This document shows, piece by piece, positions 1 through 64,000 of a stretch of DNA of 64,000 nt. Each line of letters begins with the position of its first letter. Positions within the stretch are counted from its first letter, which is position 1. This stretch comes from an uncultured Rikenellaceae bacterium (GTDB taxonomy: Bacteria; Bacteroidota; Bacteroidia; Bacteroidales; VadinHA17): the NCBI GenBank assembly GCA_963818525.1, contig CAWFSO010000004.1, positions 49,624 to 113,623 of the forward strand. The letters run 5' to 3'. The position numbers and the translations under genes were made by a program. The notes under the pieces are model-generated. The model was not told where the DNA came from. It saw only the letters and a program-made list of their open reading frames with translations, and did no database searches.

Positions 1-14
1 GAAAAACTACGACG

Positions 15-1070
15 ATGGAAAATGTGCCGGCCAGGAGGCCAGGAAAGAGACCCGTAAGACCGGGTACCGACAAGGCTGAAGGAGGAAGAGAGAGATCGGT
101 CAGACCGGGTGCCGGCAAGGCTGAAGGGGGAAGAGAGAGATCATCCAGGCCGGGTGCCGGCAAGGCTGAAGGAGGAAGAGAGAGATCAGCCAGGCCCACC
201 ACCGAAAGGGCTGCAGATGAAAGAAAGAGATCCGCGAGGCCCGGTGCCAGACCCGGAACCAGGCCCCCCGCCGGAGCAGGTAAGAGATCGGTCAGACCGG
301 CTGCCGGAGCAGGTAAGAGATCAGCCAGACCGGCCGCAATACCAGCTGCAGCGGAGCTGATCAGGCTGAACAAATACATTGCAAACAGCGGCGTCTGCGC
401 CCGCCGTGAAGCCGATGAACTCATAAAGAACGGATATATCGCCGTCAACGGTAAAAAGGTCACCGACATGGGTGTCAAGGTAAAACCCACTGACACAGTT
501 GAATACAAAGGCAAAGCACTGACCCCGGGAAAGAAGGTCTATATCCTGCTCAACAAGCCCAAGGGGTACGTGACCACCGTAAAGGATCCGCATGCCGATC
601 TGACCGTACTTGACCTGGTGAAGGATGCCACCACTGAGAGAATATATCCCGTCGGAAGGCTTGACAAGTCAACCACCGGCGTACTGCTTCTCACAAACGA
701 CGGTGACCTGGCAGGGAAACTGACACACCCCAGTTTCGGTGCGAAGAAAATATACCACGTCTTCACTGACAAGGACATTACCAGGCATGATATGGAGGCA
801 ATAGTCAGCGGCGTAACCCTCGATGACGGGAAGGTAAGTGCCGACGCCATCTCCTACCCTGACGCCGAAGACCACACGCAGGTGGGACTCGAGTTGCACT
901 CCGGACAGAACAGGGTTGTCAGACGCATCTTCGAGAAGCTGGGATACCGGGTCAGGAAGCTTGACCGCGTCAGCTTCGCCGGCCTGACGAAGAAGAACCT
1001 TCAGCGCGGCCACTGGAGGCATCTGACCGATAAGGAGGTAAGCATGCTTAAGAGAGGTATCTACAAATAG
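15..1070 (+). CDS. RluB/RsuA-family pseudouridine synthase with a repetitive Arg/Lys-rich N-terminal extension
   Basis: 351-aa ORF. It has an S4 RNA-binding motif (LIRLNKYIANSGVCARREADELIKNGYIAVNGK) followed by the catalytic-Asp motif GRLDKSTTGVLLLTNDG. The first ~110 aa are RPGAGKAEGGRERS-type repeats. Confidence 0.85.
   Translation: MENVPARRPGKRPVRPGTDKAEGGRERSVRPGAGKAEGGRERSSRPGAGKAEGGRERSARPTTERAADERKRSARPGARPGTRPPAGAGKRSVRPAAGAGKRSARPAAIPAAAELIRLNKYIANSGVCARREADELIKNGYIAVNGKKVTDMGVKVKPTDTVEYKGKALTPGKKVYILLNKPKGYVTTVKDPHADLTVLDLVKDATTERIYPVGRLDKSTTGVLLLTNDGDLAGKLTHPSFGAKKIYHVFTDKDITRHDMEAIVSGVTLDDGKVSADAISYPDAEDHTQVGLELHSGQNRVVRRIFEKLGYRVRKLDRVSFAGLTKKNLQRGHWRHLTDKEVSMLKRGIYK
57..338 (+). 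repeat. In-frame coding tandem repeat (about 45 bp / 15 aa units, then shorter AGAGKRS(V/A)RPAA units)
   Basis: The DNA unit ccgggtgccggcaaggctgaagg.ggaagagagagatc is repeated head to tail. The translated units are RPGTDKAEGGRERSV / RPGAGKAEGGRERSS / RPGAGKAEGGRERSA / RPTTERAADERKRSA. Confidence 0.85.
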
Positions 1071-1082
1071 ACTATTATCTCC

Positions 1083-1961
1083 ATGGAGCACAGATCCGGT
1101 TTTGTCAATATCCTGGGAAATCCAAACGTAGGGAAATCCACACTGATGAACATTCTTGTCGGTGAGAAGCTTTCCGTCACTACACCGAAAGCCCAGACGA
1201 CCCGCCACAGGATCATGGGCATCCTGACCGGGGAAGGATACCAGATAGTCTATTCCGACACTCCCGGGATCCTGAATCCCAAGTACAAGCTTCAGGCAGC
1301 CATGATGAAATCGGTCGAGTCTGCACTTGACGACGCTGACCTGATCATTTATGTCACTGATGTGGTTGAGACGATATCAAAGAACGAGGAACATCTGACG
1401 CGCATCCTCGCCTCTCCGGTACCGAAGATCATAGTGATAAACAAGATTGACCTGTCAAACCAGGATGACCTTGAAAAACTGGTGGAGACATGGAGCGGAT
1501 TGGCGCCCGGAGTACCGGTGCTGCCTGTTGCAGCCATAAAAAAATTCAACACTGACCTGCTTCTAAGGGAGATCATTGCTCGTCTGCCGGAAGGCCCTCC
1601 ATATTTTCCTGAAGATCAGCTCAGCGACCGCTTCGACCGTTTCTTTGTGACAGAGATAATAAGGGGGAAAATATTCGAGACCTATCAGAAAGAGATCCCA
1701 TACTCGGTGGAGGTGGAGATAGAGGGCTACCATGAAGAGCCTTCCATCAACAGGATAGCCGCGGTGATCTATGTTGCCCGTGACAGTCAGAAGGGGATCA
1801 TCATAGGCCATAAGGGGTCAATGTTAAAAAGGGTGGGAACGGCCGCCAGGAAAGATATGGAGGAGTTCCTTGGTAAAAAGGTATTCCTCGAGCTTTATGT
1901 CAGGGTAGCACATGAGTGGCGGGATAATCCGCGCATGCTAAAGAAATTTGGTTACCTGTAG
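1083..1961 (+). CDS. era: GTPase Era
   Basis: 292 aa. G1 [13 protein letters not shown]3 DTPG and G4 NKID motifs are present, with a C-terminal KH-like region (VEVEIEGY...GIIIGHKGSMLKRVG). Confidence 0.93.
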   Translation: MEHRSGFVNILGNPNVGKSTLMNILVGEKLSVTTPKAQTTRHRIMGILTGEGYQIVYSDTPGILNPKYKLQAAMMKSVESALDDADLIIYVTDVVETISKNEEHLTRILASPVPKIIVINKIDLSNQDDLEKLVETWSGLAPGVPVLPVAAIKKFNTDLLLREIIARLPEGPPYFPEDQLSDRFDRFFVTEIIRGKIFETYQKEIPYSVEVEIEGYHEEPSINRIAAVIYVARDSQKGIIIGHKGSMLKRVGTAARKDMEEFLGKKVFLELYVRVAHEWRDNPRMLKKFGYL

Positions 1962-1969
1962 TAGTATAA

Positions 1970-3280
1970 TTGATCATGAGTAAGATAGCAGCAATAGTAG
2001 GCAGACCTAACGTGGGTAAGTCGACTCTCTTCAACCGAATGACAGAGAGCCGTGCCGCAATAGTGAATGAGGAGAGCGGGGTTACGCGCGACAGGCACTA
2101 CGGTAAGGTGATATGGAACGGGGTCGATTTCTCCGTAGTCGATACCGGCGGTTTCGTAGAGAACTCCGAAGATGTGTTCGAGAGCGAGATCAACCGCCAG
2201 GTTAAGCTTGCAATCAGCGAGGCTGACGTGATCATCTTCATGGTCGACGTGGAGGAGGGTATACACGAGCTCGACAAATCCGTTGCGGAGATGCTTCGCA
2301 AGGTTCAGAAAAAGGTCATTACCGTGGTAAACAAGGTGGACAACCATAAGCGTCTGCTTGATGCCCCGGAGTTCTACGGTCTCGGACTGGGTGATTATTT
2401 CACCATCAGCTCCGCCAACGGCAGCGGGACAGGCGAGCTGCTCGACGAAATTGTCAGGCACCTTCCCGATACGGTTGAGGCCCCGGAACCGGATATACCA
2501 AGGGTAGCCGTCGTCGGACGGCCCAACGTCGGCAAGTCGTCACTGGCAAACGCCCTTCTCGATGAGGAGAGGAACATAGTCACCCCGGTTGCCGGTACAA
2601 CCCGCGATTCAATCCACAGCCTGTACAATAAATTCAACACCAGCTTCCTGCTGATAGACACTGCCGGGCTCCGCAAGAAGGCCAAGATTGAAGAGGATAT
2701 AGAATTTTACTCCATCCTGAGGTCTATAAGGTCAATCGAAGAGAGCGACCTCTGCCTCCTTCTCATCGACGCCACACGAGGCATCGAATCGCAGGATCTG
2801 AGCATCCTCAGCATCATCCAGAAGAACAACAAGGGGGTAATAATCCTGGTGAACAAATGGGACCTGGTAGAAAAGGACCAGAACAGCACCAAGCAAATTG
2901 AGGAGGAGATAAGGTCGCGCACGGAACCGTTCACCGACTATCCGATACTCTTTATTTCAGCCATCACCAAGCAGAGAGTGCACAAGGTGCTGGAACTGAT
3001 CATGGAGGTCTATGAGAACAGGAGAAGAAAGATCCCCACCTCCAAGCTGAACGATGTGATGCTTAAGATTATTGATGATACGCCTCCTCCTTCACTCAAG
3101 GGCAAGCATATCAAGATCAAATACGTTACGCAGATCCCGTCAGCCTACCCGACATTCGCCTTCTTCTGCAACTTCCCGCAGTATATCAAGGAGTCATACA
3201 GAAGGTTCGTGGAGAACAGGCTGAGAGAGAATTTCCAGTTCACAGGCGCCCCGGTAAAGATATTTTTCAGGAAAAAATAG
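1970..3280 (+). CDS. der: Ribosome-biogenesis GTPase Der (EngA), double GTPase domain
   Basis: 436 aa with two P-loops ([12 protein letters not shown] and [12 protein letters not shown]), NKVD/NKWD G4 motifs and a C-terminal KH-like domain. Confidence 0.93.
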
Positions 3281-3323
3281 TTAATTTGGTGTGATTTTTG
3301 CTGGAATAACCATTCAGAGAGGC

Positions 3324-3845
3324 ATGAAAAGGTCATTTATCATATTAGTTTTTGCAGCGTTCATGATGATGGGATCGTGCAAGCCGATCGAGGATCTCCC
3401 CGATGAGCCTGCAGTTGAATTCCGGGCCTTTACTCTTTTTGACACCATCGATATACTGGGCAACCCTTCCAAAGCCGGCAAGCTGACTTTTTATTTTGAA
3501 GACGGCGACGGCGATCTGGGTCTTGCCGCGCCCGGAGATCTGGATTACGATCCCATGAGCAACCTCTTTTTCAAGCTCTACCGCAAGAAGAACGGTGTCT
3601 TTGAGCTGGCCGGACCTGGCGATCCGCACTATCCTTCAGAATACCGGATACCCTATCTTGAGGCAGAGGGACAGAACAAGATACTGAGGGGTACCATTGA
3701 CGTGACGCTTTTTTACTTCATTTACAATACGAGCGACACCCTCTATTATGACTTCTGGGTAAGGGACCGCAGGGGGCATGACAGCAACACTGACTCAACC
3801 TGCATATTCGTCCTCGGTGAAAACGGCACCTGTACGGCCGATTGA
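3324..3845 (+). CDS. Hypothetical lipoprotein
   Basis: The ORF is trimmed to the MKRSFIILVFAAFMMMGSC start, which is a signal peptide ending in a lipobox-like GSC. I recognise no family. Confidence 0.55.
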   Translation: MKRSFIILVFAAFMMMGSCKPIEDLPDEPAVEFRAFTLFDTIDILGNPSKAGKLTFYFEDGDGDLGLAAPGDLDYDPMSNLFFKLYRKKNGVFELAGPGDPHYPSEYRIPYLEAEGQNKILRGTIDVTLFYFIYNTSDTLYYDFWVRDRRGHDSNTDSTCIFVLGENGTCTAD

Positions 3846-6800
3846 TCAGACCCTCAGTCCCATAAAGAGGACATCATCCACCTGTTCATTATCCCCTTTC
3901 CATTCGGTAAAGAACTCCTTGATCTGAGTGTTCTGTTGCTCCAGCGAAAGGCTGTTGATGTCGTCGATGAGTGTCCTCAGGCGGCTGATCTTCATTTTTT
4001 TGGCGCCCTGCCCGCCGAACTGGTCACAGTAACCGTCAGTGAACAGGTACACCGTATCACCTTCGCGGAGATGATACTCCTGGTCGTCATAGAATTTCTC
4101 CGTCACAGATTCGCCTCCCACTGATGAGCGGTTACCCCTTACATAATGCTGTTCACCATCAATCACCAGGATCACCGGCCTCATTGCAGAAGAGAACACC
4201 AGCTGCCTGGTCTTAATGTTGAACTCGCATACCACTATGTCCATTCCGTCATTTGAGGCCTCCATCTCCTGGTTCTGGTTCAGGGTTGAGAAGATCTGCC
4301 TGTCAAGTTCATGCAGAACCTGTGAAGGCCTTGTGATCTTTTTGACCGTGATGATATCCTGGAGCAGGGCCGTGCCGATCATTGACATGAATGCCCCCGG
4401 AACGCCGTGACCGGTGGAGTCTGAACATACCAGGACAAATCTGTCCTTGTCGATCCAGTCAAACCAGTAGAAATCGCCGCTGACTATATCGCGGGGCTGG
4501 AAGAAGACGAACGCCTCCTTGAACACACTGCCCAGCCTGGCTGTGTCAGGCAGCACGCTGCTCTGTATGCGCTTGGCATATTTGATGCTCTCCGTGATGT
4601 CAAGGTTCTTCTGGGCAAGCTCCTCCTTCTGCAGATAGACCTCGGCAGTGCGTTTCTGCAACTCACTCTCGAGGTACTCCCGCTGCTTCCTGTGGGCCCT
4701 CTCCCTGAGCCTGATTATAATGTATACTATCACTGACAGCAGCGCAAGTACCGATAGTATGAACCACCACTTCTGTGTAAAAGGCTTCTGAATCACGATG
4801 CTGAATGATGCGGTGGCGGCATTTTCGGGGTCATCCCTTGTCAGAGCCTCGACATTGAAGCGGTAATGGCCGCTGCTGAGGCTGTATGTCGCCGACGCGC
4901 GATCAGTGGTCACATCTCCCCATGCCTCATCAACATTCTCCATCCTGGTCCTGAAAACGACATTGAGCGGGTCACGCAGCGAGATGCCGGCATATTTGAC
5001 CCTGACTGAATATGATGACCTGTAAGGCAGATTGTATGACTCGCTGTAAGGATGTTCGACACCATTGATCAGTACCGAGACTATGGCTGCCTGTGGAGGC
5101 ACTGAAATCTTAGCTTCCATCGCCGGATTATATGCCACTATGCCTTCGGTGGTACCGATATAAACTGACCCGTCATCGGTCTGAGCCATTGCATTTGCCA
5201 TGCAGTCGCCCCTTACACCGAACTCCGTGCTGAATGACCTGACCGAACCGGTGGCAGGGTTTATGATTGAAAATCCCTTTTCGTGCCCAGTCCATATCCT
5301 GCCGTCAGCCGCAATGAGCGTGCTGTAACAGAAGTTTGAAAGCAGGCCGTCTGCCACGGTATAGTTTAGCAGCGTGTCACCGGCAAAGAGGAAGAGCCCG
5401 TTGCCGTATGTCCCTGCACAAATTGTACGATCAGGGGCTACTGATATGCTCCGGATGTCAGTGACCATAGCTCCCTCCATTACAAGTCCTTCAGTACGAA
5501 CTCCGCCGGTCACATGAATATAACAGAGCCTGTCGGTCTTCGTGGCTGCAAGAACCTCTCCCGCCCTGTTGACAACAACCTGTGCAACATTATTGTGCGG
5601 AAGCATCTCCCACGTTGTATAGGCGGCCTTCTGGGCTCCTGTCTCCCTGTCAAGCAGAACAACACCGTCAAGTGTTGCGAGCCAGATGTTGCCTGTCTCA
5701 ACCGCAACAGAGTTCACCCTGTTCTGCCCGGGGTTACCGGAGCGGTAGAACTGCTTCAGGGTACCGTCAGGCTTCATCACCCACAATCCGTCACTCACTG
5801 TTCCTATCCAGATATTTCCGCGGTCATCAGTTGCCCACGAGGAGATACCCGATCCGCCGGTCTTCCCGGCAAGAGGACGGTAATCTGAGAAGCTGCCGCT
5901 GAGCGGGCTGAAGTCATAGAGACCGTTCCTTGTTCCCATGACTACACGGGTACCGATACTCCCGATAAAGTTTATCTCTTTGTTTGTTTCCGGTTTATGG
6001 AAAGAGAATGCGTTGGTTGTCACTGCAGCCAGTCCGCTGTTGTAAAGGCCGATCCAGAGGTTCTCCTCCCGGTCCCTGAAGATCGTCCGGATGTTGTTGT
6101 CAGCCAGCCCCGAAGTGATATCATAAACGGCAACCGTCTCCAGTTCAGAGAAGTCCGGATTGAATGCCACCTTAAAGACCCCTGCCTCCTGGGTGGCAAC
6201 CAGCAGGCTCCTGTCATCACCGGTTATCAGCGCGGGAATGCGCATGTTCATAAACAGGGTGTCACCAACGGAAGTCGGCGTCAGCTTTCCGCCGGCCGCC
6301 CTCCTGATCATGAAGAGACCGGCATAGTCTGTTCCTGCGAACCATGTGTCATTATCCATCTGCCTGACGGTATGGACCCATGTGTATTCCAGTTCGGGGA
6401 AAGAGTGCTTTTCCGATATCCCGTCACCGGATATGGTGCAAACGTGGAGGTTATCCTGTGTGGCGAGCAGAACAGTTTCGGCACCGTCAAAGGAGATGTC
6501 AAACACAACAAATCCCTCCGGCACCGGCAGACTGGTTATCTTCTCCCCTCCCCCGGCATCAGCCAGGTAGATTCCTTCAGTCTGGGTTATGATCCATACT
6601 TTACTGTCAGGCCCCTCTGTTATGCGGTTTATCCTGTCAGACGCAGGTAGTGCCATGTGCTTAAGTGACCCGCCCTCGCTCCAGGTGTATAGCGAACCGT
6701 CTGTCAGGCCCGCCCACATGGTTCCCTCCCTGTCACAGAAAAGAGCATTGATGTTACCGCGCGACTGTTTTTCAGGGAATGCCATCCGGTGAAAATCAAA

Positions 6801-7010
6801 ACCGTCATACCTGAACAGGTTAGAGTCAACTCCAACCCACAGAAAACCGCTTTTATCCTGTGCAATTACATTCAGGTAACTTCCCGGAAGCCCCGTGTTC
6901 TCATCGTAGGTACGGTAACTGAAGGTCTGGGATTGTGCCCGGACGGGGAACAGCACCTGCAAAATGACAATGCAAAGTACTGCAGTAAAGATACTTGCGC
7001 TTTTGAACAT
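3846..7010 (-). CDS. Membrane sensor with a periplasmic two-component-regulator-type beta-propeller/Y_Y_Y region, one TM helix, a coiled coil and a cytoplasmic PP2C/SpoIIE phosphatase
   Basis: 1054 aa. It has a signal peptide and repeated propeller blades (FLWVGVDSNLFRYDG, TMWAGLTDGSLYTW, NIWIGTVSDGLWV). The TM helix is WWFILSVLALLSVIVYIII. The SpoIIE motifs are SGDFYWF, DSTGHGVPGAFMSMIG, NDGMDIVV and LFTDGYCDQFG. Confidence 0.85.
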   Translation of the reverse strand: MFKSASIFTAVLCIVILQVLFPVRAQSQTFSYRTYDENTGLPGSYLNVIAQDKSGFLWVGVDSNLFRYDGFDFHRMAFPEKQSRGNINALFCDREGTMWAGLTDGSLYTWSEGGSLKHMALPASDRINRITEGPDSKVWIITQTEGIYLADAGGGEKITSLPVPEGFVVFDISFDGAETVLLATQDNLHVCTISGDGISEKHSFPELEYTWVHTVRQMDNDTWFAGTDYAGLFMIRRAAGGKLTPTSVGDTLFMNMRIPALITGDDRSLLVATQEAGVFKVAFNPDFSELETVAVYDITSGLADNNIRTIFRDREENLWIGLYNSGLAAVTTNAFSFHKPETNKEINFIGSIGTRVVMGTRNGLYDFSPLSGSFSDYRPLAGKTGGSGISSWATDDRGNIWIGTVSDGLWVMKPDGTLKQFYRSGNPGQNRVNSVAVETGNIWLATLDGVVLLDRETGAQKAAYTTWEMLPHNNVAQVVVNRAGEVLAATKTDRLCYIHVTGGVRTEGLVMEGAMVTDIRSISVAPDRTICAGTYGNGLFLFAGDTLLNYTVADGLLSNFCYSTLIAADGRIWTGHEKGFSIINPATGSVRSFSTEFGVRGDCMANAMAQTDDGSVYIGTTEGIVAYNPAMEAKISVPPQAAIVSVLINGVEHPYSESYNLPYRSSYSVRVKYAGISLRDPLNVVFRTRMENVDEAWGDVTTDRASATYSLSSGHYRFNVEALTRDDPENAATASFSIVIQKPFTQKWWFILSVLALLSVIVYIIIRLRERAHRKQREYLESELQKRTAEVYLQKEELAQKNLDITESIKYAKRIQSSVLPDTARLGSVFKEAFVFFQPRDIVSGDFYWFDWIDKDRFVLVCSDSTGHGVPGAFMSMIGTALLQDIITVKKITRPSQVLHELDRQIFSTLNQNQEMEASNDGMDIVVCEFNIKTRQLVFSSAMRPVILVIDGEQHYVRGNRSSVGGESVTEKFYDDQEYHLREGDTVYLFTDGYCDQFGGQGAKKMKISRLRTLIDDINSLSLEQQNTQIKEFFTEWKGDNEQVDDVLFMGLRV

Positions 7011-7012
7011 GC

Positions 7013-7999
7013 TTACTTCTTAGGTACTACCTTTATCCGTGGCTTATATACAGGGACCCCTCCGATGGGGGCGCTGAAGAACTGCAGGTTTTCACCGTAC
7101 TGGTTTTCCACTGTCATGACCACGTTGTTGTTCTTTACAAGTTCTCCCTTTCTCTTGTAGAAGCGGAAGTCGAGTGACTTGCCGATCTCTGCATCATCAA
7201 TAGGCATCCGATCCTCAGTCCAGTGGTCTTCTCCGGAGAGGGGCATTTCCTGACCCTTCCGTACGACGGAGACAACCATGAAATCTCCGTCAGTGTCCCA
7301 GTCAAAGTTCTTCTGCTGAATGTAAATGCACCCGCTGTCAATATAAGGATATATATGAGAGACGAATGATGTATCATTGTTGTTCCACATCCTGAAGGTG
7401 TACTCATAGGTGAAGGCATTGGCCCCCTCGATGGGAACATTGGCGTCAGGTCTCCTTGAAAGTGCATACCTGTAAAGATTCCCGTCATCACCCCCTATTC
7501 CGTCACATATGATCTTGAATACATTGCTGGAAAACTTCGGATAATATTCCCCGTCAGACGGGTTGAACGGCCCGAAGGTGAACCAGCGTTCATCAATCTT
7601 GTTGTCCATGCCGAACGCACGTGTAGCGAGAAGTGTTCCGCTTTTGTAGTTGCCCGTGGGACTGATGCCCTTGGCTTCAGGGTGAGTGTAGCAGCCCTTG
7701 CCGCCATATACCGAATAGACCATCCGTGTGTCCCAGAAGTTGTTCAGCTCATCTGTTTTGCCGCCGATGTCCGGGTCATATATCCTGATGTAGAAAGGAT
7801 CCTTGTAGTCTTTCGGAAGCGTGAAGAAGAATGTCTGCGAAAAGTCATCATCTCCCCATGATGTCGCAGCCTTCGGCCCGAAAGTAATAAGGAAGGGTAT
7901 ATTCTCATCCGGACCCGGCACTTCCTGGGCATTAACCAGGGATGGGGCGGCAGCAGTAAGGGTAAGAATGAGTGACAGTATATTGCGGGTAACTCTCAT
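7013..7999 (-). CDS. Secreted hypothetical protein (no recognisable family)
   Basis: 328 aa with an N-terminal signal peptide (ILSLILTLTAAAPSLVNAQE). It lies 2 nt upstream of the SpoIIE sensor gene and 18 nt downstream of the TolB/PKD gene. Confidence 0.6.
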   Translation of the reverse strand: MRVTRNILSLILTLTAAAPSLVNAQEVPGPDENIPFLITFGPKAATSWGDDDFSQTFFFTLPKDYKDPFYIRIYDPDIGGKTDELNNFWDTRMVYSVYGGKGCYTHPEAKGISPTGNYKSGTLLATRAFGMDNKIDERWFTFGPFNPSDGEYYPKFSSNVFKIICDGIGGDDGNLYRYALSRRPDANVPIEGANAFTYEYTFRMWNNNDTSFVSHIYPYIDSGCIYIQQKNFDWDTDGDFMVVSVVRKGQEMPLSGEDHWTEDRMPIDDAEIGKSLDFRFYKRKGELVKNNNVVMTVENQYGENLQFFSAPIGGVPVYKPRIKVVPKK

Positions 8000-8017
8000 T
8001 TTCGTTTTTAAATGTAA

Positions 8018-9463
8018 TCAATTTCCATTTGCAGAAACCTCTATATCCTTGCAGACACAAACCTCACGCACAACACCACCAGGCCCCGGCACAGAACTGA
8101 CGATAAGCTGGATGTTGTATTTTCCGGGAATCGAATAGACCTTGGTCGCCTCCAGTCCCGTTGCGACGGTCTCATCCCCGAAGTTCCAGTAGTACCTTCC
8201 GATCTGCATCCCCGGCAGGTAGGTCTCTCCGGCATTCAGGACCAGTGTCTCGCCCACCATGATCCTGTCGGGCGATGTGATCACGGGCTGCTCAACATCG
8301 GTTATTTCAAGTTCATATGAGGCCTGCCTTTTCTCAATGCCACCTGTGATGAGGTTTACAATATCAAGGGTCACATCATACAGGCCCGGACCTGCATAGC
8401 AGTGTTCAGCCGTGATGCCGGTGGCCCTGGTTCCGTCACCGAAGTTCCACTCCCACCTGAATCCGGTTTTAACGGTATCCTGCTTCAGGGCGTTCTCTTC
8501 GATGAACTCATAGCAGTAAATGTTCTTCTGCATGGTGTCACAGGAGGACCATCGTATGATTGTTGATGCAAAACTGTAAATATCGTCACTGTAGTTGCGG
8601 CGGTTTGAGGAAAAGTAACCCTGCAAACCTCCCTGTGCGGCATAGAAGGCAAAGTCGTCATCAGCTGAATTTATCGGCTCATCAAGTACCACGGGTTTTG
8701 TCCATGAGCCATAGGCAAGGTTTGAGAACCATATATCGAGGCCGCCCATGCCACCCGGACGGTCAGAAGCAAAATAGAGTCTTCCGGAACTGTGAAGAAA
8801 CGGATGGATCTCCGCATCCGGGGTGTTTATGCTGTTGCCAAGGCTGACAGGTGCACTCCATTTACCGTCGATCTTCTCGCACATGTAGATGTCATATTTG
8901 CCCAGGCTGCCCGGCATGTCGGAGCAGAAAAACAGGTACCTATCGTCAGCCGATATAAACGGATATGAAAGGTTATATTCCGTGTTGTTATATTCAAATG
9001 GCTGAATATCTGTCCATTGAGAACCACTTCGCTTTGCGGTGAAGATGCCCAGTCTGTTGGGCTCCCGTTTCCCCAGCTTGCGGCCTGCGGAATAATTCCT
9101 TGTAAAATAGAGGGTATTGCCGTCAGGAGTGACAGACGCAGGCCCTATGTTTGCATCCTTACCGAGATTGGTGGCGAAGCGCACCGGACGTTCAGGATCC
9201 CCTTCCTCATTGAAGGGGGCAAAATAAAGTTCGTAGAGTCTTATCCCCTCAAGATTTTTCTTTGTAAGGAAAGGATTGGTCTTCCTGTTCGAGCAGAAGA
9301 GTATGCCGTCACTGAGTATCACCGGTGCCATGTCGTCTGAACCCGATGAGATGGCAGAGACATTGAAAACCTCAAAAGTGCCTTTTGCCTGTCCGTTAAT
9401 GACGGGAAGAGAGATAAACAGTATCAGGGATGCAATTGCAATATGTTTCAGTAGTCTCTTCAT
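8018..9463 (-). CDS. TolB-like beta-propeller / PKD-domain periplasmic protein (the usual third partner of T9SS type-B cargo/PorP modules)
   Basis: The ORF is trimmed to the MKRLLKHIAIASLILFISLPVING start, 4 nt after the PorP stop. It has WD40-like TolB repeats (DDMAPVILSDGILFCSNR, PDGNTLYFTRN, DDRYLFFCSD, GRLYFASDRPGGMGGLDIW). Two PKD-like modules carry WNFGDG/WEWNFGDGT motifs. Confidence 0.75.
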   Translation of the reverse strand: MKRLLKHIAIASLILFISLPVINGQAKGTFEVFNVSAISSGSDDMAPVILSDGILFCSNRKTNPFLTKKNLEGIRLYELYFAPFNEEGDPERPVRFATNLGKDANIGPASVTPDGNTLYFTRNYSAGRKLGKREPNRLGIFTAKRSGSQWTDIQPFEYNNTEYNLSYPFISADDRYLFFCSDMPGSLGKYDIYMCEKIDGKWSAPVSLGNSINTPDAEIHPFLHSSGRLYFASDRPGGMGGLDIWFSNLAYGSWTKPVVLDEPINSADDDFAFYAAQGGLQGYFSSNRRNYSDDIYSFASTIIRWSSCDTMQKNIYCYEFIEENALKQDTVKTGFRWEWNFGDGTRATGITAEHCYAGPGLYDVTLDIVNLITGGIEKRQASYELEITDVEQPVITSPDRIMVGETLVLNAGETYLPGMQIGRYYWNFGDETVATGLEATKVYSIPGKYNIQLIVSSVPGPGGVVREVCVCKDIEVSANGN

Positions 9464-9467
9464 CCTT

Positions 9468-10397
9468 TCAGAAATACCTTGGCGATGTTGCACTAACGGA
9501 GTACTCGAACTCATATCTCAGTGACACCTCATGGGTACCCGAGGTGTAGCTGTTCAGGTGACCAAGCTGGTAATCAAAGGAATAACCCAGCTTAAGCTGA
9601 GGTGTGACCTGAAGGTCAAGAAGCGCCACTGCCGCCTTCTCGGCGATCCTGTAGGAACCTCCAATCCAGAGTATGTCAGCGATGATCAGGTTTGCATTCA
9701 GATCCATCTCCAGAGGCTCTGACATTGAATACCGGACAAGCACCGAGGGCTTGACCTTGAAAGCGTCGGAAAAACTAATCAGGGTTCCGGTCAGAAAGTA
9801 AGTCTTGAACATCATGAAATCAGGGGAGACACCTGAATCATTCGACGCATCACTCTGGTACGTAAGAATTGAAGGCACCGACAATCCGGCAAAGAACCTG
9901 TTTGTGTAATAGTAAAATCCTGCACCGATATTGGGCATTGTGTATCGAATGTCTCCCACAAGCAGCGGATCCTGAGGATTGCCGTCAGGGAACTGGAGGT
10001 TGTTGTAATTTGTGTTGCTGAGGTCGACGCCTCCCTTGAGACCCATGGAGAGTCTGCCTTTTCCCAGGCGGACGCTATAGGCATAGAATCCATAAAGCCC
10101 TATATCCTTTGTTACCCCGTAGGTCATGTATTCAGCCACAAACCCCAGTGCTACCTTTTCACGCTTGTTAACAGGGCTGTGCAGCGACAGGTTCTGGAAC
10201 TGCGGTGCACCAACAATTTTAGCCCACTGTTTACGGTATGAGAGGTTGGCGCTGAGAGCACCGCGCGTGCCGGCGTAGGCCGGATTGATAATAAGCCCGT
10301 TGGTCAGATACTGGCTCGTAATGGGCGTTTGCTGTGCCATAAGAGCCTGCTGAAGAGCGACTGCCAGAATGAGTAGTATGAATGACTTTCCTTTCAT
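9468..10397 (-). CDS. Type IX secretion system membrane protein, PorP/SprF family
   Basis: 309 aa. After the signal peptide comes the family N-terminus QQTPITSQYLTNGLIINPAYAG. The body looks like a beta-barrel and ends in an aromatic residue (SPRYF). Confidence 0.85.
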   Translation of the reverse strand: MKGKSFILLILAVALQQALMAQQTPITSQYLTNGLIINPAYAGTRGALSANLSYRKQWAKIVGAPQFQNLSLHSPVNKREKVALGFVAEYMTYGVTKDIGLYGFYAYSVRLGKGRLSMGLKGGVDLSNTNYNNLQFPDGNPQDPLLVGDIRYTMPNIGAGFYYYTNRFFAGLSVPSILTYQSDASNDSGVSPDFMMFKTYFLTGTLISFSDAFKVKPSVLVRYSMSEPLEMDLNANLIIADILWIGGSYRIAEKAAVALLDLQVTPQLKLGYSFDYQLGHLNSYTSGTHEVSLRYEFEYSVSATSPRYF

Positions 10398-10398
10398 G

Positions 10399-13300
10399 CT
10401 ATCTCTTCAGAATTAAGAATCCGCTGATGTTGGCCGTGTATTCGGGTACACTCATATCCTGTGCTCCCCTGATGGTGAGCAGGAAATAATAGGTGCCTTC
10501 CGGAACCTCGTTTCCGTTAAGGTCCAGGCCGGTCCATGCATTGATGGGGTCATCGCTCCTGTAATCTTCAGTCTTGTAGACAACTGCTCCGCCGGTATTT
10601 ATTATAACCAGCTCATTGAAGGTATACTCAAGGCCCTCGATGTTGAAGTAGTCATTTATGTTGTCACCGTTCGGGGTTAATCCCTGCGGAATGATCAGCT
10701 CAGGCACTGTCAGCGTCACCAGTACCTCTGCAGCAACACATTTGCCGTTGGTAACCGAAAAGATAAATGTGTTGTCACCGAACCCAAGCTTACGGACCTC
10801 GGTTACCTTTTCTCCGGGAGTCGTAAACTCCGGGTCTCCCTCCCCTGTGTTAAAGTCATAACTCCATGCTGCCGTGCCCGCACCGTCGAAGCTACCCTCA
10901 AGAAGGGCCGCAAACTGGTATGGGAGCAGTTCTCTGTCAGGACCTGCACTGATGTTCTGAGGCATGATGTCAACCGTCACCGTCACCGGAGCAGAGACGG
11001 ATGTGCAGCAGTCATTCTCCCCTGAAAAGACCTGTCGTCTGAACTGTGTGGTGCCGTCAAGAAGTGAAGGCTGGTAGCTTGCCGTGTTATTTGCTCCTGC
11101 TGCACTGGACCAGCCGGGGGCAGAGGCGGCCTTGCTCTCCCACAGGTAACGGAACTTGCCATCGCCACCGCCGGGAACGTTTCCTGACAGTGCCGCAGGC
11201 ACCACGGTATTGCATACCGTCTGGTCAGCCGCAACGGTGTTGCCGGTGATCAGGGGCAGAACGGTGATTTTGAAGACCGAGTTCTCAGAGCAGACCCCGG
11301 ATGTTACTGTTCTGCGGAACCATGTGGTGGCGGTAAGGCTTCCTGGCTGGTATGCCTGTGTTGTTGCGGTGAGACCGGTGAAGTTCACATTGTCAGTAGA
11401 GGAAGCCCACGCATAGGTAAAGGTGCCGAGCCCTCCGCCTGGCGTTCCTGACAGCAGTGCAGGAGTGGTCCCTGTGCATATGGTATCGTGACCCTGTGCA
11501 GGCATGCCGATGTCAAACCCCGTTATCCGCGGATTGACGGTAATTCTTATATCATTGCTGATACTGGTGCAGGCCGAGGAGGTGACAACGCGCCTGTACC
11601 ATGTGGTGGCCGTCAGCGCTGTGCCAGGCAGATCCTCGGTTGTGGCCCCGGAGATGTTCGTAAACACTGTACCGTTGGGGCTGTTCATCCACTGGTATAC
11701 ATAGGTGCCTGTCCCGGCGCCGTTGGCAGGGAGAGTGCCGTCAAGGGTGGCGGGAGCAGTGCCCTCACAGATGGTCTGATCAGCAGAAATGGTATTGTTG
11801 GTGATTGAAGGATGAGAGACAAGCGTGACTGAATTACTTGCCGACTGGCAGGTGTTGTTCGGTCCGCTGTAGACCATACGCCTGTAATAAGTTGTTCCGG
11901 GCGAATCATCCTGGGGATCATAGCCTGGTCCGGCAGAAGGGACGGCAGCAGGCAAAAAGTTAACGTTGTCAGTGCTGCTCATCCACTGGTAAGTGTATGA
12001 GGGTGATGCTCCGCCACCGGGTGTGGTACCGGTGAGATTGCTGAAGAGAGTCCCCTGGCAGATGGTCTGGTCAGTCGCCACGGTGTTGCCGGTGATGGAT
12101 GGGAGAATGGTGATTGTGACCGGTGTGCTGACATCGGTGCAGGCGCCTGAACTGACAACCCTGTGATAGTATGCCGTGGCCGTCAGAGCCAGCGGGTCAT
12201 ACTTCGGATTTGTATTCGCTCCGGCAGCGTTGCTCCACGTAAGGTTATCCGGACTCTGCTCCCATGAGTAATGGAAGATACCGGTTCCTCCTGCCGGCCC
12301 GGCATTGAGCTGGTAGAGTGCATGAGGATTCTGGTTATAACAGAGGGTTGTGTCTGCTCCTACGAGGTTGCCGGTTATGCGCGGATGCACAATAATCCTC
12401 AAAGCTTTGCTGATATCAATTATTCCGGCGCCGTCATTGACCACCCTGCGGAACCAGAGGGAGACGGACTCAGGTGATGCAGGCGTATAATCGATGCTGG
12501 TACCAGGGACATTAGACCATGTGCTGTTATCATAGCTTTTCTGCCACTGGTAGGTATAGGTTCCGCTGCCTCCTGCCGGTTTTGTGCCTGTAAGCTTCGG
12601 AGGTATCATCCCCTCGCAGATCGAGTCAAGCATCGTCAGGTTGTGTGAGACATATATCTCATTGAACAGGAATCCGTTAAGGGGAAGGTTCAGGTTATTG
12701 CGTATGGTTCCCGCCAACCCGTCCTTATTGGGATCGCCTGCGCTGTGTATCCCTCCCTGGCCCCCTGCCACCGTTGCCGTTCCCGGGAAAGCTCCGGCAG
12801 TCCATATGAGACCACCGCCGCCGCCGCCGCCGGCACCGTTCTGGTTAATGTTGTCGCCACCCTTACCACCGTCGGCATTAATAACGGGACTGGTTGCAAA
12901 ATGTCTTGTACTGACTGCCACGGAGCCGCCTGCACCGCCGCCCGCAGCGCCGCTGCTGGCAGCTGTGTTGTTGCTGCCGTCTCCGCCCCTTGCGGTAATC
13001 AGCCGCCCGTTTCCAATTATGGTGTCAGCGTGTATTATTATTATTCCCCCTCCTTTTCCCCCGATTGAGGTAGAGGGTGTGGTTAACCAGACTGAAGCTC
13101 CCCCGCCGCCGCCTAAAAACATACCATTGTTTAACGTAGGATAGGTGGTCACGGAAAAGCCTCCGCGTCCTCCCGGCAGCAAGCCGCCGCAGATATCCGG
13201 AGCTGTTTCATTGTCTCCCACGCTGCCGGCTCCATAGTTCGACCCGCCGCCGCCGCCTGAGAAATGTCCGTTACCGCCGCCGCCGCCCGTCATATTCGCT

Positions 13301-14010
13301 CCCTTGCCTTTCATGAAATCAGGGTAAAGAGAGATATCAGCCGCGGTCCTGAAACCAATGCCTTCCCCCTTGTATCCTGCAGCCCGCGACGAGATCCGGT
13401 AAGATTCGTAGGTCATGGTATCGTCAGATCTCTGGCAGTTACCGTTACCCTGGGAAGCAATCCCGCCGTTAAATCCCTTACCGGCGACGTTTATGTCAGC
13501 ATTGAGGGTCAGGACACCCTTGACAAGGAAAGCAATCACCCCTCCTCTCACCGATGCTGAGTCCCATGCCTGGCAGGTAAGCTCCGTGTTGACCACCGCA
13601 TTCCTGTATGACCTTACCTTTATCAGCTGAACCTTGGCCGCCGCACTGTAAGCATTCAGAAGGAGACGGCTGAAGGAGACGGTTCTGCTAACGGTATTTA
13701 TTGATGATATAATTACAATTTCATATTTTCCGGGAGTGCCTTCGACATTCTGATAGTTACCCTGCAAGGTTTGTCCGGCATTGATCCTGACGCCGTTCAT
13801 CTGCATCACCATGACGGTATCATCAACGGCAAAATCAGAGACGTTGTCAACTATTACAAAGTCTGCTCCTACGGAGGTTACCCTGGCATACCTGTTTATT
13901 TCCCCGGTTACAAGAGATGTCTGTGCTGACAGAAAGGCGCCCCCGCCGGTTATCATAAACAGAAGAACTGCAAGATAACACCTGGCTATTTCAGACAATC
14001 TTTGGGGCAT
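10399..14010 (-). CDS. Giant cell-surface adhesin with a T9SS type-B (gliding-motility-associated) C-terminal sorting domain
   Basis: 1203 aa with a signal peptide. It contains a Gly-rich block (GGGGGNGHFSGGGGGSNYG, GGKGGGIIIIHAD, NGAGGGGGGGLIW). Six ~90-aa repeats carry C..G......L.G..P.GG.G.Y.YQW..S.D. The C-terminus reads IPQGLTPNGDNINDYFNIEGL...EGTYYFLL. Confidence 0.85.
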   Translation of the reverse strand: MPQRLSEIARCYLAVLLFMITGGGAFLSAQTSLVTGEINRYARVTSVGADFVIVDNVSDFAVDDTVMVMQMNGVRINAGQTLQGNYQNVEGTPGKYEIVIISSINTVSRTVSFSRLLLNAYSAAAKVQLIKVRSYRNAVVNTELTCQAWDSASVRGGVIAFLVKGVLTLNADINVAGKGFNGGIASQGNGNCQRSDDTMTYESYRISSRAAGYKGEGIGFRTAADISLYPDFMKGKGANMTGGGGGNGHFSGGGGGSNYGAGSVGDNETAPDICGGLLPGGRGGFSVTTYPTLNNGMFLGGGGGASVWLTTPSTSIGGKGGGIIIIHADTIIGNGRLITARGGDGSNNTAASSGAAGGGAGGSVAVSTRHFATSPVINADGGKGGDNINQNGAGGGGGGGLIWTAGAFPGTATVAGGQGGIHSAGDPNKDGLAGTIRNNLNLPLNGFLFNEIYVSHNLTMLDSICEGMIPPKLTGTKPAGGSGTYTYQWQKSYDNSTWSNVPGTSIDYTPASPESVSLWFRRVVNDGAGIIDISKALRIIVHPRITGNLVGADTTLCYNQNPHALYQLNAGPAGGTGIFHYSWEQSPDNLTWSNAAGANTNPKYDPLALTATAYYHRVVSSGACTDVSTPVTITILPSITGNTVATDQTICQGTLFSNLTGTTPGGGASPSYTYQWMSSTDNVNFLPAAVPSAGPGYDPQDDSPGTTYYRRMVYSGPNNTCQSASNSVTLVSHPSITNNTISADQTICEGTAPATLDGTLPANGAGTGTYVYQWMNSPNGTVFTNISGATTEDLPGTALTATTWYRRVVTSSACTSISNDIRITVNPRITGFDIGMPAQGHDTICTGTTPALLSGTPGGGLGTFTYAWASSTDNVNFTGLTATTQAYQPGSLTATTWFRRTVTSGVCSENSVFKITVLPLITGNTVAADQTVCNTVVPAALSGNVPGGGDGKFRYLWESKAASAPGWSSAAGANNTASYQPSLLDGTTQFRRQVFSGENDCCTSVSAPVTVTVDIMPQNISAGPDRELLPYQFAALLEGSFDGAGTAAWSYDFNTGEGDPEFTTPGEKVTEVRKLGFGDNTFIFSVTNGKCVAAEVLVTLTVPELIIPQGLTPNGDNINDYFNIEGLEYTFNELVIINTGGAVVYKTEDYRSDDPINAWTGLDLNGNEVPEGTYYFLLTIRGAQDMSVPEYTANISGFLILKR

Positions 14011-14068
14011 TTTAAGAGTCGTGGTTTGCTAATATATATTGTAATAACTGAAAATCTGCCGGATTATT

Positions 14069-17000
14069 TTAGGTACTCTTGCTGCTGTTGCGTTCAACGG
14101 TGTAGAGAAGTGGAAGTTCAACCGTAAAGGTGGTTCCGCTATCATGCTCAGTATCAAATGATATCGTCCCGCCGGCAGTCTCCACATAACGCTTGACAAT
14201 TGAGAGTCCAAGCCCCATTCCTGACGATTTTGTGGTAAAATTAGGTGTGAACATCTTCGGGATCAGTTCATCGCGGATACCGGTTCCGTTGTCAATGAAC
14301 TTTATCTTTACCCTGTCAATGGTTTCCGTAACAACAATCCTTATCTCTCCCTTTCTGTCGGAAGGGATAGCCTGCATGGCGTTCTTGAGGAGATTGGAGA
14401 ATATTCCGTTAAGATGTTCCCTGTCAGCCATCACAATGGCCTTGCTGATGTTGCCGGTCTCAAGGGTTATAGTTGCATGCTCGGTGTTGCCGAACATGCC
14501 AAGGGTGGTCCTTAGCTGTGCAAGCACATCAATTTCGGCAGGCTCGGGCCCGGGCAGCCTCGCGAAATAGGAGAAGGCTGAAGCAATGTTTGACAGGTTG
14601 TCAATATATTCGATCTGGTTATCAGTGAAGCTCCTCAGTTTAGCGTCAAAATCAGGCACCTTGTCGTTCCACCATTTGAACAGCTGCTGTACGTTAAGCT
14701 TCATCGGTGTAAGCGGATTCTTAATCTCGTGGGCGATCTGCCTGGCCATCTCACGCCATGCCATCTCCCGCTCGGTGCGGGCCAGCTTGCTGGCGCTCTC
14801 CTCAAGCTCGTCAGTCATGCGGTTATACTGTCTGACCAGCTCACCCACCTCATCGCGGCTGCTGTATGTGATGTGCTCGTTCTTCTTCCCGTATACCACT
14901 GAGCTCATCGCCTGCTGAAGCATGTAAAGGGGAGAGGTTATCCTCTCACTCAGGAAGACCGCAACCCACATCATCACCACCAGGAATAGCAGCGTGAAAT
15001 TAATAAGTGTCACCACAAGATTGGAGACCTCCCTGGTGAGCAGATTCTGCATCTCAAAATATGGCACATTGAGATAGGCCAGCAGCTCATTCTCTTCATT
15101 GTAGAAGGGGAGGTATGCCGAAAGATAACCAAGTCCGCCAATGGTCTCCTCACCAATATATTCCTCCTTTCCTGCTACTGTAAGCACACCATAGGCGACA
15201 GGATCCATCATGCTGCCTTCGAGACTCCTGGCAAAGACCTCGGGACGTGATGTGGCCAGCAACCTTCCGGAGGGAGAATAAAGATTTATATCAGTGAAAA
15301 ACACATTTGAGAACTTCACAAGCAGATGGTTCAGTGTAGGATAATCCGCCGCCTGCCACCCGTCTTCGAGCGTCTCCTCGGATGAGAGCTTGTGTTCCAG
15401 CTCGATGGAAAGCGAGGTGGCTTTTTCACGTAATACCCTTGTGTGATTGGTTCTGAACTGCCTTGTGCTCAGCATCAGGGCTCCCGCAATGATAATTATG
15501 AACACAACCGACAGAACGGCTGCAAATGACAGCTGGAGCCTTCTCCGGAAGGTATTGAAGTTCAGCAGCTCTGCAGGATGCCGGGTAAAGATGATCAGCA
15601 CAGCAAACGAATAGAGCAGTATTACTATGAAAAGATAGGCAAACGTGATGACCCTCTCCATCAGTGTTACTGATGCGGTGGTCAGGGCAAGGGTCATCTC
15701 TCCGCGATTATAATAGAGGTGCTTGTACCCGTTGGTTCTTGCAAATCTGTACTCATCACCCCCCTCCTGCTCCGGGGTGAACTGGTTATCATAGGGATAA
15801 TCGCCTGACCTCAGCATCAGTATCCCGCCGGAGTATTTTGCATATGAGATATCCTTGAGCTTCGGAAAGCGCTGGTGCGTACCGTCCAGCAATAGCTCGG
15901 GATACCCCGAGAGATATGTTTCAATATGACTCACCAGCTCAATAAACAGCCCGTTGGTGACCTGGGGAGATACTTCATAAAAAATCCTTGAGAAATACCA
16001 GGCACGGCCCGTCTGGTTATTCATGAACCAGAAACCGGTACCGGTAATGGTGTCACCCTCAGTCTTAACCCTGTTGTCAAACCAGGCGAAGCAATTCTCG
16101 GCCGATGATCCCGTTGAAGCAAGGGCCAGGGGTGAATCACTGCTGCATATAACAATGTTGAGATCATAGTTCTCCCAGTAGCCGTTGAAATAGTTATCCT
16201 CCAGGTACCTGAAGACCATGTTGGTCTCAGCTGGAGAGATCCTTTCCCTGCTGATAATTCCTGAAAGGAGGGTGTCATTTTGCAGTTTTGGCCACATGTC
16301 AATAAGCATCCCTTCAGCTACCATATCATTGTCATTTGCCAGGGATATTGCCATGACCTTCATGTGCCTGTCCTCCTTGACATCGGAAAATCTCAATACC
16401 AGTGCCGTGGCAAAGATCCCTGTCAGTATCGAGAACAGGATTATCAGTGACACCTCCGAATAAGATCTCCTCTGCCACAGGATAACCGCCAGAAAGAGCA
16501 GCAGCACGTAAAGGATGCCCCATCCGGTGCATCCTGTACCTGGCATGCATGCCACCGGCAGCACCAGCGCCGCCAGTGCGGCCACTGCGAGGTTCGTCTT
16601 TAGCGGCCACTCCTTCATCATCCTTCCGGCCTTCAGGAACAGTATCATCGGTACCGTCAGCAGCAGCATGACAGCGATGAAACCGGCGAGGCTCATAAAA
16701 CTCATATCGAGGATCTTGAATGCCTCAAAGCTGATTGCCGAATTGAGCACCAGGTCTTTGAATAATGCCTCACCGGTGACGAAGAAAATAAATCCTGCAG
16801 CAATCATTGAGGCCGGCGCAGCAAGCCTCCTGAATCCCTGTCCGTTCCACGGCGAGTTGAATGATCCGCTCCTGAAAAGGAGTTTCAGTCCTGAGACAAT
16901 CAGGAGCCCAAGCAGCATCGCATGCCCCACCGACGGTATCAGGGGGCCTGCTGACCACAGGAACGGTGAAAAAAGCTCTGTAGACCTCACTGATGGCGGC

Positions 17001-17794
17001 ACACCTGTCAGCAGGACAACCGCATAAATGAGAATAAGCGCAACAAATGCCAGCAGAATGGAAAGGGCTTCGCTGACCTTCCGGCCAAAGTGCCCTGTGC
17101 CAAGAACCACCAGTCTGACAAGCAGGAACAGAAAGATAAACCAGAGGAGAACAGGTATTATTATGAAGACCGTGTTGGGCTTTTTCTCAGGAAAAACCAG
17201 TCCGAAGTGATATTCATCTTCTGACCCCATGACCCGGAATTCCGAGGCAGCCTCATCAAAAGTGATCCGCGTTAAGGCAGGCAGCCAGTATGGCTCTGTA
17301 AAGCCAGTTCTGAGAAGGTTGTTGACGATGGGATACTGCCTGTAGACCTTTATCAGTGCCAGCATTTCATACTGACCTGACTCCCTGTGCACCGGGATAA
17401 ACCATTTGTTGCTGAAAAAGATCGGTTTATGAGTGTCAAAACGGTCTTCATAAGTAACAGGAAAGTCAATGCTGTTAGTTGACCAGTAGGCAATCTTCCC
17501 CTGGTCATAAATAAGGATTGTAATACCCTCCTCCTCAGCGTTGCTGCCGGTGCTGTTGCGGAACATGACTGAGGGGTCACCAGCCTCCTCAACCTGCTTC
17601 ACGACTTCATCAAGCAGAAGAGCCGCGCCCTTTTCCTGGTCAGAAAGCATGGCATCAAGACGTGATGTCCTGAACCGCCACTCCAGGTCACTGAAATAAA
17701 TCTTGTCGGCCACGATGGCCAGAGCGGCAACGATAAGCAGGGTTACGATTACGACCCTGAGATTCTTCAGTCTTCCCGGCATAATATCATTCAT
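14069..17794 (-). CDS. Large polytopic sensor histidine kinase (orphan)
   Basis: 1241 aa with many predicted TM helices in the N-terminal ~750 aa. It has a HAMP-like linker, the H-box AHEIKNPLTPM, the N-box NLLKNAMQA, G1 DNGTGI and G2 GMGLGLSIVK. No response regulator gene is adjacent. Confidence 0.85.
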   Translation of the reverse strand: MNDIMPGRLKNLRVVIVTLLIVAALAIVADKIYFSDLEWRFRTSRLDAMLSDQEKGAALLLDEVVKQVEEAGDPSVMFRNSTGSNAEEEGITILIYDQGKIAYWSTNSIDFPVTYEDRFDTHKPIFFSNKWFIPVHRESGQYEMLALIKVYRQYPIVNNLLRTGFTEPYWLPALTRITFDEAASEFRVMGSEDEYHFGLVFPEKKPNTVFIIIPVLLWFIFLFLLVRLVVLGTGHFGRKVSEALSILLAFVALILIYAVVLLTGVPPSVRSTELFSPFLWSAGPLIPSVGHAMLLGLLIVSGLKLLFRSGSFNSPWNGQGFRRLAAPASMIAAGFIFFVTGEALFKDLVLNSAISFEAFKILDMSFMSLAGFIAVMLLLTVPMILFLKAGRMMKEWPLKTNLAVAALAALVLPVACMPGTGCTGWGILYVLLLFLAVILWQRRSYSEVSLIILFSILTGIFATALVLRFSDVKEDRHMKVMAISLANDNDMVAEGMLIDMWPKLQNDTLLSGIISRERISPAETNMVFRYLEDNYFNGYWENYDLNIVICSSDSPLALASTGSSAENCFAWFDNRVKTEGDTITGTGFWFMNNQTGRAWYFSRIFYEVSPQVTNGLFIELVSHIETYLSGYPELLLDGTHQRFPKLKDISYAKYSGGILMLRSGDYPYDNQFTPEQEGGDEYRFARTNGYKHLYYNRGEMTLALTTASVTLMERVITFAYLFIVILLYSFAVLIIFTRHPAELLNFNTFRRRLQLSFAAVLSVVFIIIIAGALMLSTRQFRTNHTRVLREKATSLSIELEHKLSSEETLEDGWQAADYPTLNHLLVKFSNVFFTDINLYSPSGRLLATSRPEVFARSLEGSMMDPVAYGVLTVAGKEEYIGEETIGGLGYLSAYLPFYNEENELLAYLNVPYFEMQNLLTREVSNLVVTLINFTLLFLVVMMWVAVFLSERITSPLYMLQQAMSSVVYGKKNEHITYSSRDEVGELVRQYNRMTDELEESASKLARTEREMAWREMARQIAHEIKNPLTPMKLNVQQLFKWWNDKVPDFDAKLRSFTDNQIEYIDNLSNIASAFSYFARLPGPEPAEIDVLAQLRTTLGMFGNTEHATITLETGNISKAIVMADREHLNGIFSNLLKNAMQAIPSDRKGEIRIVVTETIDRVKIKFIDNGTGIRDELIPKMFTPNFTTKSSGMGLGLSIVKRYVETAGGTISFDTEHDSGTTFTVELPLLYTVERNSSKST

Positions 17795-18260
17795 GATGAT
17801 ACGGGTCGCCGGCTATAACCGACAATACCCTGTAAATCTGTTCTGCGAACAATAATCGTACCACCTGGTGTGAAAAGGTGAGCTTGGAGAGGGAAACAAT
17901 ATGATCTGCCCTGGTCCGGACAGAAGGGTCAAAACCCCATGGTCCGCCTACGACAAACACTATTCGTTTTTTTGGTAATGACATCGTTGTGCGCAACCAG
18001 GAGGCCATCTCCACCGTCGAGTAACTCCTGCCCTGCTCATCAAGCAGAACCACATGGTCATCACTCTTAATGACCGATAGCATCTTCTCCGCCTCCTTAG
18101 CCATCACCTTTTCTGCATATCTGTTGCCGGGGTTTTTGACGTCAGGAAGGGTGATGATCTCAAAGCGGGCATATTTTGAAATTCTCTTTTCATATTCCGC
18201 TACGCCTTCCCTTATCCAGGCCTTGTCAGTCTTTCCTGTAAGCAGGAGAACCAGCTTCAT
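17787..18260 (-). CDS. rlmH: 23S rRNA (pseudouridine1915-N3)-methyltransferase RlmH
   Basis: SPOUT-family sequence (MKLVLLLTGKT...VFVVGGPWGFDPSV...LSLSKLTFSHQVVRLLFAEQIYR). I trimmed the ORF to the internal Met, which gives the typical ~157 aa length. Confidence 0.88.
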   Translation of the reverse strand: MKLVLLLTGKTDKAWIREGVAEYEKRISKYARFEIITLPDVKNPGNRYAEKVMAKEAEKMLSVIKSDDHVVLLDEQGRSYSTVEMASWLRTTMSLPKKRIVFVVGGPWGFDPSVRTRADHIVSLSKLTFSHQVVRLLFAEQIYRVLSVIAGDPYHHE

Positions 18261-18409
18261 TAATTCATCCCGGTTTGTTGAGTAAGGCAAATATAGCAAT
18301 TAAGGCCTTAAAACTCAGTTGCTGATGCGCAGAATTAAAAGTGGTTCGGTTTTTGATAATAATAGTTAAATTTGCTATGTCCTTAAATGTGTCGCATAAA
18401 GGAACTGAA

Positions 18410-18811
18410 ATGAGAAAGAAATTAACAGCGGCAGCCGGGGTACTCTTCATCATTGTATCCCTGCTTGCAGCACAGGAGGAGCCCAGGATACCTTCGGGTA
18501 TCACAATAGCCTTCCGTTCAGGAAGCGCTGCCGGGCTCTCCGAATACCTGAACAGCACCGTTGAGCTGGTTCTGCCTGACAAGGAGGACTTTTACAGCAA
18601 GAGTGTCGCCGAGACCATCCTGAAGGATTTCTTCAGCCGTCACCGCTCCCGTGAGTTCGTCATAAAACACCAGGGCGCCAAGGGTGACGCACAGTATGCC
18701 ATTGCCAGCCTTGAAACTGACAAGGGGCGCTTCCGCGTATACTTCCTGTTAAAGAAGGTCGATGGCAACCCGCTTATACACCAGATAAGGATAGAACCAG
18801 ATAATGAGTGA
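18410..18811 (+). CDS. Small secreted protein resembling the DUF4783 family often found next to nadC in Bacteroidota
   Basis: The ORF is trimmed to MRKKLTAAAGVLFIIVSLLAAQ (signal peptide). Its 3' end overlaps the nadC start. The family assignment is from memory of the sequence pattern only. Confidence 0.55.
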   Translation: MRKKLTAAAGVLFIIVSLLAAQEEPRIPSGITIAFRSGSAAGLSEYLNSTVELVLPDKEDFYSKSVAETILKDFFSRHRSREFVIKHQGAKGDAQYAIASLETDKGRFRVYFLLKKVDGNPLIHQIRIEPDNE

Positions 18812-19646
18812 TCCCGGCTTCCGGTCATTTATTCTTAATGCTCTCGCTGAAGATACTGGCAGCGGAGACCACAGCTCGATTGCATCAATCACTGCCTCAG
18901 TTAAAGGCCGTGCCAGGCTCCTTGTAAAAGAGAGCGGCATCATCGCCGGCCTGAGCGTTGCACGTGAAATATTCAGCATCACCGATCCTTCGCTTGAGAC
19001 AGTTCTCCTCCTGAAAGACGGCGATAGCGTCAAATACGGAGATATAGCTCTGACAGTTGCCGGCAGCGTGCATTCAATACTGAGAGCTGAGAGGCTGGTA
19101 CTCAATGTAATGCAGCGGATGAGCGGCATAGCCACTGCCACGGCAACATATGTAGAAAGAGTCAGCGGGACCAAAGCACGCATAACGGATACACGCAAGA
19201 CAACACCCGGGATGCGGGCCCTCGAGAAGGAAGCCGTGCGCCTGGGAGGAGGAGTCAACCACCGGATGGGACTCTATGACATGATCATGCTCAAGGATAA
19301 CCACATCGATTACGCAGGCGGGATAACGGCGGCGGTCAAACGTACGCAGGAGTATCTCATCAGGCAAAACCTGCCTCTCAGGATAGAGGTGGAATCACGC
19401 AATATAGATGAGGTAAGGGAGATACTGGCTGTGGGCGGGGTCGACCGCATCATGCTCGACAATTTTGACATTCCCTCCACCAGGGAGGCCGTTGAACTTA
19501 TCGGCGACAGGGCGGAGACGGAATCATCAGGCGGCATCACCCTGGCAAACGTGAGGGAGTATGCACTGTGCGGCGTCGACTATATATCAATCGGGGCTTT
19601 GACCCACCACATAAAAAGCCTTGACATGAGCCTGAAAGCATATTAA
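18804..19646 (+). CDS. nadC: Nicotinate-nucleotide pyrophosphorylase (quinolinate phosphoribosyltransferase)
   Basis: 280 aa with typical NadC blocks: ALAEDTGSGDHSS, RAERLVLNVMQRMSGIAT, DTRKTTPGMRALEKEAVRLGGGVNHR, LKDNHI and SSGGITLANVREYALCGVDYISIGALTH. Confidence 0.92.
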   Translation: MSDPGFRSFILNALAEDTGSGDHSSIASITASVKGRARLLVKESGIIAGLSVAREIFSITDPSLETVLLLKDGDSVKYGDIALTVAGSVHSILRAERLVLNVMQRMSGIATATATYVERVSGTKARITDTRKTTPGMRALEKEAVRLGGGVNHRMGLYDMIMLKDNHIDYAGGITAAVKRTQEYLIRQNLPLRIEVESRNIDEVREILAVGGVDRIMLDNFDIPSTREAVELIGDRAETESSGGITLANVREYALCGVDYISIGALTHHIKSLDMSLKAY

Positions 19647-19654
19647 TACCCTTT

Positions 19655-20572
19655 ATGAACGCCAGGGAATCGTTTATTGCCAGGACTGACGGAATAAGAA
19701 ATGCACGGCTGCCCGGATTTGACGGGGCCCCGCTGGAACTGGTAACGAGATTAATAGTCAAGGGCCTCTTCGGACGAGGGGTGCTGGTCACGAGGGCATC
19801 ATCAATAGCCTTCAACATGCTCATGGCTCTGCTCCCTGCAACGATCTTTCTCTTCACCCTCATCCCCTTTATCCCCATCCCTAACTTCCAGACCGAACTG
19901 ATACGGCTCTTTGAAAATTTGATACCGGTACCGGCCTACAGCTTTCTCGAGACTACCATCGTTGACGTGATCACCAACAAAAGCGGGACACTGCTTTTGC
20001 TTATGTTCCTGGCGACCATTACATTTTCAACCAATGGCATTCATGCGCTCATTCATGCCTTCAACGTCTCAGCCCATGGCTTTGAGAGCCGCTCATGGCT
20101 TCAACAGAGGAAGATTGCCGTTTTCCTGCTCCTCTTCATCCTTATCATGTTCTACGCCTCCAGCGCACTGATCATTCTGAGCCGCTCGGTGGTTGACAGG
20201 CTGGTGGAGATAGGCGTACTGGAGTTTAACCTGGTATACTATGTGATAATGGTCTTCAAATGGATACTTATCATTGCCATGCTCTTCTTTGCCATCTCAA
20301 CCATGTATTACCTGGTTCCCGCCCGTAAAAAGGATTTCAGGTATATTTCCCCCGGATCAATCCTGGCAACTACACTCTTTATTGTCACCTCGCTGGGCTT
20401 CTCCGCCTACGTGAATAACTTCGGACAGTATAATAAGTTGTATGGTTCCATCGGGACGCTCATCATGATCCTGATCTGGCTCTACCTTAACTCTGTGGCG
20501 CTGCTGGTGGGGTTCGAGCTGAATGTCAGCATCAGGGCCGCCACCTGCGCTAAACCACCTGCAGACCAGTAA
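19655..20572 (+). CDS. YihY/BrkB-family inner-membrane protein
   Basis: 305 aa and polytopic. Family-typical features are SIAFNMLMALLPATIFL and the C-terminal YGSIGTLIMILIWLYLNSVALLVGFELN. Confidence 0.8.
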   Translation: MNARESFIARTDGIRNARLPGFDGAPLELVTRLIVKGLFGRGVLVTRASSIAFNMLMALLPATIFLFTLIPFIPIPNFQTELIRLFENLIPVPAYSFLETTIVDVITNKSGTLLLLMFLATITFSTNGIHALIHAFNVSAHGFESRSWLQQRKIAVFLLLFILIMFYASSALIILSRSVVDRLVEIGVLEFNLVYYVIMVFKWILIIAMLFFAISTMYYLVPARKKDFRYISPGSILATTLFIVTSLGFSAYVNNFGQYNKLYGSIGTLIMILIWLYLNSVALLVGFELNVSIRAATCAKPPADQ

Positions 20573-20670
20573 ACAGTCTGCGTCCCCGGGGGAACCGGCC
20601 GCCGGTGACCAACTTCATGTGTCAGGCCGCCGGAAGCAGACCGGCCAGTTGCAGCACAGGTGCCGGCAGG

Positions 20671-22560
20671 TCAGTATGCAGACTGGCCCCGGTTTAAATA
20701 GACTCTTCGCTTATCGTTCTTGGCAGCCAGGTTCAGGAAGGCAAACAGCTCCTTCGCACTCTCTCCCCTGTAGGTTCCCGTGTTGATCTTCAGCTTCCTG
20801 GTAAAGAGAAGAGATCCGTCATCAAGATTGTCGATCCTGTAGCTGTAGACTCCATACGGGCCCTCTGCGGTTACCGGTTCGGGGATATATTCGGGTTTGT
20901 ATCCTGCCGGTATCTTGTATACAATCGAATCAATTATATCCTCCCTTTCATAGATCTTTACAGCAATGGTGTCAAAGGGTTGATATTCAAATGCATTGAG
21001 GCAAGGCCTGAAATGTATCCTGGTGCCGGCGAAAACGGCAAAATCGGCCATTGTGAGATCAAAGGAGAGCTCCGACACAGGATCTTCCTGCCTTCTTTCG
21101 GTATATGACACCGTGTCGGCGCTGAAGGTTCCGAGTTCCATCCCGCTGTTGAGCATTCTTTTCATCTCGGTGACTGTCTTGCCGTTGAAGATCCGGTTCT
21201 TGTCATAACCCAGGCCGCCGCCGGTCATGGTGAATGATCCCCTGGATGCTTCCCTGCGGCCGACTGTGATAACCCCGGTATTCTTCATGTAGCTGTTACG
21301 GAACTGCGGCGTGCGGACGAGCTTTCCACCCTGAGGGGTTATCAGCAGCACATCCCTGTCAGAGGTAAAGGTTCCGAGATAGTTGAACGGGATGGTCTGG
21401 TTGGTGCATTCCAGCCATACCGTGTCACCCTGCAGAGGAACACACAGGATGATGTGATCAAACTGGTCGGACACGAATGACGGAATGATGTATTGGTTGG
21501 TTCCTGATTTTACCCATGTGTAGTATGAAATGATTCCGGCCTCTTTCAGCAATGCCGACATATAATTTGTAAGACCCTTGCAGTCGCCATAGCCCTTCTC
21601 CGACACCTCCATGGCGGGAGCGGGTTTATAGCCTCCTATGCCCAGCTGAATCGAGGCATAGCGGGTTCGCGACTGCATGTAGCGGTAGAGTACCTCGGTC
21701 TTTTCCCTGTCGCTCTGCAGCCCCGAGGTTATTTCCGCAATGCGCTTTTTCTCGGCATCACTTAGCTGGTCAAGCCCCTGGTTCAGCTTCCATGCCCACT
21801 CTCCCAGGCTCTCCCATGAGCGCATGCTGCCGCTGATGCCTCCGAATTCAAAGTCATCTATGGCTGCAAGCAGATAAGGACGGCGGGCAATGGCAAGCGG
21901 TGAAAAGTACCACTTCCTGACAGCCGGAATACCCCTCTGAACCCAGGTATAGATGGTCTTGTCCTCCATCCGGATGCTGTCATAAGACGCATTCATGTTA
22001 TACTCCGAGTACCTGAAGGGCACGGAGTTGGGAACGATGTACTGCACACCCGACTCTTCGACCGACAGGTTAGGGTCAGTATGAAAATACCAGTCTCTGA
22101 GGTTGAGTGATCCGCTGATGATCACATCATATTCGACTTCAATTGTAAAGGGATACCGGTTGACCGGGAAAAGGATCCTCTTCCTCCTGGAATCGGAGAC
22201 GAATCCTCCTCCATCACTCACATCCATGATCCGTGAAGCGGGGATTGACTCAACGAACTTGCCGTCAGCATCATAGACTGCTGCGCTTAACCTTTGAACT
22301 GTCCTGAACCTGTCATAAGGGACCTGGAAATAACGAAGATCATCAGCGCTTTCATTCAGGAGGGTGATCACCAGCCTGTAGCTGGCCTTTGCCTTGCTGA
22401 CAGACTCCACCGTGTAGACCATCTGGTGGCTTCTGACAACTGCCGAGGCATTTTCACGCAGTTCAACGGGTATTGAATCAACCGAGTACTTGTAGCCGAA
22501 GGCTCCCATGGGAATCATGAAAGCCATGATAAGAACAATTGAAAGTCGTTTCATCTTCAT
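20671..22560 (-). CDS. DUF3857 / transglutaminase-like cysteine-protease-fold protein (catalytic Cys retained)
   Basis: 629 aa with a signal peptide. The transglutaminase core motif is GYGDCKGLTNYMSALLKEAGI, followed by FDHIILCV. It is adjacent to a paralogous gene. Confidence 0.75.
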   Translation of the reverse strand: MKMKRLSIVLIMAFMIPMGAFGYKYSVDSIPVELRENASAVVRSHQMVYTVESVSKAKASYRLVITLLNESADDLRYFQVPYDRFRTVQRLSAAVYDADGKFVESIPASRIMDVSDGGGFVSDSRRKRILFPVNRYPFTIEVEYDVIISGSLNLRDWYFHTDPNLSVEESGVQYIVPNSVPFRYSEYNMNASYDSIRMEDKTIYTWVQRGIPAVRKWYFSPLAIARRPYLLAAIDDFEFGGISGSMRSWESLGEWAWKLNQGLDQLSDAEKKRIAEITSGLQSDREKTEVLYRYMQSRTRYASIQLGIGGYKPAPAMEVSEKGYGDCKGLTNYMSALLKEAGIISYYTWVKSGTNQYIIPSFVSDQFDHIILCVPLQGDTVWLECTNQTIPFNYLGTFTSDRDVLLITPQGGKLVRTPQFRNSYMKNTGVITVGRREASRGSFTMTGGGLGYDKNRIFNGKTVTEMKRMLNSGMELGTFSADTVSYTERRQEDPVSELSFDLTMADFAVFAGTRIHFRPCLNAFEYQPFDTIAVKIYEREDIIDSIVYKIPAGYKPEYIPEPVTAEGPYGVYSYRIDNLDDGSLLFTRKLKINTGTYRGESAKELFAFLNLAAKNDKRRVYLNRGQSAY

Positions 22561-22565
22561 GGCTG

Positions 22566-24524
22566 CTAGATCTCCTTCTTTAATATGATGACCTCTGCCT
22601 GTTTGCGAATGATTTCAGAATAGAATTTCCTGATTGAGGCGTACCTATCGGGAAGGTAGGTGACGGTGGAGAAGCTGATCTCCGACTCAAGCGTGACCTT
22701 TCGGCCGTCAGCGCTGATGTTGTAGATGAACCCGGCTCCTCCCCCATCCATTCGCAAATTTACCGACTGAGGAAGTTCTGCTACGGTCCATCCCTCGGGA
22801 ATGGTTATGGTGCATCTGTATTTCTCCGTTGAGGGGCATGTCAGGTCAATCACCGAAATACGCTCTTCGGCGTAAAATTCATTCGATTCCTTGCGGCCAT
22901 ACAGGACAGGATTCAGGTACATGAAACCGTCGCCATTGTCTGTGGCCCCCGGGATGGCAAGGCTGATCCTCTCAATGACCGGTTCCTCCGGCTTTTCGAG
23001 GTTTTCAAGCTCAAGACCTGAAATTTTCCAGTCTGAATAGACTGACTGCATAAAATCGCGGTAAGCCTCGGTTCCCTGGAGGGAACAGGTCTTCCTCACC
23101 ATCCATGCGTAATAGCTCTCATAGACGTTGGTTGCCTTTCCGGTCAGGCCGCCCTTTTCATCCAGCTCCATTTCGAGGGAGACTGTTTCGCCGTAATGCT
23201 CACCATTGTTCAGGTCTACCCATGACCCTCCCAGTTCGTCAACCAGCCATCCCTGTCCGTTGAGGCACTCCTCCGGCAGCATGTTGAACGGCCTCAGAGG
23301 GTCGGTAGCGTCGATGACATATACTTTCCCCTCTGCCGTTGCTGCAACAGCCACATGATTGAACTTCCTGATGATCGCGAAGAAGGGGTTAACCAGGCCA
23401 TGTTCGCGCGTACTGAGTATCAGCGGATCCGCCTGTAACCCGGCCATCCTGAGCATTGCCAGGAGCATCAGGTTAATGTCTGCCGCATTACCCCGCGCGT
23501 CCTCATAAATTTTTGACATTGAGGCGGAAGCGGTGAAGTCGGAGTAACCGTTCCACATCATATAATCGGAAACCCAGGTAAAGATGCGTCTGAGAATATC
23601 TGTTTCAGATCCTCCCATTGACTTAAGCTCATCTGCCTTTTTCCTGACCACTGCAGCCTTATCAATGTAACCTCCGAAATCTGTCCGGGCCAGCAGCTTC
23701 TCCGAAAGTCTGGGGTAGGTAGGCGAGACCTCCTCGAAGTAGTAACCGGGGATATTGATCTTTGAGAGTTCGAACCCGATCCTCGCGTAAAAGTCCTCCG
23801 AGCCGGTGCTGAACGGCTCCTCACGGTAAGCCGGTATGTTGTTTCCTCTCCATGTCCCAGAGAATCCTTCAACACTGCTGTCTCCGAACAGAACCCTTCG
23901 CTGCCCGCTGTTGTACCTGATGCCGAAGAGATTTCCGCCGGGCACGAATTTGTACTCGAAATAGCCGGGGAACTCGACCTGGAAATTGCATCTCCTGACG
24001 GGGATGTCATGCTGGAACTCCAGGGTATAGAGGGTAAAGTAGTCAGGGCTCTCCAGGGTGTACCTGTATTCAATCACCGTGCCGGGCCTGACATTTGGGA
24101 CCGAGAAACGCAGTGTGCTCGTGTAACGGCTCGTATTTTCATAATAGAGACTCTTTTTGTCGACCAGGCTCTGCACGGTAACCCCATCTTCCAGGTTATA
24201 GGCCGCAGCCCTCATCCCTATGATCTTCTCATCACTGCCATAGGGCAGCTCGACATTGGCGTAATCGAGCCCGTCGGTATTGATGATCTTGATCCTCACA
24301 TGGCAATCGGTAACGACGGTGATCTTCTCGGCGGATCGCATACTTACCATGGCATGGTTTTCCAGGATCACGGCATCAGCCGACGGATCGGGTTCATACA
24401 CTGCCATTTCAAGATCCTCCTTCGGGATCTCGCCGAAGGTGATCTCTTTGATCTGGCCGGCTAGTGATGTGCTGAAGGCCAGGGAGACCAGGCTCAAGGT
24501 TATCAGTCGAAAAGAATTGTGCAT
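22566..24524 (-). CDS. DUF3857 / transglutaminase-like protein (catalytic Cys apparently replaced)
   Basis: 652 aa with a signal peptide. The equivalent core reads ARGNAADINLMLLAMLRMAGL...FNHVAVA, with Ala in place of Cys. It lies 5 nt from the downstream paralog. Confidence 0.7.
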   Translation of the reverse strand: MHNSFRLITLSLVSLAFSTSLAGQIKEITFGEIPKEDLEMAVYEPDPSADAVILENHAMVSMRSAEKITVVTDCHVRIKIINTDGLDYANVELPYGSDEKIIGMRAAAYNLEDGVTVQSLVDKKSLYYENTSRYTSTLRFSVPNVRPGTVIEYRYTLESPDYFTLYTLEFQHDIPVRRCNFQVEFPGYFEYKFVPGGNLFGIRYNSGQRRVLFGDSSVEGFSGTWRGNNIPAYREEPFSTGSEDFYARIGFELSKINIPGYYFEEVSPTYPRLSEKLLARTDFGGYIDKAAVVRKKADELKSMGGSETDILRRIFTWVSDYMMWNGYSDFTASASMSKIYEDARGNAADINLMLLAMLRMAGLQADPLILSTREHGLVNPFFAIIRKFNHVAVAATAEGKVYVIDATDPLRPFNMLPEECLNGQGWLVDELGGSWVDLNNGEHYGETVSLEMELDEKGGLTGKATNVYESYYAWMVRKTCSLQGTEAYRDFMQSVYSDWKISGLELENLEKPEEPVIERISLAIPGATDNGDGFMYLNPVLYGRKESNEFYAEERISVIDLTCPSTEKYRCTITIPEGWTVAELPQSVNLRMDGGGAGFIYNISADGRKVTLESEISFSTVTYLPDRYASIRKFYSEIIRKQAEVIILKKEI

Positions 24525-24609
24525 CGCTTTGATAAGGTTAACAGTCGAAAAAGATTATGCATCGCTTTGATAAGGTTAACAGTCGAAAAAGATTATGCAT
24601 CGCTTTGAT
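24504..24609. repeat. 38-bp tandem repeat (about 2.8 copies) that duplicates the start codon and first codons of the 22566..24524 gene
   Basis: The copies are at 24504-24541, 24542-24579 and 24580-24609. Copies B and C both read cagtcgaaaaagattatgcatcgctttgat; the full 38-bp unit continues aaggttaa, whereas copy C diverges after tttgat. Copy A differs at a few positions and holds the annotated ATG (24524). Confidence 0.9.
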
Positions 24610-24622
24610 GTGATTACTATTT

Positions 24623-27346
24623 TTATTCCTTAGCCGGGTCATACCTCCAGAAGTCAACCCTCCAATCATCGCCTCCTCCGAAATAGATCATGCCCTCATA
24701 TCCAAAATCGAGTGAGTTTGCCCTGAAGTATGGCAGTTCATTTTCAAGTTCATCCCATGAATTTAAAGCCGGATCCCAGGAAAATATCTGATTGTTGCCA
24801 TATGCTCCGTGCCCCAGGTAAACTCTTCCGTTATATACAACCATCATCAGACCGTAATCACCTGGACCGGGGTATACAGATACAGTTGACCAGGTATCAC
24901 TGACAGGAAAATATTCCCATATTTTTTGGTCAAGGGAAATGGCAAAGTTCCGTCCGTCAACAGTGAAAAAGTTTGACTCAATGCAGTCGAATGGCATATC
25001 CTTCAGCCTGGTCCATCTTTCAGCCTCCGGTGTGTACTTCCAGAATTCATTGATATAATAACCAGAGTGGGCCATCCAAAGTCCGCCTCCCGCATAAAGA
25101 ACCGAATCGCCGTCCATCAGAGAGACATGTGTACTGAGGCTGCCCGGGGGAGCAGATGCTGAACTGAAAGACATTGTATTCCTGTCAAATATTAAAAACT
25201 GGGATGCACCATAGGTAAATGCGAACATATAGGCTTTGTCACCTTTTACTACCGGCCTCTCAAAGAAGTCCATGGAGGTGTTGAACTGACCTGCAGAGAC
25301 GAAGGTTCCTGATCCCGGAACAAATTTGTACAGGGTCACCTCCTGCGAGGCGATAGGTGCTGCAACAAAAACTTCATTACCAAAATCCATCGTGAATGAA
25401 TTATTCTGAAACGGCAGATCCGGAAGTCTCTTCCATGGGGAAATATATTCAAATTCATTGCCGGAGGTGACTGTATAGCCGCATACTGACAATGAGATGC
25501 GGTAATTTCCCTCAGGCACTGCCGGCATCAGGAATTTTATTTCATTGCGGCCGCAGCTGCTTACCGTCGCCTCCATACCATTAATCCTGACCACGTTGTA
25601 TTCATTAACCCTGCTGAAATTCAGACCGGTGACCGTAACCTCCGTACCGGCCCTGCCGGAAACTGGTGAGAAGTAATTGATTACGGGAGCATCAACCTGA
25701 AATATCTCTTCGGTGGCGAGGTACGATTCGACCCAATCGCGCCAGGCCCATGTCATGATAGGTCCTGATGTAAATTCCACTGAAGGAATAATCACCCTTG
25801 CATTAGTGCTGTTACCTGAGACAAAATCGCAATAGTATCCCCCCTGCTCCGGGTGATCCGGGTCCATGGCTATAAGAAACCTTGTCACGTTGTTCAGATT
25901 CGTGCCTCCTATGGTGAGCGTATCTCCCGGTGAACCATGAGTAGGATAGAATGATGTTATTTTCGGATTGGTCAGGGTAAAGGGTTCACCGTAGACAGCG
26001 GAAGAACCACAGACAGTGACGCTGATCACAGCTTCACCAGTATAATTGCCAGGTGCATAGCATTGAATCCTGGTGTCAGTCGCACTTATAACCTGAGATT
26101 CAATACCGTTGAATTTTACTGTTGTATAATAGTTTATGAAATTCTTCCCGGTTATTGTGACAACCCCGCCGACATAATCACTCATGGGGCTGACGGATGT
26201 AATCACAGGAGGCGACAGGTAAAAGACAGGTACTGTGGTGAATACGAACTGTCTGTACCTGTATGTAATGGTGACCGGCGATTCAGTAAGTGATCCCGGC
26301 ACGATGACCTTCAGGGAATCCCTTGTCACCGAAACAATCGTCGCAGGGTGAGTGCCAAACAAAACTTCCGTCTGCTGGAGGTCAGTATTGAAAAACCCGT
26401 AAAGGGTGACTGTATCTGGCCGGAATGCTATGGTTGGGTAAATCCTTGCTATTGACGGAGGCAGAATGGTAAAGGGATCGTCCCACGGGAAAGTGCCTCC
26501 GCCGGCAGAGAAGGTTATGGAGGTCAGATCAAGATCAGCTATCGGCGGGACTATTATCCTCACACTGTGGCCATCGTAGGGTTCAATCGGAAGCAGGTGC
26601 ATATTCCCGATGAGAAACTGAAGGTTGTCAACATTCCTGAGGTTTCTGAAGAATATTTCAACGGTATCGCCCCAGTGGACCTCGGCGGGACTGAATGATT
26701 CAATCTCCGGAAGATCGACTGTAAGCGGTGTCTGCATGAAGCTTACCCTGTTTCCTGCAATCTCGACACTGATAATGTTCACGCTGCCTGAAACGGTAAA
26801 GGGTACAACCACCTTCAGCAATGTATCCGTCGCCGGTTCACAGACCCATGCTGTTGCATCATTAAACCTGACGGTGTTGAATGCCCTGACCCAGCTGAAG
26901 TTCCTGCCCCTGATCATGATCGTATCACCGCAGAGAGCTCTCCCCGGAGAGAAGCCGGTGATCACCGGGCCCTGGCTGCCCAGGCTTTTAAATTCGACGG
27001 TGTTGCCGTAGACAATGTAATCGCCCGCTTTGACAAATGCAGTCACTTCGTAAGATTCGCCTTCAGCAAGGGCTGACCTGACCTCTGCACTGAACTGACC
27101 AGTACCGCTGAAAGGACCCAGCAGTATTCTGTTATCATTATCAATGTTCGGGTAATTGGCCGCCCAGGCAAATCCATGTTCCGTAATCTCTCCGTTCCCC
27201 GGCTCATAAATTTCAGCGGTAAAGAGTGCTCCCTCAGGTGTGATGTTGGTGACCTCCAGGGTCTTGACCCGCGGATAATCCCTCGGAACAGGCTCATCTT
27301 CACAACCTGCCAGGGTGAATAAAAACCCGGCGAGACAGGCCCACAT
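24623..27346 (-). CDS. Lipoprotein with multiple IPT/TIG domains and a C-terminal Kelch-like beta-propeller
   Basis: 907 aa with the lipobox FTLAGCEDE. Repeated IPT/TIG modules are visible (ITGFSPGRALCGDTIMIRGRNF, ITSVSPMSDYVGGVVTITGKNF, ITSFYPTHGSPGDTLTIGGTNL, INYFSPVSGRAGTEVTVTGLNF). The C-terminal region has propeller-like W/Y/G repeats. Confidence 0.75.
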   Translation of the reverse strand: MWACLAGFLFTLAGCEDEPVPRDYPRVKTLEVTNITPEGALFTAEIYEPGNGEITEHGFAWAANYPNIDNDNRILLGPFSGTGQFSAEVRSALAEGESYEVTAFVKAGDYIVYGNTVEFKSLGSQGPVITGFSPGRALCGDTIMIRGRNFSWVRAFNTVRFNDATAWVCEPATDTLLKVVVPFTVSGSVNIISVEIAGNRVSFMQTPLTVDLPEIESFSPAEVHWGDTVEIFFRNLRNVDNLQFLIGNMHLLPIEPYDGHSVRIIVPPIADLDLTSITFSAGGGTFPWDDPFTILPPSIARIYPTIAFRPDTVTLYGFFNTDLQQTEVLFGTHPATIVSVTRDSLKVIVPGSLTESPVTITYRYRQFVFTTVPVFYLSPPVITSVSPMSDYVGGVVTITGKNFINYYTTVKFNGIESQVISATDTRIQCYAPGNYTGEAVISVTVCGSSAVYGEPFTLTNPKITSFYPTHGSPGDTLTIGGTNLNNVTRFLIAMDPDHPEQGGYYCDFVSGNSTNARVIIPSVEFTSGPIMTWAWRDWVESYLATEEIFQVDAPVINYFSPVSGRAGTEVTVTGLNFSRVNEYNVVRINGMEATVSSCGRNEIKFLMPAVPEGNYRISLSVCGYTVTSGNEFEYISPWKRLPDLPFQNNSFTMDFGNEVFVAAPIASQEVTLYKFVPGSGTFVSAGQFNTSMDFFERPVVKGDKAYMFAFTYGASQFLIFDRNTMSFSSASAPPGSLSTHVSLMDGDSVLYAGGGLWMAHSGYYINEFWKYTPEAERWTRLKDMPFDCIESNFFTVDGRNFAISLDQKIWEYFPVSDTWSTVSVYPGPGDYGLMMVVYNGRVYLGHGAYGNNQIFSWDPALNSWDELENELPYFRANSLDFGYEGMIYFGGGDDWRVDFWRYDPAKE

Positions 27347-27530
27347 CAGAAATCCTCATGTGACCCCGACCATAAGATGGCTTGATTGACATCCTGCTTG
27401 AAATATCAGACACTCGTAAATTTAACAAACATTTTTGGACAATCCTGACGCAATATTCGAAAACATGCTCAAAAACATCTGCCCGCCGGATTAATTTTAT
27501 TAAGTTAGTACTCTCCATTCCTGCAAAGCA

Positions 27531-28764
27531 ATGAAACGGGGTCTGCTGATAATTATTCTTACTGTCTCGCTGTGCGGCATAGTGTCTGCACAGTCGGAAT
27601 TCATGAACGGCTACATCATCAAAAAGGATGGAAGCTACACATACGGCCAGTTGAAATACATATCAAAAGGCTACACGGCGAAGGAGTGCCTCTTCAGGTG
27701 GTTTGACATCTCAACCGAGCACCTCTTTCTGCCCGGAGATATTGAAGCATTCGGCTTCACCCACGGCATGAGGTACAAGTCTGTATTTAACGTGGGAGGA
27801 AAAATTTTCATGGCATGTCTTACTGACGGAGAACTCGATCTGCTCTATGACGGATCAAGGATGTATCTTGACGGGATGGGCATTGACATAGTGCCACTGG
27901 GAAACAATGCCGGCAGTTTCATTGCAGACGGGGAGATGGTGAGCTACAGCGACTACAGGGATCTGCTTGAAAAGCTTCCGGACCCGGACAACAAATTCTC
28001 TGTGCCATCTGACATCTCCCTGAATCCTGAAAAAATGGCGGAGGTGATAGCCTCCTACAATAGCAGTCGTGAGCGTAAAGGCGACGGTATTCGCTCTGAA
28101 GAACCCGTCAGGAGTGTATGAGGAGATGCGCAACCTGGGTGCATTCATGAGCAATTACGGGGTGCTGGCCGGAATGATCGCATCAAGGTACGATGCTGAA
28201 AAAGTAAACTACAGCCATCTGGGATTCGTGCCGGAGATGGATTTCTTTGAGGTGACGCCTCTCTTTGGCCTCTGGTACAACCGGCCGCTGACCAGGAAAA
28301 AAGACTATATCTCCGCCCAGGGAGAGATAATGGTATTTACGACAAATGTTTACATGTATGACGAAAGAGAAACTTCTTACGTCACACAGAGAAGCGACAT
28401 CAATCTGAGCTACACCGGAATTAAAGTGCCCCTCTTTTTAAGGGTCAGCCTCCTCGAAGGGAGTGTTAAGCCTTTCTTCAGCGCCGGTGGCTTCGCGATG
28501 TTCAACCTGGGTGCTCAATATTCAAGGGAGGGAGAGAATGAGGATTATTTTCACGTCGTCAGGCCATTCACAGACAACTCCATTATTCTTAACACGTCGA
28601 TGTTTGGCGCCCTGGCAGGAGTCGGTGTCAAAAAGGAGCTCAGCCCTAAAAAGAGCTTCTCCCTGGAGTTCAGGGCCGAATACGGCTCAGGTATTTACGA
28701 CAGGGAAGGCATAAATCAGAAGACCATCAGCTTCAATCTCATCGCCGGATTTGATTTTCTCTGA
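27531..28764 (+). pseudogene. Probable single outer-membrane beta-barrel gene split by a frameshift (ORFs 27531..28121 and 28069..28764)
   Basis: The first ORF has a signal peptide (LLIIILTVSLCGIVSAQ). The second lacks one, starts at GTG and ends with a barrel-type terminal strand (ISFNLIAGFDFL). The second frame is open from 28051, and the two ORFs overlap by 53 nt. Confidence 0.45.
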
Positions 28765-28980
28765 TTTTTGCCGGAGACTTACTGGCTTACCGGTGGCTGA
28801 TTCACCCAGGGAAAATAAGGGATTACCTGTCGTGCAGATCGTGCATTGCCCGTACCAGAAATAATAGTTTGTCTGAGGTGCTGGTCCTGAACTGAATGCT
28901 GAGGCAATGATTTCTAATCTGCAATGCTTATCCTGCATTGCCGGCATCCAATAATGGCTTCCTGCAGCCCGGATCGTACC

Positions 28981-30483
28981 CTACCCGCAGTGGAGGTATT
29001 CCTTAACCAGCCGGGCTATCGCCTCGTTGTTGCCGTAGAGTTCCTCACTCAGGCTCTTGTCATTGTATGACTTCAGCTTTGCAGCCAGGTTGTCTATCAC
29101 ACCTGCCGGGAAGATGCCGTCCTTCTCAAAATGGTGACGCAGGCTGAGCAGGGCATCTGCCGAATCCCAGCACGAAGCGGGAAGTGACTCGAGCTTCCTG
29201 GCCTCGGCCTTCGTCTTCTCCTTGAAAATATTGTAGTTGACATATAGCCTTTCTGCCATCTCGAGGGCACCCGGCATCTCAAGACCGTGCTGTATGGCCA
29301 CGGCTATGCCTGCCATCAGCATGTAGATGTCGGCCGAGCCGTCAGGAGAACGGAGCTCCACGGTCTGCCTTGATATCTTGTCTGCCACGCCTGCCGGCTC
29401 GGCCGGATTGGCATCATGGATCATCTGCGACGCACCCAGCCACCCCAGCGGTACCCTCACAAGCACCGACCGGTTGCGGTCGCCCCAGCAGATGTTCGTG
29501 GGGGCCTCCTGGTGCGGCACCAGCCTCAGGTAAGAGGTCGGTATGGTGTTGCCGAAGGCGGTCAGCCCCTTGCTCAGATCGAGGATACCGGCGATCATTT
29601 TCCGTGCGGTGTCACTCAGTTTTCCGTTTTCAATCATTATGTTGCGGCCATCCTTCTCCAGCATCAGGTGGATATGCATCCCCGAGCCGGCCTTCCCTAC
29701 TGTAATCTTCGGCGCGAAGCTGATCTCCACACCGTACTTATAACCCAGCATCCGCAGTATCCACTTGGCAATTATTATCTGTTCAACGGCCTCATCAAGC
29801 GGCACATGCAGGAACTCAATCTCATGCTGTTCGTAGTCGTCGCCGTCCTTCGAGAAGCTCCCTACCTCAGAGTGTCCGTACTTGATATGGCACCCTGCCC
29901 GCGCACACAGCTCCAGAGCCTCCACGCGCAGATCCTCGAACTTGGCAAAAGGCTTCGACTGATGATATCCCTTCTGGTCAAAAAGAGGATAGAGCTTGTC
30001 GCTCTCCGACCTGACGTAGTATTCAAGCTCTCCCAGGGCCCTGATGGTGTAGCCCGTGGCGGCAGAAAACCTCTGTATCGCTTTGCGTAGTATATATTCC
30101 GGAGAGCTCTCCAGGGGCTTCCCTTCAGAATTGTAAAACGAACAGAGGATCTCAAGAGTCGGCGTCTGGGCGAAGGGATTGACAAAGGCGGTGCGGTACC
30201 GTGGCATGACATAGAGGTCACTGGAACCGGCCTCAATGAACGAAAAGAGGCTGGAGCCGTCAACACGCTCGCCGGCGGTGAGAATGGAAGCAAGGTGATC
30301 ACGGCTGTAGGGCACGAAATTCAGCGACTTGAGCTTGCCGTCGCCGGCAGCATACCTGAAGTTGACCATCCTGATGCCCTTGGCCTCGATGAACCTGATG
30401 ATGTCTTCGGAGGTGAACTGGTCTGCCGGCTTCCTGAGAAACTGCACAAGCTCGTTGCGGCTCATAAGTATATCATTGTTCAT
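28981..30483 (-). CDS. Glutamine synthetase-family protein (glutamate-ammonia ligase-like, ~500 aa form)
   Basis: The ORF is trimmed to the MNNDILMSRNEL start. It has a beta-grasp N-domain (IRMVNFRYAAGDGKLKSLNF) and a catalytic region with GELEYYV, HSEVGSF, GSGMHIHLML and LRLVPHQEAP. Confidence 0.75.
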   Translation of the reverse strand: MNNDILMSRNELVQFLRKPADQFTSEDIIRFIEAKGIRMVNFRYAAGDGKLKSLNFVPYSRDHLASILTAGERVDGSSLFSFIEAGSSDLYVMPRYRTAFVNPFAQTPTLEILCSFYNSEGKPLESSPEYILRKAIQRFSAATGYTIRALGELEYYVRSESDKLYPLFDQKGYHQSKPFAKFEDLRVEALELCARAGCHIKYGHSEVGSFSKDGDDYEQHEIEFLHVPLDEAVEQIIIAKWILRMLGYKYGVEISFAPKITVGKAGSGMHIHLMLEKDGRNIMIENGKLSDTARKMIAGILDLSKGLTAFGNTIPTSYLRLVPHQEAPTNICWGDRNRSVLVRVPLGWLGASQMIHDANPAEPAGVADKISRQTVELRSPDGSADIYMLMAGIAVAIQHGLEMPGALEMAERLYVNYNIFKEKTKAEARKLESLPASCWDSADALLSLRHHFEKDGIFPAGVIDNLAAKLKSYNDKSLSEELYGNNEAIARLVKEYLHCG

Positions 30484-30626
30484 TATTTGCTGCTTTTTAA
30501 TGATGGGCAAATCTAAAAATTTCCGGATACAAAAAACAACACCTTTGTCATTATTGAATTTACTATTATGCCGTCCGGGGCATGTTGTCGTTTTTTTTCT
30601 AATTTTGGTCCGCACAACGGACCCGG

Positions 30627-31925
30627 ATGAAAAGACTGCTCTTCATTGCCGCTATTATTGTTCTCTCGTCATGCCACAGGGATGAGGGACTGGCCTGGTT
30701 TTCCGCCGGGAAGGCTGCCGAGTATTTCAGGCTGACAGAGGAGGTGTGCAATAATGACAACGGAAAGCTCTGGGGCGAGAACCTCTACGGGCCCGCAATG
30801 TATGTCGACAACCTCAACAGGGCAATATATGCCAATGTGGCCGACAAGGAGAACATTCTGAAAGCCCGCGAGGGGGTCTTCACCGGAGTGCTGCCCAAAG
30901 AGAGGATCATAACCAACAACGTGATCGAGTTCGGAGGTGTCAGGTACGCCATGGTGCCTCTTCCCGAAACGGAAGACCGTTACCGGATGGTCACCCGCAC
31001 AGTCCACAGCCTCTTCCACAGCTACCAGGAGAGGCATGTGCTTAAGCCCTCGACCTTCAGCACAAGACATCTGAACGACAAAAATGCGAGGCTCTATCTT
31101 AAGCTCGAGTGGAAAGCCCTGACCTACGCCATCGGCTCCTCCGGGGAGACGCGCAACCAGGCAATACGCGATGCGCTGGTCTTCCGCGGCGCCAGGCGCG
31201 AGCTCTTCCCTGAAGCTATTGCAGATGAGAACAAGTTTGAGAACTACGAGGGACTGACCACCTTCACCTATATTAAACTATGCACCTCCGGTCCCGATGA
31301 GCTGAAAAAGCGGATACTCGAATATCTTGACAGGATCTACCAGAACAACTCATACGCATGGGGATACGGGTTTGTGCACGGAGCTCTCTATGCCACCCTT
31401 CTTAACGACAAGGACTTCGACTTCAAACAGATACAGGAGTCAGACTTTGACCTGGGCAAGGCCGCGCTGGAGGCTTACGGTGTTACGCTGCCTGCCGTGT
31501 GCCGCGACGTTGCAGGATCGCTTGCGATGAACTATGACATACAGGCCATCAGGGCGGAAGAGAGCGAGCGCGAGGCGATGATCAATGAGAACACCCGCCG
31601 GATAGTGACGACATTCAATGAGAAGCCCGTTGTGACAATAACCATGGAGAGCCCGAACTTCAGCTTTGAGCCCGAGGATATCAACTTCCTCGATACCCTC
31701 GGCACCCTGTATGAGAAGCTCCGCGTGTCAGACAACTGGGGGAGGCTGGCAGTCAATGAGGGAGGCGCCCTCCTGACAAACGACCTTCATACGCTGAGGG
31801 TCAGTGCCAGGGATATTGTTGTGGATAAAAACCACATCTCCGGCGCCGGATGGCACCTGGTTCTCAACGACGGATGGCATGCCGTAGCCGAAGCCGACGG
31901 CAGTTATACGGTCACAAAAAATTAA
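30627..31925 (+). CDS. Hypothetical lipoprotein
   Basis: 432 aa with signal peptide and lipobox (IIVLSSCHRD). I recognise no family. Confidence 0.55.
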   Translation: MKRLLFIAAIIVLSSCHRDEGLAWFSAGKAAEYFRLTEEVCNNDNGKLWGENLYGPAMYVDNLNRAIYANVADKENILKAREGVFTGVLPKERIITNNVIEFGGVRYAMVPLPETEDRYRMVTRTVHSLFHSYQERHVLKPSTFSTRHLNDKNARLYLKLEWKALTYAIGSSGETRNQAIRDALVFRGARRELFPEAIADENKFENYEGLTTFTYIKLCTSGPDELKKRILEYLDRIYQNNSYAWGYGFVHGALYATLLNDKDFDFKQIQESDFDLGKAALEAYGVTLPAVCRDVAGSLAMNYDIQAIRAEESEREAMINENTRRIVTTFNEKPVVTITMESPNFSFEPEDINFLDTLGTLYEKLRVSDNWGRLAVNEGGALLTNDLHTLRVSARDIVVDKNHISGAGWHLVLNDGWHAVAEADGSYTVTKN

Positions 31926-31940
31926 ATCCCTTACTGCTGG

Positions 31941-32125
31941 TTCTTAAGGTGGGCGAGGCTCAGCTGTTTTGTCATCTCAGGCTTAGCTCAATCGGTCTTC
32001 AGGCCGGGCGTGGCTATATAATTTCATCTGGTGAGCCGGCGGGTTCTGTTATTTCAGAAGTGGCGCGGCTCAGCTGTTATTCAGGCCTGACGTGGCTATG
32101 TTATTTCTTCAGGTGGGCGAGGCTC
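31941..32125. repeat. Degenerate ~26-30-bp tandem repeats derived from, and running into, the 3' end of valS
   Basis: The valS terminal sequence ttcttcaggtgggcgaggctc (32104-) recurs as ttcttaaggtgggcgaggctcagctgtt (31941-) and ttcagaagtggcgcggctcagctgtt (32052-). These copies are interleaved with ttcaggccgggcgtggctat (31998-) and tcaggcctgacgtggctat (32080-). Confidence 0.75.
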
Positions 32126-34728
32126 TCCCTAAGCGTCGCTATCTTAGACCGTGCATCCGCCTCCTTCTTCCTCTCAAGCGTCAGGACCTTCTCCGGCGCA
32201 TTGGCGACGAACTTTTCGTTCGAGAGCTTCTGCATTACCGATGCGAGGAACCCCTCCGTGTAGGCCAGCTCCTCCTCCAGCTTCCTGATCTCATCCTCAT
32301 GGTCGATCCCGGCTGTCAGCGGCACGAAGAATTCAGAGGTGTGTATCCTGAATGAGGCCGCACCTTCAACTTTGCCTTCCACAATGCGTATCTCCGAGAG
32401 GTTGCACAGCCTGGTGATGACCTGGTCAAACTCCGTCCCGGTGGTGCCGGCGACGGCACAAAGTACCAGCGGCTCACGTACCGGAATATTTCTCTCCTTG
32501 CGTATTGCGCGCACTGCGGTAACTATCTCCTTCGCCGTCTCAAAGCGTGTCAGCATACCTGCCTCATAGGGTGCGGGAAGGGGCATCTGCTCAACCATGA
32601 TGCTCTCCCCCTCTTTCCTTTCACCCAGCCTCTGCCATATCTCCTCGGTGATAAAAGGCATGAACGGATGGATGATCTTCATCAGCGTCTCAAAGATCTC
32701 AAGTGTCTGTTTGTGAGTCTTGCCATCCATCGGCTCTTTGTAAGCTGGCTTAATAATCTCCAGGAACCATCCCGAGAAGTCATCCCAGAAGAGCTTGTAG
32801 GCCTGCATCAGCGCGTCGGAGATGCGGTAACGCACAAAGCTGTCATCGATATCCGCCAGCGTCTTGCTGATGGTGTCCTGCATCCAGTGCACCGCAGCCT
32901 TTGATGCCTCAGGCTGCTCAAGGGTCTCATCGGTGGGCATGGTTATCACGAGACGGAACGCGTTCCAGATCTTGTTGGCGAAGTTGCGGCCCTGCTCCGG
33001 CAGGCTGTCATCGTAAAGAAGATCATTGCCTGCAGGCGAACAGAGAAGCATGCCTACCCTCACGCCGTCAGCCCCGTACTTCTCCATGAGAGTGATTGGG
33101 TCAGGCGAGTTGCCGAGCGATTTCGACATCTTGCGCTTCTGCTTGTCACGCACGAGGCCGGTGAGGTATACATCATGGAATGGCTCCCTCCCGCGGTACT
33201 CATACCCTGCAATTATCATCCTGGCAACCCAGAAGAAGAGTATCTCCGGGGCGGTGACAAGGACATTCGATGGATAGTAATATTTTATGTCAGCATTGTC
33301 GGGGTCATTGATGCCGTTGAAGCATGTGATTGGCCAGAGCCATGATGAGAACCATGTGTCAAGGACATCTTCATCCTGCCTCAGGTCTTTCAGGGTAAGG
33401 TCCTGCCTGCCGCTGGCCTTGCGTGCCATGTCGAGAGCCTCCTCTTCGCTTTCGGCAACCACGAATTCATTGTTACTGTAATAATATGCCGGGATGCGCT
33501 GACCCCACCACAGCTGCCTGCTGATGCACCAGTCGCGGACATTCTCCATCCAGTGCCTGTAGACATTCCTGTACTTGTCGGGATAGAGACTCACGGTGTC
33601 ATCCATGACCGCCTCAAGGGCAGGCCTGGATAAATCCTTCATGCTCAGGAACCACTGCAGCGACAGCTTGGGTTCAATCACTGCATGGGTACGTTCCGAG
33701 CGCCCTACCTTATTTATATAATCCTCAACCCTGACGAGGGCTCCGGTTTTGCGGAGCTCCTCCTCCGCAAGCTTCCGGGCTTCGAACCGGTCAGTGCCGA
33801 CGAACAGTCCGGCCCTCTCGCTGATGGTTCCGTTATCATTGAAGATATCAATGGCTTCGAGGTTATACTTCACCCCTATCTCATAGTCGTTGATGTCATG
33901 CGCGGGAGTGATCTTCAGGCATCCCGTACCGAACTCCTTGTCGACATACTCGTCGAAGATGAATGGGACCTCACGCCCCGTCATCGGGACGATGACATGT
34001 TTTCCCTTCAGGCCGGCATAGCGCTCATCAGTCGGATTGGCGCAGACGGCCGTGTCGCCGAGGATGGTCTCAGGCCTGGTGGTGGCCACCATTACATAAT
34101 TATCCTCGCCCACTATTTTATAGCGCACGTAATAGAGCTTCGACTGCTCCTCGGTGTATATAACCTCCTCATCCGAGACGGCGGTCAGAGCCTGCGGATC
34201 CCAGTTGACCATGCGCACGCCTCTGTATATAAGGCCCTTTTTATACAGGTCGATGAAAACCCTGATCACTGATTTATACCGGTCGTCATCCATGGTGAAG
34301 AGGGTGCGGTCCCAGTCGCACGATGCCCCCAGGCGCTTGAGCTGCTCGAGGATGATGCCTCCGTGCTTGTGCGTCCACTCCCATGCATGGTCAATGAATT
34401 CCTCCCTCGATATTGACTTCTTGTCAATGCCTTCGCTGCGCAGCTTGGCAACAACCTTGGCCTCGGTGGCGATGCTTGCATGATCGGTGCCCGGCACCCA
34501 GCAGGCATTGAAACCCAGCATGCGTGCACGCCTGACAAGCACATCCTGGGTGGTGTTGTTCAGCATGTGACCCATGTGCAGCACCCCCGTCACATTTGGC
34601 GGCGGGATGATAATGGTATAAGGCGTTCTGCCGTCAGGGACACTGCGGAAAAAACCCTTATCCATCCAGTATTTGTACCATTTGTTCTCCGCGGCGGCGG
34701 GCTCATATTTTGAAGGAAGACCGGTCAT
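32101..34728 (-). CDS. valS: Valine--tRNA ligase
   Basis: 875 aa. It has the HIGH-type motif [18 protein letters not shown], an editing domain and a C-terminal coiled coil. Confidence 0.95.
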
Positions 34729-34731
34729 TGA

Positions 34732-34876
34732 ATTTGCGATTTGCGATTTGCGATTTGCGATTGGGGGATGTGGTGAGATTTGCGATTTGCGATTTGCGAT
34801 GGGGATGTGGTGAGATTTGCGATTGGTGGTTGTGATAAGATTTGCGACTGTCGATTTGCGATTTGCGATTGCGATT
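34732..34876. repeat. Heptamer microsatellite array (ATTTGCG)n with higher-order structure, abutting the valS start codon
   Basis: Four perfect ATTTGCG copies lie at 34732-34759. Then come GGGGGATGTGGTGAG, three copies, GGGGATGTGGTGAG and further interrupted copies. The array begins 3 nt from the valS ATG (34728). Confidence 0.9.
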
Positions 34877-35069
34877 AACAGTGATGCGTTAATTTATAAT
34901 TTACTGTGATATTTTATTGATAATAAATATATTACAAGCTCTCTTTGATTTATCGATTTATAAACCGGTATTTCAATATGTAAGGGGCAAAATTAACAAT
35001 TTGTTGCCATTATGGAAAAAGGAGAGTGAGCTTATGCCTAAAATCATGGTTCATTAAGGTGAATTTGAA

Positions 35070-35077
35070 TACATTTG
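35070..35077 (+). promoter_or_regulatory. Candidate Bacteroidota -7 promoter box (TAnnTTTG) for the aminotransferase gene
   Basis: TACATTTG lies 37 nt upstream of the ATG at 35114, in an AT-rich intergenic region. Confidence 0.35.
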
Positions 35078-35113
35078 CGCTTCATTTTGCAAATGGATTA
35101 AAGAGTATAAGTC

Positions 35114-36313
35114 ATGCCAAAGATCTCAGAAAAAGCCGGGAAAATGCCGGCATCGCCGATACGCAAACTCGTTCCCTATGCCGAGGAGGCAAAGCGTAAG
35201 GGCAGAAAGGTATACCACCTGAATATCGGGCAGCCTGATATCCACACTCCCGAACTGGCACTCAAGGCACTCAGGGAAACGGATATCAAGGTGATTGAAT
35301 ATACTCACTCCGCCGGGAATGAATCATACCGCCGCAAGCTGGCAGAGAGCTACCGGAAAATCGGCGTCGATGTTGACCACACTGAGATCATCGTCACAAC
35401 CGGTGGGTCCGAGGCAGTGCTGTTTGCATTCATGTCATGCCTCGATCCGGGTGAAGAGGTGATCACCTTCGAACCATTTTACGCCAACTATAACGGCTTT
35501 GCCACCTCTGCCGGAGTAACCATCGTACCGGTGAGGTCATTTATCGAAAATGACTTCGCACTGCCTCCCATCAGTGAGATCGAAAAGAAGATCACACCGA
35601 AGACAAAAGCCATCCTTATCTGCAACCCCAACAACCCGACAGGCTCACTCTATTCGAAGGAGGAGCTGATGCAGCTTCGAGACATAGTGAAGAAGTATGA
35701 CCTGTTCCTATTCTCTGACGAAGTGTACAGGGAGTTTTGCTACGGCGCAGACCATTTCTCAGCCATGGAGCTTGAGGGGATAAGGGAGAATGTGGTGCTA
35801 CTCGACTCTGTGTCAAAACGATACAGCATGTGCGGGGTGCGCATCGGCGCCCTGATCACCCACAACAGGGAGGTGCTGGCGGCCGCTCTAAAGTTCGGCC
35901 AGGCAAGGCTATGCCCTCCGGAGCTTGGACAGATAGTTGCCGAAGCGGCTCTTGACACGCCCAAAGAGTATTTTGATGCTGTCTACAATGAGTATATAGC
36001 CCGCCGCGACTTCATGGTCGAGGCTCTTAACAATATGCCGGGCGTCTATTGCCCGATGCCCCGCGGTGCTTTCTATACGGTGGTGAAGCTGCCGATAGAC
36101 GACTCCGACAGGTTCGCGCAGTGGCTGCTTGAGGACTTCAGTTACAACAACCAGACGGTGATGGTGGCGCCCGCAACGGGGTTCTATTTCACTCCCGGCG
36201 CCGGCAAGAACGAGGTGCGTGTTGCCTATGTGCTGAAGATCGATGACCTCCGCAAGGCGATGGAAACCCTGGCCGAGGCGCTGAAGGTCTACCCGGGAAG
36301 AATTATGAATTAA
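35114..36313 (+). CDS. PLP-dependent class I/II aminotransferase (aspartate/aromatic aminotransferase-like)
   Basis: 399 aa. It has the PLP-lysine motif SVSKRYSMCGVRIG, plus NPNNPTGSLYS and DEVYREF blocks. Confidence 0.88.
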   Translation: MPKISEKAGKMPASPIRKLVPYAEEAKRKGRKVYHLNIGQPDIHTPELALKALRETDIKVIEYTHSAGNESYRRKLAESYRKIGVDVDHTEIIVTTGGSEAVLFAFMSCLDPGEEVITFEPFYANYNGFATSAGVTIVPVRSFIENDFALPPISEIEKKITPKTKAILICNPNNPTGSLYSKEELMQLRDIVKKYDLFLFSDEVYREFCYGADHFSAMELEGIRENVVLLDSVSKRYSMCGVRIGALITHNREVLAAALKFGQARLCPPELGQIVAEAALDTPKEYFDAVYNEYIARRDFMVEALNNMPGVYCPMPRGAFYTVVKLPIDDSDRFAQWLLEDFSYNNQTVMVAPATGFYFTPGAGKNEVRVAYVLKIDDLRKAMETLAEALKVYPGRIMN

Positions 36314-36330
36314 AAATTAAGAATTAAGAG

Positions 36331-36699
36331 TTATTGGCTAGGGTCAGGATGAAGTTTCTGAGTCATTGTCTTTTTTATTGACCCTGTTATCTTTAACAAC
36401 TCTTCAAGATCTGTCATAAGTTCTTCTGCCTCAGGTTTTTCTATAAGATCAGAATCCCTCAGTAGCTTGAGCCAGAATATAGTTTCACGGCATTCTTTAT
36501 ATGATATGCTGATTTTTGACAGAAAATCTCGCTCTGATTGACCTCCGACAGCCTCTTCAATATTAGCGGCGATAGATGTACCGCTTCTCAGGATCTGACG
36601 TGACAATTCAAATTCGTTCTGATTTTTAAGTGAAAGGTACAATCTTACAATTTTCAAAGCCAGGGCATAACTCTTCTCTATTGCAATATTTTCCTTCAT
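36331..36699 (-). CDS. Four-helix-bundle protein (23S rRNA intervening-sequence protein family)
   Basis: 122 aa. Family-typical sequence is YALALKIVRLYLSLK...LSRQILRSGTSIAANIEEAVGGQSERDFLSKISISYKECRETIFWLKLL. The gene is visibly more AT-rich than its neighbours. Confidence 0.8.
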   Translation of the reverse strand: MKENIAIEKSYALALKIVRLYLSLKNQNEFELSRQILRSGTSIAANIEEAVGGQSERDFLSKISISYKECRETIFWLKLLRDSDLIEKPEAEELMTDLEELLKITGSIKKTMTQKLHPDPSQ

Positions 36700-36741
36700 A
36701 ACCCCCTCATTACAAATTTCTTAATTCTTAATTATTAACTC

Positions 36742-37917
36742 TTAATTATATATAAGGTACTTCGCGCGGATGATCTTGAATTGATCAAGCCCCTCCTTCC
36801 ACGTGGCTTTGATCTCTTCCGCCGTCATACCCTGGATTATCTGCTCACGCAATGTGCTGCTGCCTGCCAGGGTGTCAAAATATCCGTTGAAGAAACTCTC
36901 TTTCTCAGGATAGGCATTGTAGGCATCAATGATCCATCCGAGGTTCATCTCCGGCTTCGGAACGATGCCGTCAGTCAGCGCGTTCCGCAGGTCGGTGCCA
37001 TAACACACCACCCCGTTATGCTTCGGGTTCGATGCACCGAAAGTGGGTTGCGGCGTGAAGCTGAAGCCTGTGTCGGGCATCTTCGGCGCCCCCAGCACCT
37101 GGAACGGAAACTCCGTACCCCTGCCGCACGAGAGCACTGTCCCTTCGGCAAAACATAAAGAAGGATAGAGATAGATCGAATTCATGTTGGGGAGGTTGGG
37201 CGACGGTATGACCGGCAGCTCATACATCGTTGCATGAGTATAGTTTTCGCATTGAATAACCTTAAGATCGCACTTCACACCCTTTGCCAGCCACCCCTCT
37301 CCGTTGACCATCCCGGCATATTCGCCCAGCGTCATCCCATGCACCACGGGGATAGGGTGTATCCCCACAAAGGAACTGTATCCGGCGGTGTCAAGGATGG
37401 GTCCGTCAACATAGAAACCATTGGGATTGGGACGGTCGAGGACGATGAACTGCTTGCCGTTCTCGGCACAGGCCTCCATGACGTAACACATTGTGGTCAG
37501 ATAGGTGTAGAACCTTGTCCCAACATCCTGGATGTCAAAGATGACGACATCGATTCCTTCAAGGTCTTCAGCCGCCGGTTTCTTCTTGTTTCCATAGAGA
37601 CTCATAACATTGATGCCCGTGACGGGATCGGTACCTGAGGTTATTTCCGCACCGGCATCGGCCAGGTCCCTGAAGCCGTGCTCAGGAGCGAAGATCAGTT
37701 TTATGTTTGCACCCAGCGAGAGCAGGGTGTCAATCAGATGGGCACCGCCAACCATTGAGGTCTGGTTGGCCACCACGGCAACCGTTTTGCCTCCAATCAG
37801 CGGGAGGTACTCGCTGATTCGCTCAGCGCCGGTCGTGAGCCTGTTGTCATTTTTGTCAGCTGAACATGCCGTGCCGGCCGTCACCAGAAGAAAGGTCAGT
37901 ATGAAAAGGTTCTTCAT
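36742..37917 (-). CDS. DUF1343-family protein (exo-beta-N-acetylmuramidase NamZ-like)
   Basis: The ORF is trimmed to the MKNLFILTFLLVTAGTACS signal peptide. Family-like blocks are VAVVANQTSMVGGAHLIDTL, IFAPEHGFRD, VIFDIQDVGTRFYTY and VLDRPNPNG. Confidence 0.7.
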   Translation of the reverse strand: MKNLFILTFLLVTAGTACSADKNDNRLTTGAERISEYLPLIGGKTVAVVANQTSMVGGAHLIDTLLSLGANIKLIFAPEHGFRDLADAGAEITSGTDPVTGINVMSLYGNKKKPAAEDLEGIDVVIFDIQDVGTRFYTYLTTMCYVMEACAENGKQFIVLDRPNPNGFYVDGPILDTAGYSSFVGIHPIPVVHGMTLGEYAGMVNGEGWLAKGVKCDLKVIQCENYTHATMYELPVIPSPNLPNMNSIYLYPSLCFAEGTVLSCGRGTEFPFQVLGAPKMPDTGFSFTPQPTFGASNPKHNGVVCYGTDLRNALTDGIVPKPEMNLGWIIDAYNAYPEKESFFNGYFDTLAGSSTLREQIIQGMTAEEIKATWKEGLDQFKIIRAKYLIYN

Positions 37918-38084
37918 AATATCTTCGTTTTCGGTAAAGTTAAAAAAGCCGCGCAGAATGACCAAAGAATCCGTAAAGTCGGCTAAAAACTGTTAAAGAC
38001 TCGTTCAAATACCAGTCGATGACGATAGGAGTCGTCCGGCTATCATGCAGTCAGGAATACAGACCGGCTACTTCACTGCCAGTA

Positions 38085-38150
38085 ATTCATTCAATTCGCA
38101 ATTCATAATTGCAATCGCAAATCGCAAATCTTAAATCGAAATTCCTAATT
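38085..38150. repeat. Degenerate heptamer array (AATCGCA-type) immediately upstream of the lolE-like gene
   Basis: The sequence reads aattcgc aattcat aattgca atcgcaa atcgcaa atcttaa atcgaaa ttcctaa. It has the same orientation relative to its downstream gene as the valS array. Confidence 0.8.
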
Positions 38151-38158
38151 TTGCCCTG

Positions 38159-39403
38159 ATGTCCACCGGATCCTTCATAGCCCGCCGCCTGATAAAGGAA
38201 CGCACTCATGGAACAGCCTTCTCACGCCCGATAAACGTGATAGCCATCATCGGCATCGCGCTCGGTCTGGCGGTGATGATCCTCGCCGTCTCCATACTGA
38301 CAGGCTTCAAGCAGCAGATACGCGATAAGGTGGCAGGCTTCGGGGCACACATCCAGGTTGTGAACTTCGATGCGAACATCTCATACGAGACAGTGCCCGT
38401 CAGTGCCTCCCAGTCGTTCGTTGAAAAGATAAGAAACCACCCGGGAATTAAAAACATCCAGGTCTTCGCCACCAAGGCAGGCATCATCAAGACCGATGAC
38501 AACATCCAGGGGGTGGTGCTCAAGGGCATTGGCAGCGATTACGACTGGAGTTTCTTCGAATCGAACATGGTGGAAGGTGAGGTGGTGACGGTATCCGATA
38601 CCGCCAGGACTGACAACGTCATCATCTCCAGCAAGGTGGCTGACATGCTCGGACTGAAGCTTGGCGACTCCTTCTCGATGTTCTTCGTACAGGATCCGCC
38701 CCGAATGCGTAAGTTTACCATCCGTGGGATCTATGAGACCAGTCTCGAGGAGTTCGACAAAACCTACCTCTTCTGCGACATAGCCCACATAAGGAGTCTG
38801 AACGGATGGGAAGACGACCAGGTCAGCGGGTTTGAGGTCTCCGTGAACGACTTCGACGACCTTGATGTCATGACCGACGTCGTGCGCGACGCCATTGGCT
38901 ACAGGGTGGCCGAGGAGGAGGAACAGCTCAAGGTCACAAACATCAGGAACAGATACCCCCAGATATTCGACTGGCTGGGGTTCCAGGACACCAACGTGAT
39001 CATCATCCTTATTCTCATGATACTGGTCGCAGGGTTCAACATGATATCGGGACTGCTTATCCTGATCCTCGAAAAGACCAACATGATCGGTGTCCTGAAA
39101 GCCATGGGCGCAGGCAACAAAGTCATCCGAAACATTTTTCTTTACCAGGCGGCATGGCTTACCGCCAAGGGGCTACTCTGGGGTAATATCATCGGGTTGG
39201 GACTGGCGATGCTGCAGCTGAAGACCGAATTGATTTCTCTCGACCCCTCCTCATACTACCTGAAAAGCGTTCCGATCAATCTTGACCCGCTCCATATCAT
39301 CCTCCTGAACGTCGGAACGATGCTAGCCATCATTCTTATGCTCCTTATACCATCTCAGCTCATTGCCCGTATCACACCCGTCAAGGCCATCCGATACAAC
39401 TGA
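38159..39403 (+). CDS. FtsX/LolE-family ABC transporter permease
   Basis: 414 aa. It has an N-terminal TM helix, a MacB-like periplasmic domain and a C-terminal FtsX domain of three TM helices (ILMILVAGFNMISGLLILILEKTNMIGVLKAMGA). Confidence 0.85.
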   Translation: MSTGSFIARRLIKERTHGTAFSRPINVIAIIGIALGLAVMILAVSILTGFKQQIRDKVAGFGAHIQVVNFDANISYETVPVSASQSFVEKIRNHPGIKNIQVFATKAGIIKTDDNIQGVVLKGIGSDYDWSFFESNMVEGEVVTVSDTARTDNVIISSKVADMLGLKLGDSFSMFFVQDPPRMRKFTIRGIYETSLEEFDKTYLFCDIAHIRSLNGWEDDQVSGFEVSVNDFDDLDVMTDVVRDAIGYRVAEEEEQLKVTNIRNRYPQIFDWLGFQDTNVIIILILMILVAGFNMISGLLILILEKTNMIGVLKAMGAGNKVIRNIFLYQAAWLTAKGLLWGNIIGLGLAMLQLKTELISLDPSSYYLKSVPINLDPLHIILLNVGTMLAIILMLLIPSQLIARITPVKAIRYN

Positions 39404-39620
39404 TCTTCTTGATGTTGCAAGCTTAATATTATTAAGTCCGGCTCGTTTTAACGTAAAAATCATTTTTAGCGGGCCATGTTTATTTTATAAACCTTCCGGC
39501 AATGTTTTCAACATATCGTTAAGCCTCCTGCATTAAAACAAGCCAGCGGATAAAGTTGCGCAAACTTTCTTCATTTGGGCACTTCCATATTTCGGCACTT
39601 CTGCTTAAATTGCAGAGACA

Positions 39621-41612
39621 ATGTCGTGCCCTATGACCAGAATTGACCCGGTAAAGAATTACGAAAAGACCAGAGAGGAGATCGGTTATGTCAGCCGTAA
39701 GGAGGCGACGCTTAATGATTATAAGCGGATAGGGTTCAAATCGGGTCTCGAGGTGCATCAGCAGCTCAGGACGAAGAGCAAGCTCTTCTGCCGCTGCCCG
39801 GCAGGGATATTCCACGGTCACAACGAATACGATGCGGAGGTTGTACGTCATATGAGGCCCACCCTCAGCGAGATGGGCATCTATGACGGCACCGCACTTA
39901 TGGAGTTCAGGACACGCAAGGAGATCACCTACCGCCTCAATAACCAGACTGCATGTACCTATGAAGTAGATGACACTCCCCCCTTCCCCATTGATCACGA
40001 AGCGCTGGAGATAGCCATCAGCATAGCCCTGGCAGCCAAAATGAACATCGTGGGCGAGGTGCACATCACCAGGAAACAGTACCTCGACGGCAGCATCCCG
40101 ACAGGCTTCCAGCGGTCTGCCATAATCAGCGTGGAGGGCGATCTGCAGCTTAAAAACAAGAAGGTACGGCTTATACAACTGAGCCTCGAGGAGGATTCGT
40201 GCCGCGAGGTCTCAGACATCGGCCATAAGAGAATATACAAGACAGACAGGCTCGGCATGCCGCTGATAGAAACGGTGACCTACCCCGATTGCCTCACACC
40301 CGACGAGCTTGCTGAAGCTGCCGAATATATCCGTTTCCTCAACCGCAGCACCGGCATGGTGCGCACCGGCATGGGAGCGGCACGCGAGGATGTGAATGTC
40401 AGCTGTGAGGGCGGAAGCAGGGTCGAGATAAAAGGGGTGGCACACATAAAGTGGATCCCCGAACTCTCTCATAACGAAGCCTTCAGGCAGTATGCCCTGC
40501 TGAATATACGTAGCAAGCTGCAGAAGATGATCGCCGATCCTTCTGCATGGTCGCTGAAAACCAAAGAGATAACGGAAAAGGACTGCCAGTTTCATTTTGC
40601 TCCGGTGCGTTCAGCCCTCGACCGCGGTGAGAAGGTCATGGCAGTGAACATTCCGGGCTGCAGGGGCATCCTCTCCCACTTCACCCAGCCGGAACATGTC
40701 TTTGCAGATGAACTGAGCGACAGGCTGAAGGTCATAGCCTGCATTGAGAAGCCCAATATGATACACTCGGAAGAGATCGGTGAAACCAACTTCAACAGCC
40801 TCTTCCCCGAGGTGGCCATCTGGCTCTCGGCAGCACCGGATGACGCACAGGTAATACTGTGGGGCCCTGAAGAGGATATCCCGACAGCCATAGAGACCAT
40901 CGACGAACGCATACGCCTGGCTCTCAACGAGGTGCCAAACGAGACACGCAAGGCCTTTGAGGACGGGACCACGATGTTCGAACGGGTCCTCCCCGGACGT
41001 GACCGCATGTATCCTGATACCGATTCCCAGCCGATACCTGTTACAACTGAGATGCTGGAGCGACTGGGACGCAACCTTCCCGTGGACATCGCTCTGCGCT
41101 TCCGCCAGATGAAGGATTGGGGTATACCTGAGGATGCATGGCACTACCTGCTCAGCAAAAACCTGGTCGGAGTGATTGAAAGGATCGGCAATGACCTGGG
41201 TTTTGACCACCGCGAGGTGGGTACAATAATAGGACACCGCTTCCGCAGCCTGGAGGGACGCGGCAGGGTGTCGAAAGGGTTCAGCTATGAGAAACTGTAC
41301 GACCTGTTCGCCTTCCTGAAAAGCGAGGAGCTGCTGCCACCCGTGGCCCGGATCATGCTTCCCGGCGTTGTCGCCTCAGCCGAACCTGACTTCAAACAGA
41401 TCCTGGCTGACACCGGGTACGCACCGGCATCCCTGGGGGAGATAAGGTCCGGCGTGAAAGAGCTCGGGAAGAGATTCGAAGAAATTTGCTACAACGGCAA
41501 CAGCGCAGCAGCAGTCGACTGGGTCATGGGACAGATTCGCATGAAAGCCATCGGTAAGCACAGGCTGGCTGAGGTACGAAAAGAGGTGTCTGATATTCTG
41601 GAGGTAAAATAA
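39621..41612 (+). CDS. gatE: Glutamyl-tRNA(Gln) amidotransferase subunit E, archaeal type
   Basis: 663 aa. The N-terminus GFKSGLEVHQQLRTKSKLFCRCPA is the GatE signature, not the GatB GLEVHVxL. Further blocks are RHMRPTLSEMG, YEVDDTPPFP and RKQYLDGSIPTGFQRSAII. It lies directly upstream of gatD. Confidence 0.85.
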   Translation: MSCPMTRIDPVKNYEKTREEIGYVSRKEATLNDYKRIGFKSGLEVHQQLRTKSKLFCRCPAGIFHGHNEYDAEVVRHMRPTLSEMGIYDGTALMEFRTRKEITYRLNNQTACTYEVDDTPPFPIDHEALEIAISIALAAKMNIVGEVHITRKQYLDGSIPTGFQRSAIISVEGDLQLKNKKVRLIQLSLEEDSCREVSDIGHKRIYKTDRLGMPLIETVTYPDCLTPDELAEAAEYIRFLNRSTGMVRTGMGAAREDVNVSCEGGSRVEIKGVAHIKWIPELSHNEAFRQYALLNIRSKLQKMIADPSAWSLKTKEITEKDCQFHFAPVRSALDRGEKVMAVNIPGCRGILSHFTQPEHVFADELSDRLKVIACIEKPNMIHSEEIGETNFNSLFPEVAIWLSAAPDDAQVILWGPEEDIPTAIETIDERIRLALNEVPNETRKAFEDGTTMFERVLPGRDRMYPDTDSQPIPVTTEMLERLGRNLPVDIALRFRQMKDWGIPEDAWHYLLSKNLVGVIERIGNDLGFDHREVGTIIGHRFRSLEGRGRVSKGFSYEKLYDLFAFLKSEELLPPVARIMLPGVVASAEPDFKQILADTGYAPASLGEIRSGVKELGKRFEEICYNGNSAAAVDWVMGQIRMKAIGKHRLAEVRKEVSDILEVK

Positions 41613-41667
41613 AGACGGCTATGGAGGTAAGAAACGAGATGTCACAAATTCCGGAGGCTAACCATAG

Positions 41668-43059
41668 ATGGCAATGACAGAAGATTTTTTTCAGGGTTAC
41701 AAGGGCGAAGCGCTGGCAGTGCTCAAAAAGTACAACGTCAGGGTATGGGGCCAGGCTGATATCGAGACTACGCGCGGCCTCTTCAAGGGTACCGTCCTGC
41801 CCAGGGCGGAGAACAATGACGACCTCCACATAGTAATTAAGATTGAGAGCGGGTACAATGTAGGCATTGACATAACCACCGTCATCAGGATGACGGAGAC
41901 AGGCTATAAGAAAGCCAACTACCAGATCCCTGAAAAAGCATTCCCCTACTCCGATGACAAGCCCACGGTGAAGCTCCTGGGCACCGGCGGCACCATCGCC
42001 TCGAGGCTCGACTACCGCACCGGTGCCGTGATACCTGCTTTTTCGCCGGGCGAGCTCTACGGCGCTGTGCCCGAGCTGGCCGACGTGTGTAACATTCACA
42101 CCGAGAAGCTCTTTGGTGTCTTCAGTGAGAATATGGGTCCTGATCAGTATATGACCCTCGCCAGAGCAATCGGAAAGGAGATAGAGGGCGGTATTGACGG
42201 CATTGTTATCGGCCATGGCACAGACACGCTGCACCATACCGCCGCCGCACTCTCATTCATGATACAGAAGCCCCCGGTGCCGATCATTCTGGTGGGTTCA
42301 CAGCGTTCATCCGACAGGCCTTCGTCAGATGCCGCACTTAACCTGATACACGCTGCAACGGCGGCAGGTCACGGTGACATCGCCGAGGTGATGGTCTGCA
42401 TGTTCGGCCCCACGAGCGATGAGTACGGCTTCCTGCACCGCGGCACAAGGGTGCGCAAGATGCACAGCTCGTACAGATCGACCTTCAGGACCATAGGCGA
42501 CATACCCATAGCTACCGTCAGGCGCGGAGAGGTGAAGCCCATGAAGCCGCATTACAACCCGCGCCGCAATGACCGCAATGTCACAATCATGCCCTACTTC
42601 AACGAGAATGTGACGATGATCTATTTTTATCCCCACATGAAGGTCGAAATGTTCCATTCGCTCATCGACATGGGGTACAAGGGCATAATTATAGTTGGGA
42701 CGGGACTGGGACATGTGAACAGGGAGCTCTATCCGGCCATTGAGCGCGCGCAGAAGGAGAATGTGGCGGTATATATGACGCTTCAGACTATCTGGGGATA
42801 TGTGCATATGTTCGTCTACGAGACCGGCCGCGACATGATGGCGAAAGGTGTCATCCCGCTCGGGAACATGTTGCCGGAGGTGGCCTGGGCGAAGCTGGGA
42901 TGGGCGCTGGGGCAGACCGATGACCTCGGGGAGGTCAGGAAGATCATGTTAACCCCGGTGGTTGATGAGATCACAGAGCGCGAGCCCTATAACGGCTACC
43001 TGGTATACCAGGGCGGCGTGCCGGAGGTGGAGGAATTCATTCGCCGGGTCCACAAATAA
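41668..43059 (+). CDS. gatD: Glutamyl-tRNA(Gln) amidotransferase subunit D, archaeal type (asparaginase-like)
   Basis: 463 aa. The N-terminal domain contains LHIVIKIESGYNVGIDI. The asparaginase core contains LLGTGGTIASRLDYRTGAV, VIGHGTDTLHHTA and VGSQRSSDRPSSDA. Confidence 0.85.
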   Translation: MAMTEDFFQGYKGEALAVLKKYNVRVWGQADIETTRGLFKGTVLPRAENNDDLHIVIKIESGYNVGIDITTVIRMTETGYKKANYQIPEKAFPYSDDKPTVKLLGTGGTIASRLDYRTGAVIPAFSPGELYGAVPELADVCNIHTEKLFGVFSENMGPDQYMTLARAIGKEIEGGIDGIVIGHGTDTLHHTAAALSFMIQKPPVPIILVGSQRSSDRPSSDAALNLIHAATAAGHGDIAEVMVCMFGPTSDEYGFLHRGTRVRKMHSSYRSTFRTIGDIPIATVRRGEVKPMKPHYNPRRNDRNVTIMPYFNENVTMIYFYPHMKVEMFHSLIDMGYKGIIIVGTGLGHVNRELYPAIERAQKENVAVYMTLQTIWGYVHMFVYETGRDMMAKGVIPLGNMLPEVAWAKLGWALGQTDDLGEVRKIMLTPVVDEITEREPYNGYLVYQGGVPEVEEFIRRVHK

Positions 43060-43100
43060 CCAGAAAATCTCTGTGATGAGAGAGGCATAAAGGTCTGAAG

Positions 43101-43175
43101 GATTTGCGATTTGCGATTTGCGATTTGCGAATTTTGATTAAATCGACAATCGAAAATCCGAAATCGAAAATTCCT
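43101..43175. repeat. Heptamer array with inverted halves between the convergent genes gatD and mltF
   Basis: (GATTTGC)x4 is followed by gaattttgattaaa and then tcgacaa tcgaaaa tccgaaa tcgaaaa. The second half approximates the reverse complement of the first, so an imperfect long hairpin is possible. Confidence 0.85.
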
Positions 43176-43189
43176 CTCCTGTTATTGCC

Positions 43190-44605
43190 TTACTTAATGT
43201 TTTTATAGTGCTCGTAGCGTTCGAGAATATCCGCCACATACGCATTCACGGCGACACCCTGCTTCAGCCTGCCGTTCCTTACCACGGGATCGCCGTAGAA
43301 GACCGGGTCTGACTTGCGCTCAAGGAACAAAGCCACGTTGTTATCCCACTTGCCGGGATTGAGACCATTCTTCTCGGCCAGCTTGATGGCATCAAGCACA
43401 TGCCCGTGACCGGCGTTATAGGAAGCCAGGATAAACTTGATCCTCTCATCCGGATCCGTCACCCAGTCGTCAAACAACCTGTCGAGCATCCTGATATAAC
43501 TGATGCCTGCATGTATGTTGTTCTCAACCGACCTCGTCACGTCAAACCCGAAAAACTTGCCGGTCTCAGGCATCACCTGCATCAGACCGTATGCGCCCAC
43601 GGGCGATGTAACTGAAGGATTGAATCTCGACTCCTGGTAGATGAGCGCTGCGACAAGACGCCAGTCCCATCCAATGCTGTCAGCGTAGTTCCTTATGATA
43701 TCATCAAAGGGCGATACCTTGCCCGTATTCGTTGCGAAATATTCCGAAGAGGCCATCGTTGCCGGACGGGCACCGCTGAAGTATTTTCTCTCCAGCCGTG
43801 CATACTCCCGTGTGGTCTTGAACCCCGTGATCCAGTCGTTAAGCTCAGCGAGAAGGGCATCAGTGCCTTCCTTGCGAACGCTCCATGCTATATTCTGGGG
43901 GAAACTGACCGGGGTGTTCAGGTCAAGTTCGGGGAAGAGTGACCCGATGATGTTCGACATATAGTCGTCACAAACGGTATACTCTATCTCTCCGCGCGCC
44001 ACCTGGCGAGCAAGCTCCTCAGCATCGTAGGGTACCTCAATGATACCTATATCCATGCCCGACTCACGCTCGAGGCTGTAGAGACGCTGGGCATAGGAGG
44101 ATCCTTTCTGTACGTAGACAGTCTTTTCCGCGAGATCAAGCTGGTTCCTGACCAGTTTGCTCCCTACAGCATCTGCAGTCATCCTTGACCATCCGTTGGG
44201 CTTGCGCTGCACCAGCACCTCAGTTGTCTGCATGAGCGGCTCGGTGAAACGCATCATCTCCTTTCGGTCAGCGCTGACAGACAACCCGATGGCTACCAGG
44301 TCAGCCTCACCCTCCCGGAGATACTCAAGGCCTTCATCGATATCATTGCTGGCAATTATCTCGAGCTCAAGCTCCAGATGATCAGCAAACCTCTTAAGTA
44401 ATTCGAAATGAAAGCCCATCGGCTCTCCCTTGTAGATGAAGTAGCTCGTTTGGCTGATGTTGGTGACCGCTTTGATCTTGCCGTCGGCGAGGATTTTGTC
44501 AAGATCACGCGGCGGTGCAGCAACAGTGTAACCCACTCTGTTCCCCTTCTCACAGGAGACGACTGACAGAAAAACAATAAACAAGAACGAAATAAACTTC
44601 CTCAA
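43190..44605 (-). CDS. mltF: Membrane-bound lytic murein transglycosylase F-like (SBP_bac_3 domain + SLT domain)
   Basis: 471 aa. The N-terminal part is a solute-binding-like domain. The C-terminal SLT motif is LIYQESRFNPSVTSPVGAYGLMQVMP...YNAGHGHV. Confidence 0.82.
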   Translation of the reverse strand: MRKFISFLFIVFLSVVSCEKGNRVGYTVAAPPRDLDKILADGKIKAVTNISQTSYFIYKGEPMGFHFELLKRFADHLELELEIIASNDIDEGLEYLREGEADLVAIGLSVSADRKEMMRFTEPLMQTTEVLVQRKPNGWSRMTADAVGSKLVRNQLDLAEKTVYVQKGSSYAQRLYSLERESGMDIGIIEVPYDAEELARQVARGEIEYTVCDDYMSNIIGSLFPELDLNTPVSFPQNIAWSVRKEGTDALLAELNDWITGFKTTREYARLERKYFSGARPATMASSEYFATNTGKVSPFDDIIRNYADSIGWDWRLVAALIYQESRFNPSVTSPVGAYGLMQVMPETGKFFGFDVTRSVENNIHAGISYIRMLDRLFDDWVTDPDERIKFILASYNAGHGHVLDAIKLAEKNGLNPGKWDNNVALFLERKSDPVFYGDPVVRNGRLKQGVAVNAYVADILERYEHYKNIK

Positions 44606-44679
44606 AACTTAACAATTAGTCCGACAATCTAACAATCCTCTACCGGAAATGTTCGTGCTGCAAAGATACTACTTTTTTT

Positions 44680-46755
44680 TTAATCATAGAAAGTCCAGGC
44701 TATCCCGTACCGTAACATCCTGACATTCAGAGGATAATTGGGAGCCAGGAAGTACTCATATCCGGTCCAGCCGGAATTCAGATGATCGACCATAATGAAG
44801 ATTCTGGTCCTTTTTATTTTCAGATTGAGGAAAACGTTGATAAACGGATAGTTACCGGTCTCTGATTCCGACTGGTTAAAATATCTGCCCGTGGCAGGCA
44901 TGTAATTCATTGCGTTGTATTGAGTGTGGATCATTGCCTCTCCGCCGATCTGGAAGTTCATCTCACCCCCGGTAGCTGCGAACTTGAAGAGATGGTCAAA
45001 GTAAAGTGCGCTCCGGGCCGTCGCCAGGGGAAGACTCAGCACGTCATTATTGCTGCTTTGCTGCAGAAGCACTGTATTATCGAAGTGCATCTTCCAGAAT
45101 ATTAAGTCTTTACGTATTGAGAGCGAGAGCACTGACAAACCTCCCTCATGTTGCGCCGGAATGGCATCACTCCCCATATAGATAAAATTATCAACAAGGG
45201 CATAGTTGAACCTTAGATTCATGTTGCGGTTGGGCCAGAGAAGCGATGAGCCGGCTGTTAATCTGAACTCCCTGCCGTGGTCAAGCTCCCATGCGAAGTT
45301 GTTCGAGCCCCAGGTGTAATACCAGAACGAGGGTGTATAGCTTGCTAATGAGCCCGTTGCATCCCATGTGATCGTCCCCTTTTTGGACGTTGCAAAATCT
45401 TTGTAGATGCGACCGTCAACAGTGAAATCACCTGCCCTGTATCCCTGAAACCAGAGATCTCCGGAGGCAGACCACCCGAATTTGGTGCCAATATTGTTGA
45501 AAACTTTTCCGGTCAGAACCAGTGAATTCATGTTCCTGGTTACCGTGTCCTGCTTGGTGAGGCTGTCACCCGGCATCACCTGACCGAAGCTGCGCAACTC
45601 ACTTCTCACCCCTGCCCCGGCACCTATCCTGAAACGACCGGTGCTCCCGGCGGCAAAGTCCACCCTGACAGTGTTCGAGAGGAGGCCCTGGTGAAGGGAA
45701 TCTTCCGTGATGTCCTTGTCAATCATCACCGTGTCATAAAAGCCAGACATCGGGGAGTCGTCGAGATACCTGCGCTTGTTCCATTCATAAGACCCTATAT
45801 AAGAGAATGTTATTGGACCGGTCTTAGTAACATCACCTGTAATCGTATCCCGCTTCCCTCCCGGAGAGTATCGCTGCACAAGCATAATATAGCGGTTATT
45901 GACGCGGCTCAGGGCTTTATTGAGATCATTTAATACAAACGGTACGTTCTCCGGAGGGTATCGGCTGAGGTCATCTTTATTGACCAGGCCTCCGCTCTCC
46001 TCCGACTCATGGTTATTGATACCGGCCGACAGGTATGCGGTGTAGGCGTTGCCGTTATATGACCCGTGCAGCAGGAAGTTCTTGTCAATGGCCTTCTGGA
46101 AGCTGTACTGCCCGAAGCTGTAGACAATATCAAATATGAGCCCGAAGTTCAGGAACCTGTTGATGTTCTGCGAATGTCTTACCCTGAATGTCTGCTCCGC
46201 CTTGCTGCGCCCGCCGGCGTTGGACCATTTCAGCTCGGTGAAGGGGACATGCGTGTTTATAAAGAGAGTGTTGTCCGGCGTGTACATGAAAGGCAGGTAA
46301 TATGAATTGAGGAACCGGTCAGGATTCCAGTCGCGGTCAAAGAAATTTATCTGGTAAAGCGGAAGCCCGTAGTTTCCCAGGTGGGCGTTGAAGTCAGATA
46401 ATTTGTCAGTTACGCGGTAACGGTTAAAAAGCGCAAAGGCCGTATCGAGTGGGATGTTGATCTCTGTTGTGTAGTCCGCCGAGAGGGTCCATTGTCTCGA
46501 TACTTTTGGATAGGTGGTGTCACGCTCCCGTGAGGCCAGGAGCCGCTGACGCACTGCAGCCGCTTCAGGGATGTTGTCGGAAGGAGCCGCCGGCTTGGTG
46601 CCGGTCATTCGCGCCGCTACGGAATCTGCTGCGGGTTTGGACAGCTCAGCGGGCCGTCCCTTCTTCAATGGCACGGTGTCAGGCTCCTGGGCTGTAAGGG
46701 TCAGGGGCATGATCAGCAGGGTCATATATACCAGCCAATGGCGCATCAGCGGCAA
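44680..46755 (-). CDS. Outer-membrane beta-barrel protein (putative porin family)
   Basis: 691 aa with a signal peptide (LLIMPLTLTAQEP). Alternating beta-strand patterning runs throughout, and the terminus is aromatic (YGIAWTFYD). Confidence 0.6.
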   Translation of the reverse strand: MPLMRHWLVYMTLLIMPLTLTAQEPDTVPLKKGRPAELSKPAADSVAARMTGTKPAAPSDNIPEAAAVRQRLLASRERDTTYPKVSRQWTLSADYTTEINIPLDTAFALFNRYRVTDKLSDFNAHLGNYGLPLYQINFFDRDWNPDRFLNSYYLPFMYTPDNTLFINTHVPFTELKWSNAGGRSKAEQTFRVRHSQNINRFLNFGLIFDIVYSFGQYSFQKAIDKNFLLHGSYNGNAYTAYLSAGINNHESEESGGLVNKDDLSRYPPENVPFVLNDLNKALSRVNNRYIMLVQRYSPGGKRDTITGDVTKTGPITFSYIGSYEWNKRRYLDDSPMSGFYDTVMIDKDITEDSLHQGLLSNTVRVDFAAGSTGRFRIGAGAGVRSELRSFGQVMPGDSLTKQDTVTRNMNSLVLTGKVFNNIGTKFGWSASGDLWFQGYRAGDFTVDGRIYKDFATSKKGTITWDATGSLASYTPSFWYYTWGSNNFAWELDHGREFRLTAGSSLLWPNRNMNLRFNYALVDNFIYMGSDAIPAQHEGGLSVLSLSIRKDLIFWKMHFDNTVLLQQSSNNDVLSLPLATARSALYFDHLFKFAATGGEMNFQIGGEAMIHTQYNAMNYMPATGRYFNQSESETGNYPFINVFLNLKIKRTRIFIMVDHLNSGWTGYEYFLAPNYPLNVRMLRYGIAWTFYD

Positions 46756-46837
46756 ATTTACTCAAAAAGTGACACCGTCAGTGATAATATAGGGCAGAGC
46801 CAAAAAGTAACACCTGCAGTCCACCCGGGGACCTGCA

Positions 46838-46874
46838 GTAAAAGGGCCGCCCCGACGCGATGTCGGGACGGCCC
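46838..46874 (-). terminator. Rho-independent terminator downstream of ftsZ
   Basis: On the minus strand the sequence gggccgtcccgac-atcgc-gtcggggcggccc forms a GC-rich stem with one bulge. It is followed by TTTTAC and lies ~30 nt after the ftsZ stop. Confidence 0.6.
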
Positions 46875-46906
46875 GGTGAACAACAACCATAATGGAAAAA
46901 ACAGAA

Positions 46907-48388
46907 TCAATCTACATTATCATTCAGATAGGCATTATTCTCCCTGATAACCGGCTGGTTATCCTCATCGAGGCTCAGCGTGAACTTCGACACCTTGCTG
47001 CCTGCCGCTTTATTGGCGTTATGAATGGCGATCTTCTTGCGGACATATGCCGGCACCTCCTCAAAATCCTCGATGTTGTCATTCATCGACTGCGTGGAGA
47101 GACCTTCGTTCTTTATGACATTCTGCATATGCTTCAGCTTCCGGAGCGTACCCTCGTTCTTGTCGGCCGGCGGATGCACCGGACGGGCAGGAGCGGGAGA
47201 GATGCTGATGTCGCCGTCAGGCTCAAAGTCTATCACACCCTGGTTGATCCCGGTCGATTTCTGCGGGATGCCGCGGTCAGTTGTGCGCGACGGACGGACG
47301 GTATACTGCGAGTCACCCTCGGAAGTGCCATCGGTGAGCGAAGGCTGCTGCGTTGCACTGAGACTGATGACCTCCTTCCGCCTGTCAGGCTTATAGCCGT
47401 CAAGGTCGGCGCTGGCCTCGAAGCCGGTGGCAACAACAGTGACACTGATGGCGTCGCCCAGCTCCTCCTCGGTTGAAAGACCCCTGATGATAAGGGCATC
47501 ATCCGAAACAGCCTCATATACATGATCGGTAAGCTCTCCGAGCTCATCCATGGTGATCTCATTGGCACCCGTGCCCGACTTGATATTGAGCAGTATGCTG
47601 CGTGCGCCGGTGATGTCATTGGAGCTCAGGAGAGGCGACGTAAGTGCCGCCTCGATGGCTCTCGTGGCACGGTCGTCACCCGAGGCAGTGCCAATGCCCA
47701 TGAGCGCCACGCCTGAGTCGCGCATCACAGTGTCAACATCGGCAAAGTCAACATTGATATAACCGGTGCAGGTGATTATCTCCGCAATGCCCCTGACGGC
47801 ATTGGCAAGAACATCATCAGCGCGGGCAAATGCAGCCGAGACACCCTCATCACCGTAGATCTCCCTGAGACGCTCATTGTTGATTACAATGAGCGAGTCG
47901 ACCTTGTCTTTCAGTTCATTTATTCCGCTGATGGCCAGCTTTATACGCTGGTTAAGCTCGGACCTGAACGGTATGGTGACAACTGCCACGGTAAGATAAC
48001 CGGCATCCCTGCAGGCCCTGGCTATGACAGGGGTGGCGCCGGTGCCGGTGCCTCCTCCCATGCCTGCAGTGATGAACACCATCTTGGTGTTGCCTGACAG
48101 TGCATTCATGACATCATCGATGTTCTCGATAGCCGAGGCACGGCCTCTCTCAGGCTGGCTGCCGGCGCCAAGGCCCTCGGTGGTGACCTCTCCTATCTGC
48201 ACCCTGACAGGCACCGGGCTCTTCATCAGGGCCTGCTGGTCAGTGTTGCAGACAATGAAATTCACATCCTTGATGCCCTTCCGGTACATGTGGTTGACGG
48301 CGTTGCTGCCGCCTCCCCCGATGCCCAGCACCTTTATGATCGAAGACCGCTCTACGGGCAGGTCAAAATTCATCAGATCGTCTGACAT
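46907..48388 (-). CDS. ftsZ: Cell division protein FtsZ
   Basis: The ORF is trimmed to the MSDDLMNFDL start, 4 nt after the ftsA stop. It has the GIGGGGSNAVNHM and TAGMGGGTGTGATP tubulin signatures and a long disordered C-terminal linker. Confidence 0.93.
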   Translation of the reverse strand: MSDDLMNFDLPVERSSIIKVLGIGGGGSNAVNHMYRKGIKDVNFIVCNTDQQALMKSPVPVRVQIGEVTTEGLGAGSQPERGRASAIENIDDVMNALSGNTKMVFITAGMGGGTGTGATPVIARACRDAGYLTVAVVTIPFRSELNQRIKLAISGINELKDKVDSLIVINNERLREIYGDEGVSAAFARADDVLANAVRGIAEIITCTGYINVDFADVDTVMRDSGVALMGIGTASGDDRATRAIEAALTSPLLSSNDITGARSILLNIKSGTGANEITMDELGELTDHVYEAVSDDALIIRGLSTEEELGDAISVTVVATGFEASADLDGYKPDRRKEVISLSATQQPSLTDGTSEGDSQYTVRPSRTTDRGIPQKSTGINQGVIDFEPDGDISISPAPARPVHPPADKNEGTLRKLKHMQNVIKNEGLSTQSMNDNIEDFEEVPAYVRKKIAIHNANKAAGSKVSKFTLSLDEDNQPVIRENNAYLNDNVD

Positions 48389-48392
48389 GATT

Positions 48393-49808
48393 TCAGTTAT
48401 TATTGGAGTTGTTTTCATCAATCTTCTCATCGGTAACCTTGATGATGTCATCCCAGATTTGCTTCATTTTGTCTGTGAAACGCCCCCCGGGACTCCTCCG
48501 GACATCCGGCTCGTGGGTCTCCTCAACTGCCATTTCAGGCTCCCTGACAGGCTCCTTCACAGGCTGAGGCTGGGGCGGAGGGGTGTGCTGAACTACCGGC
48601 TCCTGTTTCTTCTCACCGAAAGTGACAACCACCTTGTTCTCTTCAATGAACTCAAGCCCCTTCAGGATAAGACCCACGCTGGTTGCATATATCGGATGGT
48701 TGATCTCATCCTTGCCCTTGCCGCTGAGGTGGACATTGGGATGGCCAATGCGGACGTCCATGGCCGTCTTGTACTTTACAAGCTGGGGCAGGTTCTTAAG
48801 CATTGCGCCGCCGCCGGTGACGACCACTCCTGCAGTGAGCTTCTCGGCGAAGCCTGAATTCTGTATCTCGAAGTTGACGGCGTCAAGTATCTCCTCCATG
48901 CGGCTCTGAATGATGTAAGCCAGGTTCTTGAACGATATCTCCTTGGGTTCACGGCCGGCGATGCCGGGAATGGATACCACCTTGTTCTCAGGTGCTATGT
49001 CGCCAATGGCATAACCGAACTTGACCTTCAGGTCCTCAGCCTGCTTCTGAAGGATGGAGCATCCCTCCCTGATATCGGCTGTGACCATGTTGCCGCCAAA
49101 CGGTATGACGGCAGTGTGCCTGATGACATTGTCATAATAGATGGCCACGTCAGTGGTGCCACCACCTATGTCTACAAGTACAACACCGGCTTCCTTCTCC
49201 TCGTCGGTCAGCACTGCCTCCGACGATGCCAGCGGCTCAAGCACGAGACTCATGAGGTTCATGTCTGCCTTGTTGATGCACCTCTCGGTGTTGCGCGCCG
49301 AGGAAATCTGCCCGATCACAATGTGGAAGTTGGCCTCCAGGCGCTTGCCGCAGATGCCGACAGGATTGCTGATCCCTGATTCGTTGTCGACAATGTAAGT
49401 CTGCGGTATGACATGAATGATCTCCTCACCAACATCGATGGGGAGCTTGTACATGTCGGCCGTGAGGCGGCGGATGTCGTTGATGTCGATCTCCGTGTCA
49501 TGCGAGTCGCGCGTAATGTAACCGCGTGCCATCTTGCTCTTGATATGCCTCCCGGCAATACCTACAAAGACATCGGTGAGAACGAGGCCCGTTCTCTCCT
49601 CGAGGTCATCGACGGTGGTTCTGATGGCTTTCACCGTCTCTTCAATGTTTAGCACCACACCACGCTTGACCCCTGTTGATGGTGTGTTGCTCAGGCCGAG
49701 GATCTCTATGCCCCCGTTGCCGTCACTACGCCCGACGATTGCCACGATCTTCGTCGTGCCGATGTCGATTGCTGCTACTAACTGATCTTTACTGTTCATA
49801 ATTTTCAT
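48393..49808 (-). CDS. ftsA: Cell division protein FtsA
   Basis: 471 aa with an actin-like ATPase fold (AAIDIGTTKIVAIVG, VLVDIGGGTTDVAIY, VVVTGGGAMLKNL). Confidence 0.92.
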   Translation of the reverse strand: MKIMNSKDQLVAAIDIGTTKIVAIVGRSDGNGGIEILGLSNTPSTGVKRGVVLNIEETVKAIRTTVDDLEERTGLVLTDVFVGIAGRHIKSKMARGYITRDSHDTEIDINDIRRLTADMYKLPIDVGEEIIHVIPQTYIVDNESGISNPVGICGKRLEANFHIVIGQISSARNTERCINKADMNLMSLVLEPLASSEAVLTDEEKEAGVVLVDIGGGTTDVAIYYDNVIRHTAVIPFGGNMVTADIREGCSILQKQAEDLKVKFGYAIGDIAPENKVVSIPGIAGREPKEISFKNLAYIIQSRMEEILDAVNFEIQNSGFAEKLTAGVVVTGGGAMLKNLPQLVKYKTAMDVRIGHPNVHLSGKGKDEINHPIYATSVGLILKGLEFIEENKVVVTFGEKKQEPVVQHTPPPQPQPVKEPVREPEMAVEETHEPDVRRSPGGRFTDKMKQIWDDIIKVTDEKIDENNSNNN

Positions 49809-49825
49809 ATATGGTTGTTCAACAT

Positions 49826-50599
49826 TTATCTCCTCTGGCAGACCACCTGCCCCTTGTATTCCACATTAACCACCCTGTACCTGTCCCATCCGGCCACCGG
49901 CATGGCCTCGCGGTAAAAGACAAGGAGGTTGTCAAGTTTCTCTTCATAGTCATCCGTGCGGCCCAGCTTCACGGTATGGTTGCCCACATGCGGCACCAGC
50001 GTCACCCTGCCGTCACGCGTCATGCTCAGCTGGTCTATCATCTCGTTCCAGACACTGTGGCCGCGTATATAATTCACCAGCTCAAAGGCCCGTACCAGGT
50101 TCTCAGTCTTCTCCGAATCGTAAATACTTTTTCCCGTCATCTGCTCTGCATTGAATACCATGTCTATCTCGAGGATATGCAGGTTGGGCGTATACAGGTT
50201 GTGACGGCGCATTATGACACCCTCGCGGTCGATGAAGAAATCGCCGCCATAGGATGCGACCACTCTCATGACAGGTTCGCGCTGGTCAGCATAGACGTGT
50301 AACTTCCTGTCTTCGGATATAAAGACTTCTGCCACTTTCAACTCCTTGAACGACTTAACCTTAGCCTCCAGTTTCATGAGAGGGATCTCACTCACCCTCG
50401 CTCCGGTGACACGTATGCCGGTAGCCTTCAGGGCGTTCATGATGTCATCTTCAGTGACAAAGCGGTGTTTGGTGGAGTCAGCGATGGTGATCACCACCCC
50501 TCCGCAGATAGCCTCTTTCCCCTTGATACTGATATACAGCGGCGTCAGGAACAGTGCAATTCCCGTCAGTATTGTCAATATCTTCATCAGAAGGCTCAT
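49826..50599 (-). CDS. ftsQ: Cell division protein FtsQ (POTRA-containing)
   Basis: 257 aa with an N-terminal TM helix. It sits between murC and ftsA, and its start overlaps the murC stop (ATGA). Confidence 0.75.
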   Translation of the reverse strand: MSLLMKILTILTGIALFLTPLYISIKGKEAICGGVVITIADSTKHRFVTEDDIMNALKATGIRVTGARVSEIPLMKLEAKVKSFKELKVAEVFISEDRKLHVYADQREPVMRVVASYGGDFFIDREGVIMRRHNLYTPNLHILEIDMVFNAEQMTGKSIYDSEKTENLVRAFELVNYIRGHSVWNEMIDQLSMTRDGRVTLVPHVGNHTVKLGRTDDYEEKLDNLLVFYREAMPVAGWDRYRVVNVEYKGQVVCQRR

Positions 50600-51987
50600 G
50601 CGTCGCGTCCTTTTAGCATCTCTGTTATAGGATCAATGAAACGGTCGATGTCACCGGCACCTATCGTAAGAAGGAGGCCTTTATTCACTTCCGCGAGGGC
50701 TGGCAGCAGCTCCTCCCTGGTAACAACCCGTACGTTCCTGTTCTTCATCAGTCCGGCTATCATATCAGAGGAAACACCCGGTATGGGTTTCTCCCTGGCG
50801 GGATAGAGAGTCAGGAGCAGCACTCCGTCAAGCCTGTCGAGGGCCTCTGCGAATCCTTCGGCAAAGTCGCGTGTCCTGGTGTAAAGATGCGGCTGGAAGA
50901 TGCCAATGACCTGCCTCCCGGGCCAGAAGTCGCGCACAGCGCTGACAAGTGCGTTGATCTCCGCCGGATGGTGTGCATAGTCGTCGACATATGTTATCTC
51001 CTTGCCCGAATACCTCACGTCGAACCTGCGTCGGACGCCCAGGTACGTATCGAAAGCCTCGCGGATGTCGTCAGGACCGACACCGGCGCACCATGCCGCT
51101 GCCGCTGCCGCGGTGGCATTAAGTATGTTGATCATGCCGGGTAACGGCAGCCTTATATCTTTAACCGGATCACCCGGGGTGGTCAGTTCAAACCTGTAGC
51201 ATCCCTCCTCCTTCGCTATGCCGACAGCCCTGAACGAAGCCTTCTCTCCCGTACCGTAGGTGTAGATGGTGGCGTCATCCGGCAGAGAGAGCGAGGAGAT
51301 TATTTTTTCATTGATAATCAGCCTGCCGCCGTTCCTCACACGGTGACAGAACTGGCCGTAGGCTTCCACCATCGCTTCCGCAGTGCCGTAGATATCAAGA
51401 TGATCGGGGTCAATGGCTGTCACCACCGAGATAAGCGGCGAGAGGTGCAGGAACGAACGGTCGAACTCGTCGGCCTCCATAACTGTGTACCGGCTCTGTG
51501 CCAGGAGCAGGTTGGTGTCGTAGTTCTTCGCGATGCCTCCAAGGAAGGCGGAGCATTTTACCGGTGCCGTTGTGAGGATATGGGCGATCATGGTGCTGAC
51601 GGTCGTCTTGCCGTGTGTCCCGGCGACGGCAATGGCGTCAGTGTCACGCGAGATCATTCCAAGTATCTCAGCCCTCTTGTAGATGATGTACCCGTTGTCC
51701 CTGAAGTAATTAAGCAGTTTGCTCTCCTTTGGTATGGCAGGAGTATAGACGATCAGAACCTTGTTGCTCTCCCGGGGATCAGAAAAAAGCGTTGGCAGGG
51801 TATCAACGTTGTCATCGTAGGCGATGCTGCATCCCTCTTCCTCCAGTCGTTCCGTCAGGGCAGTTGAGGTGCGGTCATAGCCACAAACGACATATCCATC
51901 TGACAGGAAGTAGCGTGCGAGAGCGCTCATCCCTATCCCTCCTATGCCAAGGAAATACATCCCTTCTATGTTCGTCAGTCCCTTCAT
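50596..51987 (-). CDS. murC: UDP-N-acetylmuramate--L-alanine ligase
   Basis: 463 aa with GIGGIGMSALA and AVAGTHGKTTVSTM motifs, in dcw context. Confidence 0.93.
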   Translation of the reverse strand: MKGLTNIEGMYFLGIGGIGMSALARYFLSDGYVVCGYDRTSTALTERLEEEGCSIAYDDNVDTLPTLFSDPRESNKVLIVYTPAIPKESKLLNYFRDNGYIIYKRAEILGMISRDTDAIAVAGTHGKTTVSTMIAHILTTAPVKCSAFLGGIAKNYDTNLLLAQSRYTVMEADEFDRSFLHLSPLISVVTAIDPDHLDIYGTAEAMVEAYGQFCHRVRNGGRLIINEKIISSLSLPDDATIYTYGTGEKASFRAVGIAKEEGCYRFELTTPGDPVKDIRLPLPGMINILNATAAAAAAWCAGVGPDDIREAFDTYLGVRRRFDVRYSGKEITYVDDYAHHPAEINALVSAVRDFWPGRQVIGIFQPHLYTRTRDFAEGFAEALDRLDGVLLLTLYPAREKPIPGVSSDMIAGLMKNRNVRVVTREELLPALAEVNKGLLLTIGAGDIDRFIDPITEMLKGRDA

Positions 51988-52125
51988 TGCTTCACCAGCT
52001 ATACTTCTCAGTCAGTTTTCTAATTTATTAACCAGCTATAATATTTCGTAAGGCCTTTCATCTCTTACCCTTTTATATGTTCTATCAGGCCCCTCATCTC
52101 TTCACCAGCTTTAATACTTCGCGGG
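51981..52125. repeat. murG/murC spacer built from degenerate copies of the murG 3' end / murC start junction
   Basis: The sequence ccctcatctcttcaccagctttaatacttcgc (murG 3' end, 52091-) recurs as ccttcattgcttcaccagctatacttctc (the murC start region, 51981-). Fragments ttaaccagctataatatttcg and ctttcatctcttaccc lie in between. Confidence 0.7.
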
Positions 52126-53210
52126 CAATTACCTCGTCAGAATTTTTTATTGCCAGTCTCCTTATGTTGTCAGAAAGTTGATTTCGCTTTGCGTCGTCAT
52201 GCACCAGTGTCAGGGCCGTATTGATGAGCGCTGTCTGTGCATCGGAGTCTCTTACCAGTATGGCGGCGCCACGGTTGACGAGGGCCATGGCATTGTGCGT
52301 CTGGTGGTCCTCAGCCACGTTGGGTGACGGCACGAGGATGACCGGCTTGCCGACCAGTGCCAGCTCGGAGATGGTACCGGCGCCGGCACGGGAGATGATG
52401 ACATCGGCGGCGGCATAGGCCAGGTCCATACGGTTTATGAAGCCTGTGACAACAGTGTTGGTCACAGCCTTCTCTTCAGCCAGCTCGCGCATCCGGTCAT
52501 AATAGTGACTGCCGGTCTGCCATATCATCTGCACACCGGATGCCTCCACCTGGCCTATGCCGCCACCGACACTGTTGTTGACCGTGCCGGCGCCGAGCGA
52601 CCCGCCCAGAACAAGTATCACCGGCATGCCTGGCTTCAGCCTGAAGTGCTCCATCGCCTCCGCCCTGAGCGCATCCAGGTTGTCATAGGCCTGCCTGACA
52701 GGATTGCCCGTCAGTATTATTTTTTCCTTCGGGAAATATTTTTCCATCCCCTCATAGGCCACGCATATCTTTTCCGCCTTCTTCGCCAGCAGCCTGTTGG
52801 TCACACCGGCATAGCTGTTCTGCTCCTGTATCAGGGTGGGTATGCGCTTCCGCTGCGCCTGCTTCAGCACCGGGCCTGAGACATATCCACCGACGCCCAC
52901 AACAACATCAGGACCGAACCTCCTGATTATCTGTGCCGACTTCATTATGCTGCGGAAGAGCTTCCATGCCACATGGAATGTTTTTGACACTGACACCGCG
53001 TACCAGTCCTGCCACCGACAGCCCCTCTATCTCGTAGCCGGCCTCGGGCACCTTCTGCATCTCCATCTTCCCGATGGCGCCGACAAACAGGATTTTCACC
53101 GCCGGCTCAATGCGCCGCAGGGCGTTGGCAATGGCAATGGCCGGGAAGAGATGCCCGCCGGTGCCGCCTCCGCTGATGATGATCCTTATATCTTTACCCT
53201 CCGCGCTCAT
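52094..53210 (-). pseudogene. murG: UDP-N-acetylglucosamine--LPS/undecaprenyl transferase MurG, interrupted by a 1-nt frameshift as assembled
   Basis: The N-terminal ORF (53210..52908) carries [17 protein letters not shown]. The C-terminal ORF (52996..52094) carries [16 protein letters not shown]...GGSLGA...SRAGAGTISE. The frames switch at an A5 run (T5 on the plus strand, 52981-52985). Confidence 0.85.
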
Positions 53211-53363
53211 GTTAATCTTGTATCTTTCTCTCGCTGCTTATGCTAATCCTTGTGTCTTTCTGTCGCCGTTAATGCTGATACTCCTGTCTTTTCCTTCACC
53301 GCTCATTCTTTTCCTTGTATACTGTCCCGCGCCCCTCATGCCGGTATCTTGTCTGTCTGTTCA
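53203..53363. repeat. ftsW/murG spacer made of five degenerate ~30-36-bp tandem copies of the ftsW-stop/murG-start junction
   Basis: Units start at 53203, 53233, 53265, 53301 and 53329. They read cgcgctcatgttaatcttgtatctttctct / cgctgcttatgctaatccttgtgtctttctgt / cgccgttaatgctgatactcctgtcttttcc... / cgctcattcttttccttgtatactgtcc / cgcgcccctcatgccggtatcttgtctgtctgt. Confidence 0.8.
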
Positions 53364-54526
53364 ATCTCGGAAAGCTTCTCCTGCCGCTCACGCATGTTCA
53401 TCACCCTCGAAACACTCAGTATCGCCCCCAGCGAGAAGCTGATGACCATCACAGAGGTACGGCCCCAGCTGATCATCGGCAGCGTCTGGCCCGTGACCGG
53501 GAAAAGCCCCACGGCCACAAGCATGTTGAGAAATGCCTGGAATACGATCATGACGGTAAGTCCCAGCACCATCAGGGCCGGGAACGCATAATCGCATTTT
53601 CGCGCTATCTGTATCCCCCGGAACATCAGTGCCAGGTAACTGAGTATTACTATTATTGCGCCGAACAGCCCGTACTCCTCGACGATTATCGCGAAGATGA
53701 AGTCGGAGTTCGACTGCGGCAGCATGTTGCGCTGCGTGCTGCCTCCCGGCAGCTTGCCGAACAGCTTGCCCGTCGAGATGGCTATCTTGGCCTGGTTCGA
53801 CTGGTAGTCGGCATCGGGTGAGCTCTCTCCGCTGAAGAAGGTCTCGATGCGGTTCTTCCAGACCTGAACCCTGTTGTCATCCTTCTTAAAGACCAGCAGC
53901 AGAGCCGCAAACAGCACCACGGCTGCCAGTCCCATCCCTGCATAAGCCAGCAGGAATTTTATCGGAACACGGCCGATAAACAGTATTATCATGCTGATCA
54001 TGAAGATCATGACCGAAGTGGAGAGGTTCTCTGACATGATCAGCCCGCATACAATGGCCACAGGAAGAACCAGCTTCATAGTCACGGTGCGGAAGTTGTT
54101 CAGCTCATTCTGGTATATGGTCAGCCCCCTGGCAAGGTATAACACCAGCGCAACCTTCGCAATATCAGATGTTTGCAACCTCAGGCCAATGACGGGTATC
54201 TCGAGCCACCGTGTGGCCTCGTTGATGCTCACACCGGCAACAAGGGTAATGCCCAGCAGCACGATCGACGCCCCCAGCCCGATGGCGGCGAACTGCATGT
54301 ATTTAATATAAGGTATCCAGTGAGTGACAACAATGATCAGCAACCCGAGCATCAGCATGATGAACTGGGTGCGCAGAAAATAGAATGTGTTTCCGTGATG
54401 CGACGCGTAGGCCACGCTCACCGACGAGCTGTAGACCGACAGCAGCGAGATGAACATGAAGAGCGCGATGATACCCCACAGATACCTGTCGCCCCTGAAA
54501 AACCTTTTTACCGTCACCTGCGCCAT
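53336..54526 (-). CDS. ftsW: SEDS-family peptidoglycan glycosyltransferase FtsW
   Basis: 396 aa and polytopic. Family-like blocks are GATRWLEIP-like (EATRWLEIPVIGLRLQTSDIAK), SDFIFAIIVEEYG and PVTGQTLPMISWGRTS. Confidence 0.9.
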   Translation of the reverse strand: MAQVTVKRFFRGDRYLWGIIALFMFISLLSVYSSSVSVAYASHHGNTFYFLRTQFIMLMLGLLIIVVTHWIPYIKYMQFAAIGLGASIVLLGITLVAGVSINEATRWLEIPVIGLRLQTSDIAKVALVLYLARGLTIYQNELNNFRTVTMKLVLPVAIVCGLIMSENLSTSVMIFMISMIILFIGRVPIKFLLAYAGMGLAAVVLFAALLLVFKKDDNRVQVWKNRIETFFSGESSPDADYQSNQAKIAISTGKLFGKLPGGSTQRNMLPQSNSDFIFAIIVEEYGLFGAIIVILSYLALMFRGIQIARKCDYAFPALMVLGLTVMIVFQAFLNMLVAVGLFPVTGQTLPMISWGRTSVMVISFSLGAILSVSRVMNMRERQEKLSEIEQTDKIPA

Positions 54527-54620
54527 CGTTCTCTTTTACCTGCTGATTCTTAAATGTTTGTTACTTTCCTACAGCCGTCTGCTGTCACTTGCTCCACAGT
54601 TTAATCTTACTTTCCGATTC

Positions 54621-55958
54621 CTACAGGTTTCTTACTGCCATCTTGAACTGGCGTCCGCGATCTTCATAGTTATTGAACAGGTCGAAGCTGGCGCATGCCG
54701 GCGAGAGCAGCACGGTGTCTCCCTTGTGCGCCAGGTAGTAGGCTGATTTCACAGCCTCCTCCATCGAGGTAGTCTCTACAATGGTCGGCACCATGTCGCC
54801 GAATGCGCTGATGATCTTCGAGTTATCCTTACCCAGGCAGACAATGGCCTTCACCTTCTCCTTCACCACGGTGTTCAGCTCGGTGTAGTCATTCCCCTTG
54901 TCGATGCCCCCTGCTATCCATACCACCTCGCTCTTCATGCACTCAAGTGCGTACCAGGTGGAGTTGACGTTGGTCGCCTTCGAGTCGTTTATAAAGTTTA
55001 TTCCTGCCACCATGATGACCGACTCAAGCCTGTGCTCCACACCCTGGAAGTCTGTCAGGCTTTCGCGGATGGTCTCCTTGCGTATGTTGAGAACCTTGCC
55101 GGCAATGGCTGCAGCCATCGAATTGTAGGTATTGTGGCGTCCTTTCAACGCCAGGTCGTGAATGGTCATAAGGCTGGTTTTTTGGGTTATTTGAAGGATA
55201 AGGTTGTCGTTTTCAACACAGGCTGCCATTCCCTGGCATCTGTCAATGGAGAAGGGGTGTGAATGCGATGCGATGACACGCTTTGCCACCTCGCCGGCGG
55301 TCACCGGGTCGTCGGCGCACCAGATGAAGTGGTCGGCTGCCGTCTGGTTGCGTATCACCCTCATCTTGGAGTCGACATAGTTCTGCATCTCGTGATCATA
55401 CCGGTCGAGGTGATCAGGAGTGATATTCATCAGGATGGCTATCTCGGCCTTGAAGTCGAACATGCCGTCGAGCTGGAAGCTGCTCAGCTCGATGACATAG
55501 TAATCATATCCGCCTTCGGCCACCGCCAGGGCGAAGCTGTTGCCCACATTGCCGGTCATCGCCACGTTCAGGCCGGCCTTCTTCATCATGTGGTATATCA
55601 TATTGGTGGTGGTGGTCTTGCCGTTGCTTCCCGTCACACATATCTTGAAGGCATCAGTGTAGCGGCCGGCAAACTCTATCTCGGAGATGACGGGGATCTT
55701 CTTTTCGCGTATGGCTGTCACCAGGGGGTTATCCTCGCGGAGGCCCGGACTCTTGATCACCTCATCGGCATTCATGATCAGCTCAGGTGTGTGCTTCCCC
55801 TCCTCAAAGGCGATGTTGTGCGAGACGAGTATCTCGCGGTACTTATCCTTAATGGCGCCGCTGTCGGTCACGAAGACATCAAAGCCCTGCTTCCGTGCCA
55901 GCACCGCCGACCCTGCACCGCTCTCTCCCGCGCCCAGTATTACAATTCGTTTCATCAT
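54621..55958 (-). CDS. murD: UDP-N-acetylmuramoylalanine--D-glutamate ligase
   Basis: 445 aa with GAGESGAGSAVLA and VTGSNGKTTTTNM motifs, in dcw context. Confidence 0.93.
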   Translation of the reverse strand: MMKRIVILGAGESGAGSAVLARKQGFDVFVTDSGAIKDKYREILVSHNIAFEEGKHTPELIMNADEVIKSPGLREDNPLVTAIREKKIPVISEIEFAGRYTDAFKICVTGSNGKTTTTNMIYHMMKKAGLNVAMTGNVGNSFALAVAEGGYDYYVIELSSFQLDGMFDFKAEIAILMNITPDHLDRYDHEMQNYVDSKMRVIRNQTAADHFIWCADDPVTAGEVAKRVIASHSHPFSIDRCQGMAACVENDNLILQITQKTSLMTIHDLALKGRHNTYNSMAAAIAGKVLNIRKETIRESLTDFQGVEHRLESVIMVAGINFINDSKATNVNSTWYALECMKSEVVWIAGGIDKGNDYTELNTVVKEKVKAIVCLGKDNSKIISAFGDMVPTIVETTSMEEAVKSAYYLAHKGDTVLLSPACASFDLFNNYEDRGRQFKMAVRNL

Positions 55959-55961
55959 TCT

Positions 55962-57361
55962 CTATCGTATCTTCAGTGTCACCACGCTCAGCACCGCCAG
56001 TAATATGGCGACGATCCAGAATCGTGTGACTATCTTGGGTTCAGCATATCCTAGCTTCTGATAATGGTGGTGCAGCGGCGCCATGAGGAAGATGCGCCTG
56101 CCCTCGCCGTATTTGCGCTTCGTTCTCTTGAACCAGCTCACCTGTATCATGACCGACAGGCTCTCAATGAAGAAGACTCCGCACAGGATGGGTATCAGAA
56201 GCTCTTTCCTTATCACTATGGCGAAGACGGCGATGATCCCGCCGAGGGTGAGGCTGCCGGTGTCGCCCATGAAGACCTGCGCCGGGTAGGAGTTATACCA
56301 GAGGAAGCCCACCGTGGCACCGGCAAAGGCGGCGGCAAAGATCACCAGCTCGCCAATGTTAGGTAAATACATTATTTGCAGGTAGTTAGCAAAGATGACG
56401 TTACCCGAGACATATGCAAGTATGCCAAGAGTGACCCCTGCGACAGCACTTGTTCCTGTTGCCAGCCCGTCAAGGCCGTCGGTGAGGTTGACGCCGTTGG
56501 AGACGGCCACCACCACGAAGATCACCATCGCCATGAAAACCAGCCATCCGAGCAGCTGCTTCGTCTTCCCCTTGGCAAACGGAACCAGCCATGAGTAGTC
56601 GAACTCGTTATTCTTGACAAAGGGGATGGTGGTCTTGGTAGACTTGATGTTGACTGCCGTTGACTGTGGAATGATTTCTCCCGGCTGCCCTGCTGCCATA
56701 TTCCTGACACATCCGCTGATGTATCCGTTGACATCATCGAGGACATGTTCGCCGACGCCTCCATTGAGGTATCCGTAGACATGCTCTGCGAAACATTTCC
56801 CGTAAAACCCGCTGACACATCTGCATACATATCCGTCGACATATCCGCTGAAGCCACCGTAACACCTGCGGGAGCGCTGACATTGACCCTGACAACCACA
56901 TCATCACTGATATAAAGTGTCAGGGCCACGATAAGACCCAGGCCGACCTGGCCCATGATCTTGAAACGGCCGGCAAGGCCCTCCTTGTTCTTTTTGAATA
57001 TCTTGATGTAATCGTCCATGAATCCGATGAGGCCAACCCAGACAGTGGTGATGATCATAAGGATGATATAGACGTTGTCAAGCCTCGCGAAGAGAAGAAC
57101 GGGAACAAGGATGGATGCAATGATTATGATGCCACCCATCGATGGGGTGCCCTGTTTCCTGTACTGACCCTCGAGGTCGAGATTGCGTATTGTCTCTCCT
57201 ATCTGCCTGCGCTGCAGGTAGTATATCAGCCTTTTCCCGATCAGCACTGCGATTATGAGGGAGGTGATGACAGCAGCAGCAGACCTGAACGAGAGATAAT
57301 TGAATACTCCTGCTCCGGGAACGCCAAGTTCATCGAGGTATCTGAAGAGATAATACAACAT
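55962..57361 (-). pseudogene. mraY: Phospho-N-acetylmuramoyl-pentapeptide transferase MraY, with a repetitive loop insertion and a frameshift as assembled
   Basis: The N-terminal ORF (57361..56522) carries [11 protein letters not shown] and [17 protein letters not shown]. The C-terminal ORF (56699..55962) carries [40 protein letters not shown] and APLHHHY. The two are in different frames across an S/T/D/M-rich repeat segment. Confidence 0.85.
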
Positions 57362-57362
57362 A

Positions 57363-58820
57363 TCAACTTATATTAAATGCTTTACGTAACTCCTCCCTGT
57401 CATCGAAGTGGTGCCTGACACCCTTCACCTCCTGGTATGTCTCATGACCTTTGCCCGCGACGATTATTATGTCACCCGGCGTGGCCAGCATCACGGCAGC
57501 CCTGATGGCATCAGCGCGACCGGTTATGCGTATCATCTTCGGCATGGCGTCAGGGGTTAGTCCCGCTTCCATGTCGTCAATGATTTTGTCAGGATCCTCG
57601 CTGCGGGGATTGTCTGATGTCAGGATAAGCCTGTCGGCTCCGGCCGAGGCGATGCGCGCCATGACGGGCCTCTTGGTGCGGTCACGGTCGCCGCCGGCGC
57701 CCACAACCACTATCAGCCTGCCTGCTCCCTGCCTCAGCCTGTTAACTGCTTCGATCACATTCTCGACGGCGTCGGGTGTATGTGCATAGTCTACGATGCC
57801 GGTGATGCCGTCTGCCGAGCGTATCACCTCCATGCGGCCGTCAACGGGACGGAGCTTGCTGAGTATAGTCAGAACCTCTTCGCTCTGCGCGCCAAGAAGG
57901 ATTGCCGAACCGTATACCGCAAGAAGGTTTGATGCGTTGTAGTCGCCAATGAAGTGAGTCCACACCTCTGTGCCGTTGATTTTGAGCAGCATCCCCTCAA
58001 ATCCCTGCTCGATGATGTTGCACCGGAAGTCGGCCATTTTGCGCATTGAGAAAGTGTGCTTTGCCGCCCTGGTGTTCTGTGTCATCACCATGCCGTTCCG
58101 GTCGTCTGTGTTGACCAGGACAAAAGCTTCTTTCGGGAGGTCGTCGAAGAACTTCTTCTTTGCGGCGAGATAATTGTCAAAGGTCAGGTGGTAGTCGAGA
58201 TGATCATGGGTCAGGTTGGTGAAAACACCTCCCGCGAACTGCAGTCCGGCAATACGTTTCTGGTCAACGGCATGCGAGCTCACCTCCATGAATGCATATT
58301 CGCATCCTGCATCGACCATTTCCGCCAGGAGGGCATTCAGTTTGGCGGGGTCGGGAGTGGTATGCGTTGCATCCCTGCGCTCGAGATGCACATAGTTGCA
58401 GACCGTCGAGAGCAGTCCGCACTTGTATCCCAGCGCCTCGAACATATTATAAAGTAATGTTGCGATGGTGGTCTTGCCGTTGGTGCCCGTGACTCCCGTC
58501 AGCCTTAGCTTTCTTGAAGGGTGATCGTAGAATGCCGAGGCTGCCATTCCTGTTGCCGCTGCCGAGTCGTCGACTACTATCATGGTGACTCCTTCGAAGA
58601 GTTTTTCGGGAAGCGCTTCGCAGATGACTGCTGTTGCCCCTGACTCAACTGCTTTGCCGATGAAGGCGTGACCGTCGCTCTTCGTTCCCCTGACAGCTAC
58701 AAAGAGGCTGCCCGGCTTTACGTCACGGGAGTCGGCTGTTACACCGGTGATGAGCTTGTCTTCATCGCCGTAGATGGACGTCACCCTCAGTTCCTTCAGT
58801 ATATTCTTAAGCTCCTTCAT
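57363..58820 (-). CDS. murE: UDP-N-acetylmuramoyl-L-alanyl-D-glutamate--2,6-diaminopimelate ligase
   Basis: 485-486 aa with [14 protein letters not shown] and the DNPRSEDP motif. I prefer the ATG at 58820 over the GTG at 58823 used in the ORF track. Confidence 0.92.
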
Positions 58821-59001
58821 CACTTTTTCTCAGGTCAGACACTGATCACACTCTGTTTTTTCTTGCTTTATTCATCACTTTTTCTCAGGTCAAAGACTTT
58901 GCACAAACAGTTTCTTCCTTGCTTTATTCATCACTCTTATCATGCTGCCTTGTGCCTCCATTGCTTTTTTCATCTCCTCTTTCATGCTCCCCGGTTCTCC
59001 A
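58816..59001. repeat. ftsI/murE spacer: 55-56-bp tandem repeat (2+ copies) of the murE start region, followed by shorter degenerate ATG-containing pieces
   Basis: U1 (58816-58870) reads ttcatcactttttctcaggtcagacactgatcacactctgttttttcttgctttat. U2 (58871-58926) reads ttcatcactttttctcaggtcaaagactttgcacaaacagtttcttccttgcttta. U3 begins ttcatcactcttatcatgc at 58927. Confidence 0.85.
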
Positions 59002-61035
59002 TCACCTCAGTCTCAATTCAATCGCCACGGTTGCTCCACGCTTAATTCTGACCCCCGGCTGCGGCGACTGACGTGCCACTTTGCCGCGACCGCTATAGTT
59101 CACTCTCAGTCCGCTGTTCTCAAGCATGAACATGGCATCACGAAGGCCCATTCCTACCACATTCGGCATCAGACCCTCTGACCAGGTGAGGTCATCCTTA
59201 CTTACTATGTCCGCTGCTTCACGAAACTTTACCTTATCCTCATTATCAGGATTCAGAGCCCGCAGGTCGCGGTAAAAACTGGTAGCGTACACCTTGTCTG
59301 CTATCTCCTTAAAAACTGGTCCCGACACCACATTGCCGTAATAGACCCAGTTCGACGGCGCATTGACAACTACGATGCATGAATAGAGCGGGTCATCTGC
59401 CGGGAAGTAACCCACAAACGATGCCTGGTATGATATGCGTGCGCCGGAGCGGTACCCGTGCTTTGCATTGGCTATCTGGGCGGTGCCAGTCTTACCGGCG
59501 ATCTTGTAATTGCTGTTCTTCAGGTTCTTGGCAGTGCCGTTCTCCACCACTCCTTCAAGCAGCGACTGCGCCTTGTTGATGGTTGAGCGAGAGCAGATTG
59601 CGTTGGTGATCACCTCCGTCTCAAACGACTTGACCGTCCAGTTGCCGTCACGCACCTCTTTCACGAACCTTGGCTTGACCATCTTCCCGTCATTGGCCAC
59701 GGCGTTGTAGAATGTCAGTATCTGAAGCGGGGTCATAAGCACCTCATAACCGTGCGACATCATCGGGAGCGAAATGCCCGACCAGAGCTTGTCTCCCGGA
59801 TAGCGGATGACAGGCTTGCCTTCGCCCTGTATCTGGAGGCCAAGCGGCTTGTCAATCTGCATCGAATAGAGACGGTCAACATACCGGCGCGGGTTGTCCT
59901 TGTAGCCTTCGCTTATGATCTTGGCGGTGCCAACGTTCGATGAGTGCTCAAAGACCTCGCGGGCTGTGATCTTTCCCAGTCCCTCTTCCTCGTGGTCACG
60001 TATGATCTTGTCGTAGTATCTGACAGTGCCGTCGCCGGTGTTTATTGTGTCATGCAGGTCAACGATGCCATCCTCCATCGCGGCTATCATCGACATCAGC
60101 TTGAAGGTCGATCCCGGCTCGGTGCTCTCTCCCACTGCGTAGTTGTATGTCTCATGGTACTGGCCATCCGAACCTATCTCGAGGTTGGCGATGGCCTTGA
60201 TGTCACCGGTGCGCACCTCCATCACCACCGCGCAGCCGTGATGGGCCTTGTGCCTGGCAAGCTGCTTGTAGAGAGCGTTCTCTGCTGCATCCTGCAGGTC
60301 CAGGTCGATGGTGGTGACGACATTATAACCCGGACGCGCATGCACCGACTCGAGGTTGTCGACATCGATCCATGCCCCTCCCGTCAGGCGCTGCTGCACC
60401 TTCAGCCCGTCCTTCCCGGCGAGGTAGCTGTTGAATGATCCCTCAATACCGACAATACTCGTGATGGTGTCATCAGTGATGTATCCGATGGTACGCCGTG
60501 CCAGCAGCCCATTGGGCATGATGCGCCTGTTCTCGGGCTGGTAGACAAACCCTCCCCTGAACTTACCGTGGCGGAAGATCGGGAGCTGCTTGAGGTGGCT
60601 GAGCGTTTCATAGCTGACGTGCCTTTTGATGAGGTAGTACCTGTCGCCGCGCTTGCGGGCGTTGGTCAGGGTCGTCCTCCACCCTTCGGGGGAGTTGCCT
60701 CCGACATATTTCGAGAGACCGCGGCAGAGGCCGCTGATGCCGTTGGCCCAGGTGGTGTCGGCCATGCCCGAGCTGCGGGTGTCCATGTAGACGGTGTAGT
60801 ACGGGATGGAGCTTGCAAGGATGCGGCCGTCGTCGGAGAGGATGTCGCCCCTGGCGGCCTGGTCGACCTGCCTGCGGAAGACGACCTTGTCGGCCATGGC
60901 GGCCCACTTGTCAGACTGCACGAACTGCAGGATGATAATGCGTACGAAGACGGCAATGGCCATCAGCACCACAACGGCGTAAATGATGCCGGTGCGTGCA
61001 AGTATCTGGTCTTTTGGTTTCGTCTTCTTACTCAT
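59002..61035 (-). CDS. ftsI: Penicillin-binding protein 3 / FtsI transpeptidase
   Basis: 677 aa with an N-terminal TM helix, a PBP dimerisation domain, the motifs STFK (PGSTFKLMS), SSN (HSSNVG) and KTG (AGKTGTAQ), and a C-terminal PASTA-like domain. Confidence 0.92.
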   Translation of the reverse strand: MSKKTKPKDQILARTGIIYAVVVLMAIAVFVRIIILQFVQSDKWAAMADKVVFRRQVDQAARGDILSDDGRILASSIPYYTVYMDTRSSGMADTTWANGISGLCRGLSKYVGGNSPEGWRTTLTNARKRGDRYYLIKRHVSYETLSHLKQLPIFRHGKFRGGFVYQPENRRIMPNGLLARRTIGYITDDTITSIVGIEGSFNSYLAGKDGLKVQQRLTGGAWIDVDNLESVHARPGYNVVTTIDLDLQDAAENALYKQLARHKAHHGCAVVMEVRTGDIKAIANLEIGSDGQYHETYNYAVGESTEPGSTFKLMSMIAAMEDGIVDLHDTINTGDGTVRYYDKIIRDHEEEGLGKITAREVFEHSSNVGTAKIISEGYKDNPRRYVDRLYSMQIDKPLGLQIQGEGKPVIRYPGDKLWSGISLPMMSHGYEVLMTPLQILTFYNAVANDGKMVKPRFVKEVRDGNWTVKSFETEVITNAICSRSTINKAQSLLEGVVENGTAKNLKNSNYKIAGKTGTAQIANAKHGYRSGARISYQASFVGYFPADDPLYSCIVVVNAPSNWVYYGNVVSGPVFKEIADKVYATSFYRDLRALNPDNEDKVKFREAADIVSKDDLTWSEGLMPNVVGMGLRDAMFMLENSGLRVNYSGRGKVARQSPQPGVRIKRGATVAIELRLR

Positions 61036-61403
61036 TGACTGGAGTTCTTTTCTGGCTGGGTGGTTGGATTGGGGTACTGTTGATTGCTGGCTGGCTCTGA
61101 ATTTGTGTTTGCGGTGGCTGACTAGTGTGTGTTATACTGATCTGATGGTGTGGCTGCTTTGGGTTACTTATGACTGTTTTTGTGACTGTTGACTGGTTGG
61201 TGATCAATATTGGGCTGTTTGATTCTTGTGATTGCTGGATCTCTTTAACTGGGTAATTGCGGTGGTTTTATTTATTTCTGCTGTACTATTCTTACTGTAA
61301 GGTAACTTTGGGTTTGTTGCGTATTACTGTTCTGATCTGACTGTCTGATTACTTTGACTTACTCTTGTATTCTTGTCCAATTCTTCCTGCTTGGTTGCAT
61401 GAT
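61036..61403. repeat. 368-bp strand-skewed spacer (GT-rich on plus, AC-rich on the transcribed minus strand) between ftsL and ftsI, with a recurring TGACTG/CAGTCA motif
   Basis: The plus strand is dominated by T and G. TGACTG-like words recur (ttgactggag, ggctgactag, tatgactg, gtgactgttgactgg, atctgactgtctga). No ORF of 60 aa or more lies on the minus strand in this interval. Confidence 0.8.
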
Positions 61404-62054
61404 TTACTTGTTCACTACTATCCTGTAAGGCGGCTCGCGAAGTTCCTCGAGACCCAGTCCCCTCTCCTTAACCAGATCCGTTATCTCACTCTGGCGGCTC
61501 ACGCTGCCCAACTCTGCCGAGACCGAGAGCGCCTCCGCCCGCATATCCCTCACCTCCTGTTCAAGGACTATAATCTCGCGCTCAACACGCTCAGCATTGA
61601 ACTTATTGGCAATGAAGATGATAGCTAGCACGGCAATAAGAGCCGAGTATTTCATGTCCTTGAGAATCAGACTCTCGGAGATCAGTGTCCCGCTTATCAG
61701 CCCCTTGAATATACCCCCCTGGCTCTTTTTGCCTGAGGATTTCGGTCTGGAGGCCTGCCCTGCTCCTGACTGCCCTTCCGCTGACTGACCATCAGTTGAC
61801 TGACTGCCGACTGCTGTCCCGACACTGCGTGTTCGGGATTGATTCTCCTCCTTCGTCGGAGCATCAAACTGCCGACTGCTGACTGAGGACGGAGCATCAA
61901 ACTGCCGACCGCCGACTGCCGTCCCGACACTGCGTGTCCGGGATTGAGTCTCCTCCTTCGTCGGAGCCTCAAACTGCCTGCCTCCGGCTGAATTTTGCAG
62001 CTGTTTGATCAACTGACGGGCACTCCATCCCTCTGTGTTCCTCTCCTCTTCCAT
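61404..62054 (-). CDS. ftsL: FtsL-like cell division protein with a repetitive N-terminal extension
   Basis: 216 aa. The C-terminal half has a TM helix (YSALIAVLAIIFIANKF) plus a coiled coil (EREIIVLEQEVRDMRAEALSVSAEL), and the gene sits between rsmH and ftsI. The N-terminal ~120 aa contain GRQF(E/D)APTKEE.QSRTRSVGTAVG repeats. Confidence 0.75.
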   Translation of the reverse strand: MEEERNTEGWSARQLIKQLQNSAGGRQFEAPTKEETQSRTRSVGTAVGGRQFDAPSSVSSRQFDAPTKEENQSRTRSVGTAVGSQSTDGQSAEGQSGAGQASRPKSSGKKSQGGIFKGLISGTLISESLILKDMKYSALIAVLAIIFIANKFNAERVEREIIVLEQEVRDMRAEALSVSAELGSVSRQSEITDLVKERGLGLEELREPPYRIVVNK

Positions 62055-62059
62055 CCTCT

Positions 62060-62960
62060 TCAGATTTTCTCCGCTATCCTTAACCTTGCACTGCGTGCCC
62101 TTCTGTTTTCTGAAATCTCCTCCGGCGTTGGAACGATCACCTTGCGGTTCACAGCCTTGAACGGAGTTGACAAGTTCCCGTAGAAATCCTTGTCGCTCTC
62201 ACCCTCGAAATTGCCGGTGCGGATGAAATTCTTCACCAGCCTGTCCTCAAGCGAGTGGTATGTTATCACTGCCAGCCGGCCTCCGGGCTTCAGTACCTGA
62301 AGGGCCTGCGAGAGCATCTCCGTGAGAGCATCCAGCTCATGGTTCACCTCAATGCGTAACGACTGAAACAGCCGTGCATAAAACTTATTCTCCTCCCATG
62401 ACGGGACCAGTCCCGCAAGCGCCGACATGAGGTCACTGACGGTATTTATCGGTTTGCTTAACGCGTGCTTTGACTATGGCCGCTGCCAGCTTCCGTGAGT
62501 TGGTCAGTTCGCCGTACTTGTAAAAAACATCTGCCAGCTTCTCTTCCTCGTAAGTGCGGAGGATGTCCGATGCCCTGAGGGTCGACTGGCGGTTCATGCG
62601 CATGTCGAGTTCCGCATCGCTGCGGAAGGAGAAGCCCCTCTCCTGCTCATCGAACTGATGAAACGAGACGCCGAGATCAGCTATCAGTCCGTCGATTTCG
62701 GTTATCCCGAGGTAGCGAAGGTTGTTCTTCAGGTACCGGAAGTTCTGGTTGAGGAGGGTGAACCGTGCGTCGCTGATGCTGTTCGCTTCGGCATCGGCAT
62801 CCTGGTCAAAAGCAATGAGCCTGCCTGAGGTGAGCTGGTCGAGGATGGCGCGCGAGTGTCCTCCGCCTCCGAAGGTTACGTCGACATAAATCCCGTCGGG
62901 CCTGAGGTTTAGCCCTGCAATGCTCTCTGTCAGCAGTGCCGGGAGGTGATAAATGACCAT
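62060..62960 (-). pseudogene. rsmH: 16S rRNA (cytosine1402-N4)-methyltransferase RsmH, frameshifted as assembled
   Basis: The N-terminal ORF (62960..62433) carries VDVTFGGGGHS and DLGVSFHQFD. The C-terminal ORF (62428..62060) carries FQSLRIEVNHEL and GRLAVITYHSLEDR. The second frame read upstream gives KPINTVSDLMSALAG, which continues the family alignment. Confidence 0.85.
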
Positions 62961-63424
62961 TATGCGGAACCGGTGTCGGGATTACCAAGCAGCTTCTCCG
63001 CCAGGTTGGCAAAGTCGTCGGAAGGAATGTCGATACGGGCGTATACCTCTTCAGCCCACATCTCTATGCGTCCGTCCTGCCCGGCGAGAACAACATCCTT
63101 CGCTATGCCCGCAAGGTCAAGGAGGCGCTTGGGTATCAGAAGCCTGTTGCTGCTGTCGAGCGACACCTCTGCCGTGCCCTTGAAGAAATTGCGGAGAAAG
63201 ATATTGTGCTCCCTGTTGTATGGGTTGATCCTGCTGCGGATCTTCTCGAGCTGCCTGTTCCAGTCGTCAATGGAGTAAAGGACGAGGCACCCTTCGAAGA
63301 TATCCTTTCTGACCACGAAGCGATCTTCAGCTGCCTTAGGCATCTGCTTCTTGAACGCGGCGGGGAGGATTACTCTTCCCTTGGCATCCAGCCTGCATGA
63401 ATAATCGCCGATAAATGTGGCCAT
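62960..63424 (-). CDS. mraZ: Transcriptional regulator MraZ
   Basis: 154 aa with two SpoVT/AbrB-like halves (RLDAKGRVILPAAFKK and LDSSNRLLIPKRLLD). It is the first gene of the dcw cluster. Confidence 0.92.
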   Translation of the reverse strand: MATFIGDYSCRLDAKGRVILPAAFKKQMPKAAEDRFVVRKDIFEGCLVLYSIDDWNRQLEKIRSRINPYNREHNIFLRNFFKGTAEVSLDSSNRLLIPKRLLDLAGIAKDVVLAGQDGRIEMWAEEVYARIDIPSDDFANLAEKLLGNPDTGSA

Positions 63425-63460
63425 CAGAGTTGTTGTTTCGGAGGGCTAATGTAGAAAGAT

Positions 63461-63503
63461 TTTTCCCACTTCCCTCCACTTTCCTCCATTTTTCTTCACT
63501 TTT
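63461..63503 (-). promoter_or_regulatory. Candidate MraZ operator: four direct GTGG-type boxes with exact 10-bp spacing
   Basis: The minus strand reads AAAGTGAAGA AAAATGGAGG AAAGTGGAGG GAAGTGGGAA. On the plus strand CAC/CAT falls at 63467-69, 63477-79, 63487-89 and 63497-99. The array lies 37-80 nt upstream of the mraZ ATG. Confidence 0.55.
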
Positions 63504-63810
63504 GTTGAAAACTTTGTTTTTAGGATATGTTTTGTGTGAGGGAAACAGCAAATTCTATATCCCCTACGAGGAACATAACTAATTGTCAATCATTACACTA
63601 CAATACTATATGCCCTACGGGCAATTGATTGCTGATGACAATCCCCTTAGTATTGATTGATACAATTCATTACCGCGTAGCGGTTAAAGTATTGTAGAAC
63701 TGCAAGTAAGATTAGATCAAGTACCCTGTAGAGCTTGCCCCGATAGCCCATGGGCGTATCGGGGGGATCAGGAATTTAGTACCGTCTTTAAATTCAATCC
63801 CCCTCATTCG

Positions 63811-63818
63811 TATCTTTG
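63811..63818 (+). promoter_or_regulatory. Candidate Bacteroidota -7 promoter box (TAnnTTTG)
   Basis: TATCTTTG lies 19 nt upstream of the ATG at 63837. Confidence 0.35.
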
Positions 63819-63836
63819 TATCTCTAATTACCCGGA

Positions 63837-64000
63837 ATGGCAGACACACCCACCCCGCTCCAGCTGGACGTTGAGCAGATCCTCGCCGACAAGAACCCGA
63901 AGATCCGCCGGATGCTTCCCGGCTTCGTCATCAGCTACCTGAAACGCATCGTCCACCAGGATATGATCAACGATATCCTCCGCAATTTCAGCCACCTCCG
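63837..64000 (+). CDS. Partial CDS (5' end only), possibly an acyltransferase-family protein
   Basis: An ATG at 63837 opens a frame that runs to the window edge (MADTPTPLQLDVEQILADKNPKIRRMLPGFVISYLKRIVHQDMINDILRNFSHL). The N-terminus resembles Bacteroidota lipid acyltransferases, but that is from memory only. Confidence 0.4.
   Translation, partial: MADTPTPLQLDVEQILADKNPKIRRMLPGFVISYLKRIVHQDMINDILRNFSHL

Follow-up and report, generated by a model that had tools for sequence, protein, structure and literature searches.

Gene organization and identity

The mraY gene of this contig poses two questions: what to make of an enzyme whose reading is split over two frames, and what to make of the long repetitive loop in which the frames change. 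The gene occupies positions 55962–57361 on the minus strand of the window, by which we mean the whole 64-kb stretch of DNA analysed, and translation of the window divides it into two parts. The N-terminal frame (56703–57361, minus strand) encodes helices 1–4, the DDYIK motif on the cytoplasmic side and the greater part of the loop, with residues 1–152 aligned to E. coli MraY residues 13–151 (E = 3.9e-85). The ORF to which this frame belongs (56522–57361) consists of 158 conserved N-terminal residues, a repetitive stretch and 59 residues of nonsense that run to a stop at 56522. This out-of-frame tail (56522–56701, minus strand; IWQQGSREK...SWRW) is not a genuine peptide segment, as its DNA, read in the other frame, is conserved MraY. 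The C-terminal frame (55962–56699, minus strand) encodes helices 5–10, the PLHHHY motif and the C-terminus VVTLKIR, with residues 259–466 aligned to E. coli residues 161–360 (E = 3.6e-66).

The two parts cover the NCBIfam profile TIGR00445 (321 positions) in a complementary manner, the N-part matching positions 2–116 and the C-part positions 122–321; the C-part by itself scores 253.2, above the cut-off of 192.05. Thus, both ORFs are halves of a single gene, and the claim of an initial annotation of this DNA, that mraY changes frame at the end of an S/T/D/M-rich loop, is borne out. The MraY proteins of relatives, used as tblastn queries, cover both parts, and no second mraY was found by this search in the 64-kb window. 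PF00953 is recorded for all close homologues of the repaired MraY.

The catalytic motifs are present and align with those of the E. coli enzyme: the Asp pair of DDxxK, the Asp of FMGDxGS and the His of HHH (APLHHHYQ). The catalytic residues of Aquifex aeolicus MraY are D117, D118, D265 and H324 (PMC4790310). On the minus strand, the dcw cluster is ordered mraZ-rsmH-ftsL-pbp-murE-mraY-murD-ftsW-murG-murC-ftsQ-ftsA-ftsZ, which places mraY between murE and murD. The protein resembles the E. coli and A. aeolicus enzymes (8G01 and 4J72) in family, order of segments, the DDY, FMGDxGS and PxHHH motifs, and dcw position. Family profile, catalytic residues and cluster position are all those of MraY; the one departure is the reading frame, which changes at 56700–56704. 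The best explanation of the locus is one normal mraY, encoding a ten-helix membrane enzyme with its active site facing the cytoplasm. Repair by one base would yield a MraY of 466 amino acids with an 80-residue loop.

Position and repeat structure of the loop

After repair, the loop comprises 80 codons (56649–56887, minus strand; VNVSAPAG...PQSTAVN) between the conserved segments DDVVVR and IKSTKTT, in good agreement with the initial estimate of ~85 codons. It connects helices 4 and 5, as placed by aligning the sequence with solved MraY structures and by the published topology. In that topology, both termini of MraY are periplasmic, and the protein has ten helices and a periplasmic β-hairpin (PMC4790310); in the solved structures, it is the loop between helices 4 and 5 that bears this hairpin. 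Since four hydrophobic helices precede the loop and the N-terminus is periplasmic, the loop lies in the periplasm, across the membrane from the catalytic Asp and His residues; the side of the membrane, which the initial annotation had wished to see settled by topology, is thereby placed. An AlphaFold2 model of the homologue P0002 that drew on 59 close homologues had low confidence (mean pLDDT 46, pTM 0.26) and was left unused.

The core of the loop (56697–56851, minus strand) is a degenerate tetrapeptide repeat of 12 nt per unit, as judged from its register, its self-identity at an offset of 12 and the occurrence of the same register in relatives. The unit is S-x-[D/N]-[M/V/T], and the repaired loop contains 20 such tetrads, giving 80 residues as in P0002. 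The recurring DNA word that gives MSTD, noted in the initial annotation, was recovered as described: the 64-kb window contains exactly three copies of the 14-nt word ATGTCNACGGATAY, all of them within the loop (56829–56842, 56769–56782 and 56721–56734), compared to ~0.10 matches expected by chance, and three copies were obtained in none of 100 shuffles. The self-identity of the loop DNA is 0.48 at offset 12, 0.43 at offset 24 and 0.49 at offset 48, versus ~0.27 at other multiples of 3. Tandem Repeats Finder, at a minimum score of 30, reported no array in the loop, because the units are too degenerate (only ~50% alike); the periodicity is instead apparent from the offset self-identity. The loop is acidic, of low complexity and essentially free of basic residues, and is probably disordered.

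The frameshift site

The two closest relatives for which DNA was fetched are L001, encoding the mraY homologue P0002 (GCA_034522515.1, a Salar de Ascotan sediment MAG), and L002, encoding P0001 (MFD04716.bin.1.53). Their DNA identity to the window is ~91% and 94–95%, respectively, and they therefore come from different strains or species. P0002, the closest homologue in the databases, has 466 amino acids, is 93% identical to the repaired MraY and aligns without gaps across its own 80-residue loop. P0001 has 490 amino acids and is 90% identical; its loop of 104 residues contains six more tetrads than that of the window. Both share with the window the gene order and the S/T/D/M tetrapeptide repeat in the same register, but, unlike in the window, their mraY is in frame.

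Comparison with these relatives confines the frame switch to ~5 nt (56700–56704, minus strand), where DNA alignments show the window to be one base short: it has CAG-GAATATG where the relatives have CAGCAAACATG and CGGCAAACATG, or, at the switch itself, G-GAATATG versus GCAAACATG in the two closest relatives. In the three-way DNA alignment, the window has GTGTCAG-GAATATGGCAGC, L001 has GTGTCGGCAAACATGTCAGC and L002 has ...TCAGCAAACATGTCAGC, so that the missing base lies within a short A run. The window consensus at the junction is GGAATATGG, with two A's at positions 56701–56702. The initial annotation had suggested one extra base at exactly this AA pair (56702–56701) as the repair, and the alignments with both relatives back it: the repaired junction peptide aligns without gaps to VSANMSAGQAGEII of P0002, and the repaired MraY is co-linear, residue by residue, with P0002 and the relatives L001 and L002. 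None of the relatives has a frame change at this position.

No slippery heptamer of the form X XXY YYZ is found in 56640–56767, and there is no homopolymer of at least 4 bases near the shift, the longest run at the site being AA. An ATG at 56699 opens the C-terminal frame right at the shift; it encodes the M of the repeat unit S-A-N-M and is present, and read through, in all relatives. The C-terminal frame, which is the -1 frame, remains open back to 56900, that is, across the whole insertion, as had been claimed. We considered this open second frame as a meaningful feature and rejected it, because the same frame contains stops inside the loop in both L001 and L002.

The broken product of 279 amino acids, which is the N-part ORF, has an entry in the representative library (P0125), whose sole source is a 166,666-bp contig. 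Neither the N-part ORF nor murD had an exact match among encoding contigs, and a protein search with the loop plus nonsense tail gave 0 matches among 5.8 billion clusters. Two scans of JGI metagenome contigs were negative, one for the junction with either two or three bases and one for a degenerate pattern of the conserved loop end.

Origin of the frame break

The break in mraY is one of three single-base events within 10 kb of the dcw cluster, all of them private to the window. In rsmH, tblastn indicates a frame change at residue 168/169 and the three-way DNA alignment shows one extra base at 62456–62460 (minus strand; GCGTTAAGC versus GCG-CAAGC). In murG, the frame changes at residues 76–80 and the extra base lies at 52975–52978 (minus strand). 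The split rsmH and murG each retain 90–97% protein identity to both relatives. Other dcw neighbours are intact, at 90–100% protein identity to L002, save an ftsL-like gene at 76%. The relatives have private frameshifts of their own in dcw genes: L001 in murD (twice), ftsQ and ftsA (L001 positions 11476–12806, 16936–17707 and 17737–19115), with murD left uncalled, and L002 in ftsZ (L002 position ~20125). Both are from long-contig MAGs, L002 from a Microflora Danica MAG and L001 from a contig labelled 'polypolish'. The Microflora Danica MAGs are Nanopore-only and received one round of Medaka polishing to cut indel errors (PMC12313526).

We consider it most probable that the frame change in mraY is an error of long-read metagenome assembly and not a property of the organism: a single base would have been lost from the consensus at 56700–56704 of an otherwise intact gene, and restoring it would return the 466-residue product. 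The initial annotation had left the choice between an indel error and a genuinely disrupted gene; the evidence clearly favours the former and speaks against the latter. Its suggestion that the indel was caused by a difficult repeat does not hold, since the units are only ~50% alike and no run of at least 4 bases is present; the further frameshifts lie in the non-repetitive rsmH and murG, and general consensus quality, rather than the repeat, is therefore the likely cause.

The three events share with the indel errors of long-read MAGs that they are isolated, involve single bases, are private to an assembly and interrupt conserved genes; in the relatives, several occur per 20 kb. They differ from such errors in two respects. 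The mraY site has no long homopolymer, and a Nanopore-type origin is assigned to the assemblies of the relatives, not to the contig of the window. Long-read errors are most typical in long homopolymers, and the occurrence of the missing base in a run of only 2–3 A's thus counts against an artefact. For the remaining ~46 kb of the window, the ORF map and ORF adjacency, together with Pfam coverage of 30 ORFs (full-length domain matches throughout), disclosed no frameshift, by an approach that is less sensitive than comparison to near-identical relatives; the three indels in 10 kb are therefore somewhat clustered.

It is unlikely that the one-base deletion is real, in the sense that mraY was very recently inactivated in the strain or in a sub-population, or that MraY is produced as two chains. 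In favour of this reading, the gene is broken as it stands in the window, at a site without a long homopolymer, with an ATG that starts the C-terminal frame directly at the shift, and a long, probably unstructured loop would be the likeliest place for a membrane protein to tolerate a split. However, the same 10 kb also contains the broken murG and rsmH, and two essential steps of wall synthesis would then have been lost or split together while the other dcw genes stayed intact; loss of MraY and MurG with intact murE, murD, ftsW, murC and PBP is not credible as biology. The ATG is merely the methionine of a repeat unit, the N-terminal fragment would bear a 59-residue, arginine-rich nonsense tail, and the broken product is known from a single contig. 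Moreover, the downstream half of mraY has no sign of relaxed constraint: dN/dS after the break is 0.043 relative to L001 and 0.074 relative to L002, compared to 0.060 and 0.065, respectively, before it. In its particular form of a split MraY, this reading is very improbable: one polypeptide would hold helices 1–4 and the loop, the other would begin again at the ATG at 56699 and hold helices 5–10, and both would assemble in the membrane, the length and disorder of the periplasmic loop rendering the split tolerable.

A programmed change of frame, whether by -1 ribosomal frameshifting, by transcriptional slippage or by phase variation that toggles MraY, is the least probable of all and is largely refuted: a shift of -1 is indeed what is required, and the loop has no stop in the second frame, but every relative is in frame here, the relatives do not share this openness, no advantage is obvious in turning an essential enzyme off, and neither a slippery heptamer conserved in the relatives, as -1 frameshifting would use, nor a long homopolymer (none of at least 4 bases) or exact short tandem repeat, as slipped-strand contingency would use, is found at the shift, so that programmed frameshifting and phase variation lack a substrate.

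Length variation of the loop in the lineage

Independently of the frame break, which most probably stems from the assembly, the loop varies in length. Among the 120 best hits, it ranges from 32 to 113 residues; the baseline of 32 residues is found in only 21 of the 108 best hits in which the loop could be delimited, with the rest extending up to 113. The claim that the expansion is unusual consequently stands in one comparison and fails in another: it is true relative to E. coli MraY, where 9 residues (152–160) occupy the place of 106 residues of the query (153–258) in the periplasmic segment joining helices 4 and 5, and untrue inside the lineage. Approximately 50–58 residues of the excess over E. 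coli are common to the 418-residue Bacteroidales forms, while a further 48 represent the clade-specific repeat expansion. The initial annotation had reasoned that orthologues with the same long loop would make the insertion a feature of the lineage. Alignment of the orthologues sized the loop at 80 residues in P0002 and 104 in P0001, of the same repeat type, and by that reasoning the long loop is a lineage feature and not a local oddity. A set of 80 species representatives delimits it further: expansions occur only among the 13 with at least 80% identity to the query, and the 67 with at most 77% identity have 410–420 amino acids, mostly 418, and are unexpanded.

Differences in length extend to very close relatives. 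The flanks of P0001 and P0003 match at all 386 residues, yet their loops measure 104 and 44 residues, and among pairs whose flanks are 97–100% identical, loop length diverges by as much as 66 residues. At the DNA level, L083 and L002 are 98.3% identical around mraY, with loops of 44 and 104 residues (a difference of 180 nt); the loop of L083 is viewed with some caution, because L083 is a low-coverage short-read contig. The S/T/D-type alleles measure 40, 40, 44, 44, 52, 80, 80 and 104 residues, all multiples of 4, which is consistent with the gain and loss of 12-nt units. Other expansions are unrelated in sequence to the S/T/D/M tetrads, consisting of 17-residue units derived from the distal flank or of A/E/P-rich units; expansions have therefore arisen several times. 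A, G, E, T, S and D abound in the variable cores, K and R are scarce there, and the cores are net acidic in all long alleles examined. Methionine accounts for 14% of the variable core of the window.

We conclude that, in this Bacteroidales clade, the periplasmic connection between helices 4 and 5 is a permissive site, which has repeatedly grown and shrunk through gain and loss of short units. In the sub-lineage of the window, the unit is the 12 nt encoding S-x-[D/N]-[M/V/T], producing a low-complexity stretch far from the catalytic residues, and the number of units may change by slippage or unequal recombination. The loop drifts in length and is probably functionally neutral.

Alternatively, the loop could be a selected, fast-evolving periplasmic surface that evades antagonists acting in the periplasm, binds metal through Met and Asp, or serves as a spacer, a proposal that is independent of the cause of the frameshift. 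We regard it as improbable, and it has no positive support. Its appeal lies in the strain-level differences in length and sequence on otherwise identical proteins, in the independent origin of unrelated expansion types at one spot within one clade, in the net acidity of the long alleles examined and in the methionine content of the window's core. These features have to be set against the low complexity of the loop, which has no motif conserved across alleles, and against the 32-residue baseline, which suffices in 21 of 108 close relatives; neutral slippage, in turn, predicts the observed change in multiples of the repeat unit. MxxM and MxM motifs are few. The Bacteroidota O-glycosylation sequon, D-[S/T]-[A/I/L/V/M/T], is absent from the S/T/D-type loops, namely those of the window, P0001, P0002, P0003 and P0007, and is present in only 11 of 109 loops overall.

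Insertions at the same site are also found in distant lineages. In P0124, P0187, P0198 and P0205, 164–174 residues separate DDxxK from xPFxK (window, 130; E. coli, 47), and the insertion, ~115–125 residues beyond E. coli, is found after helix 4 and before the conserved xPFxK strand. These inserts are longer than that of the window and, unlike it, contain no short degenerate repeats; from their sequences, they appear to be folded or helical, charged, and coiled-coil-like or mixed. Insertions between helices 4 and 5 are thus not peculiar to the clade of the window.

Other features of the window

Several observations outside mraY are recorded here in their own right. Within the dcw cluster, the ftsL-like gene (61404–62198, minus strand), whose 76% identity to L002 compares with 90–100% for its neighbours, differs by many indels in a G/Q/S-rich stretch, which is another fast-changing low-complexity segment of the cluster. 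The spacer between the PBP gene and murE (~58857–58966) is purine-rich and aligns to L002 with many gaps; the L002 spacer appears to hold additional GAGGAATA / GATGAAAAA-like units.

GatE (39609–41609, plus strand) scores 380.6 versus the NCBIfam equivalog cut-off of 319.55 (TIGR00134), and the adjoining GatD (41668–43056, plus strand) scores 484.8 versus a cut-off of 324 (TIGR02153). Together they correspond to a Glu-tRNA(Gln) amidotransferase of archaeal type. GatDE is commonly considered an archaeal enzyme, and its presence on a Bacteroidales contig may merit a separate look. The region 8021–14028 (minus strand) has a type IX secretion context, in which a PorP/SprF-family gene (9471–10406) is flanked by a PKD/PD40 protein and by a 1209-residue protein with a CHU_C sorting domain. 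Finally, a 97-codon open frame (28690–28980, minus strand) directly follows the stop of the glutamine synthetase gene (28984–30642, minus strand) in the same frame, probably by chance.

Implications

For annotation, mraY, rsmH and murG are best taken as intact genes with consensus errors, and their breaks are not evidence for a loss of cell-wall synthesis in the organism. For the family, a literature search found no description of MraY loop length variation in Bacteroidales, and proteins with such loops are already public under the ordinary MraY name. MraY is an essential enzyme and antibiotic target that is otherwise extremely conserved; in one clade of uncultured Bacteroidales from sediment and soil, its loop between helices 4 and 5 is a free-running, length-variable site down to the level of strains. 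The tolerance of this site for large insertions could help in the tagging or engineering of MraY.

Follow-up and report, generated by a model that had tools for sequence, protein, structure and literature searches.

The 64-kb stretch of DNA analysed here (the window), from an uncultured Bacteroidales bacterium, carries, on its minus strand, a gene for a class-B penicillin-binding protein of the FtsI/SpoVD/PBP2 type (ftsI) located in the dcw cluster, and downstream of it murE. Between the ftsI stop (TGA at 59004-59002) and murE lies a spacer of 181 nt (58821-59001), part of which is filled by a 55/56-nt tandem repeat, with older units of ~42 nt besides (Table 1). The two flanks had been named in this way in an initial annotation made from the sequence, and both names hold: MurE matches the equivalog NF001126 at 611 bits against a cutoff of 373 bits, with an N-terminus that lines up with the MurE start of relatives, and the penicillin-binding protein is identified by NCBIfam and by its dcw context.

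Table 1. Coordinates of the ftsI-murE junction, its repeat units and mini-ORFs, and the other junction arrays of the window
Feature	Position	Strand	Basis and details
ftsI-type class-B penicillin-binding protein, 677 aa	59002..61035	-	ORF translation; NCBIfam SpoVD/PBP2/FtsI families; dcw context
Mini-ORF 0, 6 codons (MENRGA, stop)	58982..59002	-	ATG 59002-59000 overlaps ftsI stop as TGATG; its TGA overlaps next ATG as ATGA
Mini-ORF 1, 31 codons (MKEEMKKAMEAQGSMIRVMNKARKKLFVQSL, stop)	58890..58985	-	Five in-frame ATGs (58985-58931); spans older ~42-nt units and first 56-nt unit
Mini-ORF 2, 9 codons (MNKARKNRV, stop)	58846..58875	-	Begins 14 nt past stop of mini-ORF 1; ends 25 nt before murE ATG
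Older unit copy GGGAGCATGAAAGAGGAGATGAAAAAAGCAATGGAG	58956..58991	-	Repeat search; 75% identical to next copy
Older unit copy GGCAGCATGATAAGAGTGATGAATAAAGCAAGGAAG	58914..58949	-	Repeat search; carries decoy ATG at 58931
56-nt tandem unit (decoy)	58871..58926	-	TRF; 3' end is exact 22-mer TGACCTGAGAAAAAGTGATGAA (58892-58871); decoy ATG 58875
55-nt tandem unit nearest murE	58816..58870	-	TRF; includes real murE leader and first five bases of murE
murE leader TGACCTGAGAAAAAGTG	58821..58837	-	Read directly from sequence
murE (UDP-MurNAc-L-Ala-D-Glu:meso-DAP ligase), 485 aa	57363..58820	-	ATG 58820-58818; NF001126
ftsW-murG array, four degenerate ~32-nt murG-start copies	53211..53335	-	TRF 53182-53341, period 32 x4.9; SW z=5.0
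murG-murC array, two extra junction copies (murG tail + ATGA + murC start)	51988..52093	-	SW z=11.1, 0/1000
24.5-kb array outside dcw cluster, 38-nt x3, 94% identical	24496..24609	-	TRF; SW z=17.3

In the spacer region TRF finds one array (58816-58935, period 55, 2.2 copies, 84% matches, score 170), and a repeat search returns a 47-nt pair (58816-58862 and 58871-58917, 81% identity) as well as a three-copy 36-nt family (58858-58893, 58914-58949 and 58956-58991, 67-75% identity). By Smith-Waterman (SW) comparison the murE start region (-17 to +38) matches the rest of the spacer at z=7.7, with none of 1000 shuffles scoring as high, and the homology of the units, failure of which had been named at the outset as a possible refutation, is thereby upheld. 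With head-to-tail copies above chance and a variable copy number, the array can be classed among VNTR- or minisatellite-like intergenic tandem repeats. The 22-mer TGACCTGAGAAAAAGTGATGAA occurs in two exact copies, one of them the real murE start; the 21-mer TGACCTGAGAAAAAGTGATGA has exactly two copies (58817-58837 and 58872-58892, minus strand), where shuffles would give 0.01, and is found nowhere else in the 64-kb window, which confines the motif to this locus; and GTGATGAATAAAGCAAG has two exact copies and one with three mismatches. The initial annotation had described a sequence repeated three times in two near-identical units and a third partial one. The tandem units are real and do take in the murE start codon and leader, but the exact 21-mer is seen twice rather than three times, and the two full units, when compared by ATG-anchored alignment, are 82% identical overall and so not near-identical. 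Perfect identity between them is limited to a 17-nt block at the 5' end and a 14-nt block at the 3' end; the two blocks meet where one unit joins the next and so surround the decoy start (-17 to +14), while the central ~25 nt are only ~60% identical. The core G(T/A)GATGAA is present in every recognisable unit, both in the window and in the sister genome L165. The murE leader contains TGA in all three frames (58837-58835, 58832-58830 and 58822-58820), so that no reading frame from upstream stays open past the murE ATG, each closing at that codon or shortly before it; the leader is kept exactly in L165 and is recognisable in L085, L002, L004, L006 and L084.

ATG triplets stand at 59002, 58985, 58973, 58961, 58943, 58931, 58875 and 58820, the last being the real murE start. 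From the ftsI stop, overlapped by the first decoy ATG (59004-59000), a ribosome would meet a chain consisting of the TGA/ATG overlap (-1), the 6-codon ORF (-4), the 31-codon ORF (+14), the 9-codon ORF (+25) and murE, although assembly indels in the A5/A6 runs could shift these frames. Decoy ATGs had been expected to open very short frames, and this is true of the 6- and 9-codon ORFs, whereas the five ATGs between them share a single 31-codon frame. The decoy at 58875 shares the context of the real murE start from -17 to +5, and the spacer RNA, which is 43% A, folds worse than shuffles (MFE -25.7 kcal/mol against a mean of -31.4, z=+1.68). Given this shared context and the unstructured RNA, translation of the decoys is plausible. 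Bacteroidia choose their starts without Shine-Dalgarno pairing, and extra AUGs near starts are normally avoided (PMC6847099); since A-rich, unstructured starts are those that Bacteroidia ribosomes choose, the decoys are probably translated to some degree. Scans for sigma-70 promoters and intrinsic terminators found no such site in the spacer, Bacteroidetes-type promoters being outside the range of the tool, and no TAnnTTTG motif was seen there by eye. Nor did the ftsI-murE spacer contain attenuator-like or alternative hairpins coupled to an upstream ORF, and its matches to Rfam at E <= 10 were only sub-threshold chance matches to snoRNA and miRNA models (E >= 0.055).

In most other relatives the ftsI/murE junction is compact, ranging from -4 to +2 nt (-4 in L008, L009 and L086; -1 in L001 and L081; +2 in L005, L007, L087, L162 and L166-168). 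Intermediates (L002, L004, L006, L084 and L085) have spacers of 39-67 nt that end in GA(A/T)(C/T)TGA(A/G/T)AA(A/T)GAAGTGATG and carry one extra junction copy, in which the last mini-ORF keeps an FtsI-like tail: DELRKK before the stop in L085 and YELRLN in L169, matching the FtsI tails IQLRQK and IELRLK. The sister genome L165, whose FtsI and MurE are 98.5% and 95.7% identical to those of the window, has a homologous spacer of 203 nt that exceeds the window's by two upstream units and falls short of it by one 55-nt unit, two further copies of the older unit type GGGAGCATGAAAGAGGAGATGAAAAAAGCAATGGAG lying in its 39-nt x2.6 array (positions 9809-9910). L169 and L170 encode an identical MurE protein and have spacers of 169 nt and 64 nt. 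Repeat copy number is variable between close relatives, as the comparison proposed in the initial annotation was meant to reveal. Within the window the units show no significant similarity to the murE coding sequence (+1 to +38, z=0.6) or to the ftsI tail (z=0.0), and the junction origin of the ftsI-murE array therefore rests on the relatives.

At least four junction arrays are present in the window: at ftsI-murE, at ftsW-murG, at murG-murC, and at a gene start near 24.5 kb. That the ftsI-murE array is one of at least four had been overlooked earlier. The ftsW-murG copies read ATGAGGGGCG..., ATGAGCGGTG..., ATTAACGGCG... and ATAAGCAGCG..., followed by the real ATGAGCGCGG at 53210, with the ATG lost in two copies; L165 has three copies at this junction, and L161, L162, L163 and L169 have a 4-nt overlap. 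The murG-murC junction is compact (ATGA overlap) in L165, L161, L163 and L169, and in L162 a 56-nt stretch has been duplicated there independently and almost perfectly. Copies in the 24.5-kb array read atcaaagcgATGCA(T/C)AAT..., the last one starting a signal-peptide protein (ATG 24524), and in relatives further arrays lie at mraY-murD (L006, 36 nt x5.3, and L002). Arrays at different junctions show no sequence kinship with one another, the five besides ftsI-murE included (all z <= 1.5), and the sequence comparisons indicate that junction arrays arose independently at several junctions and in several lineages. A dispersed mobile repeat was rejected, the ftsI-murE motif occurring only at its own locus in 64 kb and the other arrays being unrelated to it. 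Where tandem repeats fall inside coding sequence in the clade, their period is always a multiple of 3 (45, 33, 66, 21, 24/48 and 51), whereas junction-array periods take any length (55/56, 39/42, 32, 38, 56 and 36), a contrast that fits a selection filter. Inspection by eye of the duplication breakpoints in L162 and in the 24.5-kb array gave no clear signal of microhomology.

From these comparisons we consider it likely that the spacer consists of locally generated, copy-number-variable tandem duplications of the ftsI-stop/murE-start junction, and that the repeats are relics of this process. The initial annotation had raised junction duplication as one of two readings, and it is well supported by the compact relatives, by the intermediates with FtsI-like tails and by the differences in copy number. 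The repeats and their descent from the junction, the recurrence, the variable copy number and the absence of peptide or structural conservation are observed here, and the way in which copies are made, the filter of selection, decoy translation and any influence on murE are inferred. The ancestral state would have been a compact, translationally coupled junction, with a TGATG or ATGA overlap or 2 nt between the genes. Small tandem duplications appear to be frequent in the clade, their source probably being replication slippage or unequal exchange, and a duplication spanning the gene boundary would be harmless, in that the upstream gene is finished within the first copy and the downstream gene, still intact, begins in the last; such relics may survive because both genes are left intact. 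The sequence between the first and last junction copies would then become new intergenic DNA, which later rounds may enlarge or shrink while older copies decay. Since every copy brings with it the ATG of the downstream gene and its immediate context, decoy starts and mini-ORFs would be automatic by-products. With the three-frame TGA leader in place, all upstream translation would end no more than 25 nt before the murE ATG, and the likely net effect would be a looser translational coupling of ftsI and murE, with no dedicated switch.

The main alternative is that the array is a translation-tuning device, acting as a reinitiation relay through the mini-ORFs or as a 30S standby on A-rich repeats, such that copy number sets the FtsI:MurE ratio as an evolvable rheostat. 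The overlapping chain from ftsI through the 6-, 31- and 9-codon ORFs to murE would suit such a device, as would similar stop-to-start chains in L165, L085, L169, L162 and L006. The murE-like context of decoy 58875 and the unusually unstructured, A-rich spacer RNA point the same way, and the notion of short ORFs handing ribosomes on to the coupled gene that follows is a recognised one (PMC12548453). Furthermore, the decoy-start blocks are identical between units with a diverged centre, and divergence from L165 over the aligned sites of the junction spacers is 8.2%, lower than the 16.6% at fourfold sites in ftsI and ftsW. AUGs near starts are normally counter-selected in Bacteroidetes (PMC6847099), and persistent decoys are therefore not obviously neutral. 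The identical start-region blocks, the low spacer divergence and the kept G(T/A)GATGAA could reflect constraint on decoy start regions, but all three could equally be explained by gene conversion, by the recency of still-duplicating copies, by base composition or by alignment bias.

Several results weigh against tuning. For 13 expanded junctions we chained ORFs greedily from each stop to the next ATG and compared the chains with dinucleotide-shuffled spacers; all 13 look tiled, but the shuffles, of the same composition, tile and end equally well or better (P = 0.13-1.0), and a dedicated stop-to-start relay layout was accordingly rejected. The native chains, unlike 14-56% of shuffles, never run past the real start in these 13 cases, which are not independent; we attribute this to the TGA-rich leader that derives from the junction, and do not count it as evidence for a relay. 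The real murE ATG lies 181 nt past the ftsI stop, outside the reinitiation range of ~10-20 nt, and the final gaps in the window, at 25-32 nt, are longer than ~20 nt, a distance at which termination-reinitiation has all but ceased, both values coming from E. coli and H. volcanii and not from Bacteroidia (PMC10666635). Array presence and copy number also vary among very close relatives, ATGs are lost in older copies (ATT and ATA in the ftsW-murG array; ACG, AGG, ATT and ATA variants in L165), and the peptide is not conserved. The proposal that upstream mini-ORFs modulate murE translation thus keeps the shared start context and the unstructured RNA in its favour, and loses peptide conservation, attenuator-like structure and a relay geometry better than chance. 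As judged from sequence, a dedicated function for the decoys or the array has found no support so far, and a tuning role, possible but unproven, seems to us unlikely. A broader version would see junction duplication in the Shine-Dalgarno-blind Bacteroidia as a recurrent, selectable retuning of operon stoichiometry, in which decoys tax or relay ribosomes and copy number, polymorphic even within a species as between L169 and L170, is a heritable rheostat for FtsI:MurE, FtsW:MurG and MurG:MurC. We regard this as distinctly unlikely; were it true, the identical start blocks in diverged units and the lowered spacer divergence would be the footprint of selection.

A putative protein or sRNA binding-site array regulating the dcw mRNA, with G(T/A)GATGAA in its purine-rich context as the site and the ATGs incidental, would account for a motif kept in every unit and for somewhat conserved spacers, but it is very improbable, since the motif amounts to no more than the overlapping stop and start of the junction, other junctions have arrays of a different sequence that is local in origin, there is no match to a known RNA family, and the presence of the array is not conserved among relatives. 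We give even less credence to the idea that the 31-codon ORF is a true gene for a small protein that came to lie between ftsI and murE. The ORF is intact, with the same start and stop positions, in the window and L165, and an ATGA overlap couples its start to the mini-ORF before it, but the two genomes differ at 10 of the 31 codons (12 nucleotide changes) with no synonymous change among them, and on this substitution pattern we rejected the idea; the ORF is moreover missing from the other relatives, all of which have too short a spacer, and is built of repeated units that give a lysine/glutamate-rich, low-complexity peptide. An assembly artefact, whether in the repeat itself or in its copy number, is just as far-fetched. 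Although rsmH, mraY and murG show single-base frameshifts beside short homopolymers of the sort typical of error-prone long-read assembly, copies 16-18% diverged would not collapse or expand as identical repeats do, the independent L165 assembly has a homologous array with equal homopolymer lengths in the shared parts, and the same class of array is found in independent assemblies of L002 (a SPAdes-style contig with a NODE_ name), L006, L162 and L169 (assemblers unstated).

Junction duplication as the origin of the array invites comparison with known systems. Among the closest are the MIRU-VNTRs of mycobacteria, which share with it tandem units of 40-100 nt in operons between co-directional genes, a strain-variable copy number, and short ORFs overlapping the start or stop of flanking genes, so that coupling can persist; here the first decoy ATG likewise overlaps the ftsI stop, in L162, L085 and L169 the stop of the final mini-ORF overlaps the genuine start, and in L162 and L085 the overlap with the flanking genes is complete at both ends. 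Such repeats in mycobacterial operons, with ORFs overlapping the flanking genes, were reportedly described by Supply et al. in 1997. Unlike the arrays studied here, each of which derives from its own junction, MIRUs are one dispersed family that apparently inserts at start codons, and the last mini-ORF of the window stops 25 nt before murE, so that there is no -4 coupling. The overlap of MIRU ORFs with flanking starts and stops is described in PMC12548453. Coupled overlapping gene pairs (ATGA or TGATG) are represented by ftsI/murE, ftsW/murG and murG/murC in the relatives, and each repeat unit has this overlap motif at its core; in the window these overlaps are split by 106-181 nt of junction copies, distances at which coupling is unexpected (PMC10666635). 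As with upstream ORFs and leader peptides, short ORFs precede a gene on the same mRNA in start contexts that should be recognised, but here they lie between two operon genes and not in a 5' leader, and there is no conserved peptide, alternative structure, terminator or conserved presence. Slippage minisatellites have in common with these arrays the head-to-tail copies, the decay with age and the expansion and contraction between close relatives; in contrast, the units here are systematically the stop/start junction of essential genes, and duplication has occurred repeatedly, at several junctions within a single operon and across several lineages.

In the collection of literature that we searched, no earlier description of junction duplication making decoy starts in bacteria was found. 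The intermediates and the sister genome document a route by which new intergenic DNA can form within a tightly packed essential operon, overlaps of 1-4 nt in relatives becoming spacers of 50-200 nt. This runs counter to the compaction by deletion that has been described in operons (PMC1480536). Since each copy adds a start codon and its context, and Bacteroidia choose starts free of Shine-Dalgarno pairing and as a rule shun additional AUGs close to them (PMC6847099), the arrays may serve as natural experiments on start-site selection and translational coupling. If they are neutral, their value would be chiefly evolutionary and for annotation. Decoy starts can mislead gene callers, and the junction spacers are candidate markers for strain typing.

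The division and cell wall (dcw) cluster that houses the ftsI-murE spacer lies on the minus strand in the order mraZ, rsmH, an FtsL_2-type gene, a class-B PBP gene, murE, mraY, murD, ftsW, murG and murC, followed by ftsQ, ftsA and ftsZ homologues assigned by position, and its closest genomes are uncultured Bacteroidales MAGs. Between the ftsI stop (TGA 59004-59002) and the murE ATG (58820-58818) are 181 nt, in which TRF detected a single array and a repeat search found a 47-nt pair (81%) and a three-copy 36-nt family that carries the repetition on to 58991. The 21-mer TGACCTGAGAAAAAGTGATGA has two exact copies in 64 kb against 0.01 expected, GTGATGAATAAAGCAAG has two exact copies and one with three mismatches, and the rest of the spacer resembles the murE start region (-17..+38) at z=7.7, a score reached in 0 of 1000 shuffles. 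The tandem repeat reported in the initial annotation is therefore real, but its description needs correction: the 21-mer occurs exactly twice rather than three times, and the two full 55/56-nt units, described as near-identical, are 82% identical overall and only about 60% identical across their central ~25 nt. Most of the identity falls in 17 nt at the 5' end of the unit and 14 nt at its 3' end, two blocks that abut across the unit boundary and so jointly span -17..+14 around each decoy, a spare ATG upstream of the real murE start. For the repeat itself an assembly artefact is very unlikely, as the copies are 16-18% diverged and the independent assembly of the sister genome L165 matches the shared parts base for base, A-runs included.

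On the mRNA strand, the spacer runs from the ftsI tail (...GAATTGAGACTGAGGTGATGG) through two older ~42-nt units, GGGAGCATGAAAGAGGAGATGAAAAAAGCAATGGAGGCACAA and GGCAGCATGATAAGAGTGATGAATAAAGCAAGG..., to two 55/56-nt units that both terminate in TGACCTGAGAAAAAGTGATGAA; the terminus of the second is the true murE start. The ATG at 59002 overlaps the ftsI TGA and opens a first mini-ORF, MENRGA*, joined by an ATGA overlap to a 31-codon ORF. The decoys had been read as independent tiny frames, but five of them (58985, 58973, 58961, 58943 and 58931) share this one ORF. MNKARKNRV* begins 14 nt past it, and murE follows after 25 nt. TGA occurs in every frame of the 17-nt murE leader, and the decoy at 58875 has the same -17..+5 as murE. 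These exact frames carry an indel caveat, as they cross A5 and A6 tracts: in rsmH (~62430), mraY (~56700-56900) and murG (~52950-53000) a single-base frameshift adjoining a short homopolymer breaks the gene into two ORFs, which shows the assembly of the window to be error-prone at the single-base level, and L165 murG has a similar break. The three splits are probably long-read assembly indel errors, although they may represent real pseudogenisation; mraY and murG are essential genes.

The origin of the array is best approached through relatives. Among 155 Bacteroidales loci where both ftsI and murE could be placed, the junction in near relatives is mostly compact, with a TGATG overlap (L001, L081), an ATGA overlap (L008, L009, L086) or 2 nt (L005, L007, L087, and likewise L162 and L166-168, with MurE about 90-91%). 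A subclade (L002, L004, L006, L084, L085) has spacers of 39-67 nt, whose murE-proximal end (L085: GAACTGAGAAAGAAGTGATG) is almost identical to the ftsI coding tail of compact genomes, that of L001, GAACTGAGAATGAAGTGATG, encoding ELRMK*. The last mini-ORF ends in ...DELRKK* in L085 and ...YELRLN* in L169, where the FtsI tails themselves are IQLRQK* and IELRLK*. These mini-ORF ends echo the FtsI tails, so the murE leader and the ftsI tail are paralogous and what was duplicated is the stop/start junction, which supports the earlier suggestion of relics of junction duplication. Within the window, homology to the ftsI tail (z=0.0) and to the murE coding part (z=0.6) is below significance and has presumably decayed, and as such the proposed junction origin of this array leans on the intermediates.

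Copy number differs among relatives. L165 is closely related to the window (FtsI 98.5%, MurE 95.7% and MurC 92.2% amino-acid identity; ftsI 96% nucleotide identity), and its longer ftsI-murE spacer is clearly homologous, although the upstream ~40-nt unit is present two more times there (TRF 39 nt x2.6). TGACCTGAGAAAAAGTG is present there in single copy, as the real murE start, and in the best alignment the one L165 unit is a chimera of the two unit centres of the window. Divergence between the paralogous units (18%) is not below neutral divergence between the two genomes (15.9% at ftsI fourfold sites), so the 55-nt duplication probably predates their split, with L165 having lost one copy by unequal exchange. 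L169 and L170, two NCBI assemblies with identical MurE protein, also differ in this spacer.

Junction lengths (nt) in the dcw cluster of the window and relatives; negative values are overlaps
Locus	ftsI-murE	mraY-murD	murD-ftsW	ftsW-murG	murG-murC
Window	181	~3	94	125	106
L165	203	63	94	61	-4
L169	169	64	3	-4	-4
L170	64	64	3	-4	-4
L162	2	3	4	-4	52

At fourfold sites, the divergence of the window from L165 varies strongly along dcw (mraZ 2/68, ftsI 53/334, ftsW 35/197, murC 60/216), and L161, whose MurC is 98.9% identical to that of L165, is compact at ftsW-murG, the site of a 61-nt array in L165; together these suggest recombination within the cluster.

The same architecture occurs at three further places in the window. 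At ftsW-murG, four degenerate versions of the murG start stand ahead of the genuine one, two having lost the ATG (ATT or ATA), and L165 has three copies. The murG-murC array, which escaped TRF detection, repeats the murG tail (EVLKLVKR*), ATGA and the murC start (MKGLTN). At the signal-peptide protein gene (ATG 24524), the unit comprises 9 nt of leader and the first 29 nt of the gene, and the decoy ATGs open an out-of-frame ORF of 20 codons. Relatives are compact at the dcw junctions, with a 4-nt overlap in L161, L163 and L169, in L165 for murG-murC, and likewise in other relatives at ftsW-murG. L162 has at murG-murC (9905-10045) a nearly perfect 56-nt duplication independent of that in the window, whose chimeric mini-ORF MRGLTNEIITREVLKLAKR* overlaps each flanking gene by ATGA, and at mraY-murD L006 has a 36-nt unit x5.3, all five complete copies encoding the 7-codon mini-ORF MNQAGCG* or a close variant. 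From one junction to another the arrays have no sequence in common (all z <= 1.5); judged by sequence, they are local products and not a dispersed element. What the present analysis adds is the wider pattern: in this Bacteroidales clade, junctions across the dcw operon have been duplicated repeatedly and independently, with variable copy number.

Genes flanking the ftsI-murE spacer and junction arrays in the window
Feature	Coordinates	Strand	Description
Class-B PBP gene (ftsI type)	61035-59002	minus	SpoVD/PBP2/FtsI model matches
murE	58820-57363	minus	NCBIfam equivalog NF001126, 611 bits
ftsI-murE array	TRF 58816-58935	minus	period 55, 2.2 copies, 84% matches, score 170
ftsW-murG array	spacer 53211-53335, TRF 53182-53341	minus	~32-nt copies, x4.9, 70%, z=5.0
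murG-murC array	51988-52093	minus	two extra junction copies, z=11.1
Signal-peptide gene start array	24496-24609	minus	38-nt unit x3, 94% identity, z=17.3

For coding-region tandem repeats of the clade, every period is a multiple of three (45 and 33 in window ORF 15-1070; 66 and 21 in the FtsL_2 genes of L165 and L169; 24/48 and 51 in L010), whereas junction arrays have any period (55/56, 39/42, 32, 38, 56, 36). This contrast is what would be predicted if small tandem duplications arose often in general and were then filtered by selection. In-frame duplications would be tolerated, and so would those across a gene boundary, which leave the upstream gene complete in the first copy and an intact downstream gene starting from the last. 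Where the genes of an operon overlap by 1-4 nt, boundary events would copy the stop/start overlap and thereby place an ATG in every unit. The repeats of ORF 15-1070 (plus strand, 60-334; 45 nt x4, 33 nt x2), part of this clade-wide tendency, encode an arginine/glycine/glutamate-rich N-terminal extension, and the downstream part (LIRLNKYIANSGVCARREADELI...) looks by eye like an S4-domain pseudouridine-synthase N-terminus. The in-frame repeats of the relatives lie inside dcw genes, in L010 (1229-1363, 3144-3298) and in the FtsL_2 genes of L165 (6819-6964) and L169 (1657-1806), and in L165 murE (10227-10312) 28 residues rich in serine and glycine are inserted in frame after MurE residue ~75.

The ftsI-murE spacer consists of 43% A and 73% purine (window 24.5% A), folds worse than its own shuffles (z=+1.68), and yielded no terminator-like or sigma-70-like site and no Rfam family match. 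Bacteroidetes initiation relies on unstructured, A-rich RNA rather than Shine-Dalgarno pairing, with AUGs usually scarce in the vicinity of genuine starts (PMC6847099). Given this initiation mode, the unstructured A-rich RNA and the murE-like decoy context, the mini-ORFs are likely translated to some extent. Whether the array or its decoys serve a dedicated function is a separate question, kept alive by three observations: the blocks around the starts are perfectly conserved although the rest of the unit has diverged, G(T/A)GATGAA is kept in all recognisable units, and junction spacers differ from L165 at 23/280 aligned sites (8.2%) against 88/531 fourfold sites of ftsI and ftsW (16.6%). Non-selective explanations are available for each, candidates being gene conversion by the real leader, the young age of still-duplicating copies, a low mutation rate in A-rich sequence, loss of diverged segments into alignment gaps, and ascertainment of units by the motif itself. 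Several results argue against a dedicated function. The 31-codon peptide differs from its L165 orthologue in 10 codons, with 0 synonymous among 12 nucleotide changes, array presence and copy number vary among relatives, and older arrays have lost ATGs. Across 13 junctions, the stop-to-start relay is no better than in same-composition shuffled spacers (P = 0.13-1.0). The other reading in the initial annotation, mini-ORFs that may modulate murE translation, thus gained no positive support. The final gap to murE also exceeds the distance of ~20 nt at which termination-reinitiation is almost gone, a limit that comes from E. coli and H. volcanii (PMC10666635) and not from Bacteroidia.

The array is an intergenic tandem duplication, or operon VNTR, in variant form. 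It is not a leader-peptide attenuator, having neither conserved peptide nor structure, and at 181 nt the junction has ceased to be a coupled overlap. Its nearest known counterpart is the mycobacterial MIRU, reportedly described by Supply et al. in 1997 as a copy-variable operon tandem unit with -4-coupled internal ORFs. MIRUs, tandem units of variable copy number that lie between operon genes and contain ORFs in -4 coupling with the flanking gene (PMC12548453), form a single dispersed family, whereas each array here is built from its own junction, which is decisive for non-membership. The operon-spacing literature consulted credits deletion bias for close spacing and leaves duplication unmentioned (PMC1480536), and the literature searched yielded no description of junction duplication creating decoy starts.

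Other non-coding features of the window were also observed. The spacer between the FtsL_2-type gene and ftsI (61036-61403, minus strand, 368 nt) has an extreme A+C content, counted on the mRNA strand (45% A, 27% C, 14% G, 14% T), and only one ATG; its L165 counterpart (7357-7763) is conserved at 407 nt and 12.5% diverged, and that of L162 is only 37 nt. GATTTGC heptamer arrays occupy a divergent intergenic region (34732-34876; about 20 copies, super-periods 25 and 37 nt) and a convergent one (43101-43171; 4.3 copies, then AAATCGA x4.6). Just upstream of mraZ (62960-63424, minus), a 10-nt periodic repeat at 63461-63503, TTTTCTCCAC x4.4 (mRNA strand GTGGAGAAAA), is presumably similar to the direct-repeat operator to which MraZ binds in other bacteria.

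Follow-up and report, generated by a model that had tools for sequence, protein, structure and literature searches.

The TMV omega leader, a viral poly(CAA) sequence of 68 nt that is completely G-free, has demonstrated enhancer activity, and the rut sites of E. coli Rho are C-rich, G-poor, unstructured and untranslated. In Bacteroidia, translation initiation relies on A-rich, unstructured translation initiation regions (TIRs) and on AUG depletion, with A favoured at positions -3, -6, -12 and -13 (PMC6847099). Single-stranded tails rich in C and A serve as enhancers or as standby sites (PMC5934652). Among sequences found between genes, the mycobacterial MIRU is an intercistronic VNTR (Supply et al. 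1997, as summarised in PMC3184786).

We analysed a spacer between ftsL and ftsI that invites comparison with each of these systems. It lies in a 64-kb stretch of DNA, the whole of which we call the window, at whose right end a dcw cluster begins on the minus strand in the order mraZ, rsmH, ftsL, gap, ftsI, a 178-nt gap, murE and mraY. On that strand mraZ (63424..62960) is followed by rsmH (62960..62060), which is split by a frameshift, and by ftsL (61404..62054), a 216-aa ORF of the Bacteroidetes FtsL_2 family matching Pfam PF19579 (E=1.3e-18) over residues 123-216, its C-terminal 94. The N-terminal half of FtsL is a lineage-specific repetitive expansion, and a 105-nt tandem duplication is found inside the gene (61783-61886 and 61888-61991). 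ftsI (59002..61035, minus strand) encodes a PBP3-type transpeptidase with Pfam PBP_dimer, Transpeptidase and PASTA matches. Between the two genes lies an A/C-rich spacer of exactly 368 nt (61036..61403, minus strand), a degenerate tandem array of about eight units with a period of 45-46 nt. The sister spacer between ftsI and murE (58824..59001, minus strand) has an A+G content of.72 and a 55-nt tandem repeat of 2.2 copies that includes the murE start.

The initial annotation had described the 368 nt as non-coding, and this description holds. Stops are present in all three sense frames, and a search for conserved ORFs on both strands against the two nearest relatives, L013 and L019, found none. 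A 59-codon TTG ORF (61028..61207, minus strand) that ends in ..PVNE and a stop across the ftsI ATG has no Pfam match; it is absent from L013 and L019 and is thus not a gene. A 69-codon antisense ORF present in the window's spacer is likewise lost or truncated in these relatives. The mini-ORF MQPSRKNWTRIQE (61359..61400, minus strand, closed by a stop) begins 3 nt past the ftsL stop and its length is not conserved, reaching 29 codons in L013.

To place the spacer among relatives, we scanned GTDB species genomes and JGI/ENA metagenome contigs for FtsI and obtained 160 loci, all from environmental Bacteroidales or Rikenellaceae-like MAGs. The expectation that ftsL and ftsI are normally adjacent was borne out: in the 118 Bacteroidales loci that are more distant (FtsI at most ~80 % identical to that of the window) the gaps are about -8 to +11 nt, and in these loci plus L010 and L088 the genes either share the 8-nt overlap cATGAGTAA (ATGAGTAA) or lie within ~11 nt of each other. 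A spacer of 27-407 nt is found only in a genus-level clade of uncultured Rikenellaceae-like MAGs, made up of a crown clade whose FtsI is at least 84 % identical and of the divergent L018 (76 %), which the tree places with it. Homologous spacers of different length are present in the nearest relatives, L013 (407 nt, 98.5 % FtsI identity) and L019 (361 nt, 96 %). The ftsI-murE spacer is also clade-specific (29-258 nt, against an ancestral gap of -7 to -1), and FtsL varies at its N-terminus between 108 and 234 aa within the clade, with 216 aa in the window and ~119 aa in the outgroup and ancestral state. That the spacer is a clade-specific, length-hypervariable array replacing an ancestral 8-nt overlap had been overlooked in the initial annotation.

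Both ends of the spacer carry a copy of the ancestral ftsL-stop/ftsI-start overlap. The 5' copy, AGTGAACAAGTAA (61404..61416, minus strand), encodes ..V N K stop and now serves only as the end of ftsL; the 3' copy, AGTCAATGAGTAA (61028..61040, minus strand), holds the ftsI ATG (61035-61033) and is identical to the L088 junction. A single ancestral copy of AGTCAATGAGTAA is found in L088, L016 and L010, and in L088 the 8-nt overlap is still intact (..ATAGTAGTCAATGAGTAAGAAGACG..). Since the junction halves at the two spacer ends are near-identical to the single junction of L088, duplication of the junction can be read straight from the sequences as the founding event.

Within the spacer we recognise five 32-nt cores of one repeat family, D2, all on the minus strand. 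Counted from the ftsI side they are AGTACCCCAATCCAACCACCCAGCCAGAAAAG (61047..61078, the last unit of the transcript), AGTCAGCCACCGCAAACACAAATTCAGAGCCA (61092..61123), AGTAACCCAAAGCAGCCACACCATCAGATCAG (61137..61168, preceded by CAGTCATA, a decayed start), ACAAACCCAAAGTTACCTTACAGTAAGAATAG (61286..61317) and AGTAAGTCAAAGTAATCAGACAGTCAGATCAG (61332..61363), spaced 45, 45, 149 and 46 nt. The autocorrelation peak of the window's spacer at lag 46 is marginal (0.407 vs a 95 % null of 0.406); relatives show clear periods of 45 nt (L019), 37 nt (L015), 38 nt (L003) and 33 nt (L004).

It had been noted that an upstream copy, CAGTCATAAGTAAC at 61176, resembles the ftsI start region, and we find that this resemblance probably reflects common descent. 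The first ftsI codons, represented by the 32-mer AGTAAGAAGACGAAACCAAAAGACCAGATACT (61001..61032, minus strand), lie 46 nt after the last unit, one period on and in phase with the array, and of 32 positions they match 18, 12, 18, 18 and 16 in the five cores. Summed, this score of 82/160 (51 %) has P=0.0015 against shuffled queries, 0.004 against same-strand A-rich 35-mers and 0.0002 against all 35-mers. Near-outgroup junctions, which are of the ancestral type, score as high or higher against the cores (L016 87, L014 86, L017 86, L010 82, equal to the maximum of the window-wide null), and distant outgroups with a different N-terminus score 55-56, the null level.

Other searches for this relationship were negative. 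Smith-Waterman alignment of each locus's ftsI 5' 48-mer to its own spacer, judged against shuffles, was significant in 0/13 loci, and an nhmmer profile of eight units run against the 118 outgroup loci (925 kb) gave no match at the junction. The evidence is thus mixed, with the register-specific test the positive one, and as that in-phase test was devised after inspection of the sequence we consider descent of the units from the ftsI start probable and go no further.

Three unambiguous start-region arrays elsewhere in the window strengthen this interpretation. One consists of three 94 %-identical 38-nt copies (24496-24609). The second, at the murG start (53182-53341), is a 32-nt repeat of 4.9 copies that read ATG, ATT and ATA before the real ATG at 53210, and the third is the 55-nt repeat at murE (2.2 copies, 58816-58935). 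The murE and murG arrays are purine-rich, like the starts of those genes. A 5' leader of valS is built as a heptamer array that is A/C-rich (C.33, G.09) and folds at -8.7 kcal/mol per 172 nt; as a second A/C-rich, repeat-built, unstructured leader it shows that this class of sequence recurs in the genome. The arrays before murG, murE and the other gene had gone unmentioned in the initial annotation.

The spacer changes length rapidly. L007 and L087 share 98.7 % nucleotide identity in ftsI and have spacers of 88 and 226 nt, L087 carrying about two extra units of ~58 nt; L008 and L093 (105 vs 162 nt) also differ by whole units, as do L006 and L085 (110 vs 159 nt), with 24-nt repeats in L085. At aligned sites the window's spacer is.872 identical to that of L013 and.711 to that of L019, compared with.841 and.670 at four-fold degenerate sites of ftsI, and the alignments contain 39 (L013) and 29 (L019) gap columns. 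This agreement between spacer and four-fold-site divergence, together with the many gap columns, points to near-neutral substitution with frequent indels and argues against a sequence-specific function for the bulk of the spacer. Within the sub-lineage formed by the window, L013 and L019, good alignment is limited to ~100 nt at the start of the spacer and ~90 nt at its end, and the other sub-clade has a different conserved block, TAACCTGACCY. A blastn comparison of the spacer with the 64-kb window and the 160 related loci recovered nothing beyond its orthologues in L013 and L019; with no second copy in the window, a dispersed repeat was rejected. Metagenome contigs scanned for an exact copy of the 28-mer nearest to ftsI in the window gave no match.

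What these spacers share is composition. On the transcript strand the window's spacer has A.446, C.274, G.141 and T.139. Ranked by T+G content, the top ten 368-nt windows in the 64 kb all overlap it (0.70-0.73), about 6 sd from the background of such windows (mean 0.500, sd 0.035), and the remaining 20 intergenic gaps have A+C contents of 0.38-0.59. The skew reported in the initial annotation therefore exceeds the intergenic background and is the strongest in the 64 kb; the wording "almost entirely" T/G was too strong for a figure of 72 %. About 40 clade spacers, some mutually unalignable, have an A+C content of.59-.80, and all of them have A.32-.49 and U.08-.19. C exceeds G in most, the exceptions being L002 (G>C), L005 and L018 (roughly equal C and G), L110 and L117. 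As the spacers of L002, L110 and L117 are purine-rich rather than A/C-rich, the conserved property is to be A-rich and U-poor, not C/A-rich as such.

This composition does not come from a mutational bias of the strand, a cause that we considered and rejected: third codon positions on the coding strand of the window's genes have A+C.51 (A.16), and the neighbouring ftsI-murE spacer is A/G-rich on the same transcript. We polarised substitutions by parsimony in eight spacer triplets and counted, in what are alignments of low-complexity sequence, 73 changes from A/C to G/T and 64 in the opposite direction, on 749 A/C and 278 G/T sites. The flux is balanced, where equal per-site rates would give a share of 73 % (p<1e-4), so that a G/T site is replaced by A/C about 2.4 times faster than the reverse. 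The composition of the spacer is at steady state, and it is base composition, not sequence or length, that appears to be under selection.

An A/C-rich leader was expected to be largely unstructured, and the fold predictions agree. The spacer alone has a minimum free energy of -23.3 kcal/mol vs -37.4 kcal/mol for mononucleotide shuffles (z = +3.3), and an ftsI coding sequence of equal length (368 nt) reaches -120 kcal/mol; a 401-nt stretch gives -26.3 kcal/mol (z = +1.1 vs dinucleotide shuffles). The L013 spacer likewise folds worse than its own shuffles (z = +3.8). In the other sub-clade, by comparison with shuffles, the spacers show no deficit of structure, and small CCGG hairpins occur in them. 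No terminator-like hairpin was found in the window's spacer, and no known non-coding RNA family is present there: Rfam 15 covariance models run on 56000-64000 at E<=1 gave no relevant match, the only one being an unrelated miRNA model inside ftsI (24.9 bits vs a gathering score of 80).

Start codons are also scarce, with 3 vs 5.3 expected in the window and 1 vs 5.6 in L013. A clear depletion is confined to the window's sub-lineage (5 observed vs 15.8 expected); over the whole clade it is not significant (34 vs 43.5).

At its 3' end the spacer forms the TIR of ftsI, where a block of 20 nt, CCAGAAAAGAACTCCAGTCA (61036..61055, minus strand), is conserved among the window, L013 and L019. This region has U at -3, C at -6, G at -12 and A at -13 to -16, and thus does not have the favoured A at -3 and -6; it contains no AUG in -21..-1, is predicted to be unpaired, and no stable hairpin is predicted over the ftsI start. 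The organism had been described as one without SD sites, in line with which we find an SD-like core in 8/40 genes and no positional G peak.

Taken together, these results lead us to propose that the spacer was born by slippage, has been kept inert, and would act as an unstructured, AUG-poor leader for SD-independent initiation at ftsI, a reading to which we assign a probability of roughly 0.55. In the ancestor ftsL ended within the ftsI start (..GTC AAT GAG TAA, read in the other frame as ATG AGT AAG..). This junction was then duplicated in the Rikenellaceae-like clade, one copy keeping the ftsL stop and the other the ftsI start. Replication slippage or unequal recombination would since have lengthened and shortened the intervening DNA, as units of 24-58 nt were duplicated in tandem or lost. 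The units of the window most probably derive from the junction and the first ~13 ftsI codons, with loss of the ATG in upstream copies (ATA, ACA). The lineage would be slippage-prone, and duplications would be tolerated across stop/start junctions or in disordered tails such as the FtsL N-terminus.

We infer that selection for inertness would purge variants that fold, add AUG, GUG or UUG decoys, or bring in promoter or terminator signals. A spacer that is A-rich and poor in U and G avoids all of these, as it does not fold, offers few AUG, GUG or UUG codons and carries no promoter or terminator signals. As a consequence ftsI translation would be uncoupled from that of ftsL, and the SD-blind ribosomes of Bacteroidia would load on the long single-stranded leader and start de novo at the ftsI AUG. 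Such initiation agrees with the dependence of SD-blind Bacteroidia on A-rich, unpaired TIRs depleted of AUG (PMC6847099), and with C/A-rich standby tails (PMC5934652). As judged from the sequence, the spacer most likely arose as a by-product that was tolerated and is now a plain leader of ftsI, possibly with a standby role, and not a specific regulatory element.

One alternative is that the spacer is a purely neutral slippage minisatellite, whose A/C richness is inherited from an A-rich seed and repeated copying. The near-synonymous substitution rate, the abundant indels, the length polymorphism within a species and the many tandem arrays at gene boundaries in the window are all as expected of such junk, and the young murE and murG arrays do keep the purine-rich composition of their seeds. 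A neutral array should nevertheless relax, and the 73:64 flux on 749:278 sites shows a composition that is not relaxing; nor does neutrality account for similar A+C contents in spacers too diverged to align, for a skew that is absent from coding-strand synonymous sites, or for folding worse than shuffles in both the window and L013. We regard this alternative as having a real though distinctly smaller chance of being correct.

It is conceivable that tandem duplication of initiation regions recurs in this lineage and yields long, unstructured leaders of polymorphic length before division, cell-wall and housekeeping genes (ftsI, murE, murG, valS and others), the arrays having been co-opted as copy-number "rheostats". 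If so, rheostats would replace translational coupling and set the stoichiometry of FtsI to FtsL and of the Mur enzymes in bacteria unable to use Shine-Dalgarno sites. Selection would then act on composition itself, and the length of an array would adjust how ribosomes load or how Rho gains access. We consider this idea unlikely.

Rho also figures in a further and slightly less likely alternative, that the spacer is a rut site attenuating transcription from ftsL into ftsI and so setting the ratio of upstream to downstream dcw gene products. Like a rut site, the spacer offers at least 70-80 nt of unstructured RNA without a conserved ORF, its C is twice its G (.27 vs.14; (C-G)/(C+G) = 0.40 on the transcript strand in 61000-61199), and the valS leader is still more C-rich and G-poor. 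The dominant base of the spacer, however, is A (45 %), which does not activate Rho. The excess of C over G is not conserved in relatives, being absent in L002, L005, L018, L110 and L117, and the sister dcw spacers have G>C. Downstream are the essential same-operon genes from ftsI through ftsZ, and the search for an internal promoter motif found none.

The initial annotation had drawn attention to the recurring word CAGTCA and to the leader as a possible binding platform, and the word does recur: 5 copies are found in the spacer vs 0.10 expected, and 10 copies of CAGT vs 0.93 expected, values not attained in any shuffle. The final CAGTCA (61041-61036) directly adjoins the ftsI ATG at 61035, as had been described, and CAGTC words indeed extend into the 5' half of ftsL, with 8 copies there; 13 of the 71 minus-strand CAGTC copies of the window lie in the one kilobase of 61000-62000. 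A sequence-specific platform in which CAGTCA or CAGU binds an RNA-binding protein, an sRNA or an RNase controlling ftsI would explain this enrichment. The word is nevertheless confined to the spacers of the window, L013 and L019 (3-5 copies, with 3 CAGTC in each of the two relatives) and occurs 0-1 times in those of other clade members; it does not keep its positions, and the sequence is subject to neutral drift. In ftsL, CAGTC falls in all three codon phases, which marks it as a repeat word at the nucleotide level and a by-product of repetition. The repeat unit accounts for the word, which would merely be part of that unit, and we find a binding platform improbable.

An internal promoter giving ftsI and the genes downstream their own transcription is a shade more improbable still. 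Long intra-operon gaps often contain promoters and the lost overlap would permit one, but the Bacteroidetes -7 box TAnnTTTG was not found on the transcript strand of the window's spacer or in any clade spacer. The transcript strand of the window's spacer is only 14 % T and contains no TTTG at all, and a scan of 60800-61700 gave a single sigma-70-like match, within ftsI and on the opposite strand.

Least probable is hidden coding, whether of a small protein, a hydrophobic peptide read in antisense, or a disordered linker belonging to FtsL or FtsI and masked by assembly frameshifts, since the 59-codon sense ORF ending on the ftsI ATG, the 69-codon antisense ORF and the frameshifts of the window relative to relatives in rsmH and mraY are outweighed by the stops in all frames, by the loss of both ORFs in L013 and L019 and the lack of a Pfam match for the sense one, by unit lengths that are mostly not multiples of 3, by an FtsL Pfam match that reaches the final residue and an FtsI N-terminus conserved from its ATG, and by the presence of spacers in many independent short- and long-read assemblies.

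The slippage-born, inert leader that we favour shows how two tightly coupled genes that overlap can come apart even within dcw, the bacterial operon conserved best of all. The loci, with gaps ranging from -8 to 407 nt, offer a natural series in which to study SD-less Bacteroidia initiation on internal cistrons. We hypothesize a rule of survivorship, in which duplications arising in a slippage-prone genome persist at stop/start junctions or in disordered tails. The locus also calls for caution in annotation, as start-like words in a long, skewed gap can stem from decayed copies of a start and not from regulators.

Compared with known systems, the spacer resembles TMV omega in being a long, A/C-rich, near structure-free leader of short repeats before an ORF. 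It differs in being bacterial, 368 nt long and not G-free (G.141). With the TIRs of Bacteroidia it shares the lack of an SD, A-rich unpaired sequence upstream in which -13 to -16 are A, and the absence of a further AUG in -21..-1, but that feature is ~20 nt long, whereas the spacer measures hundreds of nucleotides and has U at -3 and C at -6 (PMC6847099). The C/A-rich enhancers and standby tails are, like the spacer (A+C.72, z = +3.3), single-stranded C/A-rich sequences upstream of a start, and they act through accessibility and not through a fixed motif; their effect saturates at about 16-18 nt in E. coli with a sequestered ribosome binding site, whereas the spacer extends over 368 nt and the ftsI TIR is not sequestered (PMC5934652).

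In architecture the closest analogue is the mycobacterial MIRU-VNTR. As summarised in PMC3184786, MIRU units measure tens of bases, stand in tandem between the genes of a single operon and are co-transcribed (as is predicted here); their copy number varies among close strains, as it does between the 88- and 226-nt spacers at 98.7 % ftsI identity, and the array ends touch the flanking stop and start. Units of 45-46 nt in the window, 45 nt in L019 and ~58 nt in L087 fall within the ~40-100 bp of MIRU tandem units. According to the same summary, MIRU differ in being dispersed at about 40-50 loci, in being G+C-paired and in containing small ORFs whose ends overlap the gene on either side; the dispersal and the overlapping ORFs are defining features. 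For the spacer, the 64 kb hold no further copy and the 160 loci only orthologues, its units are unstructured and apparently derived locally from the ftsI start, and it contains no ORF conserved in L013 or L019. By analogy, then, the spacer is built most like a MIRU-VNTR, and would work most like a C/A-rich or A-rich unstructured leader.

We found that several genes in the window begin within or directly after tandem repeats that include copies of their own start region. On the minus strand, positions 24496-24609 hold three tandem 38-nt copies of a start region that are 94% identical, and every copy contains an ATG (ATCAAAGCGATGCATAATC..). The gene 24524..22566 is opened by the last copy alone; the two upstream copies open short out-of-frame ORFs. 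A decaying array of the same kind is found between ftsW and murG (53182-53341, minus strand), where a 32-nt unit is repeated 4.9 times. Its copies read, in order, ATG, ATT and ATA, before the real murG ATG at 53210, which is followed by ..GGGTGGH; the longest-ORF call truncates murG by starting it at the GTG at 52996. A third array, a 55-nt repeat of 2.2 copies at 58816-58935, takes in the GTGATGAA start of murE. The spacer between ftsI and murE (gap 58824-59001), which contains this repeat, is purine-rich (A+G of.72) and specific to the clade, the genus-level group of uncultured Rikenellaceae-like genomes that carries the A-rich ftsL-ftsI spacer: it measures 29 to 258 nt in relatives compared to an ancestral gap of -7 to -1.

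The leader of valS (valS, 32101-34728; leader, 34729-34885, minus strand) consists of about 15-20 tandem heptamers (AATCGCA / CGCAAAT) broken up by two copies of AATCTCACCACATCCCC, and the valS ATG directly adjoins the 3' end of this array. Its composition is A.38, C.33 and G.09, and its minimum free energy is -8.7 kcal/mol per 172 nt. Like the ftsL-ftsI spacer, it is an A/C-rich, unstructured leader built of repeats, the second in the window. A -7-like box, TAATTTTG, is located on the same minus strand at 34995-34988. Between two convergent genes, at 43101-43171, a (GATTTGC)x4.3 array is followed by (AAATCGA)x4.6. Both consist of heptamers of the family seen in the valS leader, one array being the inverted copy of the other, and together they form a hairpin of -25 kcal/mol that could be a bidirectional terminator built from repeats. 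The small gene 36331..36699 is likewise flanked by heptamer arrays, AAGAATT x5 at 36298-36333 and TTCTTAA x4.3 at 36718-36747. Along with the arrays above, this arrangement suggests that the gene boundaries of this genome are unusually dense in short tandem repeats.

Repeat expansion also reaches into coding regions. The 5' half of ftsL (61700-62000), encoding the FtsL N-terminus, contains a 105-nt tandem duplication together with short repeats rich in CAGTC, part of the CAGTCA word that recurs in the ftsL-ftsI spacer, and these repeats use all three codon phases. Many relatives show the same enrichment, with 9-12 copies (L081, L082 and L015 among them), and the length of FtsL ranges from 108 to 234 aa within the clade compared to about 119 aa in the outgroups. 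The first gene of the window (15..1070, plus strand) shows a further terminal coding expansion: its 5' portion carries in-frame tandem repeats, 45-nt x4 at 60-245 and 33-nt x2 at 270-334.

Two members of the clade, L088 (2493-2508) and L010 (3993-4008), keep the ancestral 8-nt overlap of ftsL and ftsI, and L088 is nested among relatives with spacers of 27 and 238 nt. Either the spacer originated more than once or its clean loss is possible.

At ~62457, rsmH has one extra base (GCGTTAAGC versus GCGC-AAGC) relative to L013 and L019, the closest relatives of the window, and is split into two ORFs because of this insertion, which could reflect either an indel error of the assembly or a genuine frameshift. 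The mraY gene (55962-57361) also consists of two overlapping ORFs, with the break just past a low-complexity insert rich in Ser/Thr/Asp/Met; it is intact in L013 (492 aa) and L019 (468 aa). That a single window holds a second frameshift is suggestive of assembly indel errors.

On the antisense, T/G-rich strand of the ftsL-ftsI spacer, TAACTTTG at 61303-61310 (plus) matches the Bacteroidetes -7 promoter box, with no convincing -33 TTTG upstream; a chance occurrence of such a match is expected given this composition. Just upstream of mraZ, at 63461-63503, lies a repeat with a 10-nt period (GTGGAGAAAA-like, 4.4 copies), a candidate set of MraZ operator boxes whose layout is as expected at a dcw promoter.
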